Source of the DNA: Fimbriosthenelais zetlandica
Taxonomy: Eukaryota
Assembly (NCBI GenBank): GCA_977030845.1
Contig: OZ365115.1
Coordinates: 2,728,001 to 2,792,000 of the forward strand
DNA length: 64,000 nucleotides
Reading direction: 5' to 3'
Part shown: positions 1 through 64,000 of the stretch, piece after piece
How positions within the stretch are numbered: position 1 is the first letter of the stretch
Layout: every line of letters begins with the position of its first letter
Notes under the pieces: generated by a model
Databases searched by the model: none
What the model was told of the DNA's origin: nothing
What the model saw: the letters and a program-made list of their open reading frames with translations, nothing else
Translations under genes and position numbers: made by a program

Positions 1-2022
1 GCACATTGTTTAAATAACACTTGTCTGCAGCCGACATTTTGTTTGCATGTTTCATTTGGAAGCAATATACATTTTATGCTGACAATTTCCAATTAAACGT
101 TAAGGATGATGGTTGAATACAAACATTAAACAACTTGGGTTTTCATTGGCTCAGGATGGAGAGTCAATATTGACCAATCAGCTGTACAGACACAACTATC
201 CAACATCCAATAAGATAACATCCGGCTGAGGAAAGAGGTATCGTGGGAGAGAGGCAGCTAGAGCTCCTGCTTACAGTTGTGCAAATATTTGAGCTTCTGT
301 ACTGTAATTTTCTATTGAAGGACCTTAATAAGCAAACCTCAACTATCAACTTAAAAACTCCAGGAAATCATTCTTTCTAGTTTGCGAACGAACCTCAACA
401 TATTTCCTCTTCCTTCTTTTCCCCATTTGTGGACCCATCCAGCCCTCACCGTCCCACTCCCTGGGCATGAGACTCTATTCCCACTCATGATTTCAATAAG
501 ACCATGAGACATGGAACCAGTCGAAGGTCATTATTCTGGTCCCCTCTCCTGGTCCCTGTGTTTACCGAGATGTACGTACCCACAATGCACCTCGTGTCTA
601 CAGTTCCACTTCAGCCCGCCAGTCCATTCTACCCAATAACTATCTGTACATACCCCCTCCTCCTATCCTACCAAATCAACCCCATATTTCACCCTTAAAC
701 CCCCTCAAATGAATTCATATATTATATGTCTCCTACTCGATCCTAACCCTTACTTCAAACTCAGATATCCCCTCTCCTCTTCTTTCTCCCTTCCCACTTC
801 CCCATCCCCCTCCTCCCCATCCTCCTCCTCCCCATACCCCTCCTCCCCTCCCCTCCTCCCCATCCCTCCCAATCCGCCCCCACTTGACTATAAGTACTGT
901 CTGGATGGGGATTCTCTCTGTTTTACGTTTCATCTAGTTTGATCCACTTCCGGTGTGCGTGACCACTTCTATCGTGACGCAGCAATAACTTGATGAGAAA
1001 GTTTTCCTCTTCTTCTTACACATCTTACAAATCCTCCCACCATTCTTCACCCCCTCCCCCACCTCTTATTTACCCTGATAGTGAAATTAATTTGTTTGAG
1101 TAATAATGAATGCCATTTAATGTTATTAATCATTATTTTAAAGGATATAGTTAATGCAGGCCTACGAAATGAAATCCGTGGTAAACAAGAGTCATTACAG
1201 AAGCAATAATCAAGCTTATGTGACATGCTACAAATAATCTTGACATTTTATAAATAATTTAAGGCCTGCTAAATATGACAATGGCTGGGTATCAGCTTTG
1301 TGGTATAAGTTATGGTATAAGATATATGACCATCAAAAACAGCCAAGTCCCCACCTCAATGCAACCTTACAAAATCCTCAATCGATTAGACATAAATCGG
1401 ATTGTATTTAAACTGACAAACCGCTCCCATATCTGTCTTATGTGTTCCCACCATTCAGCAGCAGTACTCGCGTATAGAAGGTCATTTATTGAATCTTTTA
1501 GATAATAATAAATAACTTTCCTTACCTTTATTTCTTCTCTCTGGCTGCCTATAGTAAGTTTGGCGTTAGAAGTCGGCGCGTCTGTGGTCTGACTGTGTCC
1601 CTCTGTTTTACGCTGTAAAAGAACCCTCTCCCCACCAGCTTCCTCAGTCCCCGCCACTCGTTTCTCTAGAATTCCCAACAGTTCCACGACCAGTTTCACC
1701 CACATTTCCTAGATCAATGTCTCTCTTCCATTCTCCTCCATGCACCACGCAATAGACCTGGGTTATAAACATCAGTCCCCCCCCCCCCCCCCCCTCCAAA
1801 AAAACAAAAACAAAAAAACTGGCAACCTGCCGTATAAATTAGCCCGAGACAATGACAATGTTTATAATTATTTTACTCAACCATTTATTGTCATGGATTG
1901 CTCAAATTGTTTTCCATATAAATATATATTTATATATAAGCTTTGCGAAACACTAATTATATATAATTATATATATTTGATAGGGGTTGTACATGCATTT
2001 AATTATAGTTTCTATAGTTTTA

Positions 2023-2169
2023 CTATACAATAGTGCAGTATTTGGAGTCGTGACCATTTTTGGATGAATTTTGTGTTTCCTTGTAGATTATAAAAACAGT
2101 GTGTTGATAGGGGATCTTTTTGGTTCCAGGCAATGCTGCTGTCATAATATTCTGCAAGATGTCATCTTT
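2023..2169 (-). CDS. HNMT-like exon 6 (KDDILQNIM...KIPYQHTVFIIY...CTIV*)
   Basis: Acceptor gttttacag; TAG at 2023-2025; AATAAA on the minus strand at 1884-1889. Confidence 0.75.
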   Translation of the reverse strand, partial: KDDILQNIMTAALPGTKKIPYQHTVFIIYKETQNSSKNGHDSKYCTIV

Positions 2170-4098
2170 CTGTAAAACATAAATAAAATTAATCTTTTCA
2201 TCATAATGTAACTATTTCCCACCTTCACATGTAGTGAGAGGCATGGCTGGCCTTTTCTATTCTAGTATATAGTGTAATACCTACCTCTTGGTTTGTTATC
2301 TTGTGCCAGCTGCCCAGGTTGACCATGTCATAGTATCCTTCTCCTTCATCACTCATATCAATCAGAAATGGCTCAGTTTCCTCTGTCAATTCAAAATAAT
2401 TGTCAAATGTTAGTTTCATATTGACAGCAAGAGGCAGGTCCCCACTTCAATACGTCCGTTTCTCACCCTGACCCTTGACCTACCCTTCCCATAAACCTTC
2501 TTGGATTGAAAAAATATTGACATCCAATGACTGAAATTCTGTGATTTGAACAGCCCTTTTCACTTATGTAAGGTTAACCACTGACAAAATTTCAATCACT
2601 GGATGGCATTAGAAATAGGGGTTCGAACGGATTGAAAAATCGGATTAGTGTTTCGTGGCTATAGTCGTGAGCGGGAGGTATCAGGCACGCCTACCTTCTG
2701 TGTATTTCAGGCCAAGTTCATCCACTGCGTCCCTGATTTGCTGCAGAAGTTGGTTAGCCATATCTGATTTTACAGATCCTATCATAAAATAAATATAACA
2801 AATCAATTACCATTTCCACAAAGACATTCAAGCAAAGGAATTAAAATTGCCTGTTCCACCTCTAAAATGATTGGCTCAATAATTAACCAATATATATATT
2901 CTGGTCGTCCTAGGTAATTTCTCAACTAATTGTCCTTAAAGGGATGAATGGAATTCATATACACCTGCACCTGTGGTGAGATTAGTGACTAATATAATAT
3001 AATTATGATTTGCTTCTTGGATAAAAAACAATATGGTGACCACCCAATTTTCTTTTGCTTTTGCATTTACCACAAAAAAAAACATGTCCCTACTGAAAGT
3101 TTAAGGGAAAACGACACACTAATTTCCCAACTCTCAAGAAAATTCGATGTAAAATGTCAATTTACCCATGTTTTGTAGAAGTTGGCCATGGTTGATCATG
3201 ATGACAGCCTTGCCACCCACCTTGACCATTGACAGCGCTTGTCGCAGGGTGTCAACCAGGCTGTCTTTAAATGAGTACAGACAATGCATGAGGAAAATAG
3301 CGTCCACAGATTCTGGTTCCCTCTGGTAGTCTTCAAAATTACGTCCAAGACAAGAAATCTGGAATAAGATTAAAGGGACAATGTTATATCATTATAGTGT
3401 CTATATAGTATAGATATAAATGGGACATAAACGATACTGAAGATACTGGTCCAGAAGAGGTGAGTTTTGTCAGGGTTAGCCTTAGCTAGTCTTAAAGGAC
3501 TGTTAAAACTACAAGCATTGGGTGTGACTAGAAATACACTATCGCTTTGCATCACTTGGGCTAATCGCCTCTGTGTGCGCCCGGCATAATACTCACATTG
3601 ACTGATGGGTAGGCAGTCTCTAGTCGCCGCTGAGCCATACTACATCTGTCCTGATAAGGTTCAATCCCGTCATATTCCTTAACATTAGGGCACAGTGATA
3701 ACAGCACGTCGTCCAGATCACCTTCAGCTAAAACACAATAATAATACACCAAAAGTTAATCCATATTTGTTACAACAATTGGCTTGTATTGTGTGTACGG
3801 TAAACCCGGAATAACGAGGGATGCGGCCATGATGAGGGAACCTGAAAACTCTGCAATAGAAAAGTCAGCCACATTGACACAAATAAATATGTTAAGTTAA
3901 GGACTTTCTGAGTGAAGATAGATTGATACCTATGCCAACACTCGCTATATGGTGGAGACTGTTGAAGTCTATATGTCTGGTGGCATGCTGTGATTTGAAG
4001 TATCGTCTAATCACATCTATACGGTTACAGCGTTGTCTGTAATCATCCCAGCTCGTCCAAAACACACCGTCCGGATACCAGGGCTGGTGTTGAGACAT
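2023..4098 (-). CDS. HNMT-like: Histamine N-methyltransferase-like class I SAM-dependent methyltransferase, 6 exons, 273 aa: join(3930..4098,3597..3727,3166..3358,2695..2778,2285..2382,2023..2169)
   Basis: All five introns are GT-AG and phases match; the CDS is 822 nt from ATG to TAG. The protein has IASVGIAEGDLD (motif I, cf. HNMT ILSIGGGAGEID), YDGIEP, VDAIFLMHCLYSF (cf. WDFIHMIQMLYYV), LSMVKVGGKAVI and DAVDELGLKYTE (cf. MLDNLGLKYEC). Family recognised from memory. Confidence 0.82.
2285..2382 (-). CDS. HNMT-like exon 5 (ETEPFLIDMSDEGEGYYDMVNLG...NQE)
   Basis: Acceptor ttgacag with a ctaac branch-like site; donor ag|GTAGGT. Confidence 0.72.
2695..2778 (-). CDS. HNMT-like exon 4 (SVKSDMANQLLQQIRDAVDELGLKYTE)
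   Basis: Acceptor ttttatgatag; donor ag|GTAGGC; phase 1 to 1. Confidence 0.8.
3166..3358 (-). CDS. HNMT-like exon 3 (ISCLGRNFEDY...LLQNM)
   Basis: Acceptor cttattccag; donor GTAAAT; methyltransferase motifs. Confidence 0.85.
3597..3727 (-). CDS. HNMT-like exon 2 (EGDLDDVLL...AYPSVN)
   Basis: Acceptor tgttttag; donor GTGAGT; phase 1 to 0. Confidence 0.85.
3930..4098 (-). CDS. HNMT-like exon 1 (MSQHQPWYPDGVFW...IASVGI)
   Basis: ATG at 4098 with an in-frame stop upstream; donor ag|GTATCA; phase 1. Confidence 0.75.
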
Positions 4099-4370
4099 GT
4101 CCTGGTTCTCCAGCCCTATGTGGATGGGAGTTGAACAGATATGCTACTTTGTTGTGTTAAAGGAAAATTGTAAGATGTCACGAAGATATAATCCAGGGCA
4201 GATTATAAGTGGTTAGTTCAATGTGTAAAATGGAAGATAGAGACGGCTGTTACAACTGTTAAGGTATCTAAGGGAACACGTAGGTAACCAGCAACCAATG
4301 GGAGAGAGCCAGGCATATAATATTACCTGTTATAGGGTAACCAAAAATGAGGAAAAGCTAAGACAAGTTT

Positions 4371-4375
<5 letters not shown>

Positions 4376-4411
<36 letters not shown>
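4376..4411. repeat. (AG)n microsatellite
   Basis: Perfect AG dinucleotide run. Confidence 0.95.
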
Positions 4412-4412
<1 letters not shown>

Positions 4413-5092
4413 AAGCTGAAGCCTGTCCAGGTAGGAAATCCTACCTGGTGCAATATTTGTTAGAATATAAACTGCAAGTCATATTTTTTGAGGTTATATC
4501 ATTGTTGGACTTATTAGCTCAGTTCTTCTTATCTTTCTTCCTATCATTGCAGAGAATGGACGCACAATGTATGGCTGATCAAAGATAAGCCATTGAAATC
4601 GCCTAAACTAATGTTTGCCAAATAAAAGACTACTTGAATACATCGGTAATTTGTATATTCACGATTTATTGACTCCATTTGTTCTGCAAATAGGTGCGTA
4701 CTTTATTACCCATGAATTATCATGGAATCGGATGATTTATACTCTTTCATAATTTGTTCTCCGACATCTGAACTATGCTACTGTAGCATTTAACTCTATG
4801 GAAGGACCAAGCCAGCGCGACTGTAGCGACCCCAGATATGATGTGAGAGAACGCTGAACTATGCTACTGTAGCATTGAACTCTATGGAAGGACCAAGCCA
4901 GCGCGACTGTAGCGACCCCAGATATGATGCGGCAGAACGGTGAACTATGCTACTATAGCATTGAACTCCGGGCACTTGCGCAATGAAACATGAAACCATA
5001 ATAGCTAATTACTGTTTGGGGTGGAGGTTGGGGCTCTGTGATTTGGCCTTTGAACAGGTTAAATTTGACGGGGTGTAAGGTAGAGACCTATG

Positions 5093-5173
5093 AGCCAGGT
5101 AGTCTAGAGGTAAGACACTGGACTCTAAGACGAGAGACCGGGGTTCGATTCCCCGTCTTGTAAATCCCTTTTC
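5093..5173 (+). ncRNA. tRNA-like Pol III cassette 1, CUA at the anticodon position (5125-5127)
   Basis: A box TAGTCTAGAGG, D stem GTCT/AGAC, B box GGTTCGATTCC, T5 at 5169-5173; anticodon stem 3/5 paired, acceptor stem about 5/7. Confidence 0.55.
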
Positions 5174-5365
5174 GCTGCTGGATTACTACACATATACGGC
5201 TGTGGAAGTAAGTGTTCATTTGGCAGAGGATCTTTTGGATAGCAGAAGCAGACATAGCTTGGTTCCCGCCTGGTCGTACAGGTGGCGCTAGGGGTGCTGG
5301 GTGAGGTCGCTGAAGAAGCTCACAGTCATCATATAAATGTGTAGGCCGAGCGACCCATGGAGCAG

Positions 5366-5445
5366 AAAAATGTTTGAATCGACGGAGAATTGAACCCCGG
5401 TCGCTCACGTTGAATGTCAGTGTCTTACCTCTAGACTAATGGCAG
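5366..5445 (-). ncRNA. tRNA-like Pol III cassette 2, UCA at the anticodon position
   Basis: A box TAGTCTAGAGG, B box GGTTCAATTCT, T5 terminator; no acceptor stem. Confidence 0.5.
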
Positions 5446-6370
5446 AACGATGAAGAATGGTACATGCAGTATGATCAAGCTAGGTCTCATGCTTCTCAAT
5501 GCTTCATTGCGCAAGTGCCCGGATCAGGCGCTCGCATACTTCCGCCTCTCACGACTGGAATCAAGCTAAACATGAAATAGAGGAGGGTGTCATTTTCTGT
5601 CTGACAAGGACGTGAACAATCTGTGTCACGACTCTGATTTCGAAAATCTTTAATATCTCGGCAACTACTGGGTCTTTATAAGAAATTCAAAATGGAAAAT
5701 CTTAGTTGGGACAATGTCTAGCGGGTCGTATAGGAAATACATGTTGAAATAGCTTCTAAAAATTTCGATTTTCAAAATATAGCTAATTTCACAAGGTGTC
5801 CCGACTCCAGCCCTTTTTGCAGTCCAAACCAGCGCGACTGTAGCGCACCCGAGATATGATGTGGGAGAACGCTGAACTATGCTACTATAGCATTGAACTC
5901 TATGGAAGGACCAAGCCAGCGCGACTGTAGCGACCAGACATATGATGCGGCAGAATGGTGAACTATGCTTATTCAGCTGAGTTCAGAGCCTTGGATTGGA
6001 AACGGGACTGGAGTCGGGACACCTTGTGAAATTAGCAACATTTTGAAAATCTAAATTTTTAGAAGCCGTTTCAGCATTTAATACCTATACCACCCACTAG
6101 ACATTTTCCCAACTAAGATTTTCCATTTTGAATTTCTTATAAAGACCCCGTGGTTGCCGAGATATTAAAGATTTTCGTAATCAGAGTCGTGACACAGATT
6201 GTTCACGTCCTTGTCCGACGGAAAATGACACCCTCCTCTATTTTATGTTTAGCTTGATTCTAGTCGTGAGAGCCGGAAGTATGCGAGCGCCTGATCCGGG
6301 CACTTGCGCAATGAAGCATGAAGTTATAATAGCTTTACTGTTTCTATTGGGTGTAGAGTCTTGTCCTGTG

Positions 6371-6451
6371 ACCGATGTAGTCTAGAGGTAACACACTGGC
6401 CTGCAGCGCTAGCGACCGGGGTTCGATTCCCAGTCAAAGCCCACATTTTTC
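6371..6451 (+). ncRNA. tRNA-like Pol III cassette 3, GCA at the anticodon position (6403-6405)
   Basis: A box, anticodon stem CTGGC/GCTAG, B box GGTTCGATTCC, T6; no acceptor stem. Confidence 0.55.
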
Positions 6452-6661
6452 TGCTCCATAATTATTTATTCGGTTCCAATATACATAATTATAGCATATA
6501 TGTCCAAGCTTAGATATATTCTTATGTCTGGATTGCGGCTTCGCGGCGTCTCATCTTCCTGTCCTCTTCCATCTCCGCCTCCAATACCACACCCCTTCAG
6601 CGCCCCTCAATCTGGCTCAGCGAAGCACCTAAATAATTACGTAGCGACCTCTATGGAGCAG

Positions 6662-6741
6662 AAAAATAGCGGTTTAGACTGGGAATCGAACCCGGGTCGC
6701 TGACATGGCACGCCAGTGTCTTACCACTAGACTACATAGTG
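6662..6741 (-). ncRNA. tRNA-like Pol III cassette 4, GCC at the anticodon position
   Basis: A box TAGTCTAGTGG, perfect D stem, anticodon stem CTGGC/GTCAG, B box, T5; no acceptor stem. Confidence 0.55.
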
Positions 6742-7900
6742 GACAGGTTTGTACCTCAATCTGACAATAACAACAATGGAGCTATTATGGTTTCATGCTT
6801 CATTGCGCAAGTGCCCGGATCAGGCGCTCGCATACTTCCGGCTCTCACGACTAGAATCAAGCTAAACATGAGATAGAGGAGGGTGTCATTTTCCGTCTGA
6901 CAAGGACGTGAACAATCTGTGTCACGACTCTGATTTCGAAAATCTTTAATATCTCGGCAACCACTGGGGTTTTTTAAGAAATTCAAAATGGAAAATCTTA
7001 GTTGGGAAAATGTCTAGCGGGTAGTATAGGAAATAAATGCTGAAACGGCTTCTAAAAATTTCGATTTCCAAAATGTTGCTAATTTCACAAGGTGCCCCGA
7101 CTCCAGCCCCGTTTCCAATCCAAGGCTCTGACCTCAGGTGAATAAGCATAGTTCACCGTTCTGCCGCATCATATCTGGGGTGCGCTACAGTCGCGCTGGC
7201 TTGGTCCTTCAATAGAGTTCAATGCTATAGTAGCATAGTTCACCGTTCTGCCGCATCATATCTGGGGTGCGCTACAGTCGCGCTGTCTTGGTCCTTCCAT
7301 AGAGTTCAATGCTATAGTAGCATAGTTCACCGTTCTGCGGCATCATATCTGGGGTGCGCTACAGTCGCGCTGGCTTGGTCAGAGAGAGTGAGAGAGGGAG
7401 GGATGTAGTTCACCTTGTGGCCGCTGCAAATCCTGAGGGCGCAACTGTGCCGGTTATTCAGCTGAGATCGGAGCCTTGGATTGGAAACGGGGCTGTAGTC
7501 GGGGCACCTTGTGAAATTAGCTATATTTTGATAATCGAAATTTTTAGAAGCTGTTTCGGCATTTAATATCTATACCACCCGCTAGACATTTTCCCAACTA
7601 AGATTTTCCATTTTGAATTTCTTAAAAAGACCCAGTGGTTGCCGAGATATTAAAGATTTTCGAAATCAGAGTCGTGACACAGATTGTTCACGTCCTTGTC
7701 CGACGGAAAATGACACCCTCCTCTATTTCATGTTTAGCTTGATTCCAGTCGTGGGAGCCGGAAGTATGCGAGCGCCTGATCCGGGCACTTGCGCAATGAA
7801 GCATGAAACCATAATAGCTTTACTGTTTGGGTGGAGGTTGGGGCTCTGTGATTTGGGCGGTTCAGGTTAAATTTGACGGGGTGTAAGGTATAGACATATG

Positions 7901-7980
7901 AGCCAGGTAGTCTAGAGGTAAGACACTGGACTCTAACACGAGAGACCGGGGTTCGATTCCCAGTCTTGTAAATCCCTTTT
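7901..7980 (+). ncRNA. tRNA-like Pol III cassette 5, CUA at the anticodon position (7933-7935); near-copy of cassette 1
   Basis: A box, B box and T4 at 7977-7980; flanks match those of cassette 1. Confidence 0.55.
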
Positions 7981-8284
7981 CGCTGCTGGATTACCACATA
8001 TACACTAGCCGTGTGAAATCCAAGCAATCACAACAAGTATCGACTCTAGGCGGCACCTGGTGTCGAGATCTGGCGTGAGACGGGAGCGATGACTGTTAGC
8101 CTTGCTCTGCGACTTCACTGAATACCCATAGCGCCACCTGTACGACCAGGCGGGAACCAAGCTATGTTTGCTGCTGCTATCGAAAAGATCCCCTGTCAAA
8201 TGAACACTTCTCAGCCGTACTTGTGTACTCTCTCCTCTACAAGTCCCCAGTTGTGAATACAGGACTGATAAATTGGACATGGTA

Positions 8285-9711
8285 TTTATTTATCGGAAAG
8301 TATTTGTTTATTTAGGAGGGTTTATAATGTGGGTCTTACTGAAACTTTAATCTAAAAACAGTGCTTTGGATACCGCAGATTAAACGACGGGCATAGAAAT
8401 AAATTACATCGGAAATAATTGAACGTAGAACTAAGATTAATTAAAACATATTTTTAATGTAATAGCACCTTAGAAGTTCATATACAATATGTGACCATAT
8501 GAATGCAATATCAGAATTAATCATTGACATGATTGTATAATTTCAACACATGCTGAATATATTCATCTCTGACTAAATATTTGCAATAATAACACTTTGC
8601 AACATTTGAGAATTACATTATTTACAAATCATGCATTGTGTATATGACTTTGGAGATATATTTAAGACTTCGGGAGGAGGTATTCCAATGGATATTTACA
8701 ATTTTAGGTTACACCATGCAAGTAGAAATAGGATGAAATATAACTGTTAATACAACCTCTCCTCCCTCAAATCTTTATAATTTATCATAAAATATAAGGT
8801 AATAATTGTATTTTACACATGGAGCAGACCTTGGATAGGCTATACACGAACATTTAATCACATTAAAGGCAAATTGATCACGTATTATTAAAAACTCATT
8901 TTAGCAGAATAATGACTGCACTGAATCTATCCCAAGTTTGGGTTTAGATCCACTGAGGTCTTAAGCGCAGAAGATAATGCTCCCAGGAACGGGATTAAAT
9001 GTACTAAAATCAAGAAATATGAAGATTCCTATTAAAACCAGCCTTAGAAGACCGAAGTTCTTAAACCCTTAAGATCTCAGTGGACCTATGATCTACTTCT
9101 ATCTCAGCAGCTATTTAAGAATATGAAAGACAATGTTCATGTTGGCTCTAGGGTCAAAGTTCATGTACCAATATTACATAATCCCACGCTCAACCAGTTA
9201 CTCTATGCCCACAGGAGGTAAGATCTAACTTTGCTCTCTTTAATACAATATTTTACATTTTAATGCTCTGAATGACTACAAGGTAATGGATATAGATTAT
9301 ACAGTATAAAATGGTACATAGATTATCAGAGTCACTGGGATGGGGGTAGATAATGCCTTGAAATAACCCTGCTTTCTTCACGTAACCCTTCAATAGATAT
9401 GTACACCGCCATTACTTTGTTAAATTTCATCATGTACATGTAATATATAATTAATTATAATTATCTCTATTATTTGTACATTTCTAGATACATTTGGATT
9501 ATTTCAGGCATACATGTCAACATACTCAGGAAGAAATGAAGAATATAAATCAATCTGAAGAACTACTATCTGTTCACTCTCCTCAGAACATCTCCTTAAA
9601 TTAAAATAATTGCACACTATTTTTCCTGAATAAACCTGTCACTAAACGATAAGAATGTCATAAAATAGATGCAGGTTTTAAGTAAGTGTACACGTCACTA
9701 GTGTTCAGTAA
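8285..9711 (-). other. Probable 3' UTR of the THSD7-like gene
   Basis: AT-rich stretch after the stop; AATAAA on the minus strand near 8285-8310. Confidence 0.4.
8945..9088. mobile_element. Small MITE-like element, probably Tc1/mariner-type, in the 3' UTR
   Basis: Inverted ends tagatccactgaggtcttaag (8945-8965) and cttaagatctcagtggaccta (9068-9088), 19/21 complementary, TA at both ends. Confidence 0.55.
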
Positions 9712-10674
9712 TTAAGCCTTGGCCATCGTCTCCAGTTCTTGCAGCAACTCGTCACAGTATTCCATCAATCGATGGCCCGCTTCATTGGGTCCTTGTTGGT
9801 CCTCCAGCCGAGGTGGCGGCTGAGGGTACCTCAGTCCTGTAGGAGTCAAAGCTCCTTGATTTCTAAGCAGATTAGGATCATCTTCTTGAGATGACATATC
9901 ACTGTTTGGAATATGACCATTTGAAGCGCCTTTACTAGGTCCGTGAACATTTGACAGTTTCTCAGGCGGTTCATTGTCGTCACTATAAGTTTGCCCACCT
10001 TCAGATCTCTGCCTTTGAACCCTCTGTAAAGGCCTCCCGTTCATGACAGGTTTAGGTTTGATGGGAGGTTTATTTTGAGGTTTGTTGTTTGTACCTCCAG
10101 TGTTTGTATTTTTCACACCGTCGTTTGTTTGGTTCTGTTGTTGAGGGGACAGCTCTGGTTTCTCGTCCCCGGCTTGTGGGAACCAGACTTTCTTCGGAGG
10201 TTTGGGAAGTGTACGTAGATTATTGTTATCCTGCATTTTCCAGGGATTAGCGTTGCTTTTGGTTCTGTTGTGTTGTCTGGGGAGGGACCTGGAGGAGCCC
10301 GGGGCATCGACATTAGATGGCTGCGGGGCCTTCCGTGGGTTCACCCCGCCAGGCCTGCTGCGGGGACCGGAGGAGTTAGGCGGGGGAAGTGGCGGTGCCC
10401 GGCGGTTACTGCCCCGCCCAAATGTCCCCATCTGAGGGAGGCCAGGGCTGGGGGACGGTCTCCCACTACTGCTGCTACTGCTACTCCCATAGGCGCTGGG
10501 GAAGTGGCTTTTGGGTGTCCCCGGGGAGGTGGAGTTGGTGGAGGTGGAGGTGGAACCATCGCCGGGAGAGTTAGAGCCGAACATGGGGACATAGTCAGGA
10601 TCCTCCATCAGAGGTTTAGTGGAGGAGTCGCTATGACTACCGAACAGGTCATCATCCGGGTCCAGCAGGCACAT
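9712..10674 (-). CDS. THSD7-like terminal exon, 320-aa Pro/Ser-rich cytoplasmic tail
   Basis: Acceptor tgtgttgtag right before a 963-nt ORF with coding-like GC content; TAA at 9712-9714. Confidence 0.78.
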   Translation of the reverse strand: MCLLDPDDDLFGSHSDSSTKPLMEDPDYVPMFGSNSPGDGSTSTSTNSTSPGTPKSHFPSAYGSSSSSSSGRPSPSPGLPQMGTFGRGSNRRAPPLPPPNSSGPRSRPGGVNPRKAPQPSNVDAPGSSRSLPRQHNRTKSNANPWKMQDNNNLRTLPKPPKKVWFPQAGDEKPELSPQQQNQTNDGVKNTNTGGTNNKPQNKPPIKPKPVMNGRPLQRVQRQRSEGGQTYSDDNEPPEKLSNVHGPSKGASNGHIPNSDMSSQEDDPNLLRNQGALTPTGLRYPQPPPRLEDQQGPNEAGHRLMEYCDELLQELETMAKA

Positions 10675-13600
10675 CTACAACACAGATCGCACAATAATTA
10701 ATCAAAGGAACCAAATTCAGCCAAATGAAAATTAAGTTGCTGGATTGAGTTGTTGGGAGACTACTGAACATAATCACCGAACGAACTCCTTCTGGCACCT
10801 TAAACAGCTATTGTATAAGAATTGACTTGGTCGTTGCTGTTGGCATTTCCATCTAAGAACATTGACAGCTGTCACTAGCCTGTATAATCATTGCAATAGG
10901 GTTTAACAACAGGGTGTCATTCCGCTACATCTAACTGACAACTAGCGGTGCCATTGTATAAAACTTGTCTTGGTCGTTGCTGTTACTTAGCAGGCCCGTA
11001 ACTAGCCCTCTGAGTGAGGTGGTTCGTTTTCCTCCAAGGTGGAACTCCTGGCAGTTATTTCAGACCATAACAACTAATATTTAAAAAACAGATTTAAATA
11101 ATGATAATTATATTAATTATACATTAAATTACTAACAAGGAAATATTTTCTTTTGAGATTTTCAACTTCCGTTTGGTTCCAAAATGATCGAATAATGGTG
11201 GGGGGGGGGGGGGGGGGGGGTCGGGGTCGGGATGTGGGGCTACCCCGAGGAGATTTTGATTTAGATGCACGTCCTTAGATGAATTCTGGTGCATTCTGAG
11301 AGAAAAGAGAGAGAGTCTTAATTTGGGAAATATAGGTCTAATGTCAAGTGTATTTTACGTTTCAGAAAGCTGATGATTAATTTTACATGTAATTTTCACG
11401 TTACTTTATCATTGTATTAACCTGGTATCAGTGGTATCAATGAACTGAGTTGTGGGGGGGGGGGGGGGGGGTTCCAAAATGATCGAATAATGGTGGGGGG
11501 GGGGGGGGGGTCTGGGGTACTACCCCCAGGAGATTTTGATTTAGATGCACGTCCTTGGATGAATTCTGGTGCATTCTGAGAGTCGTGTTGGCATCAGGTG
11601 GTAGGCCTAAATATTGAGTCAGTTTCCCCTAAAACAATTATAATCAAGGCCCCCATAAAACAAAGCATTTTAGCTGCTTTAATTTGCATTCTGTGGTGAT
11701 TTTCAGCACTTTAGTTATTAACTTAACCAGATTTGGGATTAATATTTGACCCTAAAATTAACTTATTTTAACCAAGATTTTAAAGACTTTCCAAATATGC
11801 TATATCAAAGGATGGATCTTCTTTCAACAGTACCCATCACTTGTTAGGCCTATATTTGTTGATTTAACAATTATAGCCAGGTTTAAGCTATGTGAGGTAG
11901 GCCTACAGTGGATGTAGAGAATCAGGGGATACTCTGCACTGATAAGTGCTACTGCCACCTTAACCTTCCCATTAATATTTCCCCGACATCATAGCCCTAG
12001 CCCTCGGACAGAGATAATAAATGCATACTTCATATAATGTCACAGTAAGACTGGAAAGTGATGCAACGCTTTGGTCTTGGAGGATGCTGACCTATCGGAG
12101 ACTGGCCCGGCCTTATCTCTAGTCTCCATGGCAACTGACTACTTAATACCATGGTCATTGTATACATATATGTTACCTATTTTCAACCTATAAGCCTATC
12201 GCATTGACCCATATATTATTTAGTCTCGCTTCACTATATTGCATCACAGCAAAGTAGCCGCCCGAGGTGGAACTCCACAGAGCTGTATATGACCTAAATG
12301 TCTGAGATAAGTCACCGTATGGGAGAAGTGTGGCTATAATCGGTGACGATTAATTAAAATCAGGGTGGAACTCATTAGCCACTGGGCCAAGCGGGGTGGT
12401 TCGTTCGAACCGGTAGAACCACCTGTAGTTACGGGCCTGGACTTAGCCATTAAGTTAATGTCATTAAGAAGTATACGAACCTTAGTGTCGAGGTTGTCCT
12501 TCATGTTGAATGGCAGTGTTGACTCGTCCTTCTGATCTAAGTTATCAGAGTAGGCCTTCAGGTTAGACTGATATCGACTCAGGTCATAGGTGGAGTCACC
12601 ATTAAAGTTCTTATTGGCCGTCCCGTACCGGTGGATGATCACTACGTCTTTGTCCTTTGGTTTCAGCTCGTTGTTTTTCTGCATCGTGTCCAGGTTGTCA
12701 ATCTTTGTCAGGTTAGGGTATGTGTCCATTGGTGGCGCTTTCTTCTTCCTTCGGCTGAAAACGAATAGTGAAAATTATCGTCAAGAATTTGAACTCAAAC
12801 ATTTCAAACCTTCATTCGATTTTTCTTCTGCTTTGATCAGGAAACCATGTTTTGATGTATATATTATCTGTTGGTGCCCTTTCCTGAGTGTCAAGATGGC
12901 CTGGAATTATTTTCGGGCGGTTGATCTGACTGAGGTATGGAGTTGATGCAACACTCAATGTCATATTTACCTGATGAAGCAGATGGTACAGATGAGAGCT
13001 AGGATGACTAGAGCACATATAGATCCTATAATGATATAGAGCACCAGGGTGCTCAAACTGTGGTCAAATAGTCCACTGGCTGCTCGACCCTCAGCTGGGC
13101 ACAACAAAGCTGAAACACAAAACAGAATTATCTCAAATATCTCCACAATATTCCAACAAATCTATGAAAATGTCGTTTTAACAATTGTTTGCAATAAAAG
13201 TGATAAAACAAATCCTATGAGCATGGTTTCTACAAGAAATATTGTTGGTGGAATTGGTAGGATTTATAGGAAGTCTGGCGTATTCCCAATAAATGAAAGT
13301 AGTAAGAGACTAACCTTCGTCTGGGAGGAGGCCTCCAGCACACAGACACTCCTTGTTGAGGACGTCACAGTACGTGGTGTTCACGACACAGTGACTGTTA
13401 TCCTCACACCCATACTGCGGTAGACAGACCTCCCCGTCACCTACATCAAATCAAGGCTGCTTACTGAGAGCTAAACATCGCAGACACATCACAATTCACT
13501 TTTTGGCTTTTGGAATACTTCCATATGCCACCAGATACAATCCTAGAGCCAGTTTCTTCGTTAGATTTCCTGTTGCAATTTTGCTTGCGACACTACTCTG

Positions 13601-16600
13601 ACAAAGGTGATGCTTGTGTCGCAATAAACTTTATAAATTGTGTCTGAAGTGTGCAAGGCTTTAAGGCCGTTTTCCATGCACTAGTACAGACTTTGTCTCA
13701 ATAGTGTCGCACGTAAAGTGGCAGCAGTGAAAAGCATCCTGAAGAAACTCACCCGTCTAGAGTTAGGTAGGAGCAGAGTTTAATGACATGTTTAATACAG
13801 GTAGTAGTTATACAGGTACATACCTGTGAATCCGAGCATACAGGTACAGGTACCGTCAGTACACCTGGCATACTGACCACACTGCTGACCACACACCCTG
13901 GTCATCCCAGGCTCATCACCATCCTCACATCCTCCACTCACCTCCAGGTGTTCTATAATAACAATCATAATAATAATCAATAACAAATAAAGATAAAACA
14001 GGTGAAATAAACGTGCAATGACAGTCATGCATCAAGTCTGAAAAGTCCGAACTGACGAAACAACTGAACAAGACCATATTGAAAATGAATTTTATGACGA
14101 TTTATTTTTCCACGACTTTCGACATATTTTCAAACAAATCGAATTTCCCCAGCTTTATTCTTCAGCTTTATCTTAAATTGCATGAATTAATCAAATGATT
14201 CACTCACCGTGAGCCATACAGTGGACCTTCCTCCTGCCCTTCTTGTTCCACTCACCACTCTGCCAGTAGAAGGTGGGACATAGTACCTCATTCTGTCTAC
14301 AGGGCCGCACCTCCATCAGATGACTGGGACAGGCACGCCCTCCTGTGGCTGGAGAGAGAACTACACGCGTTCTAACCTGAATGGACACCGCGCCAGGCGT
14401 GGCGCAGTCCTTAAAGCAAGGCCCGTACCTACTCCACGTGCTTACCTACAAATTAAAGCGGCTCTATCACCAAAACTGCCCCTGCATAGAGAGTCATCTG
14501 AAGTTTAAATTTAGCTCCTTTTTATCCACTGGATAATCACACACAAAATTAGGAGTTGAAACCTGGAACTGAAACCTACCACACAGTCACCGGGGCAAGG
14601 CTGTCCACATATCTCCTCGTCTTCAAGGTCAAGTTCCTTACGGATGTAAGGGTCAAGGTCACTCAGGCTCTGAATGGGGTCATCTGAAAATAAAATGATA
14701 CAAAAATAAAATAGATGGAAACGAAATAAATAGAAAGGAAGGACGGATGGATGGAAGTCAGGAAAGAAGTTGGGGTTCAACTAATTTGAACGTCAACTGA
14801 TTTAAACGTCTACTGATTTAAGTAACTTATTAATTGATGAACTTCATCTCTTCATCTGATCAGACATAATATGAGTAAATGCACGGCGATACAACTCTAT
14901 AAAACATTCTTATTACCTCTAATTGACTACTCTCTTTTCTGTTTTAATGTGTGTCCGGCTCATATGTTCATAAAACTCCAGAGACTGCAGAATAGGGCTC
15001 TACGTATTTGTACCTTATCCAATAAAACCACGCCAACCATTGCTCTCCATAAGGCGGCAAACCTGCTCACCCTTGATTACAGAGCCAAGTTTAATCTATT
15101 AAAAAACGCCCATCGGTTCATATATGTCGATCAGTGTGCTACCAACTATATCGTCGATCATGGTGTCCCAACTAGAATAAATGCTGCTCCTCTTTTAAAG
15201 CTTCCCATCCCTATCTCATCATTTGTCTCGAAATCACTCCCATTTACCTCTGTCGATACTTGGAATTCACTTCCTGTTGCCCTACGAATTATTGCTGATC
15301 CGGATTGCTTTAAATCCCGGTTAAAAGCCTACCTCACCCAAAATTGTTTTCCTGACTAAAAATCTGTATCCGATTTCCATATTTCCACTTGTTGGTCTGC
15401 TTCCTTTATGTACTCATCACTCTATATATCAATGTGATCTGTTCCTCATCTTACCCACCCCAACTATTGTGTCTGCAAGTACGCCTAATTCACCATATGA
15501 ATGTGTTGATCTCAATACACGTTTAAATTGTACATATTATTGTAAATATTGATGTATATATTATGTTCCATGTCTGCATGTTGTCAAGTTGTCTAACATA
15601 TTCCGTTTTCTCACCTTGACATAATCTGTGTGTAATTTGTAAATTGTGAATTGTGTTAATCTGTATGTCGTTGTTATGTCTGTTGTGCGTGTTTCCTTGG
15701 ATGAATAAGTGTATATATATACCCGGTAATGCCTGAATCCCGCATGACTCCTAACTCTTTATAACTGACTAGCTGTTGACATCCTGACTTTTAAACATAT
15801 CGCTTACTTTTAAACTGCATATTGAAATCTAATTGTTCAATATTTTTACTCATGTCCTCGATGCATCTATTTTTTCCCCTCTATGTATGTGGTCAGGAAG
15901 TGGTCGGAAGACCAGGGTCATTGTAACCTGAGGCCACTTGTTGTATATTGATCTTGTTATATGCACCTCCTGAATAAATTAGATGTAACAAAAAAAAAAA
16001 AAAAAAAAATGAACTCACCCGGATTGAAGCAGTTAGCCTCGTCTGAGACCATACCATCACTGCGGACACACTGCACGACTCTGGTCCTCAGGTCGACACC
16101 ACAGCTGGACTCCGCTACGCTACACTCCCCCCACCTCCCCCGCTCCCAACTATACGCGTAGCAAGGCGTCGTATGACACGTCGTGTTCTAATAAAAACAT
16201 CAATAATTCATAAATAATTCACACTAAAACATAACACAATATGATGTCTATGGTATGGTACAGTGTTCACTCTCTCTATGAAAAACATTATATTTGGTCT
16301 ATTCTTCAGATTAAATAGCTATGCTTTTCATAATCCTAGCAATTTTTTTTAGATATTTAAAAGGATATTTATATAATATGTCTGGGATAAATATTGATTA
16401 GATTCATTCCTTGATCAAAGAACGCAGGGGGAATGTGTGAGAGGCATGTGGTGTATCATTAACACAAGGTGGCGTGAGTGTGCCTACTTTTAACCATGAA
16501 CCAACGCTTCAATAGGCCCTACTCTCACAGACATCTGAGAGAAGGATCTACATTCTTGCGATTAAAATGATTGCAAAGACACAAAAAAGTCTTTCCATAC

Positions 16601-19600
16601 GTAATATAACATTAAAAAGACACCAGAGTGGCACTAATGATACTATATTGTACTCTTGGTTTCACGTGTGAGTTTCAGATGTTATTTTCTCAGTGCTCAC
16701 CTGGACTAGCTGGTCCTCAGTGGGACAGGGACGCCCCCATGTGTTGGCGGTGGTGAGTACGCTTCTCAGCCGCTCCTTGTACGCCTCCAGACCGCACTCC
16801 GCGGAACAGTGAGACCAGGGTGTGAACTTAGACACCTCACAGTCCACGGGGCACGGCGACTCACACTCCTCCTCACTAAAAATAAAAAACAAACTTTAAA
16901 CAATTATATAATTATTGTTATAAAACAATTGTGAGAGACCAAAGTGTATACAGGAGGAATACTCGTTGGAGAGACTAAACTTTTCCAGTAAGTTGAATTG
17001 AAATGATAAATTTTACGAGATAACCAATGGGATTGGAAATTATTACAAACATAAAGTATAGTTATAGGATGCGTAAAGTGTTTGCTGCATTAACCAATTG
17101 ACAGTTTAAGACCTGGAAGGATACTGAGATGTTACTGGGGACACTTATTAGATGGTGCTATAGACACAGACTTAGATCTATCTATATAATTTGAAATTTA
17201 GATTTGATAAAACTATTTTCTACCTTGGTTCTGTGTTGGGGAAGTCTTTACAATACTCCATATCCACGACTACTCCATCCTCTCTCACACAGTTGAAGGA
17301 ACGCTTCCTCACGCCTGAAATATAAAATAATTATGATGCAGGTGAAGCACACATCTTCCTTAACACGACTAACACAATTTAAAACACAAAAGCAAGTCAG
17401 AATTCTTAAACATTTAAAGGTCAGTCTCCGATAATTGTTTGGTAAAATCTAGATCTAAGAGATGATACAATAGTAGAGCACATGAGCGCTGGATAGACGC
17501 CTAGAGCTCTCTCAATCTGTGGCTTTGATATCTACTCTTGGAACTATCTATTCATATTGGACACAACCGTTACGGAACTATTGTTTTATTTGATCTCGCT
17601 GGTCTGTTATTTCTGTGATATTCTGTCTGAGAACATTTGTCTGTTTGAGAACATTTCTTTTACTTGGCCACTATTATGGTCTCTGAAAGTCCTAACATCA
17701 ATGAATAGATTCAAACATTTGCCGATGAATCGAGCAGTATATGAAATTCATAATGAATTGACAAAGTTAATAAGGACTGAATGAGCTCACCTTGACCACA
17801 CTTGTTCCTGTTATCGTCCTTGATGAGACAGCTCGTCCAGTCACCCATCACTATACTATAGAGAGGACAGTAACATGGCTCCTCCTCCTCCAGATCCCCA
17901 CACTGGAACGCGCTAGGTAACGGCTCCTTGGTAACGTTACGGTAACGAGCACGTGTGGCGTTAGGACGGCAGCTACACTTAGTCCACTCACTCCACCCAC
18001 TCACCTCACAGTCGCCTACAACACAATAGTTGTTATTATAAAACACTAATTCCATTGAAGGTTCAAGTTAGAAATTCATTAAACTATTTTTCATTTTTCG
18101 CCGACTAAATTATCTGGAAAAGTGTTGCGACTTCTGCAACTGCTGCAAGTGTAACTGCACTAGCAGGGGCTTCCTCTTCCTGACAATAGTTAATATTATA
18201 AAACACTAATTCCATTGAAGTTTCAAGTTTCATTTTTCCGGCTATATCATCTGGAGAAGTGGTGCAACTGCTGCAACTGTAACTGCACTAGCAGGGGCTT
18301 CCTTTTCGTGAGGGAATGACTGGGGAATGACTTACCGAGACAGGGTAGATCACATTCTACTGTATCTAGAGGTCTAGGTTTGATTCTCTCACACTCCTCC
18401 TCATACTCCGCCCCGGCCCGGCACGTCACCGCTCTCTTCATCTCACCACGACCACAAATAATGTCATAAAACGGTCGACACTCTCCCCACTGAAAATGAC
18501 AGACTTAGTATGGCAATAGGCACGAAAAACAGAGATAGGGTTAAGTCTAGAGGTATTGAGGATGTGAAATTAACCTGAACTTGATTATTCATCCAGAATA
18601 AGTGTAGGTAGAGACTGAGCGTTCCGCTATGGGAGATGTAATAGGTCAGCTTAAATTACATGAAAGACAAAGGAGTAAAGCATATCACTGGATGAAATCC
18701 GATGTGGGATGGGGACATGTTACCAGAAGTTTGAAATAGGAATCAGGCTATTGTCTTGAAACTAATACTGCAATTCCATCATCCATTTTTATAGAATATC
18801 CAGAGAAAAAATGTATAAGCCTGAAAAAATGTATATGCCTCTCACCACAGACAGTGGGAGATACGGCTGGCTTTTGATATGCCAGTTAGCAGCACTGGGC
18901 AGAGAAGGACTTTTGAATAATTAGTAATGATTTATAGTAGGTCTTACAGGAGCAGCTTTCCATTCAAACATGCCACATTCTCTGAGAATACATGTCCTGT
19001 TCTCCACCAGATGGGGACACGGCCGACCACCAGGTGTCATGGCAACCGTGACGTCACGCCTCCGACTCTGAACACCTGGCGGAGAAAACAGAAAAAAACA
19101 ATCAGAAACTTTAAACAACTAATTCAAAAGTGGCTCTATCACTAGTAGTGTCCTATTTACAGTTCATAATAACCTAGAACCTAGAGTTAAACAGTATGAA
19201 TCTGGATCATACTGACCTACACCCACCACAAGCCTATCACTGATCGCTTTAAGACCAAACTACTTTGTGTAAATCAATTTTCTCCTTAGAAAGTAAACTT
19301 ATCTGCAACGTAATCCAAATAAATGAGAATGATAAGGAAAGAGCCTGGTTGCCGATAACCTAGTTATATATAGACCTAAGCACACCTTGTTTCCCCAAAC
19401 CGATGTAAAAAGAAGTAAATCGTTATAGAGGCGGGAGAAAAAGTAATGAATAAAACACACAGGGGACCGAGGTCCGCCAACTGATGTATTATGATGGGGA
19501 GAGACAGAAGGAAGACAAACTTGCTCCCCTCTCAAACTCCATTTCTTATTTGCTTAGGTTCTATTAACCGCCACCTGAGCCCTAGTCTGAGCTTTTTATC

Positions 19601-22600
19601 AGCAAGAATCGATTTTTCAAATCATCAATTGACATAAAAATATTGTAATTCCGTGACATATTTGCCTTATCAATCTACATTAAACTGGAAGTGGTTGCTT
19701 CTTGGATTCATCTATTTACATACCACGCTCACACAGATGATTTCTCAAATTCTTTCTGGCGTTCTTTCATTTCTTTTTCAACTGGGAGCTCTTTCTCCGT
19801 GTACTGCTATTATCTGTTGTTTTCTACTATTATTTATTGACTTCTGCAAGAGAACAGCTTGCGAAATCACAGTAGGAAAGAATTGTGGTCGCCATGCGGA
19901 TTCTGCAAGCTATTCACATGAAATCAGCTTCTCCTATGTAACGCTCACTTTGCAAATCCCATTAATCCATACAGTCATAGAACATACTCAATTGTCAGTC
20001 TTCAATGCTTGGGACATCCACATCACTTCTGTAATGGAATTTTTTAAAAAAGTACAAATAGAAAATATCTAGCAGACATGGAGATGTAAATCACCTTGGC
20101 CACAGACAGCTGAACAGGAATCCCAATCAGACCAGTCAGAAAGTTGGCAATCTTGAGGGCAGGAGATGCTACAAGGCACGTGTTTCTCTGGAGTCATGAC
20201 AACCGCGTCACAATGATGGTGAGGCACCTGCACGCCATCTGTTCGCTGGCAAATGACGTGACGCCGGCGGATACCGTGACCACAATGCAACAGCTCGTCT
20301 GGAAGGACATTGACAAGAAAGGAGAGAGAGTTAGAACTTCCTGAAAGTAGTTCCCACAGAGAAAGTAGTCCTGCATACCGGAAGTGTAGAGGGAGAGGAC
20401 TGTGGGAAGATATTTGAATTATCTGAGCAGGTAGAGGCAGCTCGGATGCTTTTGACAAAATGCTGGTTATTGCATTGATATATTAGACCAATAGGTCTAC
20501 TTAATTATATTAGCAAACGATATATTCTTCCACTAAATTACTGCAAGTGTTCAGCAGCCGAAATGCTGACAAAATGTATTATTGACCTTTGTGCATCTGT
20601 TGTTAGGGCTAATGCATCAGACACCTTGGTCTGGGCCTACATTAATCATGTGCACTACATAGTAAGATAGTTTTAATGAAGATAGTACCTTGAGCATCCT
20701 TCCTGTGAACTATACAGCTGCCCCAATCACCAATCACCCAGGAGTAGACGGGGCAGGGCTCAATCCCACAATCCAGTGTCTCTACCAGGTCAGACGGGTG
20801 GAGGTGAGGGCACTGCACCTCAGCCGTCAGTCCTGGCTCTGAAAAATAACAAATATCAGTCTTTAGTTTGTGAACTTATAGGTAATCCCTTACATAGTCT
20901 ATAATACCTTGTGAGAATGTTTGTCTTTGGCGGAATCCAGAACATTACATTAATAGGAGCAGGGAGTCACTGAAAATGCTTTGGATTGATCGGGGATTGA
21001 ACCACCAAACACTCAATCACTGAAATCAACTCAGCTGTTTGCCATTCAAATGGTCACAAAATATTAAATGTGAGAGTGTGATTATATAACCAACATAGCC
21101 TTATAAAGCTCTGACCACATAACAAATGGTAAGAGATAATAACAGATGAAGACCTCTATATTATACTGACCAAGTTTAGTGATATATCTGGTCCTGGTCT
21201 TGGTGCCTGGAGTCTTGCCGCAGGTCTGAGGACAGCTGGACCACCTGGACCAGGGTGATAACTGGCAGTCTCCAGAACATGGGAGGAAACATGGCTGGTC
21301 AGTCCGCGGTGGTGAACCGGGGGCCTGCTCATAACATATAGCTGTAAAGACAAGACAATTAAAATAAAGACAAATAATACAATTAAAATAAAGACAAAGT
21401 AATTTCATGTGTAATACCGATCTTCTACTATTACCGTAGATAACTAAGATAGCAGTTTTGGTAGCTTAAACGGGGCCTACACTATCACGATAAGCAACTA
21501 ATATAGTAGTTAAAAATTCAACTATTTCTGTCAAATATTACATTAATACAAAAAATAAGAAACAGATACCGATTCATTGATGATTTCTCCTACTAGAGAA
21601 AGGGTTGAACATTTCTGTTTTCTGAAAATAAAGAGATAATTTGAAGTTAAGATAATACCCACCGTCTCTGACTGGCTTGCCATCACTTCTCACACACGAG
21701 ACGTTCCTCTCCTGGCCGCCATAGCCACATGTCGCCACCATCAGGCAGGCAGACCAGCCCGAGGCTTCCCAGTGAAACGTGTGACAATCCGGAACCTTCT
21801 TACACCGTTTCTTCTGTAATATCACTCCTGAAATAAAGAACATCAGTAAATTAAAAAGTTAACATACCCAGGAAACCATTTTCTATACATGTAGAGGAAA
21901 ACAACAATGGTTTGAATATATCCTCATGAAACCTAATAATATAAAAAACATGCACAGATTGGTCCATGAGAGCAGTCTGAGGGAGGAAAGAAAGGTTGGG
22001 GAAGTAACAGCACACCATGGCCTTTCACAGGAAAAGGCCATGGGGATTCTTATTAACCAAAGGTATATAGATGAGCTATAAGAGACTAGCTAAAGTTCTG
22101 ATTATTGTCTGAGATACGACCCTGTCACATGATATGGGGGCAGGGGGCAGGGGTCAGGGGTCAGGGGCCAGGGGGCAGGGGGCAGGGGGCAGGGGGCAGG
22201 GGGCATGGGGCAGGGGCCAGGGAGAAGGATCCATCTGTACAGGCATAAGTATTTAATGATATGTTTCTATCGACCTAAGTAAAGCAATAATGGGCCGGCG
22301 CAGGCTGGCGGAGTAAAACGAAAAGAAAAGGGTAATAAACTTAAAAAAACATGTATTATTTTCAAGCCAGAAATGAAATGATGCAACAATTGAAGGGAGA
22401 AGTCAGCAATCGAGATCTACTTCTACATAATATGAACCCCATAACACATCCAAGTATGTGACTGACACATATAACCAAAATAACGCCCCTACTACCATGG
22501 GATAAATTGGAGGACAAAAGTAGGAAATTTGGCAAGAATTGTAAATCTTCAATATCTAAAGTATATCATTATGATTTGGTACACTAATAGGGCACACCCT

Positions 22601-25600
22601 AGGGATAATTGCCTGCTGATTCTTGCAGTGATTCATGCCAGTGGGACCTGTCTACAAGACAATAGGTGAAAAGTTCATAAATTCCAGCCAGAAATGAAAT
22701 GCTGCAACAATTGAAGGGAAAAGTCAGCAATCGAGATCTACATCTACATAATATGAACTGCACCACACATCCAAGTATGTGACTGAAACATATAACCAAA
22801 ATAACGCCCCTACTACAACAGGAGAAATTGGAGGACAAAAGTAGGAAATTTGGCAAGAATTGTAAATCTTCAATATCTAAAGGATATCTTTATGATTTGG
22901 TAGATTAATAGGGAACACCCTAGGGACAATTGCCTGCTGATTCTTGCAGTGATTCATGCTAGTGGGACCTGTCTACAAGACCATAGGTGAAAAGTTCATA
23001 AATTCCAGCCAGAAATGAAATGCTTCAACAATTGAAGGGAAAGGTCAGCAATCGAGATCTACATCTACATAATATGAACCCCACCACACATCCAAGTATG
23101 TGACTGACACATATAACCAAAATAACGCCCCTACTACAACAGGAGAAATTGGAGGACAAAAGTAGGAAATTTGGCAAGAATTGTAAATCTTCAATATCTA
23201 AAGTATATCATTATGATTTGGTACACTAATAGGGCACACCCTAGGGATAATTGCCTGCTGATTCTTGCAGTGATTCATGCCAGTGGGACCTGTCTACAAG
23301 ACCATAGGTGAAAAGTTCATAAATTCCAGCCAGAAATGAAATGCTTCAACAATTGAAGGGAAAGGTCAGCAATCGAGATCTACATCTACATAATATGAAC
23401 CCCACCACACATCCAAGTATGTGACTGACACATATAACCAAAATAACGCCCCTACTACCATGGGATAAATTGGAGGACAAAAGTAGGAAATTTGGCAAGA
23501 ATTGTAAATCTTCAATATCTAAAGTATATCATTATGATTTGGTACACTAATAGGGCACACCCTAGGGATAATTGCCTGCTGATTCTTGCAGTGATTCATG
23601 CCAGTGGGACCTGTCTACAAGACAATAGGTGAAAAGTTCATAAATTCCAGCCAGAAAAGAAATGATGCAACAATTGAAGGGAAAAGTCAGCAATCGAGAT
23701 CTACATCTACATAATATGAACTCCACCACACATCCAAGTATGTGACTGAAACATATAACCAAAATAACACCCCTACTACCATGAGATAAATTGGAGGCCA
23801 AAAGTAGGAAAATTTGCAAGAATTGTAAATCTTCAATATCGAAAGGATATCTTTATGATTTGGTACACTAATAGGGCACACCCTAGGGGTAATTGCCTGG
23901 TGATTCTTGCAGTGATTCATGCCAGTGGGACCTGTCTACAAGACAATAGGTGAAAAGTTCATAAATTCCAGCCAGAAATGAAATGATGCAATAATTGAAG
24001 GGAAAAGTCAGCAATCGAGATTTAGATCTACATAAAATGAACCCCACCACACATCCAAGTATGTGACTGACACAAATAACCAAAATAATGCTCCTACTAC
24101 AACAGGGGAAATTGGAGGACAAAAGTAGGAAATTTGGCAAGAATTGTAAATCTTCAATACCTAGAGTATATTCTTATGATTTGGTACATTAATAGGGCAC
24201 ACCCTAGGGATAATTGCCTGCTGATTCTTGCAGTGATTCATGCCAGTGGGACCTGTCTACAAGACCATAGGTCAAAAGTTCATAAATTCCAGGCAAAAAT
24301 GAAATGATGCAACAATTGAAGGGAAAAGTCAGCAATCGAGATTTAGATCTACATAATATGAACCCCACCACACATCCAAGTATGTGACTGACACATATAA
24401 CCAAAATAACGCCCCTACTACCATGGGATTAATTGGAGGACAAAAGTAGGAAACTTTGCAAGAATTGTAAATCTTCAATATCTAAAGTATATCATTATGA
24501 TTTGGTACACTAATAGGGCACACCCTAGGGATAATTGCCTGCTGATTCTTGCAGTGATTCATGCCAGTGGGACCTGTCTACAAGACAATAGATGAAAAGT
24601 TCATAAATTCCAGCCAGAAAAGAAATGATGCAACAATTGAAGGGAAAAGTCAGCAATCGAGATCTACATCTACATAATATGAACTCCACCACACATCCAA
24701 GTATGTGACTGAAACATATAACCAAAATAACGCCCCTACTACAACAGGAGAAATTGGAGGACAAAAGTAGGAAATTTGGCAAGAATTGTAAATCTTCAAT
24801 ATCTAAAGTATATCTTTATGATTTGGTACACTAATAGGGCACACCCTAGGGACAATTGCCTGCTGATTCTTGCAGTGATTCATGCCAGTGGGACCTGTCT
24901 ACAAGAACATAGGTGAAAAGTTCATAAATTCCAGCCAGAAATGAAATGCTGCAACAATTGAAGGGAAAAGTCAGCAATCGAGATCTACATCTACATAATA
25001 TGAACCCCACCACACATCCAAGTATGTGACTGACACATATAACCAAAATAACGCCCCTACTACCATGGGATAAATTGGAGGACAAAAGAAGGAAATTTGG
25101 CAAGAATTGTAAATCTTCAATATCTAAAGTATATCTTTATGATTTGGTACACTAATAGGGCACACCCTAGGGACAATTGCCTGCTGATTCTTGCAGTGAT
25201 TCATGCCAGTGGGACCTGTCTACAAGACCATAGATCAAAAGTTCATAAATTCCAGCCAGAAATGAAATGCTGCAACAATTGAAGGGAAAAGTCAGCAAAT
25301 GAGAACTACTTCTACATAATATGAACCCCACCACACATCCAAGTATGTGACTGACACATATAACTAAAATAATGAGCCTACTACAAGAGAAATTGGAGGA
25401 CAAGGGTAGGAAACTTGGCAAGAATTGTAAATCTTCAATATCTAAAGTATATCATTATGATTTGGTACACTAATAGGGCACACCCTAGGGATAATTGCCT
25501 GCTGATTCTTGCAGTGATTCATGCCAGTGGGACCTGTCTACAAGAACATAGGTGAAAAGTTCATAAATTCCAGCCAGAAATGAAATGCTGCAACAATTGA

Positions 25601-28600
25601 AGGGAAAAGTCAGCAATCGAGATCTACATCTACATAATATGAACCCCACCACACATCCAAGTATGTGACTGACACATATAACCAAAATAACGCCCCTACT
25701 ACAACAGTGGAAATTGGAGGACAAGGGTAGGAAACTTGGCAAGAATTGTAAATCTTCAATATCTAAAGTATATCATTATGATTTGGTACACTAATAGGGC
25801 ACACCCTAGGGATAATTGCCTGCTGATTCTTGCAGTGATTCATGCCAGTGGGACCTGTCTACAAGACCATAGGTGAAAAGTTCATAAATTCCAGCCAGAA
25901 ATGAAATGCTGCAACAATTGAAGGGAAAAGTCAGCAATCGAGATCTACATCTACATAATATGAACCCCACCACACATCCAAGTATGTGACTGACACATAT
26001 AACCAAAATAACGCCCCTACTACAACAGTGGAAATTGGAGGACAAGGGTAGGAAACTTGGCAAGAATTGTAAATCTTCAATATCTAAAGGATATCTTTAT
26101 GATTTGGTACACTAATAGGGCACACCCTAGGGATAATTGCCTGCTGATTCTTGCAGTGATTCATGCCAGTGGGACCTGTCTACAAGACCATAGATCAAAA
26201 GTTCATAAATTCCAGCCAGAAATGAAATGCTGCAACAATTGAAGGGAAAAGTCAGCAAATGAGAACTACTTCTACATAACATGAACCCCACCACACATCC
26301 AAGTATGTGACTGACACATATAACCAAAATAACGCCCCTACTACAACAGGGGAAATTGGAGGACAAAAGTAGGAAATTTGGCAAGAATTGTAAATCTTCA
26401 ATATCTAAAGTATATCCTTATGATTTGGTACACTAATAGGGCACACCCTAGGGATAATTGCCTGCTGATTCTTGCAGTGATTCATGCCAGTGGGACCTGT
26501 CTACAAGACCATAGGTCAAAAGTTCATAAATTCCAGGCAAAAATGAAATGCTGCAACGATTGAAGGGAAAAGTCAGCAATCGAGATTTAGATCTACATAA
26601 TATGAACCCCACCACACATCCAAGTATGTGACTGACACATATAACCAAAATAATGCCCCTACTACAACAGGGGAAATTGGAGGACAAAAGTAGGAAATTT
26701 GGCAAGAATTGTAAATCTTCAATATCTAAAGTATATCCTTATGATTTGGTACATTAATAGGGCACACCCTAGGGATAATTGCCTGCTGATTCTTGCAGTG
26801 ATTCATGCCAGTGGGACCTGTCTACAAGACAATAGGTGAAAAGTTCATAAATTCCAGCCAGAAATGAAATGCTTCAACAATTGAAGGGAAAAGTCAGCAA
26901 TCGAGATCTACATCTACATAATATAAACCCCACCACACATCCAAGTATGTGACTGACATGTATAACCAAAATAACGCCCCTACTACCATGGGATAAATTG
27001 GAGGACAAAAGTAGGAAATTTGGCAAGAATTGTAAATCTTCAATATCTAAAGTATATCTTTATGATTTGGTACACTAATAGGGCACACCCTAGGGAAAAT
27101 TGCCTGCTGATTCTTGCAGTGATTCATGCCACTGGGACCTGTCTACAAGGCCATAGGAGAAAAGTTCATAAATTCCAGCCAGAAATGAAATGCTTCAACA
27201 ATTGAAGGGAACGGTCAGCAATCGAGATCTACATCTACATAATATAAACCCCACCACACATCCAAGTATGTGACTGACATGTATAACCAAAATAACGCCC
27301 CTACTACCATGGGATAAATTGGAGGACAAAAGTAGGAAATTTGGCAAGAATTGTAAATCTTCAATATCTAAAGTATATCCTTATGATTTGGTACATTAAT
27401 AGGGCACACCCTAGGGATAATTGCCTGCTGATTCTTGCAGTGATTCATGCCAGTGGGACCTGTCTACAAGACCATAGATCAAAAGTTCATAAATTCCAGG
27501 CAAAAATGAAATGCTGCAACGATTGAAGGGAAAAGTCAGCAATCGAGATTTAGATCTACATAATATGAACCCCACCACACATCCAAGTATGTGACTGACA
27601 CATATAACCAAAATAATGCCCCTACTACAACAGGGGAAATTGGAGGACAAAAGTAGGAAATTTGGCAAGAATTGTAAATCTTCAATATCTAAAGTATATC
27701 CTTATGATTTGGTACATTAATAGGGCACACCCTAGGGATAATTGCCTGCTGATTCTTGCAGTGATTCATGCCAGTGGGACCTGTCTACAAGACCATAGGT
27801 CAAAAGTTCATAAATTCCAGCCAGAAATGAAATGATCCAATAATTGAAGGGAAAAGTCAGGAATCGAGATCTACATCTACATAATATGAACCCCACCACA
27901 CATCCAAGTATGTGACTGACAAATATAACCAAAATAACGCCCCTACTACAACAGGGGAAATTGGAGGACAAAAGTAGGAAATTTGGCAAGAATTGTAAAT
28001 CTTCAATATCTAAAGTATATCCTTATGATTTGGTACATTAATAGGGCACACCCTAGGGATAATTGCCTGCTGATTCTTGCAGTGATTCATGCCAGTGGGA
28101 CCTGTCTACAAGACCATAGGTCAAAAGTTCATAAATTCCAGCCAGAAATGAAATGATACAACAATTGAAGGGAAAAGTCAGCAATCAAGATCTACATCTT
28201 CATAATATGAACCCCACCACACATCCAAGTTTGTGACTGACACATATAACCAAAATAACACCCCTACTACAAGAAGAGAAATTTTTGGACAAAAGTAGGA
28301 AATTTGGCAAGAATTGTAAATCTTCAATATCTAAAGTATATCCTTATGATTTGGTACATTAATAGGGAACACCCTAGGGATAATTGCCTGCTGATTCTTG
28401 CAGTGATTCATGCTAGTGGGACCTGTCTACAAGACCATAGGTGAAAAGTTCATAAATTCCAGCCAGAAATGAAATGCTGCAACAATTGAAGGGAAAAGTC
28501 AGCAATCGAGATCTACATCTACATAATATGAACCCCACCACACATCCAAGTATGTGACTGACACATATAACCAAAATAACACCCCTACTACCATGGGATA

Positions 28601-31600
28601 AATTGGAGGACAAAAGTAGGAAATTTGGCAAGAAATGTAAATCTTCAATATCTAAAGGATATCTTTATGATTGGGTACACTAAAAGGGCACACCCTAGGG
28701 ACAATTGCCTGCTGATTCTTGCAGTGATTCATGCCAGTGGGACCTGTCTACAAGAACATAGGTGAAAAGTTCATAAATTTCAGCCAGAAATGAAATGCTG
28801 CAACAATTGAAGGGAAAAGTCAGCAATCGAGATCTACTTTTACATAATATGAACCCCACCACACATCCAAGTATGTGACTGAAACATATAACCAAAATAA
28901 CGCCCCTACTACAACAGGAGAAATTGGAGGACAAAAGTAGGAAATTTGGCAAGAATTGTAAATCTTCAATATCTAAAGGATATCTTTATGATTGGGTACA
29001 CTAAAAGGGCACACCCTAGGGACAATTGCCTGCTGATTCTTGCAGTGATTCATGCCAGTGGGACCTGTCTACAAGACCATAGGTGAAAAGTTCATAAATT
29101 CCAGCCAGAAATGAAATGCTGCAACAATTGAAGGGAAAAGTCAGCAATCAAGATCTACATCTACATAATATGAACCCCACCACACATCCAAGTATGTCAC
29201 TTACATATATAATCAAAATAACGCCCCTACTCATAGGGTACACCCTGGGGATAATTGCCTGATTATTCTTGCAGTGAAAAATATCTAGACTGTGGAGATG
29301 ACATTCTAAGTATTGGCACTGATCTATATGTGATCTGGTGAGCTTGACGCTATAACCAGCTACACAAATAATAAGAGACGCTCTATAAAGGAAATCCTCA
29401 AACATCTTATTGCTTCTAACGAGACCCCCCTACATTAACACTACAGAGCGAACAGGGGACCTCAGAAATATACATGTAGTTATATAATATAAAAATATAG
29501 ATTATGAGACATTCCCCTGGAGTAGAGAGTGGAGAGTGGTGTAGAGGGAGGAGAGTGGTGTAGAGGGAGGACACGCCTGAATGGTTACAGCTATGTTTAC
29601 ATCACATGTATAGTAACCATGGCAATGGCTGACTGGTCACAGAGTGTTAGGGCCTGGAGGGGTAAGAAGCAGAGTGCTGGCGAGACCACTTAAACATAGC
29701 CCTAATGGATAATAAGAGAAATGATCTCACACGGTATTCTTAAAGAAAAGAGGGCTTCAGTTTGTCAGTGAGTACTTGGTTAACGTCTTAGCTGCAGTTA
29801 AGATATTGGCTGTTCCAATTCAAGAAAGTAGGATGTGCTACTAAGAAAATAAATTATATTTCTTGTGCACTATACTTTGTCAGCGAATAGCATTTTGCTC
29901 TTCCAATTTAACAAGTATGAATCATACTATGGGCAGAAAAACCTAAGAAGTGAAAATATATGAAAATGAAATGATTTGATCTAATACTCACCATGTTGGT
30001 CGGCTTGAGGGGGGCAGGCCGTGCCCCCATACATGGCCAGTTGTAACACCCTCCTGGTACGCACCTTGTAGCTATGGTAACCACATGAGTGGCTACAGCC
30101 GGACCACAGTGACCACTCACTTAGTTTACAATCCTCGGGGCAGAGGGCGCTACAGATGCGCGTTTTAGCCGGCTTCGTCTGCGCATGACACAGCGTCTCG
30201 TTGACATGGTAACCTGCAATCACAAGAGTGGAATTGTGGGTAATTATAATGACAATCTGCAGGAGCCATGAATGTCAATTATTCAGTACAAGCTGCTTGG
30301 GGAAAAGCCGGGTTTTTGAGGATGGGATGGAAAGGAGTGGTGACTTGAATACAATCCTAGCAGAAGATGAAATGGAGATTTTCACTGAGTAGAAATGATT
30401 CCACAACACAGGCATTTTACACGTCTATAATTCACAATAATGCACGGTGCAAACACTGACTAGGGGGCGCGGATCAATTGAACCATCGGAATTTGAAATT
30501 TTCAAAATGTATTAACACCCAAATATATTCAATATATTATAATAAGGTCACATCTGAAACATCTCTATCGCATAAGCTATCCTGTCTGCTATCTCGCATC
30601 TATCTTGATAGTGATCGTCCTGTTTAATTCAGTAGAAGGATGTAGGGATGTAGTGCAATATGAACCATTGGAATTTGTGAGTTCTTACTACGAAACTCAG
30701 AAAATCTGGCAAGATAAATGATGGTTCGTTTAAAAGTTTAAACAAGATTCACGACGTATCGTGGGGTCTCGCCATCTGATATAAAACTAGCTTAAATGCA
30801 CTAAATTAAACCATTACTCCCGGCGGTAAAAGCTACCATTAGACCATCTAATAAGCTATACGTTTATTAGCGTCATCTTTCATACTAATGAGGCTTATTA
30901 AGTAAGGGGGACACTGTATAATTCATATTGATTTAAGACAGAGTGGGAGGGGAGGGGGGACAGAATGTAATCTGCAGCAGAAGGCTTCCCTTCAGGGATT
31001 CAACATATAAAGTCGGTGACATAGTTCTAGCTAGAAGACGTAGAATTATTAAAGATCATTGGGATTTATGCCTCAGGCATATGTTGGTTCATTTCATCAA
31101 AAGTGTGATGGAGCGAGGGAGAGAGGAGGGATGATGGAAGGTCATTTATAACCATATAACTATAAGGGAAAAGCCCCTCATTTGCATCTAATGTTAAGTG
31201 AAGAACTGACAAAAGTACCAATAAAATCCTTAAAAACATTATTGGCTGATCTGATTAGTATTTGACACAGACGATTATATAATATGATATTTCACACATT
31301 CATGTGCTGTAGTTCTTTAGACATCCATATCACAATCTCAAGGTAGGGAATATTACTATAACAGGGGTACCATTGATTTCACATAACTACCCAATTATGA
31401 AGGCACATCAAAGTAGTGAATCTCATATGAACACACATTACTTTTTTTCCACAATTCAATGCCCCTTGATTTAAAAGTTTAAATTTGTGGGTCTTTGAAG
31501 TAGTCCGGCATTGGGAAGATCAAAGCTCCCAGAAGGATTTAAAATCAAACAACTGCAGATGGAATTCTTAAGATTTACATCAAAGTTTAACTGCCTTTAA

Positions 31601-34600
31601 GATGGAGATGCACTGAGAGATGAGTAACAGATTTAAAAGTGGATCCAGCCTAAAGTGAAACTGGGAGTTTAGCTTAATATGGTTGTACAATGGCCTGAAA
31701 TGTGTGGGTCTAAAAGAGGAACAGGTCCAAAAGTGAAAGTGATCTAAAAGTGAAACTGAAAGTAAAACTAACCTGGATCCATTTCGCAGTGGACGCTGCG
31801 GGTCTGAATGCCTGTACCGTTACCACAGGGGGCGCTGGCGTTACCCATCCTGATACACGGAGACCAGGGTGACGTCTGCCACAGATACGTCCTACACGGC
31901 CGCCGGTTACACACGCGGGACTGCTCCAACTGATCCGCCCGTAGACATGGCGGCGCGGTGTCATTACCTGAAAACAAATAACATGTAATAATTTATACTA
32001 ATATCAAGATAAAACTCAGACAATTATAGTAGTGGTCATGAATGAATGGAGGAATGGGACATGGAGAGGAATGGAAACAGGAGGAGAGAGTAACTGAGAG
32101 CAATACAGAAAGGAATAATGGAAGAAAAACAAGGATAGGGTGACAGGAAAGATAGAAGGAAGGACAGAAGGAAGATACAATTTATACTGCAAGGATAGAC
32201 ATCCAGACAGAAAGTAGGAAGGAATTAATTGCGCGGAAGTAGAGAACAAAGGACGAAACTTTAGAAGTAGAAACTGGAAAGACTAGAATAAAGATTATGT
32301 ACGCACAGGAAAGTGAATAAAAGGTTAAAGGAAAAACGTGATGAAAGGTGAAATGTGAGAGCTTCAGTACAGTACAAATAAAGCTGCAAAACTGTGTAAT
32401 TTAAAAACAACTCATTAGCAAAAACACCTATAAAAGGGTGTAAAAATTAATGTCTTAAAACTAACTAGTTTTGAGCAAATAAGAAAGTGGCATCATCCCT
32501 TTCAAAGAGAACTGAAAGTTTTCAAAGGAAGTTAATAGAAAAAAGGTAATTCAATTCCATTATGCCAGTTTCTAATACAATGGGAATTCCCCAGTTGGGG
32601 AGAAAAAACTAACATTAACGAGTCGTTTTCGGGATGTTGAGAGAAACCAGTTTTCCCAGAGCACAACTAATGAAAGCACTAATTGAAGTGAACATAAAAA
32701 GGCGGGAAATTTAAACGAGAGTTTTATTGAATCTTTAAGTTTTATTGTGACATTGAGAAGTATTAACGAGAAGGAACTCTACCGTAAATACTCGAAGGGA
32801 CAAACAGGGGAATGTTAATCTGTGTACCACAGTTAACTGTGATGGGAAAGAGTTTTCAGGTTAAAGTGCATAGCGTGACTTTATTCAGCATTTTGTGATA
32901 ACACTGATTTGCTTTTTAATCTTACTTTTTCCCCTGAGGTTCATCCATCGAAAAATTCATCCATTTGTTCAATATTCCATTCATAGATCTGTAGTTCCAA
33001 GATCCACCTATCCATTTGTCAATCCATCCATCCATCCATCCATTCATTGGAGCATCCATCCATTCATACATCTATCAATTCATCCAATCAAACATCCATC
33101 CATTCATCCATCAACCCATCTTACTTATAATCCCTGACATCTCAAACTAACTAAGATTCTGGAGGCCCAGCAATCATTGGTTTTACCTTAGCATGTTTAC
33201 TGCATAATAACCAGGCAAAATGTCCATTTTTGAAGGTCCACCTTATTTTAAAAACTCATTTTGTTTCGTGTTTTTACGCTTTACTTTCACTAATGCATTT
33301 TCAGGCGGTCAGGACACGGTTACCATGGAAATAATCATCATCATCACGAACGTCAACAAGTATTAGGAGGTTTTGGATCAATTTGATCATATTGATAATG
33401 GATTTGATAAAAGAAGTTGCTCAAAATGTATTTAATTCTGAAAAAAACCTATTTAAAACTTTAATGAAGCAAATTTGCCACTGTCTTCTCGCTTTCGATT
33501 TGAAATTAATCAACAAAGGAAAAGACACAAATATTCTTTATTCGTCATGTTGCAAAAGGTGTTGTGAATCTTTGCAATGAAGATAAATGCAACCCATTAA
33601 ATGTTTAAAAGCTGGGTCATTGCACGTAGTCAACGACCATCACAAGGTAACAACGTCGGTCGCAACACAGCTAGTAAATCAGCAGTTAAACAGGTGTCCC
33701 CCCATGGGACGGCCTTCGATTATTTTTAGGAAAGTGCTTTCTTCTGAGAGGAAAGGCATAGCGCGTACAAAAATGTCAACTTAACCCATGGCTATCACAA
33801 CATACGAATGGCTGTAGCAACATTGCAACTACCAACTCTTGCAACATACCCAAATACGCCAGTATAGATCTACTTACCAAGTATGTATCTCGTCCGTTGT
33901 TGCGTCCCGCCCCTGGCGCCACATGTCACTGAACACGTGCCCCACGGCGACCAATCAGAGACCTGGCAGTCTTTAGCACAGGGGACGACACAGCTCTGCT
34001 GGGTGGGGGGTTTAGGTGTAGTCGAGCAGTTCCCGTCTGGGAGCACCTCATCCAGAGCATTAATACAGTACACGTTACGAACCTGGCTACCAGATCCACA
34101 GGCGCGTGATCCAAAATTAGTGAGGAAACAACGCGTCCACTGACCTGTGAAATGTAGGAAATTCAAACATTTAGCTCTATGGTAAGGATTGGTAGGCACA
34201 TGGAAACAATGAAGGACGGTTAACATCTGTAGTTTTCAGTTTTCGACCTGTGGACAAAGGAAAGGTTCAAATAGTATCATCTAAAAGGAGAAATCAATTG
34301 TGGTAATCATATTAAATCTCTAACACAATAGCATGTCATAGCTCACAAATTAAAGCTATTGTTATGTACAAATCTCGGTCGGAGAGATTCTGTCTCGATC
34401 TAGACACATGTTGGTTTTGTCTTTCTAAATTGAAACCTGTATTTAACATATTTTTAGCAATACACCTGGTGGAAAGATAACAAAATTCAAACGTGGATGT
34501 CAAGCTTCAGTGTTTTGCCTATGAAATAACCATTCAGAAATTCAATTTTCATTGTAAGTTAGCAGCACCCGCGAGCAACGAAATCATTGAGCTACCCCAT

Positions 34601-37600
34601 TACAGGTAGACTGAGAGTAGGAAGGACATGTGTGTGTTGTCTGGTCAGCCTGGTCAGCCTGGTCAGCCTGGTCAGCTATAATTGGCTAGTTCTACCTGAC
34701 CTCATCACCCATGATTGATGGGGTGAGTGAATGAGTAGCTGTATGAACTTTATATATACTCCTCTCATCCCAGCCAGGCAGGAAGCCAGCACGTGCTTCC
34801 CCTCCATAAACACCCACATACATCATGTCTATAATCAGCTGCTAATTCTCACCTAATCAATTCTCATTCTGCTCGCCTTGATCACTAATATCCCGATAAC
34901 AATCCAAGCTGATATTCCTACACCTAGCTAGCTCATGGAAAGTGCCCTTACATGAGATTTTACTGTTACAAATACTAGAAATTTCACAGTCCAAGAGGAG
35001 ACAATGTAATTGTACCCGCTATATAGGAAACTAGACATCCCGAATCTCCAGAATACATAATATTATAGATTCACAAAACAAGATTAGGTTTACATTTACA
35101 TGACATTTTACTGTACCATTATCTACAGGGAATTCTACTTTATAGACCAGTTGCTAGTAGTGATTTTAATCTACGATTAGAAGAAAGTTCCATAGCTAGA
35201 TCTTCATTTATAATACAATTTCTGTGCTATTGAAATACCTTGTCTATCATTCTTATGTATGAAATACATCCCTACAGTAGATTTCTTTTAGACTTTATCC
35301 CAGTATCGTGATATAGATTACCTCTTACAGTATATAAAGTAGTTCTCAATGCAGCAGGTCCTTCACCAGGCTATCAGACATTAATAATGCAGGTCCTGCT
35401 CGTCTCATAGGGTCAGAGCTTTACTATTGTGATATCAGACTCTCCCCCGCCTTCAAAGCTCCCCGAGTCACGGGTGCTTCTCACTTCTCTACTCTACATG
35501 CCCCCCGTGCCTATATCAAAGACCTGGTAGATTTGACAAGGGAGATGTTATACCAGGGGAATTTACATCGCCTGGACATTGTTTGACCAAAACATTATAG
35601 ACAAATATGATGTATAATAAGCTCAGTAAAGGCTTTATGATTTTGGTTTTTCCTCAGAAAGTTTGGAGCTCCGAATCATAATATCATAACTCATATCCGA
35701 TGACCGAAGGGTTGGCAGTTCAATCCCCGCCTCAGGGGGTGTTGGTGTTGTGTATGTTCTAGAACACCTGTACCTGGAAACTACCTGTTACAGAGAAGGC
35801 ATCACAGGCATGGATTTAGAATGAGCTACTCCCATGTGAGGTACCCCCGTATGAGAAACTCCCATATGTGAGATAATACGAATGTAAAATGTGTAATGTT
35901 GTAATAATGTACTAACCAATATGCCACCAGTGGCAGGCGACCTCTTCACAAGACTTGGTCTCAAACCTGTCTCCACACTCCGCTCCTTCCCGTGTGGGAG
36001 GCATCAGGATGGGCTTCTGTCTGCAATAGTAAAAAAATACTCAAATTTAAATTATTATGATTATTGGGTAAGTCCACTGGGATTCTTTTTCCTAGCAAAT
36101 ATAATTGCGGCTAGCTCTTGTGGCTGACTTTCCTATGGCCTCAACTACTTTATATACATGTCTGATCTGCCACTCGCAAATTAGAGTACAATATAGGCAT
36201 CCATTAGCAAACCTCTGTTAGAGCAGTCACACTTGCGGCAGAAAGTCCGGTGGAGCTATTCCATTAACAGACATAATGCAGCTAGATATCACTCCTACCC
36301 ACTCTGTAGAAGTGGATATCACTTTGGGTCTACCAAACTCATTAACAGATAGACAAACTCGAATGGACACTTAATTCAAATAAAGCAATAGACAAAACTC
36401 AATGGGTTTTTTAATGTAGGCCTAATCAAGGTGCTCGTTCTCGTTCCTTTCTCCTTTTTTTCGTTATTCTAGATCATTTATCTTGACCTGACGGAAACCA
36501 GGGAACAAATCATTTGCCTGAGATGGTCAATGAATAAAAAATAAATTTAAAAAAAACTGGAACTTTCAATTTAATCAGGGCAATAGACACAAATCAATAG
36601 AACTATGAATCCAATCTAAATCATAAACACAACTAGAAATGATTTAATATAATAAGGATAACCAAAACAATATTCACCTCCATATCAATTCTTGTCTGGG
36701 CCTAAAATAACTACCGCCAATATTTTTAACCATTCACCTTTTCTGCAGTAATATCGGGGGGAGTCCTAATGGTACAAGGACTCAACTGGTAGCTAACATT
36801 TAGACTGGCTCTATTTTGACAGAGATTGTTGTCAGAGAAATGTTTGCAGAGGAAGAAAAAGTGGCTAACAAGACAGGAGCCGACAAAAATAGCCAAGCTA
36901 GGGTGAGAGTTACCACTCAGCTAGTGAAATAATATTTATACATTTTGGGTCCTAATATAATACACATTTGATGGCCTAGATATGGGGGGTAAGTATACAG
37001 TGAGTTGTGAGATAGAGGGGTGGGTTTGAGGTTAGATTAACATACTCATTTACAACTCTAATCAGTGGGCATCCAAAGCAGATTATGTTCTCTTGAAGAT
37101 CAGAATATCGTTGCATTTAAGAATCGCTAAATTAGAAGGGTTGCCCCAGAAATCTGATAATCAAATTCCATGACTTTTCCAGGATTTTCAAGAACCCAAA
37201 ATGGTTATTTCAAAGACTTTTTCAGGGCGTTCACTCTTCGACTGTTCCAGAGATAAATTGAACCGCTGCTGTCTGTCGAAAAGAGCAGACATTTAACCAA
37301 TTAATGAAACCTGAGTTAAGCAATAAGCTCACCTGACCCTAACTCCGCCTGTACCACAGCTGTGAGTACAGGCTGACCAGTTCTGCCACTCCCCTAACTG
37401 ACAGTCTGACGGACAGTCCACCTTACACGACTCCTCTCCCGCCGGCCGCACCAGCCAGCTGCTGTTACCACGAGAGCTCAAATCTGCAACATCAATAAAG
37501 AGTTTTTTAAATTATTAATTTGTATTATTAATTACACAAGTCTACAATAACATTATGAAAGTGATAGAGTTAATAAGACCCTAGTGGGCTTGTTGATCCC

Positions 37601-40600
37601 TGTTGGAAAATACCATTTGTACGGCACAAATACTGTTATTGTACAGAATTTTATAATTAAAAAGAAATATGAAGTTAGGTTTTACAACAGTCTATAGTCA
37701 ACTTGTGCAGATGTTGGATATCAGCACCATGAGTTCCTATGACAGAAATTACTATGATCGTGGTTGACAGTATACAAAACACATGCTGTCAAACTGTCAA
37801 CTAAGTTTCCATCCCTAGACTTCAAAGTATCAATAATCGGGCTCCAATCACTGATTATATTTGAATTTAAAGCCAACGACAAGTCACATAGAGTCTGAGC
37901 TGCCATATACATAATCCTGTGAGATTCTATATAGGCAGCTGGCTGGCCAAAGATATCTCATTCCATTTAATTTGATAATAGAAGATTGATTGACTTGATT
38001 GCCAATTAGAAAAAGCATATACATTGACAGAGCCTCGGGGTATCAAGGTATAGAGAGGGATGGATGGAGGTAGCCTCCACTTGGCCTTCTGAGATATTAA
38101 TGAAAGATGAAGGATTTATGCCCCACAGAACTGCTAACTCTGGTCTCTTATAAGCTTTGTTGTGTAGTTGTGGCCGTATCTAATTAATTCATATCTACTA
38201 TACTGCAAGAAGTTAACTTATGACACATACAACTATTCGACTTGATAGCCCCACTGGACATGACTATCTTATGATATACATGTCACATTATCAGCAGTTC
38301 TTGACAAACTTGCGACGGTCACAAACGTCAGCAGTAAGTGAGGAGTCTTGCACCACTGGTCGAGCTCGTTTAAGCCTCGCTCGTTTACTCATTGATACTG
38401 ATACATGGAGGTCGGTCATACCTGGCAAACCTCTCCTACATTCTCCTGCCCCGCAAGGAAAACAGAACCTGAGGGAAGCCCCTCGACCATTCTTCAGGTT
38501 TAATATTTTATCACATTGATGTCACCTTTGATATTCTGTTCTATATCATTTAGTGATTGGGTCCCATGAATAATAATTAAATGATTCAGATTGGTGATAA
38601 GATGTGTAAGGACATATATCCGATGCCAAAAAACAAGATTATATTTTGCTATAAGAGCATCATACCCAGTAATGGGATGCATGTACAATGTCACAAATTA
38701 TTCATCAGGCGGCGTATTTCACTTGAAAGTATGTCATAAGATATGGATATACTATACTATGGATCAATAGCACAGCTATATAAGTTGATAAACCCTTAAA
38801 GGGACAAACAGAAAGTTCGCTTACAACGGAAGCAATAATACAAAATGCTCAGCATCTTCACTTAAGACATCGATCTAGACATTTGTAATGATATAAATCA
38901 GTTTTGTAGCTGTATAAAGACCAATGTCCCGTTACCACCAGGGAATGATTTAATCCACGGGAGCTTATCCTAAGGCAGGCTGGATTAAGAGGTAATGAAG
39001 GCTATCACTCCAACCAACACCCTACTGTTACTAATCTCTCCACCCACCCCGGTGTTCCCTCACTCCTCCTGTAGAGATCTCACAGGGGAACGTTACACAT
39101 GTGGTCCATACAATTAATGAAACAAGTAAAAAATTAATGTGCCAGTCTCAGGAGGGTTGCCAGAATTTCACTGATGCAAAATTCACTTATTTCCCCTGAT
39201 TTTATTTTTTTCCCCAAAGCTTCCCCTGACTGGGAATAATGTGCAAAATGCTTTTCAGATTTGACCAGCCATTTGGCTTAGAGATCCATACCAAATATCG
39301 TTATGAAGGGTTTCTAACGGGATATGGTTTGTTATATATATTTCTTTTTCACGAGTAAAAGAATTTAACAACGAGGAAATATTCCATAGAGGATTGCGCT
39401 AATCTTAAACAGCTTTCATGGACAAAATCAGTACATATTAGACTTCCAAAGACCACACCTTATTCTTTTAATGTGTCTTTGAAAGAAAATATATCAAAAG
39501 ACACAATAAAAACATCAAAATCAGAACAAAGGGTTGAAAGGATACCTTTGAAGTTTACCACTTCTGAAGGTGTGAGAAGGTAAAAGAAGAGAAAAAACTG
39601 TCTCACGCCAAATTCCTTCAAAGCTCTCACTCCATGAAAAGTCAGTAAGATGAAATATTCATGGTGACAGAGCTGAGAGTATGGCCACAAAATGTCAGCC
39701 ATTGGAGAGAGACTGCCACAGCAATCCCCTCCACTCTAATGTCACTGCCATTGTAAGCTTTATCAACAAAAGGGAAAACACTATTTTCAGTCTTATGAAT
39801 ACTTAATATCTCTTTTGTTGAAAGGTCAAAAGTAGGGGAGGAAATGGACGCTGAAAGGGCCTCAGACACTGAGCTGAAAATGAGATTAGGCAATTTATAC
39901 CATTCCAAGGTCGGTTTCGGAAGACACTTACATGTCTGTATAAATGAAGTAAGACCTAGATCTGGATATTTAGAGATTTCAATTATCGGGGGAATAAAGT
40001 CTTTTGCCGAATTGTCAATTCACACATGTTGATTGGTAGGGTTAGAGTGGGACTAGAGTTAAAAGGCTAACTACATGGTGATCTGCACCTGAGGTAATTA
40101 CCTATCATAAAGTCAACTGCACTGATTCAACTACACATCACTGGCAAAACTACTGTACCCGAGAGAATTCTCATTAATCTTTTATTGGAGAATTGTAATA
40201 GGATTCATGTCAAGATGTACAGATTTCCCAATTATATTTTTCTCAGTGTAAAAGATGATTAATCATATTGTTCAGGGCATGGTCACTGAAATTGTTATAT
40301 GAAGAAAATAATAAGAATTGAAAGTCGAGAAGGGTCTGGCTACATGACATCGTCATTTTTTTTGGAGCCATTTTGAAAGTAGTTTCTGTGGAAGCCATAG
40401 GGGGCAGGAGTAGACACCTGGCAACGTGGGAGTTACTGGTAACTAAGACTGATGAATAAACTCAGACAAGCTATCATACTGAATCTACCTCCTGCCCATC
40501 ATGAGGTGAAAAAAAGGCTGGAACTTCACTCGAGTATACAGTCTTAAAGGTCCGCCTGCTTACTATCTGTCCAGTATTTGTTTTATTCGAAATTTTGACT

Positions 40601-43600
40601 TAAATTCCATTCACTGAACTGTATATCAAATACTATGACTATGGGAATGACCATTCAGCATTCACATAGTGAGGTGGTCACTTCAGTGAGTGATAACATT
40701 TGGATCTGTTCATTTAGTCGTGAGGTGGTTGAAGTGCAAAGTTCAACTGTTTAGAAAAATCTGCTGAATGCACAAGTGCACTTTATATATAGTTCTTCAC
40801 TGACTCCATTCAACCCTTTCATATAATCTCTTTTGTCCCCTTTTGTATAACACAAAGTATTAAATCACAACAAAGAAATGAAACAAATCTCTAATCCATA
40901 CAAAATATCAAAGCTCCCAAAAGAAACTATTATGAACAATAACCTTTGTTATACCAACAGGTACAAGAATATTAACTTCTTTTTGTCCTTTATCTATACA
41001 GAATACTGTAAGCATTTTTCTAATCTGTGGACGGCTTGATCTGGAGTTCGATCCTTGTCGTACTAAGTCCCTTTTCTGTTAAAGCATATCAGTGATATCA
41101 AATAGTTGAGTACACACCGACTTTGCTTCTTATATTTTCTTTGCCTTTTTCTGTTGGGGTCATTCCAGTAAACCCAAAAATGTCAAAATATCTTTAAACT
41201 ATAGTTCCTTTAAGGCAGTCATAGAAAATGTATTTGATTTTCTATTAAGTGTCTGTACCAAATCGATTTGAAATTGTCAATTCATCAATTTCTATGGCAT
41301 TCCAGTAGAATGGCATATTGTACTATTCAGGAGAAACCCAGGGAGCTATGGATGTGGAAATACCCCAGAAAATAATCCATGAAGATATGTGAAATACCGA
41401 TTGGTGGTATACAAATATAGCATGGCCGGATAATGCACTAGAAGTTACAGAAACAGATATATACACCCGAAAACACGAGTGAACAAACAATAGAACATAG
41501 CTTTACAGCCTGAAGTTACAGAACATACAGTGAAGGGTACAGCATTCACAACATCTGAGATGTTAAAAATGTCCTGTCCTATACCAGAAGTAAGAAAAAC
41601 AAACAGTCTTGTTTTGTGTACAAATACTCGTCGGATAGCGACCAGTCACTGAAGCTGTCCGTACCTCAGTGAAAGTCTCACCCCTGGGACTTGCACTCGA
41701 AGATCTTTTTTTTCTGGATTTTTTCTTGTGGAAATTTATTTTGAATAATATCCAAACCTCCATGAAAGTTTGAAATATAACGAGTGCAATTGAACCAAAA
41801 ATAGATATGAATTGTTATGCCAGGTCAGCTGAAACTGAACCAAGACATTTGCAGATTTCAGTATTAGCGACTTAAGCATCTTGAGCTCAGGACCCTCCCC
41901 ATGGCTCTCAATGTTGCTGCCAAACTAATTAAATCCTGAAAGAATTCATCATCTACAGACTTAAGTCTTGATGCACTGGTCCATTGATGGCCAAATCACT
42001 GATCATAAGCCCAAGTGTTCTTACAAACCCATTGGTGTTGACAGCTTTCTTCACTAGGAATGAGGGCGAACTACGCAACCCCAAAGCTGTTGAGCAAGGC
42101 CAATACAATGCCGACCATTGGCATTCACGAAGAGGATTTCTTTACATGTGAAAAAGGGAGATCAGAGTGGTATCCTAAGTCATCTCCCTCCTTCAATTTT
42201 ATCACCAGCTATGGAAAACTTAATCTAAAACGTTCTTAGTCTAGATGATTCATTATTAATCCATTCAGCCTTTTTTGAATTAAATACTTCAATGGCCATG
42301 TTCTCACTGAAAGTGTCAGGAGAAGAACGAGCTTAAAAACAGCTCTATCTTGGCCATTTAGTATAACGATGTCTGTCATCTCAATGTATGTGCTCTTTCT
42401 TAACACATCTTTCTTTAACTCAAAGCAATATTCAATGCTTGCTTAAGAAACTAATCAAGAACCCCGCAGGATAGACTCATATGGTCCAAATCTGGATTGA
42501 TATCTGCAGCCTAGTATAAGTTACAGAGGTAGGCTTTGATGCAGTCTCATGTATCCCACCAAATACACTGTACGATATTGGATAATTCAGCGGATACTTG
42601 AGTTAACGAGTGGCACGAAAGGAATACTTTCAGTGACATTCTGAACATTGTGGGAGATTCCAATCAGAAGAACTGATGGATTTTGCCATTAAACCAAAGG
42701 AAGCCCATCATGCACTTAGATGATTTGGGGCTGTCGAAGCTTTAAGAAATGCAAAATGAATCAGTTATGGTTATGCTCAGTTTCGACGAACCCTCAATGG
42801 GCAAAATTGGGTACAGGAAGTGGCGATTTGACACTTCCGGTATAGGACCACAGTCAGACTTGCAGACCATATCGCCACTAACATCACTACTAAAGCTCAG
42901 CCACAATCACAATTCCAGCCAGTATGAGACCAATGTTGGTGTAGTGTAAGGGCAATGAGTTGCTCTCTACTGCTCATTTAATCTCAGACGTCTATCGGCT
43001 GGCCATGAAGCACCTTATCACGTCTGCTTCCATCCATCCATTCATCCATTATCAACACGAACACTTAAAGCCGATTATAACAGCTTCAATCTCTCCTCAT
43101 ACCGGATTCAAGTCTAAAATTGATAAGAATTCACTTTGATGCTTCCCTATGAATCCTTCAATCACTTCCTCTCCATTCTCTCTGTATCTACCCGTTCATA
43201 TCATCTCTCAGTCCTCTTCCTCTCTTTCACTTTTCCTCTTCTCTTCTCTCTTTCGTTCTCCCTCTCTACCTCTTTCCTCTTCCTTATCTATGTGCTTAGC
43301 ACTTCACATCTCTCTTCCTCTTTTCTCTTCCTAATCTCTCTTCCTATCTGTACTTCTCATCTCTTTTCCTCTCTCACCCTGTCTTCTTTCTCCCTCGACT
43401 CATCCCCCATCCTTTCTCCCTCGCTGCACCTTCCTCTCACCCTTCCCTCCTTTCCACTCTCTCCCTCTTTTCCCCTCTTTCTTGCAGAATTTACACACAT
43501 TTGTTATATGAACTATCTTCCAAATGTTGTTTCTATGTCCATACGTATAGTGGGTCGAGGCTATTACTGAATCAAATCTGTAATAAATCACCCAAAAAAG

Positions 43601-44586
43601 AATGTACCCAGATGTAGGGAGCTGTAGTTAGGGTGAGGACACTCACCTTGTAAACAGAGAACGTCCTCCACTGGGTATTTAGAAGCGTCTCCCTGGAGAA
43701 CACAGATGACGTCACGACGTCGTATCCCGGACCCGCAGGCCTTGGGACTGTCATCGTTTGGTATAGCGCACTCTGCCCAGTCCCCGAGGCTCCAGATGTA
43801 TCTAGAAAAGATGCAAACATCATATATCAGACAGGAGTCGATCAGACAGATCATATATCAGACAGGAGTCGATCAGACAGTTTAAAAAGTCGATCATTGA
43901 GGACAGTACAAGTGAAATCCTGAGCCAGAATTCCCGGAAAAGCAATCCCAGCTGAGTACTCCTAATATTTCTTATTAATAATTTATTTAAACCATGCGCG
44001 TTTACTGGATTTCTTTTGGCAATCAGTAATTGATGGGAAACCCAATCCACAAAAACGCCATATCGGATATTAATTAAGGGAACTTCTCAGTTAAATTGTC
44101 CCGGCAGGTTTATTCCTTGACAGAGAATTACAATTTATAGTCTTTAGTTTTCTCTCTATCTCTTTCCCATATGATTATGCTACATTTTTCTCAACATATC
44201 TTGAATTATTAAACCCCTAATAGCCAACATCGATAGACTACTTAATTGTAACTTTATTGAAAAAAAATATTTTGGTCATATGACTGACGTAGTTCATTGG
44301 CAAATAGTCCCGTAGGGTAAAATAGATTCAAATAATTAATAATAATTGTACCTTGGACAGTAGGGTAGACCTGTATCTCTACACTCTCTGGTCTCCTTCA
44401 GGTGGGGACATCCTAGTCCGCCATCTTTACCTGGATGTCTCACAGACCTCGTCCTCACTTGGTAACCAAGGTATCGGTTGTTCTCATCAGGCCGGCAGGT
44501 GGCAGAGCACGGTCCCCATGACGACCAATGAGTGACGCGGCAGTCACATGGTGGGTCACATGGTTCTGCTTCCACTGGTTCCAACT
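9712..44586 (-). CDS. THSD7A/B-like: Thrombospondin type-1 domain-containing protein 7A/7B-like type I membrane protein; 5'-partial, 24 exons, 4934 nt, >=1643 aa
   Basis: 24 GT-AG exons join in one frame with every phase matching. Alternating CxxxxWSxWxxCSxxCG..RxR and WxxxxWxxC..CGxGxxxRxVxC TSP1 modules; LEVSGGC..RVC..C..CTCMLGFT juxtamembrane module as in THSD7A; then a TM helix, RRKKK and a long tail. The first exon found matches the THSD7A region near residue ~350 (from memory). Confidence 0.9.
10991..12439. mobile_element. Non-autonomous hAT-like TIR element in the last intron
   Basis: 14-bp TIR caggcccgtaacta / tagttacgggcctg; TSD-like tacttagc (10984-10991) and gacttagc (12440-12447); internal direct repeat 11175-11302 / 11470-11582 with poly-G. 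Confidence 0.65.
12481..12754 (-). CDS. THSD7-like exon w, juxtamembrane tail (RRKKKAPPMDTY...NLDTK)
   Basis: Acceptor ttcgttttcag gives a basic stop-transfer cluster. The donor ag|GTTCGT at 12480 is inferred from its phase 0 match to the last exon. Confidence 0.72.
12971..13109 (-). CDS. THSD7-like exon v, transmembrane (LVLYIIIGSICALVILALICTICFI)
   Basis: Acceptor ttttgtgtttcag; donor ag|GTAAAT; ~25-residue hydrophobic run; phase 1 to 2. Confidence 0.9.
13315..13440 (-). CDS. THSD7-like exon u, EGF-like module 2 (DGEVCLPQYGCEDNSHC...YCDVLNKECLCAGGLLPDE)
   Basis: Acceptor ttgatgtag; donor ag|GTTAGT; phase 1 to 1. Confidence 0.85.
13571..13727. repeat. Dispersed imperfectly palindromic repeat (MITE-like), copy 1
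   Basis: Shares ttttgcttgcga.actact..gacaaag...caatagtgt.gca.gtaa with 45373-45486. Confidence 0.45.
13824..13952 (-). CDS. THSD7-like exon t, EGF-like module 1 (HLEVSGGC...CGQYARCTDGTCTCMLGFT)
   Basis: Acceptor ttattatag; donor ag|GTATGT; phase 1 to 1. Confidence 0.88.
14208..14445 (-). CDS. THSD7-like exon s (VSTWSRYGPCFKDC...FYWQSGEW...VHCMAH)
   Basis: Acceptor aatttgtag; donor GTGAGT; phase 0 to 1. Confidence 0.9.
14580..14683 (-). CDS. THSD7-like exon r (DPIQSLSDLDPYIRKELDLEDEEICGQPCPGDCV)
   Basis: Acceptor tattttcag; donor GTAGGT; phase 1 to 0. Confidence 0.85.
14844..16009 (+). mobile_element. 5'-truncated non-LTR retrotransposon (CR1/L2-group-like ORF2 C-terminus, 3' UTR, poly-A)
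   Basis: ORF 14871-15359 with LYKTFLLPLIDY, LQRLQNRALRI and WNSLP..LR..FKSRLKAYL; AATAAA at 15973-15978; A20 at 15990-16009; 7-bp TSD atgaact at 14837-14843 and 16009-16015. Confidence 0.85.
16019..16187 (-). CDS. THSD7-like exon q (NTTCHTTPCYAYSWERGRWGEC...NCFNP)
   Basis: Acceptor gtttttattag; donor GTGAGT; phase 0 to 1. Confidence 0.9.
16701..16875 (-). CDS. THSD7-like exon p (EEECESPCPVDCEVSKFTPWSHCSAECG...QLVQ)
   Basis: Acceptor tttttatttttag; donor GTGAGC; phase 2 to 0. Confidence 0.9.
17224..17314 (-). CDS. THSD7-like exon o (VRKRSFNCVREDGVVVDMEYCKDFPNTEP)
   Basis: Acceptor ttttatatttcag; donor ag|GTAGAA; phase 1 to 2. Confidence 0.88.
17791..18015 (-). CDS. THSD7-like exon n (DCEVSGWSEWTKC...DWTSC...KCGQ)
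   Basis: Acceptor tgtgttgtag; donor GTGAGC; phase 1 to 1. Confidence 0.9.
18025..18305. repeat. Tandem duplication filling a short intron (two ~120-155 bp copies)
   Basis: caatagtt..aaacactaattccattgaag..ctgcactagcaggggcttcct occurs at ~18025-18180 and ~18184-18305. Confidence 0.7.
18336..18489 (-). CDS. THSD7-like exon m (WGECRPFYDIICGRGEMKRAVTC...CDLPCL)
   Basis: Acceptor cattttcag; donor GTAAGT; phase 0 to 1. Confidence 0.9.
18948..19075 (-). CDS. THSD7-like exon l (VQSRRRDV...CPHLVENRTC...WKAAP)
   Basis: Acceptor ttttctccgccag; donor GTAAGA; phase 1 to 0. Confidence 0.9.
20095..20298 (-). CDS. THSD7-like exon k (ELLHCGHGIRRRHVIC...WSDWDSCSAVCGQ)
   Basis: Acceptor gtccttccag; donor GTGATT; phase 1 to 1. 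Confidence 0.9.
20689..20838 (-). CDS. THSD7-like exon j (PGLTAEVQCPHL...CPVYSWVIGDWGSC...DAQ)
   Basis: Acceptor tatttttcag; donor ag|GTACTA; phase 1 to 1; not in the ORF track. Confidence 0.88.
21171..21341 (-). CDS. THSD7-like exon i (ICYEQAP...WSRWSSCPQTCG...YITKL)
   Basis: Acceptor ctttacag; donor GTCAGT; phase 1 to 1. Confidence 0.9.
21663..21827 (-). CDS. THSD7-like exon h (VILQKKRC...WSACLMVATCGYG...PVRD)
   Basis: Acceptor tttatttcag; donor GTGGGT; phase 1 to 1. Confidence 0.88.
22136..22222 (+). repeat. (GGGGCA/GGGGTCA)n G-rich tract, G-quadruplex-prone
   Basis: More than ten G4-5 runs. Confidence 0.8.
22361..29276. repeat. Intronic tandem array of a 321-bp unit, ~21.5 copies
   Basis: The anchor ggga(t/c)aattgcc recurs at ~22603, 22924, 23245 ... 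29020 with 321-bp spacing (one 318-bp unit), then a shortened last unit at ~29249. Confidence 0.97.
29992..30213 (-). CDS. THSD7-like exon g (YHVNETLC...WSLWSGCSHSCG...CPPQADQH)
   Basis: Acceptor gattgcag; donor GTGAGT; phase 1 to 1. Confidence 0.9.
31773..31967 (-). CDS. THSD7-like exon f (NDTAPPC...WSPC...CGNGTGIQTRSVHCEMDP)
   Basis: Acceptor ttgttttcag; donor GTTAGT; phase 1 to 1. Confidence 0.9.
32941..33120. repeat. (CATC)n-derived microsatellite
   Basis: Degenerate ccat/catc repeats. Confidence 0.75.
33878..34144 (-). CDS. THSD7-like exon e (QWTRCFL...CGSGSQVRNVYC...WSPWGTCSVTCG...RYIL)
   Basis: Acceptor ttcacag; donor GTAAGT; phase 1 to 1. Confidence 0.92.
35917..36020 (-). CDS. THSD7-like exon d (QKPILMPPTREGAECGDRFETKSCEEVACHWWHI)
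   Basis: Acceptor tttttttactattgcag; donor GTTAGT; phase 2 to 1. Confidence 0.88.
37333..37483 (-). CDS. THSD7-like exon c (LSSRGN...DCPSDCQLGEWQNWSACTHSCGTGGVRV)
   Basis: Acceptor gttgcag; donor GTGAGC; phase 1 to 2. Confidence 0.9.
43150..43490. repeat. Polypyrimidine/polypurine low-complexity tract
   Basis: CT-rich on plus; similar tracts at ~760-890, 56830-57070 and 59020-59300. Confidence 0.8.
43647..43801 (-). CDS. THSD7-like exon b (YIWSLGDWAEC...CGSGIRRRDVIC...LCLQ)
   Basis: Acceptor cttttctag; donor GTGAGT; phase 2 to 1. Confidence 0.9.
44352..44586 (-). CDS. THSD7-like exon a (ELEPVEAEPCDPPCDCRVTHWSSWGPCSATC...YCP)
   Basis: Acceptor ttttttgttgtag; donor ag|GTACAA; phase 1 to 2; TSP1. 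Confidence 0.9.
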
Positions 44587-45372
44587 CTACAACAAAAAAC
44601 ACAAGAAATTCCATTAAAAGAGCTTTACAAGGAAGAAGAATAATGAAAAGTTAAAATTTTAATCCAAAGTGGACCCCATTAGGATAATCAACAGCTAAGA
44701 GAATGCGTTCACAATCTTGTGGGTCAAAAACGTCTCGAATGTTTTAAAATGAAACGCAGAAATCAAATTACATTATTTCAAGTAGAGAAGTAAAAACATC
44801 CATTAGTCACGCGAGGCACTTTAATTTTAAACATCCGTGACTTTATCCTTTCTTCCTTAGAGGCAAAATTTAAGTGGAATTGTTTTAATCCAATTTACGT
44901 AATCTAATGAGAATTAACTTTAAACGATTTCTCCCCCGATCTACCATATATATAAGTGTAAAGACCATGGCGTGGCATTACATTTTGTATGACATAATAA
45001 TTATATTCACAATCCCGTACTATTTAGGAATATCACTGTCACAAGCTATTATTCAAAGACACAGGTGCCCATTTTTGTATCAGAAAAACCCATCTGTAGG
45101 CACCATTGACTCATAGAAGAAGTAATGTCCCCAAATGTGTCTCTGTAGTTGAGGTAGCGAGGTAAATCCCCTGGCCATTGACCTGGTCACGTTCAGTCGT
45201 GTTACGTTTAGACAGAACAAAACAGGTCAATTATCAGCAGATAGAGACTGGCGGGACTCAGTATTGTTACAGTCTTAAACCAGCCGGGTTCTCTAATGCA
45301 GGACACACACCAATCAGATACCTGTAACCATGCGTATTTCCCCTATAGGAAACATTCAAGCCCGGACCCCAC

Positions 45373-45486
45373 TGCTACGATTTTGCTTGCGATACTACTG
45401 CGACAAAGTGTTGCTTGTGACCCAATGAAAAATCTGTCTGACTTTGGACTTACATCGCAATAGTGTTGCAAGTAATATTCCAGCAG
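45373..45486. repeat. Dispersed imperfectly palindromic repeat (MITE-like), copy 2
   Basis: Similar to 13571-13727; arms ttgcttgcgatacta / tagtgttgcaagtaa. Confidence 0.45.
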
Positions 45487-48236
45487 TTCCATGCGATATT
45501 CGCAAGTTTCCTAGCCTTAATTTGGTCAATACATCCTCATATAATTACATTTTTCTTAATAATCATGTAAATATGAAAGGGTATAGATTTAAAACTGATG
45601 TCCATACGGTTGTGAAATACCAGCATAGATGCCCAGTTTTATAATTCTCAAGATGTAAAAATCTAGTCTGAAATCTAAGCAGAATCGAGTTTCCTTGGAG
45701 ATAACAAAGCCACATTATGTTCATTTCACCGAATATAGGAGTCATTTAGGTGGCACCCAAGTGGGTTTCTGACAGCTCAATGAAAAAGAAAATCAGAGGG
45801 GCTTGAAAAGGCCATACTTTCTTTTATTATCGCCCACAAAAGGAGCTGTGACAATGGCTTCACACCGGATTATGTATACACAAAGGTCGGGTCGCCATAA
45901 CAACACCATGTGTCGGTCACGTGGTGTTAACCCCCTCTGTTTTTACCACCAGGAGTCTCCCTTTATTTCCTGAGGGCAATGACAGGCGATGGCCTTCATA
46001 TAAAGCGCTTTTGATGGCACCTTTTTCACCCAAACTTCCATGAATTTCCCCATGACTTTCAGCTCACAATCCACTGTGTTTTAGACTTATTTTTCCCTCA
46101 CTTTTCCTCGTGCAGCCATGCAAACCCCGCCACTCCCGGGTGGAACTTTCAGTCCGCTTAATTGCAGACCTATTCACAAATATCGTGCAGAGACCTTTAC
46201 TGCTTCTTATGCAAGAAACTGAAGGAAACTTAAAAGAGAAAGGAATCTTTTATGGTGGGGAGTTCTGCTCACAGTTGGAAATGTCAGGGTAAGGTTAACC
46301 CATACAAAGGAGGGGAGAGCTCGGGGTGGCTGGAGTTCCAAAATCAAAGCCAGAATCACAGACAGATCTAGTGAAGAATGGGTTCAAAGACTCCATCCAA
46401 CAAGAACAAACTAGTGGGAATTTGTTAGTCCTTCAATGTGGAAACAATGAACTTCAACTAACATTACCGCCACATGTGCCACATTTTCTCTCTTATAAAA
46501 ACCACTTTTGGTCAGTTTTGATTAAAGGTAGTCGCTTTAGGAGAAGAACCCTGTATCAATCTTTGTATTCAGTGTATAGTCCACATACAGAGTTGGTCAT
46601 TGCAATGACAGCCTACACAGGAGATCAGCTGCTTCATGACTGGCGGAAATATTAACCAATCACAGGCCGAGTTGCCCTTTACTGCAGATCAGAGATCAGG
46701 TGCATCATGGTGGTCAGGAATATTAGCCAATCACAGGGGGAATTAGTAGTTACTGCCGACCACGCCATTCACTGCGGCACTGATGACATTGTAGGTGCGT
46801 TGCACCTGATTCTAGCAGATAGTTTTTGTAATATTAATTTTATTTTTAAGAGTAGTTTTTACATCATTGGGACAACCCACATTTTATTTCATGATTTTCA
46901 GCTGGTGCTGGTGCTTTCTCTGTTCATGACTTGTAGGTAGCCCCTGAATGAGCTGGCACTCTAAACAACCTTGTCTTAATTATTTCTTTTAGATGATCAC
47001 TTTTTATATTCTTGGTCCAAATTTGAAACATTTTCACTCGACATTCATCGCAATATCTTCGGAATAAATACAAAGTCTACTTTGACATTATTCTCTGTGA
47101 TCTTTTTAAACAAATATATACTCCCATCTGTTTCCGTTTGAACAAGTTATGACCACAACCATTCAATCACCCATCTGTCCCAGAATAATGTGACAAAATA
47201 TTGTGGAAAAGTTTTTTTTATATTGGCCACATTTATCCTGTAAATAAAGATATAGATCCAGTCTGCATAGAGAAATGATCACTTGTGTCGCCAGTCCTCA
47301 GACTCCTAATAAAAATACACAAAAATGTGTTGATAGAAGTAGAGGGGATTTTCCCAGAGATATTCCCTTACAACCTGCCTACAGTAAGATGCCTCTATTT
47401 GTCTAACATTGAGCAATGCAAGGGTAACAAATGAAAACACATGGAAGACATGTATGACAATATGATATGATCTCTCCCTTTGTTACCAAAATCATGATTC
47501 GTGGCTCGATTCTGAAGATGCAGGCAAAGAACGAAGATGGGACAAAAGTGTGTGTTTCTCTTCTCTTCTCTGAACTTTGGAATTAAATACAAAGATGATT
47601 TTATGTTTCAGCATTCATGACATTTACATATAGGTGGGATATGATCAATAGGATCTGACATACGTAAAGGTCGGACAAATTCCAATGATAAAGCCCTGTA
47701 TTAATTTGATACATTTGTACTAAAGCGATAACAACTTAAAGGTCTTAAAGCTAGCATTTTGCCAGAATTTTACAAGATTTTCCCAGATCGAATACACAAC
47801 ATATATAATGCTTTTTCATGGCAATCATTGTTTTTTGTCTGAACTTGAGTTAAACGAAACCTTAGGAAAACAGATCCAAGATCTACCCCTGAGAATCTCC
47901 CAATCCCTTTAGCATTCGTCCAAATGGGGGAAGATTCAATCTAAGGAGCAGAGGAGGGAGTTGGGATACAGTTATCGTGTTATGAAAGACACACAATCAG
48001 TGAGATTGAATTCCATGAGATTTAGTCTTGTACAAGCATGGTTTTTACAGTCTGTGAGACCACATAATCTGAGATTCACTGTCCTTTATTAACACTAACC
48101 CCTCTATTCCCACCCTCTATACACATGTCATAAAAACATAATCAATCTGTTGTGAATATTTGATCCCTTTCATAAAATTTCTGTATGAAATTAATTTTCT
48201 CATTATGTATTCATGACTATTCGAATTTCATTTTGT

Positions 48237-48560
48237 ACTCATTTATGTGAGCTACTGTATAGTGAAGGGTTTACTCATTTATGTGAGCTACTGTATAGTG
48301 AAGGGTTTACTCATTTCTGTGAGCTACTGTATAGTGAAGGGTGTACTCATTTCTGTGAGCTACTGTATAGTGAAGGGTGTACTCATTTCTGTGAGCTACT
48401 GTATAGTGAAGGGTTCACTCACTTATCTGGGCTACAGTATAATGAGCTCACATTGAAAGATTAACACTTATATATGAGCTACTACATAGTGAAAGTTGTA
48501 ACCAAGTATATGAGCTACTCTGTAGTCAAGAGTGTCACTTACTTAAGAGTGTAAAGCTAT
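48237..48560. repeat. 36-bp minisatellite (about 6 good copies plus diverged ones)
   Basis: actcatt(t/c)(a/c)tgtgagctactgtatagtgaaggg at 48237, 48273, 48309, 48345, 48381, 48417... Confidence 0.9.
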
Positions 48561-48579
48561 GCGAGTTACTATGCGAGTT

Positions 48580-49123
48580 ACCATGCTTACCAGAAAATTC
48601 TACATGTGTTCCACTCCAATCAAAGTGACTCTGTTTCGCACCCATTGCTCCTCCCTATATACATCACAGCTGTGGTGGAACCATAGTAAAGGCGCAATTA
48701 GGAAACTGTATGTGGCATATAACAATGCATTTAGAATGTTATTGAAACTACCACGGGACTGTAGTGCCAGTGGTATGTTTGCAACTAACAATGTCCCATC
48801 CTGCCAAGCTGTAATAAGGAAACTCATTTACAGCTTCACTAACAGACTAAATACCTCATGCAATGGCTATGTACAGTCTGTGCTTGAGTCCGATCTGAAA
48901 TGGCACTCAAGACTCAGAGTCCACTGGCTAAAACTCTTGTTTGTGGCTTATAATGGACGCCAAACCACTTAGCCACTCATATTTATTTTTATTTTTCTAT
49001 TGTCTAATTTCTCTGTACTATGACTGTGATTTCTATGTATTAACTACTATGTACCGGATATGGACCGATGTATGATTGTACTTTCTACAGATGTGTCTGA
49101 AATAAAGATATAATAATAATAAA
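48580..49123 (+). mobile_element. 5'-truncated non-LTR retrotransposon 3' end with (TAA)n tail
   Basis: RKF..CS..IK..LF..C..LY...LW.....KL.VAYNNAFR.L...P...SAS.MF, an ORF2 C-terminal pattern; AATAAA at 49101 then taataataataaa. Confidence 0.75.
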
Positions 49124-51654
49124 TACTATGACTAAATTAATAAATATCTGTGAATTTAAGAGCTGGAATACGGTAGGTGAAGAGGTAGCAATAGCCTGGA
49201 GGGACTTGAATCATGGATGAGCCGTAGCTGGGGCCTGTAGCACCTGACTATAGATTTTAATTACAGAATATAAACAGCCCAGGGCTACTTCACACCTATT
49301 GTCGACTCTATATTACCATATAGAGCCGGCAGGACTGCACGATTTGCCGGACAATTTACCCTTCTACTAGACGGCTTCAATCATTCTGCCCCAGCAAATC
49401 TGAAAGCAATCAGTGTCTCAATTAATTCTTTACATCTCTAAGAAGGTGCAATGTTGCTGGATTATCCACCTGAAGAACCCCATCCAGGTTTTTCTATTGA
49501 GCACAGAAGGAGTGAATCCCGACTCCCGTTTAGCTTATATTTATATGGAGCTGGACGGCTGGGTCTTTTGTACGGCAAATCGAGACTCAATCTGGCCTTT
49601 CACCCTCACAAATATTGTTGATCAGAAGTATTTTCTGAATTATTTCCTTCGGTTAAAAGGTGGAGGATTTACTGCAGTGTTTGCTTAACTTTGTGTAGTG
49701 GAAATGGGATGGTTTTATAGGGGCATACACTGTATGTACGTACACTATCAATACAAATAGTTTTACACTTTTAAAAATGAATTTGACTGTTAAGAGAATA
49801 ATCCACATTTTGCTTTTGACACAATGGAAGTCATGATTTTTTTTTCAAATGTCAAATGCCTTTAAGGCCAGTGAGACATCGTTCATCTTAGCTAGGGTTA
49901 CATTAGTCCATTTCCCTTAGTTTAAACGCTATTTATGTCAAAATTTGCACTCAGAAATGTTTGTCGAAGTGTAGAAATTTTGGACGATACTGTAGATAGA
50001 AGGGGGTAAATTACAAGAAGTGTGAAGTGTAAGGATAGGAGGAAGGCCCACCTGGAGCTTACACGGTCTGGTGGACAAAAGACTGTTTTTCTGCTTGGTT
50101 TCGTCCTTATGTAGACTAGCTTAATGTGCCATCAGTAAAGTTTGGTTTGTCAACACAGGGACAGTTCACCTGACTGAAGCAATAAGAGCTCTGTACTTAT
50201 ATAACTTACCAGGTATATGTAACAAATCAACATGACTATCCCCAATAACTGTACAGGAAATGTGAGAAACATATCTCATAGAAAACATGTTTGTGTTGGG
50301 AAATTCTCGCTAACTTCAGAATATGGATAGAGAAATGTTAGACGATTAAAATCAAGTTTTTAAGGCGACATTCTCACTAAAGCGAACATCTTATCATGCG
50401 ATGTCTAGAATGATGATCTTAGTACACTTTAGATGGTATTTACTTGATTGTATTTGCATGATAAGGATACTCGTCAAACCGACTATTGAGACCAAACTGT
50501 ACTTTTTAGAATCTAAGAGATGGGAGTCCATGAGGGTAGGTTAGGAGTATGGCGGAGTCCAACATATTTAAGTATGTTGGATCCACCAACTCACCCAAAC
50601 TACGACCCTCATCCGACAAAAGAACAACCAAAAACCTCCAACAAAACCGCTAGAAAATGTAGTATTGTTTAACAGTGTTGGGGATATAAGATATAAATGC
50701 CCCTATAGTGAGGTATAGTAGTTTCCCATGATCCCCGGCATGGCGCCCCACCTAGCGGTGACAGTGGTGAGTAATTGTCTAGTGTTTTCTACACGTGATT
50801 CATGCTCCCAAACAATCACAAAATAAACCATAAAGGTTAAAGATCAGATATTTGAACTCTCCAGTGGGGGAGGCGAGTTTGTGCCATCCACCACACTTCC
50901 CCATTCAATTTAGGGATCAGATTCTGGGAAAACATCGAATAACCATAAAGTCCTATTAATGTACGACAAATTTGGGTTTTTAAAAACTTTAGAACAATAT
51001 ACTTATTTTAAACACATTGCATAGTCTAATATGTTTAATGGAAGTATGAAAGGTTTAAAGTAAGGATTTGTTGTTAATGTCTTGATGAACATAATGTTTA
51101 AGCAGATTTCAATTAACTTTGACATAAACCAAGAACTTTCTAAGAATTGATATACAGTATTAGCTTCATTTTGTAAGTATAATATTTTCATATCTACTTC
51201 ACACGCCAATCACTTTGAGAGCAATACAAAGCTTTCATTCTAGTACTTTTTCATATGTCTGCCCTCTTCTTTTCCATCTACCTTTCACATTTTATCCAGG
51301 ATCATATTTACTTTAAAAATTCTGATCCCCCAGGAGCCATAATCAGGCACAACTACTTTTTATTCTTTCACAGGAAAGTCTTAAATGCAAACAAGATGTG
51401 TTGACACTGTAGAGATGGGGGTGACAGGAGAGAGGGCAAAATGAAATGGGAAGAAACCGGAGGTCATTTAGGGCAAAGAAAAACACCCAGTACATACATT
51501 AAAACCACCTGTTAGTTAGGGGTTCTGTTACAAACAAATGGGCAAACGTCGAGGTAATTTCAGGGATCACAACAGTGAATTAGATCAATTATAAAAGTAG
51601 GTGAATGAAAAGAAAATGGTGGGTGGAGCGGATTGAGAGGTTGTTTGGATGTTT

Positions 51655-51736
51655 GGGTAGGGGGTCGGGGGTCGGGGGTCGGGGGTCGGGGGTCGGGGGT
51701 CGGGGGTAGGGGGTCGGGGGTAGGGGGTGAGGGGTA
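51655..51736 (+). repeat. (GGGGTC/GGGGTA)n tract, G-quadruplex-prone
   Basis: Repeated G4-5 runs with 1-2 nt linkers. Confidence 0.85.
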
Positions 51737-54700
51737 GAGAGAGGTGAATAAACTGGTGTTTATTCGGTGCTAGCAGGTGTCGACGTCCCCCGGTATGTTT
51801 CCATTTTCTGTCTCCACGGCGACATACCAGTTATTCCCCATCTGGCCTCATTTGCCTTACAGCCATCATTTGCCAAGTAGATCAACACATCGGTGTTGGG
51901 GTCTAAAAGGGAAGGGGCTTTCTCTATAGGGACTAACTACATAAAGTATCCATATTATTGAGGATATAATAGTACCTCATACAACCCCAAAACTTTCAAT
52001 ATTTTATTCAATACTCACTAACTTTCCAAAGTATTTTCTCTCGGTTTTCCTGGCTTTAATATGGGTGTTAATACCACTTGGAAATATGCAAATTATAGCG
52101 AGAATGTTGGCAATGGTATGCTACCTCACAAAAGTGAGTAAACAATTCACTGTTTTGTCAAAGTTTCACTGAGAACTTCCCACCAATAAAAGGTCATATA
52201 TGTTTTCTATCCATCTTCAACAACAAAATGTGAAGGTGACTTTGTATTCTTCCCACTGCTCAAGTTTCACAATGGTTCTTATATGACGTATAAAACACGA
52301 GGTAACTTGAAACTTAACGCATGAAACAAGGAAGAGAAATACAGGGGGAAAGGTGGCGCGTTTTGTTGAGGAATATTTTCAGCTATATGAGTGTGGATTT
52401 CAGCAGTGACATCAGTCTGAAGACAGTGTATGCAAAACACCTGCCACCGACCTCCACACTTTTATGTCCAAACTACTGGGAAGGAAATAGGAATATTTTG
52501 TTTATAGCTCATATAGAAGTGTAATATTTCTAGGAGTAACTTTCACTGCACAAAAACATGTTATTGTCTTTTTCTTGACAGATTTCTTGCAATATCTTCT
52601 GAAATAACAATTCTTATTATCAATGTTATTGCAATGTTTCCTGGTAATCACCAAAGTTCTTATTACAATGATTGTTTTTCATATATCTTAAATAGTTTTC
52701 CTGCGTTTTAAAGGAACTTGATGTGTCTTTCCATATTAGGATTTCGAATTATGAACTTCTCATGAGAAGGAAATTCCATTTTATTACCATTATGTTGGAA
52801 TGTATTCTAAAAAATAAAATATGAAAATCAACAAGATATATGTATGACAAAAGGAATGACGCTACCTTTGGATTTTAGTCATGCAATGAATATTTTCATT
52901 ATTAGTATTCTATATTATTCAAAGTTTAACTTTCAAGTATAAACAGTCATGTAAATTTATGTTTGCACCATTGACGTTAGTTTTATCAAACATAGGTTGT
53001 CAAGGAGACATCTAATTTTTTCACCTAGCCTTCCATCAATGTCCATGATTCAGCAATTTAAATGCAAATAGAAAGATGGGATGAATTCTATTTAAATGCA
53101 AATGCAATCTTTGTTCCAAGTATTCAAATAATTATTACACGGATATAAGTGAAAATAATGCAAAAGAACTACATTGAATGACCATGATAAGTGTGTTGTC
53201 ATGGCAACCATGCATGGTTAATTAATATAAAATTATGTTTCTTTTAACATAATATCCTAGTTAAGAATATGCATGATCTACTATAAATGTACGTTTTCAG
53301 AGAGAGTCAGTTGTGGACAAGCTTTGTAAGTATTCTCCTATGCAGAAATGGCGAAATGTTGAATTATGCAACTCACATTTGCCAGAGCAGTGCTATTGAG
53401 TCTATGGTAGACCATCGGTTTCACACTTGCACGCAAGATCACAACTCAGATCATGATCAGGATATATTTTTAACTTTAGACCGGAAACTTTATCACTATT
53501 AATATAAACAACGGACATTCTGAATAAAAATTCATTTGCCCTAACTACTGGTGCTTTTGTTCAGCCTCACTGAGTCTAATTGCAGAATACCTGTTTCACA
53601 ATTGTTAGGTATCAATCCAAATCCTGTTCATAAATTATTTACTGATGTCATCAGTATAACATCTTCATTGAACCTTTTTGAATAAAATCCATTGATCTTG
53701 TTTGCCCAATGGAGCAAAATCAAGACAAGATGCAAGGGAAAAACTCGATGTCGGCTTGAATCCTGACAAAAATCAGATATCTAATGTTTAAAAAAAGGCC
53801 AGGGGAGTCAAAATCAAACATGTCTGGCCCTTTGTGCATTGAATGTCAACAGGGTTGTTTTTTGTGAAAGGCCAATGATGTAAATAGTTACACAGGACCA
53901 TGGTAACATGGTCATAGGGTGGTGAGATACACAGTATTGTCACATCCATGGTGAAGTGTCACTATAGTGACAAACAGTCATAACAAACCAACATTGCCAT
54001 TTGCACTTCTGTGTATCTTTCGTGAATTGTGCAGCAAATATTCAGATATTAATGCCCTCTAAGCATTGCTATGCATTCATATAATGTAAAATAATTATCA
54101 TTTCAAGAGAATAATTAAAGCAATTTAAATATAACTTATCTTGTCTTTCATTTAGGGTGTAGACATATATAAAGTTACATTGTCAGAATTCTAAGTGACT
54201 TTTCTATGCGCATGTCATTATTCAGCCTTGACGCAGCCCATGTGACCTCCCGTCACTGCGCCATGCCGCCATATTGACGTATCCCATAGTTCCCTCTAAT
54301 GACTTGACTCAGCCACGCCCCCTGATGGGTGTCACGTCAATCAACAGTTACCATGGAACCAAAATCACAAGGTGAACTTCCCTCTCAGTTTGGAATCCCA
54401 CATTTAACTTTCCCCTGTAGTTACCAAGCTTGACAGCCGGGTGAACAGTCCCCGAGTCAAGTACACGATACAGTATTCCAATTAAAACACACTGCGACTT
54501 TACTTTCATATTTCCTCTCAGAATTAATTCATCATTCGTTCTGATATGTTGAAGCATTCACCTTTTTCCATATCCTCACCCGAATGGATCAAATGAAATT
54601 AAAAGTACCAGATTGTCTATCAAACATATATCTTACTTAAGAAGATTTGAGCTCAAAAAGTTATACAAGACAATCCTGCATCTCTATTCCTTACTTTACT

Positions 54701-57700
54701 CTTTTCAAATCTCATTTTAGAATTGTGACCTCAGTGTCTTTGCTGGGCTGACTTTAGACCTCAATCTGGCTTTTATTTCAGCTCGGCAGTTGTAACCTTT
54801 ACCCCGTATTTTCTTGTTTTCTAAATCCACATTCCTCCACTGTGGACCCCGCTGTCAGCACGGATGACAAGTCGCTGTCGAGCTTTTGTGAATCCGTGCA
54901 CAGAAATGACAATCTACTGGTTAGTCTGCACTGAATCCTTTCATCAACTTTTGCTGGGATTTTACACTCCAAATTATACTGTTTTTTTCTGCCTTCTTTA
55001 AGGTTCTTTGTATTTCTTCCGGCTGTCCCTTTCATGAGGCAAACTTTTTGACATAAAAAATATTACAGATTTGGTAGCACCCGACTCTAGACATGATTAT
55101 GAACCTTCAGGAGCTATCATATCTTATATTGTACTGCAGGCCTAAACTGTTTAACGACGTTTAATTTAGAATACCCAGATCCAAATCAAATCTCAGTTAT
55201 CAAATCTGTCCTTCTCAGTCACTTTTAACGACAGTAATTCAGAATCAAGACAATGAGTGCTTATCAGTGATAGGCACTGTCAAATGTCCCAGGAGGGGGT
55301 ATAGAGTTGATTTCTCTCATACTGTATCTATATATCATATGAGGAGGATGATCCCAGCTAAACCCACCAATGATTGTGGGCGTTCACTCCCTGATCTCCC
55401 TCACACAGCTTAGGTTATATAAAGGCCAACACAATGAATCAAGTGTTTATACATGCTTTAAAAAACTACACTGAAACCCCACATATATATAGGGTACGAA
55501 ATATCAAGAACAGTCTCTCTAAGAACTAGGATTGTGTCTTCCTATCTCAGAACAATGCATTGTGACCGTTTTCAATTCTTCATTTCAGATCAACGTATGT
55601 TTATGTGTATTTGCTTTTATTAAAGCAAATAGGCCTCCACTTATTTGAATACAATAAATATAAGTGTCCCTAATAGAGCCTAATAAATATTCAATGGAAC
55701 AGAATCATGATGTGCAAGACATTTTGAATCTTCTTCATCATTTAATCATTCAATCCAGTTGAAAATATTTAAGAATTGGGTGGTCGAAGAATCGTCATAA
55801 TCTACCTTTTGATGATAAGGTACCATGAAGCAAGATGCTCATTTTCTTGGCCTAATCCTTTCCTAAACCATTCATTACGCCTAGTGATTCCTGAGGTAGA
55901 GGCTGGTATAAAGCATCCACCGGTCTCCCCTCGACATGAGACTTATCATAAATCCAGGGGGATTAGAAAATACCGGGATAGATATAGGCTTCATTCGCTG
56001 CTCCTGCTCCACTCACCGGACAAACTGATAATAGAAATTGTACGTGATATATCCCCAAATAATTTCTGGAGTTGAACTCAATGTGTTCACTAAAGGAGGT
56101 TTACTCTATTTATGGCCACAAACAGATTATATAGATGGAAGAAAAAAACATCTATTTACATTGATGTTTTTCGTTACTACTTTTGACTTAATGTTGGCTT
56201 CAGGCACCATTGGAGAACCTAGCAACCACAGTCGCTGAAGCACGCGGAAGTGGAAATAAATCTTGTTCCTATTGTTAAAATTAAAAGCAACAAATAGTGA
56301 AGGAAACAAGGGACAACTGGTGAGCAATTAACTCAGCCCCTAATTACAACGCTCTGATGAAGGAGAAAATAAATGAACATTCTAAGCGACATTCAGCCTT
56401 CCTCCAAAATGCTACACTTTAGTAACCCCTTTCTGTTAAACAAGCACAACCCCTCAAATGCATAAAATGCCATTTCACAAATTTGTACTGCAAATCTGAA
56501 TTCAAATATATTGAAATATATATATATATTGAAATATTGAAATTTTCTCCCTAAACTTTATCACCTTTGAAATGCATTCAACGTCATAGATTTGTCTTTG
56601 GACATCAGTAAAAGCTGGTTTTCAAAGACGCTCAACAACGATTAAAATTAATACTTCAATATGAGATAACTTTTTGATGATCCTTTAAAAGATATGAATC
56701 ACATAATGCACGTTGTCATTGTATTTTAATCAAAATTAAAACAAATGTTTCTGGGTTTTAAAAACGACATTCGTGAACTTGAAATCCTGCAGCTTCAAAT
56801 CATCAATCATTGTTTCCAAACTTTCTTTTGAGTGTGAGAGAGAAAGAGGCATAGAGAGAAGAGGGAGAGAGAAGGAGGAGGAGGAGAGGGCGAGGGATAA
56901 AGGGAGAGATAGGATGGTCTGGGGTGAGGGATAAAGGGAGAGATAGGATGGTCTGGGGTGAGGGACAGAGAGGATAGAGAGTCAGAGAGAGGAGAATGAC
57001 AGAGAGAGGATGGACAGGGCCATGCACAGTGCGAGAGGAAGAGGGGAGAAACAGGGACAGAGAAAGAAAGAGTAAAGGTATAATAAACTTGATGACGGTT
57101 TTTAAGGAGAACTCTTAAGGAGGGTGAGATTTGGGGTAATTCAGCCCTACATGGATGTCCAGATTAAGGGGATTATGTAGAGATGGATTAGGATTTAAGT
57201 CTAACCTTTACCTCCGTCTCCTATGTTATTCACTAACGGAATGTCCACCTTTAACCCGTGAAGAGGCTGATTTTATAGATGGCTTAAAGGATCGGGTCTG
57301 GTAAAGGGTGAGGGATTGGCACAGAGTGTTCCCAGTCAGGGCTCTTTAAGTACATTGAAAACTTCTTCAGCCATTTATAGCTGGTGAGAGTCTGTCAGTT
57401 TAGCTGCCGGCATTTAGTCAAAGTGGCACAAAATGACGGGTACTGCCGAGAGTATAGGAACGTATGGAATATCAGACGGAACTATAATTCATAAAAGTCA
57501 CATTTTCATCTTAAAAAGTACACATTTTTTGGCAGATAATGCCATATGTATGGAATAGGTGTTATAATAGGCATTGAATCGTAAGATTGACTTCAATTAA
57601 AATAGATGAATCGATGTAATTTGGCTTTATAATTAATGACGGAGTTATGAGTACATTTGACTTCCAAGAAAATGAAACCTCTTCAGGTTTTCCACATTTT

Positions 57701-59530
57701 AAGTGCCATTTCTTCAGAGCACGTACTGTGTGCATGTTTTCTAATGGTCGTTAGGGAACTCTTTTAAAATTCAGTGAAAATTAATGGGTAAGAAACCTAT
57801 ACTTTTTTAGATTCATTCATTCATGATTAATACTACATAGTTTACATGGACGAGTGCGTCCGTGTGTTTCCGAGTTTTTTTTTTGTTTTTTTCTGTTAAA
57901 GACAGGTGTGGTGAAATGATTGGTTTCTTCCTATTCTATCTCAGCCCCTTCAATTATTAAAGGCAGCTGGTCTACTAATTAAACCAACTCTCTGCAACTT
58001 TATTTTTGGCCAGAGTTATTTGACCCAATCTGCACAGTCCTAATCTCAATCGTCATCAGGAAAGACAGAAATGGAATGAATTCTCTTAAAGTTGTGTGTT
58101 TTATCAATAATTATTCATGATCAAGTCTGGGATCGGAATGGGAGTCTCTGGGATTTCTGAAATTAAAATTTAGATCTTTATATTGTACCTAAACTATCCA
58201 TCAAGTACATATGAATTATGTCAAATATAATTATTGTGGGAAGAAAATATAACAAGAAAATGCGAAAGAAAAGGAATAGGTATGACAGGCGAAAAAAACT
58301 GAAGGGGGAACAGGGAAAGGGAAAGAACGGGGAAAGCATAAAAAGGAAAGAGAACAGGGAAGTCATAGACTAGAGGAGAGACATCCCTTAATTTTAGAAG
58401 GAAACCTGAGTTTTTGGAACGTTCTCATATACTACTTACAGGCCTGTTACCTGAGGGTAGAAGGGACAGAGAGGAAGTGGGAGAGAAGGTGGGACATGTC
58501 TATAATCCTTATTTAGATGACAGAAAATGTACTTGAATCCGTCCATTTCAGCTTTTAATCATGTTTTATTCATTTGTGATTTTCTTGTCAGAAGCCCCAC
58601 TGCAACAGGAGTGTAGGTGCGGGGAGAGGCCGAGTCACAGTACCAGGTAGGTCGTTTTTGAAGGTCCCTTTTAAGTCCATTATTTCAAATGTTTTAAAAA
58701 CAAAACACAAAAATGGACTAAAACAGAGAATTTGCCATTACGGGATGTAATAAAAGAGGGGACACGCGAGAGGAACAGCCAAGTTTTATTACGGATTGGT
58801 GCAAGTGGCATAAACAACCAGGCTTTCTCACATCTTTCTCTTTGAAGAAATATTTTTGTTCCATGTTTTCTCGGATTTTAATTGAAAAACAATTTATAAA
58901 ACTAAAAGGTGCGAGTGTACCTGAATACATTGTACTTCAAATGTCTGGTTGTTTTAGAATAATGGTTGGATTTAAAACAAAAGTCTACGAGAGTACACTT
59001 TGACAATGAAAACTTGAAAAGGAGAAAAGGAGATGGAGATGAAAGGGAAGAGACAATGGGGAAAGGGAAAGGGGAAGAGAAGGGAAGGCAGGGGAAGGGG
59101 GAAGTATGACAGAAGGACGTATTGGGATCCGAGGATAGGATACTTGCAGGAGATGGCAGGAAAGGGAATGCCTGTGTGTAGAAGGGTGGAATAAGGGGAT
59201 GGGGGAATGGAGGGGAAAAAGAAAATAAAAGGCGACAGTTGGTGAATGTATACACTGGGAAGAGATGGGGAAGGGATTAAAGGTATGGAAGATGGATAAG
59301 CCATAAGACCAGGATTAAATAGAGAGTGGTGAGAGTCGTAAATCCATATACAGCCCACTATATATCACAGGGGATGTATCCATCAACATGTATACCGGCC
59401 CGCCAAATACCGACACCCTCCTATACCTCACACCCTACTACTCCCACACACGGAAAACATGGGGTCTACTCTATGTTAGTCAAATGACAAATGTCACGGG
59501 TCTGGGACTCATTCAGAGGAATGGTGGAAG

Positions 59531-59557
59531 CAACGAGTATAGATTCTATACTCGTTG
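59531..59557. repeat. 27-bp palindrome with the same 13-bp arms as 61513-61550
   Basis: caacgagtataga-t-tctatactcgttg. Confidence 0.9.
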
Positions 59558-61249
59558 GTTGAAGTGTTGGCAGTTCAATCCCCAGGCTGTTCCAGGCATT
59601 TTCACTGCCTCCCTCCAAATGTTATCAGTGTGTTTTATGTTGCATCAGCACCAGAAACAAATTGCCCTCATACCCGAGGCTATGTATACATTAATTTGGA
59701 TCTATACAAATTGTAATTGGCCTTCATCATCAGCCACCAGGTCTTGTTGCTGAAGAGGATAACTATTAGGGGACTTCATGTCAATTGGATGTGCTTTGTC
59801 CAAATTGTGTATCATTGTTATTTGACGAAATCTGAACCCTCAATGAAGACATGAGTGATATGATTACACAGCACTTGTGCAATGTAATCATTCAATAACG
59901 TGCTCTGTGAACCAATAATGAGGTTACATGCTCAATGCTCTATTACACTGTGCCAGGTATACTCAGATATGAGAAACATGATGCTCAATTGTATTGAGAT
60001 ACAACTTCATGTTGAATGATATCACATCCCTTGATCTCATATCACACAAACGAAGATAGTGAGAAACGAGGGAAGATTATGGGACTATTTTCATCATGTT
60101 TGGAGGTAGAGTTGTTTTTGTTGAATAGGGTTTAACATCGCTGTTTGGAGGTAAAAGTTGTGTTATAAATATGTAATACAACGAGACGTTTATCTGTGAG
60201 AGCCGATAGCTCACACACAGGATGAAAACCTGCAGATCATCGCCCAAGAATTTGTCATTTAAAAACTCAGATTTTCAGTGCAAAATATGGAACATAGTAA
60301 TATTGATACGGACTGGTCTACGAAAGAGGTACCAGACGGGAAAATCACTAGGAAAGTGTGAAAAATGATAATAAAAGGGGAGGAGAAAAGTGGCTAAGGT
60401 TGCCCAATAATTACCAGAGCCAACATTCTTATAAATATTCATCTTTTTCAGTGGTTATAGGAAGGGAGCATGGTCCCAACAGATCTGGTGGAGGAAATCA
60501 GCACTCATATTCATTGGAATTCATTAATTTCCCTTTAATAAAGCGATAGTACACTCCCATATTTTTTACCGGTCTTTGAGATGTGAATTTTCATGTGGAA
60601 CATGAGTACCCACCTGAAAAGAGAGGAAAACATTATTATTCATTTGTAAATGTATTTAAAATTGCTTTAATGCCCAAATAATGATAAACTGAATACAAGT
60701 GAGTGATAGTTGTCTACAGCGATCATAATTAGAATATGATTAGTGACATGCAATATGGAATCACTGGACAAATTGAAACTCTGGAAGTACAAGAAGACTA
60801 CATCAAGAAGTCTAAATGTTTCTAAGTTTAATGTGAGATTTGTCTGGGACTAAGAACCCGTATGTATTCCGCGCACATGGAGTCAGTTGAGTGAATTTCC
60901 AGGAAGGAGAGTAATAAATGTGGTTTAAAATAGAGGGCTATTGTTGAGGTAGCTCTCACTCAGACATAGACAGGGTACCCGGCTATAGAGATTGAGATGA
61001 CTGCCATCTGGTTCCCTGTTCTACATTGAAGGAATAGAGGAAGTGATTAGTGGTAGGCGGTAACGGCTTCCCATAACTACTGATAGTTAACACTGTGTAC
61101 CGTATACCTTCAAAACAATGCCAACACAGTAATGGACCCCTCACTCAAAAGACAGGACTCCACCCTTGCGATGTTCATTCTGACACAATTGTGATAAAAT
61201 TCTACATCTGCCGCAAGAGTAATTTTAATTCATTACATTCCAAATAACA

Positions 61250-61317
61250 GGGTAAACCCGGTTGGTTAAGGCCCAACTCACTAGGTAGGTGAAAGGTTGG
61301 TGGTTCAATCCCTGGCA
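61250..61317 (+). mobile_element. tRNA-derived SINE head remnant
   Basis: A-box-like ggttggttaagg and B-box ggttcaatccc; related B-box segments at ~35705-35735(+), ~59560-59587(+) and ~20985-21035(-). Confidence 0.45.
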
Positions 61318-61512
61318 TTATAAATGATGTTTTTTTCAGTAAATATATCAGCTTTTGTATAAAGGCATCATAAGTCAGAATCAGAATAGCTCTCTATTCC
61401 TTCTCTCATGCAGTAAAGTTCTATTTATTCCGCCTCTCCCTCATCCTACATTCCCATTCGAATTTAATTTGATAGAAATCAAGCAATGCAGCCAAAAGCT
61501 AGTTAGTACCAG

Positions 61513-61550
61513 CAACGAGTATAGAAAGAAGCTTCTTTCTATACTCGTTG
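61513..61550. repeat. Perfect 38-bp palindrome
   Basis: caacgagtatagaaagaagcttctttctatactcgttg equals its own reverse complement. Confidence 0.95.
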
Positions 61551-64000
61551 ATACCAGAACCATTCACGATATATTATATGGGGGTCTACGGTATAATAGT
61601 ACAGCCAGGGTTTGCAGCTCATTTAGGGCGGATTTTAATATATAGCCCAGGTCAGACGGCCAATGGATACACAAAGAGAGAAGACCCATCACAGACGGTG
61701 GACGAGGGCTGAGAAAATGAGGAGGCAAGATAGAACCATACTGGTAGATTGAGGGACAGAAAGAGGAAGAACAAGTGGCAAGAAAAAATCATTGGGCGTA
61801 CGTATAAGTGGGGGAAAGGTCATTGTTTTAAAGGTGGGGAAATTGGGGGCAGGAAGAAGTGGGCTTCTATAGTGATTTCTGATGCTCACGAGGGTTATAT
61901 ATATAAAGAGTATGGCCCTCTTGAGGCATACTAATAATGTAAAGTCAATATCAGAAAATTACTAAAATAAAACATTTCTCATACACTGCTTATCTATTTT
62001 GTCTCAATGGAAGTTTGTTCTATTCATCCTAACATGGCAAGATGAAACTTGCAAGGAAATGGTTTTGTCGATGAAACCGATTTCCAGATGGTTTATAAGA
62101 ACATAAACGTAATAGAACAATGCTTTTTTGAGACAATGGTGATCTCATACAATCTCGTTTAAGTATGGTATATAACATTGAATGAAATCGTTGGAATTTC
62201 ACTCAAGCGATTTCTAAAGTGTAAGCTCATTACATGTGCAATGGTCTTATAGCAATATTCAGTAGGAGACAGGGAAACTGTACTGTGAAATGTGTGTAAA
62301 TCGTATCTAGATGAAGGACATTTATGCATTGTTGGTTCTTGAGAAGAAAAACCATTTAAAATCAAGGAGGGGTTTGTTGGACTGCCGTGGCGGTACACCG
62401 TTCAGTGTGAGCCACTCGGTGAGCACCTCGGTGACTGGTGGAGCAGTATGGGGAGTCACTCATACATGAGTGTTAATGGTGGAGTGGTGCTCACAGATAA
62501 CTTTGACGATGCTCTCCACTTCACTGCTCACTGCTCAAGTTCTACCTCCCCCCTATATGCACCCACTCCGCTCTTTTCAACTTTCTATTAAACCCAGTAT
62601 GGTTCTCTTTCTGCTTTTCATTTCTTCTTCATTTCATTGTATTTCCCCATTTCAATTATCCACATCTCACTGTCTTGAATTTCCTCATTTTCACACATTT
62701 TCTTACACCTAGCTAGTTTCTTGCTTTCTCCCTTTTCCCTCATTCTTTCTTTAACTCCTGTTGTTCCATGATTCCCCTATATCCCTTCCAGATTCATAAT
62801 TGCATTCCCAAATTGTGTTTCTCAAAATTGTAACTATATTCTCCTATTTAATTAGGACTACCTTGACACTAACAATTAGGAACTCAACTCTTAATTAACT
62901 TCAAACTTATCTCTTAAATGTGTCAATGAATGAATACACTAGTTAATTATTTCCTGTAATGACTTTTTCCTATGAGATACCAATTAAAGTGTAGTATTAC
63001 CAATAAGCTCTCTCCCGACATTTCGAAGAGAAAAATGATCTAAGAAAGTGACAGAAGTGATCATTTACAGAATGATTAAAATTTGTGTTAAAAACAATAT
63101 TTGTTCATAACTAATGAAAAATAATTTGCCAACGTTTCATAGCATGTGAAGGGAAATTTCTGTATTACTCTGAATTGTATTGAATACCAATTTTTTGCCA
63201 AAATGTTACTACAAATGTGTGACCAATTACAATTTTGAGCATCTTATTAGCATCAGTTTTATTGGAGAATAATATATGTTTTTATATGAGTTTGGTATAA
63301 TGGAAAAGTACACGTGTAAACGCCCACCTGACAATGGAAGGAACATCAGGTGGACGACCCGGGGACGATCATGACATTTAGAGTATCGATACTCGAGAAT
63401 AAACCCAAGTACTCTATTCTACAGATGTAGTCTATAATATTCAAGGTACGGGGCAAGGCTTAAAGAAACCACCACAAGCTTTGATATGTAAATTTTAAAA
63501 CAAAAAGGGACACAATGAATGGTTTCCCCATGAAAATAAATCAGCCCTCTTGACATTTTAAAACCATGTACAGATGGAGGTTTATTAGACACTCTATCTT
63601 TTGCTCCTTTAAGTGCTACCCTCAGAGTTTAAACTGCAGCCAATTTGCCATGTCATATTGCTTCCATAAGGATAGTTAAGTAAGTTATCACGGGAGGGTA
63701 ATATAGGGGCAGGTGGGGGCGTGGTCATGAGGGTGGTAGGTAGAACCCCATGGGGGTAAATACCATAGTCAATAATAATGGGGTAATGTCTATAGTAATA
63801 TTATATTCTTGTAGGCGTAATCATGATTACTTTTTTTGTGGTTTTAGCTCTATCTAAAATGGATGAAATATAGTGAGTATCATTAAATGACACCCACTAA
63901 ATGGTCAGAACTGAATGTTTGAACACCATTAACACATGCTAACTAAAGCGACCATGTCACTGCATTATCAAAGTGTGATATTTAGGAAAATGCTTTCTTA

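What the first reader, a model, noticed from the sequence alone, without database searches (positions are those of the whole stretch)
4769..8220. Flip-flop array of five tRNA-like Pol III cassettes, each behind a conserved arm
Seen: five modules alternate in orientation (+,-,+,-,+). Each reads arm B (~350 bp when complete; only its 3' end survives in module 1), a variable 50-100 nt linker, a tRNA-like cassette with A box and B box, then a T4-6 run. Cassettes converge in pairs across unique spacers, and back-to-back arms are joined by 86-87 bp tandem repeats. Arm B carries CCGGAAGT (ETS-type) and TTGCGCAA (C/EBP-type) motifs just upstream of every complete cassette. Established: A/B boxes plus a T-run define a type 2 Pol III unit, and tRNA-derived SINE heads normally lie 5' of the element body. 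Here the conserved body is upstream and transcription would stop ~15 nt after the cassette, which does not fit an ordinary SINE. Inference: this is a repeat or mobile family carrying small Pol III RNA genes in its arms, or a self-inverting array of small-RNA cassettes. I do not recognise it as a described family.
Basis: partly seen in the sequence, partly recalled or inferred. Interest (0 to 1): 0.8.

Follow-up and report, generated by a model that had tools for sequence, protein, structure and literature searches.

The report
Nested palindromic repeat with tRNA-derived modules
A 3.4-kb stretch just downstream of an animal gene is a palindrome-within-palindrome made of one repeated module, whose tRNA-derived part keeps only its RNA polymerase III promoter boxes and stop signal; I could not show that it jumps or is transcribed.

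Summary
Five tRNA-like cassettes (Rfam tRNA 24.7-38.4 bits, three above the gathering score; ARAGORN calls none) alternate +,-,+,-,+. Each follows a ~370-nt arm B or its 48-nt tail, and the arms are joined by 86/87-bp repeats.

The cassettes are not tRNA genes. They have no acceptor stem and fold no better than shuffled sequence. What is conserved is the A box, the B box, the T-run plus tip, and exact spacing (42 nt and 26-27 nt). The rest is close to randomised.

Arms (93.5-96%) and unit A (95-97%) are far more alike than the linkers and cassettes.

The array is best read as 2.5 copies of an asymmetric foldback unit: cassette(-), arm(-), A repeats, arm(+), cassette(+). Two copies, with a flanking segment S, form one 3-kb quasi-palindrome.

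I found no target-site duplications, no other copy in the 64-kb window, and nothing in reachable collections, so mobility is not shown. Arm divergence argues against an assembly artefact.

The scan has flagged this theme before. At least 11 unchecked first-reader notes elsewhere in this genome describe foldbacks with tRNA-like units; none listed shows a follow-up. I found no published description, and Dfam/Repbase could not be searched.

Verdict: a new variant of foldback-type repeats, of moderate interest.

The parts
4768..4968 (+). Unit A tandem array 1 (86 bp x 2.3), left edge of the structure
   Evidence: TRF; BLAST
4969..5014 (+). Tail of arm B (module 1). The rest of the arm is deleted at an A/B junction with 2-nt microhomology.
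5093..5183 (+). Cassette 1: A box 5100-5110, B box 5142-5152, T4 at 5169-5172, tip to 5183
   Evidence: Rfam 38.4 bits
5187..5333 (+). Segment S(+), carrying a CTCF-like core at 5279-5288
   Evidence: (I7)
5357..5445 (-). Cassette 2: A box 5428-5438, B box 5386-5396, T5 at 5366-5370, tip at 5357
   Evidence: Rfam 27.4 bits
5482..5827 (-). Arm B2. It lacks its first ~25 nt and joins the A array on a CCAA microhomology (type-2 junction).
5824..5969 (+). Unit A array 2 (1.7 copies), the asymmetric centre of foldback b
5970..6340 (+). Arm B3 (type-1 junction with A)
6371..6459 (+). Cassette 3: A box 6378-6388, B box 6420-6430, T5 at 6446-6450
   Evidence: Rfam 24.7 bits
6460..6652 (.). Unique spacer, the centre of the 3-kb quasi-palindrome
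   Evidence: no other copy; centre inferred by me from the inverted pairs (I1, I10)
6653..6741 (-). Cassette 4: A box 6724-6734, B box 6682-6692, T5 at 6662-6666
   Evidence: Rfam 33.9 bits
6780..7144 (-). Arm B4 (type-1 junction with A)
7145..7380 (-). Unit A array 3 (87 bp x 2.7), in the opposite orientation to array 2
7381..7453 (-). AG-rich stretch plus a degenerate partial A unit that joins arm B5 (type-2 junction)
7454..7819 (+). Arm B5
7901..7991 (+). Cassette 5: A box 7908-7918, B box 7950-7960, T4 at 7977-7980. With its linker it is about 96% identical to module 1.
   Evidence: Rfam 34.1 bits; (D6)
8088..8228 (-). Segment S(-), the inverted copy of 5187-5333 (87%), with a CTCF-like core at 8131-8140 and no cassette next to it

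Best explanation
This is a local cluster of a modular, foldback-type (long inverted repeat) non-coding repeat.

The unit (shown). Its order is: outward-facing tRNA-derived Pol III module, variable linker, ~370-nt arm B, a central array of 86/87-bp repeats, then the same parts inverted. The centre is asymmetric. One arm meets the A array in sense ('type 1' junction) and the other meets it in antisense ('type 2' junction).

The array (my reading of the repeats). There are 2.5 such units:
- a half unit at 4768-5183;
- unit b at 5357-6459;
- unit c at 6653-7991, which is unit b inverted.
Units b and c, together with the flanking segment S, form one ~3-kb quasi-palindrome. The +,-,+,-,+ alternation follows directly from nested inverted duplication.

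How it was copied (inferred). Copying was at the DNA level, by inverted or fold-back duplication, with later recombination or gene conversion between modules. This accounts for the microhomology junctions, the missing target-site duplications and the mosaic similarity.

What the cassettes are (inferred). They are relics of a SINE-head or tRNA pseudogene. Selection, either here or in their source lineages, has kept only what Pol III and TFIIIC need: the A box, the B box, their spacing and a terminator. They probably still bind TFIIIC and could give ~80-90-nt transcripts. The RNA itself shows no sign of constraint.

Whether the unit also moves as a transposon elsewhere in the genome is open.
For: - Repeat structure, inverted pairs and tandem arrays.
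- Two junction types, shared by units b and c in mirror order.
- S is duplicated in inverted orientation around b and c.
- Identity: arms 93.5-96% and A units 95-97%, against linkers 24-53% and mixed cassette windows.
- Among four non-redundant cassettes, 48 of 60 box/terminator columns are invariant against 3 of 31 other columns. Fisher p = 1e-10, with the blocks chosen after seeing the data.
- A-to-B spacing is 42 nt and B-to-T-run spacing 26-27 nt in all five cassettes.
- No acceptor stem in the consensus fold, and the transcripts are no more stable than shuffles.
- No TSD at any boundary.
- At least 11 unchecked first-reader notes elsewhere in the genome describe foldbacks with tRNA-like units.
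- Foldback elements with tandem repeats inside long TIRs, and many rearranged copies, are known, for example Tetris (PMC4079207).
Against: - No second locus could be examined, so 'family' rests only on unchecked notes.
- A simple inverted duplication predicts equal divergence along the arms. Yet cassettes 2 versus 5 and 3 versus 4 are only 76-81% alike, while their arms are 94-96% alike. Module 5's linker and cassette match module 1, not module 2. Extra events such as gene conversion or exchange have to be assumed.
- The tandem repeats sit once in the centre rather than in both inverted arms as in classical foldback elements.
- No transposase, no TSD.
- No expression or occupancy data.
Confidence: 0.55

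Rival explanations
1. The cluster is maintained for function. The five units would be working Pol III or TFIIIC sites (small-RNA genes, or tDNA-like boundary/insulator elements). Arm B would supply upstream control, and gene conversion would keep the arms alike.
For: - Boxes, terminator and exact spacing are retained in all five cassettes while neighbouring positions are near saturation.
- A T-run is kept in every copy.
- A convergent pair of CTCF-like cores in S brackets four of the units.
- tDNAs and TFIIIC sites acting as boundaries is established knowledge from yeast and mammals (from my own knowledge).
Against: - There is no conserved RNA fold and no acceptor stem.
- The same box conservation is expected if the cassettes descend from different active SINE-like masters.
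- The distance from arm end to A box is 43-45 nt in three modules but about 100 nt in two, so there is no fixed upstream promoter geometry.
- No RNA or ChIP data.
Confidence: 0.15
2. This is a purely local palindromic amplification of one tRNA pseudogene with its upstream flank. There would be no dispersed family and no mobility.
For: - No TSDs.
- Microhomology junctions.
- The flanking segment S was co-duplicated in inverted orientation.
- No other copy in 60 kb of neighbouring sequence.
Against: - Many first-reader notes describe similar tRNA-like plus foldback structures on other pieces of the genome (unchecked, and their arms may differ).
- The four cassette types are far more diverged than the arms, which a single local history does not explain.
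Confidence: 0.15
3. The arm-A-arm block is the mobile element, and it inserts a short distance upstream of Pol III units. The target choice would resemble that of Ty3 or the Dictyostelium TRE elements. It would have landed twice between older, divergent pairs of tRNA-like cassettes.
For: - Arms and A units are young (4-6% diverged) while the cassettes and linkers are old.
- The arm ends abruptly 43-45 nt before the A box in three modules.
Against: - Weak inverted homology continues from the arm into the linker, and there is no TSD at the arm ends.
- It requires a pre-existing alternating array of five old cassettes, which itself needs explaining.
- Modules 1 and 5 have the arm end about 100 nt away.
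- The known Pol III-targeting elements are retrotransposons (from my own knowledge).
Confidence: 0.1
4. It is an assembly artefact, or a chance nesting of an unrelated MITE and SINE.
For: Palindromes are a known failure mode of long-read assembly (from my own knowledge). No read data are available here.
Against: - Arms differ by 4-7%, with indels and different A copy numbers. The paired cassettes differ by about 20%. Artefactual fold-backs are exact copies.
- All 5 cassettes sit at the same junction with arm B, and neither part occurs alone in the window.
Confidence: 0.04

Closest known systems
Foldback-type DNA elements with internally repetitive long inverted repeats (Drosophila FB, Galileo, Tetris of D. 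virilis; PMC4079207)
   Same: - Non-coding, with long inverted arms of several hundred nt.
- Modular build with a variable number of tandem repeats.
- Many rearranged forms, and prone to inversions and nested structures.
   Different: - In Tetris the tandem repeats lie within both TIRs and complete copies have 8-10-bp TSDs. Here one A array sits in the centre in a single orientation and no TSD is seen.
- In the papers I could search I found no foldback element described as ending in tRNA-derived A-box/B-box/T-run modules.
tRNA-derived SINEs (head-body-tail retroposons transcribed by Pol III)
   Same: - The cassette has a SINE-head look: A and B boxes at tRNA spacing.
- The D, anticodon and T arms are recognisable and the acceptor stem is lost.
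   Different: - There is no body or LINE-type tail after the head; a T-run follows about 12 nt after the T arm.
- The conserved partner sequence (arm B) is upstream, outside any Pol III transcript.
- No solitary copies in 60 kb.
Helentron-derived HINE / 'pearl' elements of bivalves (tandem repeats carried between two flanking modules; PMC7492417)
   Same: A short satellite-like array embedded between conserved flanking modules in a (probably) lophotrochozoan genome.
   Different: - HINEs have different left and right flanks, with 11-12-bp subterminal inverted repeats, a microsatellite and a 3' palindrome.
- Here the flanks are the same ~370-nt arm inverted, with a tRNA-like module, and that signature is absent.
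tDNA / TFIIIC sites in inverted repeats that act as chromatin boundaries (for example the tRNA genes in the imr repeats of fission-yeast centromeres; from my own knowledge)
   Same: Pol III promoter units placed symmetrically in inverted repeats around a central domain.
   Different: Those are genuine tRNA genes in a fungus with a shown boundary function. Here they are degenerate tRNA-like units in an animal, with no functional data.

Membership tests
Functional tRNA gene | Cloverleaf with a paired 7-bp acceptor stem, called by tRNA finders | tested here: not met
   ARAGORN finds 0 genes. The Rfam hits are weak (24.7-38.4 bits), and three of the five align only to model positions 8-63. The consensus fold has no acceptor stem.
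Type 2 Pol III transcription unit | Internal A box and B box at tRNA-like spacing, followed by a T-run of at least 4 | tested here: met
   The A box (TAGTCTAGAGG; TAGTCTAGTGG in cassette 4) and the B box (GGTTCGATTCC in four, GGTTCAATTCT in one) start 42 nt apart. A T4-T5 run starts 26-27 nt after the B box in all five.
Type 2 Pol III transcription unit | Actual Pol III / TFIIIC occupancy and an RNA product | not testable with these tools
   No RNA-seq or ChIP data are available.
tRNA-derived SINE | Head followed by a body and a LINE-related or A-rich tail, dispersed copies flanked by TSDs, and nothing conserved upstream of the head | tested here: not met
   Homology ends about 10 nt after the T-run. 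The conserved arm B lies upstream. There are no solitary copies in the window.
Foldback-type DNA transposon | Long inverted arms that make up most of a non-coding element | tested here: met
   Inverted pairs of 329-417 nt at 92-94% complementarity, with 163-415 nt between them. Only short ORFs are present, with no homologues.
Foldback-type DNA transposon | Tandem sub-repeats inside the inverted arms | tested here: not met
   Tandem repeats are present. However, each unit has a single A array in one orientation, between the arms rather than in both of them.
Foldback-type DNA transposon | Target-site duplications at the ends of complete copies | tested here: not met
   No direct repeat of 6 nt or more at any of eight candidate boundary pairs, allowing +/-6 nt of slack.
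Foldback-type DNA transposon | Multiple dispersed copies in the genome; an autonomous partner with a transposase | not testable with these tools
   The genome is not searchable here. Scans of metagenome, genome and viral collections and two protein searches gave nothing usable. Only unchecked notes point to other loci.
Helentron-derived HINE | Distinct left and right flanks with short subterminal inverted repeats, a microsatellite and a 3' palindrome | tested here: not met
   The flanks of the A arrays are the same arm in inverted orientation. HINE features are taken from PMC7492417.

The most novel reading that the evidence does not exclude
The tRNA-derived TFIIIC/Pol III modules would be the working part of a genome-wide system, not passengers.
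- One possibility: they are the functional ends of a so-far undescribed kind of foldback transposon.
- The other: as Pol III-bound obstacles to replication forks, they nucleate fold-back (palindromic) duplication of whatever lies upstream.
The second would explain why foldbacks with unrelated arms in this genome are reported to share the same convergent cassette pair.
Probability: 0.15. Interest if true: 0.75.

Novelty: new variant of a known kind. Interest (0 to 1): 0.5.

Why it matters
If the module recurs across the genome, it would be a foldback-type repeat family that carries Pol III promoter units as a constant part. I found no such combination in the papers I could search.

It would give a handle on two questions:
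- how palindromic repeats grow and flip in animal genomes;
- whether TFIIIC-bound tRNA relics shape local chromatin or replication near genes (this array begins about 1.5 kb past the stop of a 320-aa ORF).

If it is private to this locus, it is an ordinary, if ornate, product of inverted duplication.

Tried and rejected
- **Searching for other copies.**
  - A 20-mer from arm B against metagenome contigs gave two hits that match only the 20-21 nt of the probe, in 52% and 62% GC contigs; I treat them as chance.
  - A 27-mer from arm B against prokaryotic genomes gave 0 hits.
  - A degenerate cassette pattern against viral contigs gave 0 hits.
  - Spurious ORFs across arm B and across cassette 5 were used as protein queries, hoping to find ORFs called on other copies. 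No candidates came back.
  - A look-up of earlier findings by sequence was blank.
- **Literature.** Five word searches and one search for sequence strings found no description of foldback elements ending in tRNA-like units. The one string hit was an unrelated 7SL paper.
- **Unit A beyond the tips.** I asked whether the sequence beyond the cassette tips is related to unit A, which would point to an old head-to-tail array. It is not significant (best p about 0.04 in one of five flanks).
- **The '191 nt' spacing.** The equal 191-nt gap in both convergent pairs comes from how the repeat arms were cut. A box to A box is 338 versus 356 nt.
- **A sixth cassette.** I looked for a degraded sixth cassette beside S(-) and found none.
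- **A fixed TATA-like upstream box.** The ATAATAGCT at the arm end is 43-45 nt from the A box in modules 3 and 4 and about 100 nt away in modules 1 and 5. Module 2 has a diverged sequence at that point.
- **Twin priming and Dada.** LINE-type twin priming is rejected because both arms carry the same region. Dada-type insertion into small-RNA genes is rejected because the cassettes are whole, not split. Both rejections are by reasoning, not by a test.
- **Naming the organism.** Only 'animal, probably lophotrochozoan' can be said, from other notes and the thrombospondin exons.
Full report
**1. What is there**

The sequence at 4768-8228 contains one module five times, in alternating orientation. 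In its own reading direction each module consists of:
- an array of 86/87-bp repeats (unit A);
- a ~370-nt arm B;
- a variable linker;
- a tRNA-like cassette;
- a T-run, followed by a short conserved tip.

The repeat finder reports the direct and inverted pairs. Tandem Repeats Finder reports the A arrays at 4768-4968 and 7145-7380. A BLAST of each part against the whole window adds the third A array at 5824-5969. It also shows that no part occurs anywhere else in the 64 kb.

An nhmmer profile built from the five cassettes finds only those five (E about 1e-27). The next best hit has E = 0.23.

**2. The cassettes**

The Rfam tRNA model hits all five, at 38.4, 27.4, 24.7, 33.9 and 34.1 bits. Three exceed the gathering score of 29, and they are the only Rfam hits in the window. 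ARAGORN calls no tRNA.

Three of the five align only to model positions 8-63, that is, without acceptor strands. The consensus fold of the five has D, anticodon and T arms but no acceptor stem. The predicted transcripts fold no better than shuffled sequence, with z from -0.3 to -1.6. They are therefore tRNA-derived, but they are not tRNA genes.

What is conserved is the Pol III signal set:
- The A box is TAGTCTAGAGG (TAGTCTAGTGG in cassette 4).
- The B box is GGTTCGATTCC in four cassettes and GGTTCAATTCT in one.
- The two boxes start exactly 42 nt apart in all five.
- A T4 or T5 run starts 26-27 nt after the B box in all five.

Among four non-redundant cassettes, 48 of 60 columns in the box and terminator blocks are invariant, against 3 of 31 elsewhere. 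Fisher p is 1e-10, and the blocks were chosen after looking, so this is descriptive.

One compensatory change (G-C to A-U) keeps the anticodon stem in cassette 2.

Homology between modules runs about 10 nt past the T-run, to a shared tip, and then stops.

**3. A mosaic of ages**

- Arms B are 93.5-96% identical in all pairs.
- A units are 95-97% identical.
- The last 50 nt of the arm are close to 100% identical.
- Identity then drops abruptly to 24-53% in the linker.
- Cassettes 2, 3, 4 and 1/5 are about 80% alike overall.
- The exception is module 1 against module 5: linker plus cassette are about 96% identical over about 230 nt.

A Pol III transcript cannot carry the upstream arm. The repeated arm-cassette association must therefore have been copied as DNA.

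**4. Architecture**

Two kinds of A/B junction exist:
- Type 1, in modules 3 and 4: A in sense runs straight into the start of arm B.
- Type 2, in modules 2 and 5: A in antisense meets arm B. In module 2 this lies on a CCAA microhomology, with the first ~25 nt of the arm missing.

So 5357-6459 (unit b) and 6653-7991 (unit c) are each a foldback with an asymmetric centre, and c is b inverted.

A 140-nt segment S lies left of b (5187-5333). It recurs inverted right of c (8088-8228, 87%), with no cassette beside it. Putting these inverted pairs together, I read the stretch 5187-8228 as one quasi-palindrome centred on the unique spacer 6460-6652.

Module 1 (4768-5183) is a half unit with most of arm B deleted.

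No candidate boundary shows a target-site duplication.

The arms differ by 4-7% and the A copy numbers differ. A technical fold-back artefact would give identical arms, so that is unlikely.

**5. Interpretation**

The simplest account is a foldback-type, non-coding repeat unit that has been duplicated locally in inverted orientation. Its modules have since exchanged sequence. Arms and A repeats may have been homogenised, or may be younger. The short cassettes, interrupted by variable positions, were not homogenised.

The cassettes look like SINE heads or tRNA pseudogenes in which only the promoter, its spacing and the terminator have been under selection. That selection could have acted here or in their source lineages. 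This makes TFIIIC binding and short Pol III transcripts plausible. It does not show them.

The rivals are set out with their tests in the Rival explanations section:
- a maintained Pol III/TFIIIC cluster;
- a private local amplification;
- an arm-A-arm element that targets Pol III units;
- an assembly artefact or chance nesting.

**6. Relation to what is known**

Foldback elements with internal tandem repeats and many rearranged copies are known. In Tetris the repeats lie within both TIRs and complete copies have 8-10-bp TSDs. Neither holds here.

HINE/pearl elements of bivalves carry tandem repeats between unlike flanks with a specific signature. That signature is absent here.

I found no paper describing foldback arms that end in tRNA-derived Pol III modules. 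Dfam and Repbase could not be searched.

**7. Other notes of this scan**

The same stretch was read once more as a '1.56-kb foldback' (s1-217086). That matches the inward-facing reading of 5824-7380.

At least 11 first-reader notes on other parts of this genome describe foldbacks with outward- or inward-facing tRNA-like units. One reports two unrelated foldbacks that share the same convergent cassette pair. None of the notes listed shows a follow-up, and I could not see their sequences. They raise the odds of a genome-wide phenomenon but are not evidence.

**8. Context**

The window is from an animal. Thrombospondin type 1 repeat exons lie on the minus strand between 17.7 and 44.6 kb. A 320-aa low-complexity ORF ends at 9712 on the minus strand. 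The array therefore begins about 1.5 kb downstream of that stop. Other notes suggest a lophotrochozoan.

Noticed in passing
window 5279-5288 (+) and 8131-8140 (-): The two inverted copies of segment S each carry CAGGTGGCGC, which by my own comparison fits the 3' ten positions of the CTCF core consensus. The two sites point towards each other and bracket cassettes 2-5. Other notes in this genome mention CTCF-like motifs next to tRNA-derived repeats.
   Followed up: partly
window 22361-29231: A 321-bp satellite, 21.4 copies at 95% identity, lies among the thrombospondin-repeat exons (probably intronic). A (GGGGGCA)n run at 22136-22222 sits just before it.
   Followed up: no
window 17711-18055, 20069-20458, 21082-21408, 33870-34226, 44336-44614 (all -): Exon-sized ORFs on the minus strand carry thrombospondin type 1 repeats. 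Four of them gave Pfam TSP1 hits; 21082-21408 was judged by eye only. I take them to belong to one large multi-TSP1 gene (THSD7-like by my guess).
   Followed up: partly
window 9712-10674 (-): A 320-aa Ser/Pro/Asn-rich ORF with no Pfam hit ends in a stop about 1.5 kb from the right edge of the array. It may be a terminal exon. An AATAAA on the minus strand near 8286-8300 would put a possible 3' UTR end right beside the array.
   Followed up: no
window 14871-15359 (+) and 48559-48972 (+): Two ORFs (162 and 137 aa) looked to me like C-terminal fragments of a retrotransposon protein, but Pfam gives no hit, so this is unconfirmed.
   Followed up: partly
window 51655-51737 and 56836-57011: G-rich minisatellites: (GGGTCGG)n at 51655-51737, and 34-bp GA-rich repeats at 56888-56975.
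   Followed up: no
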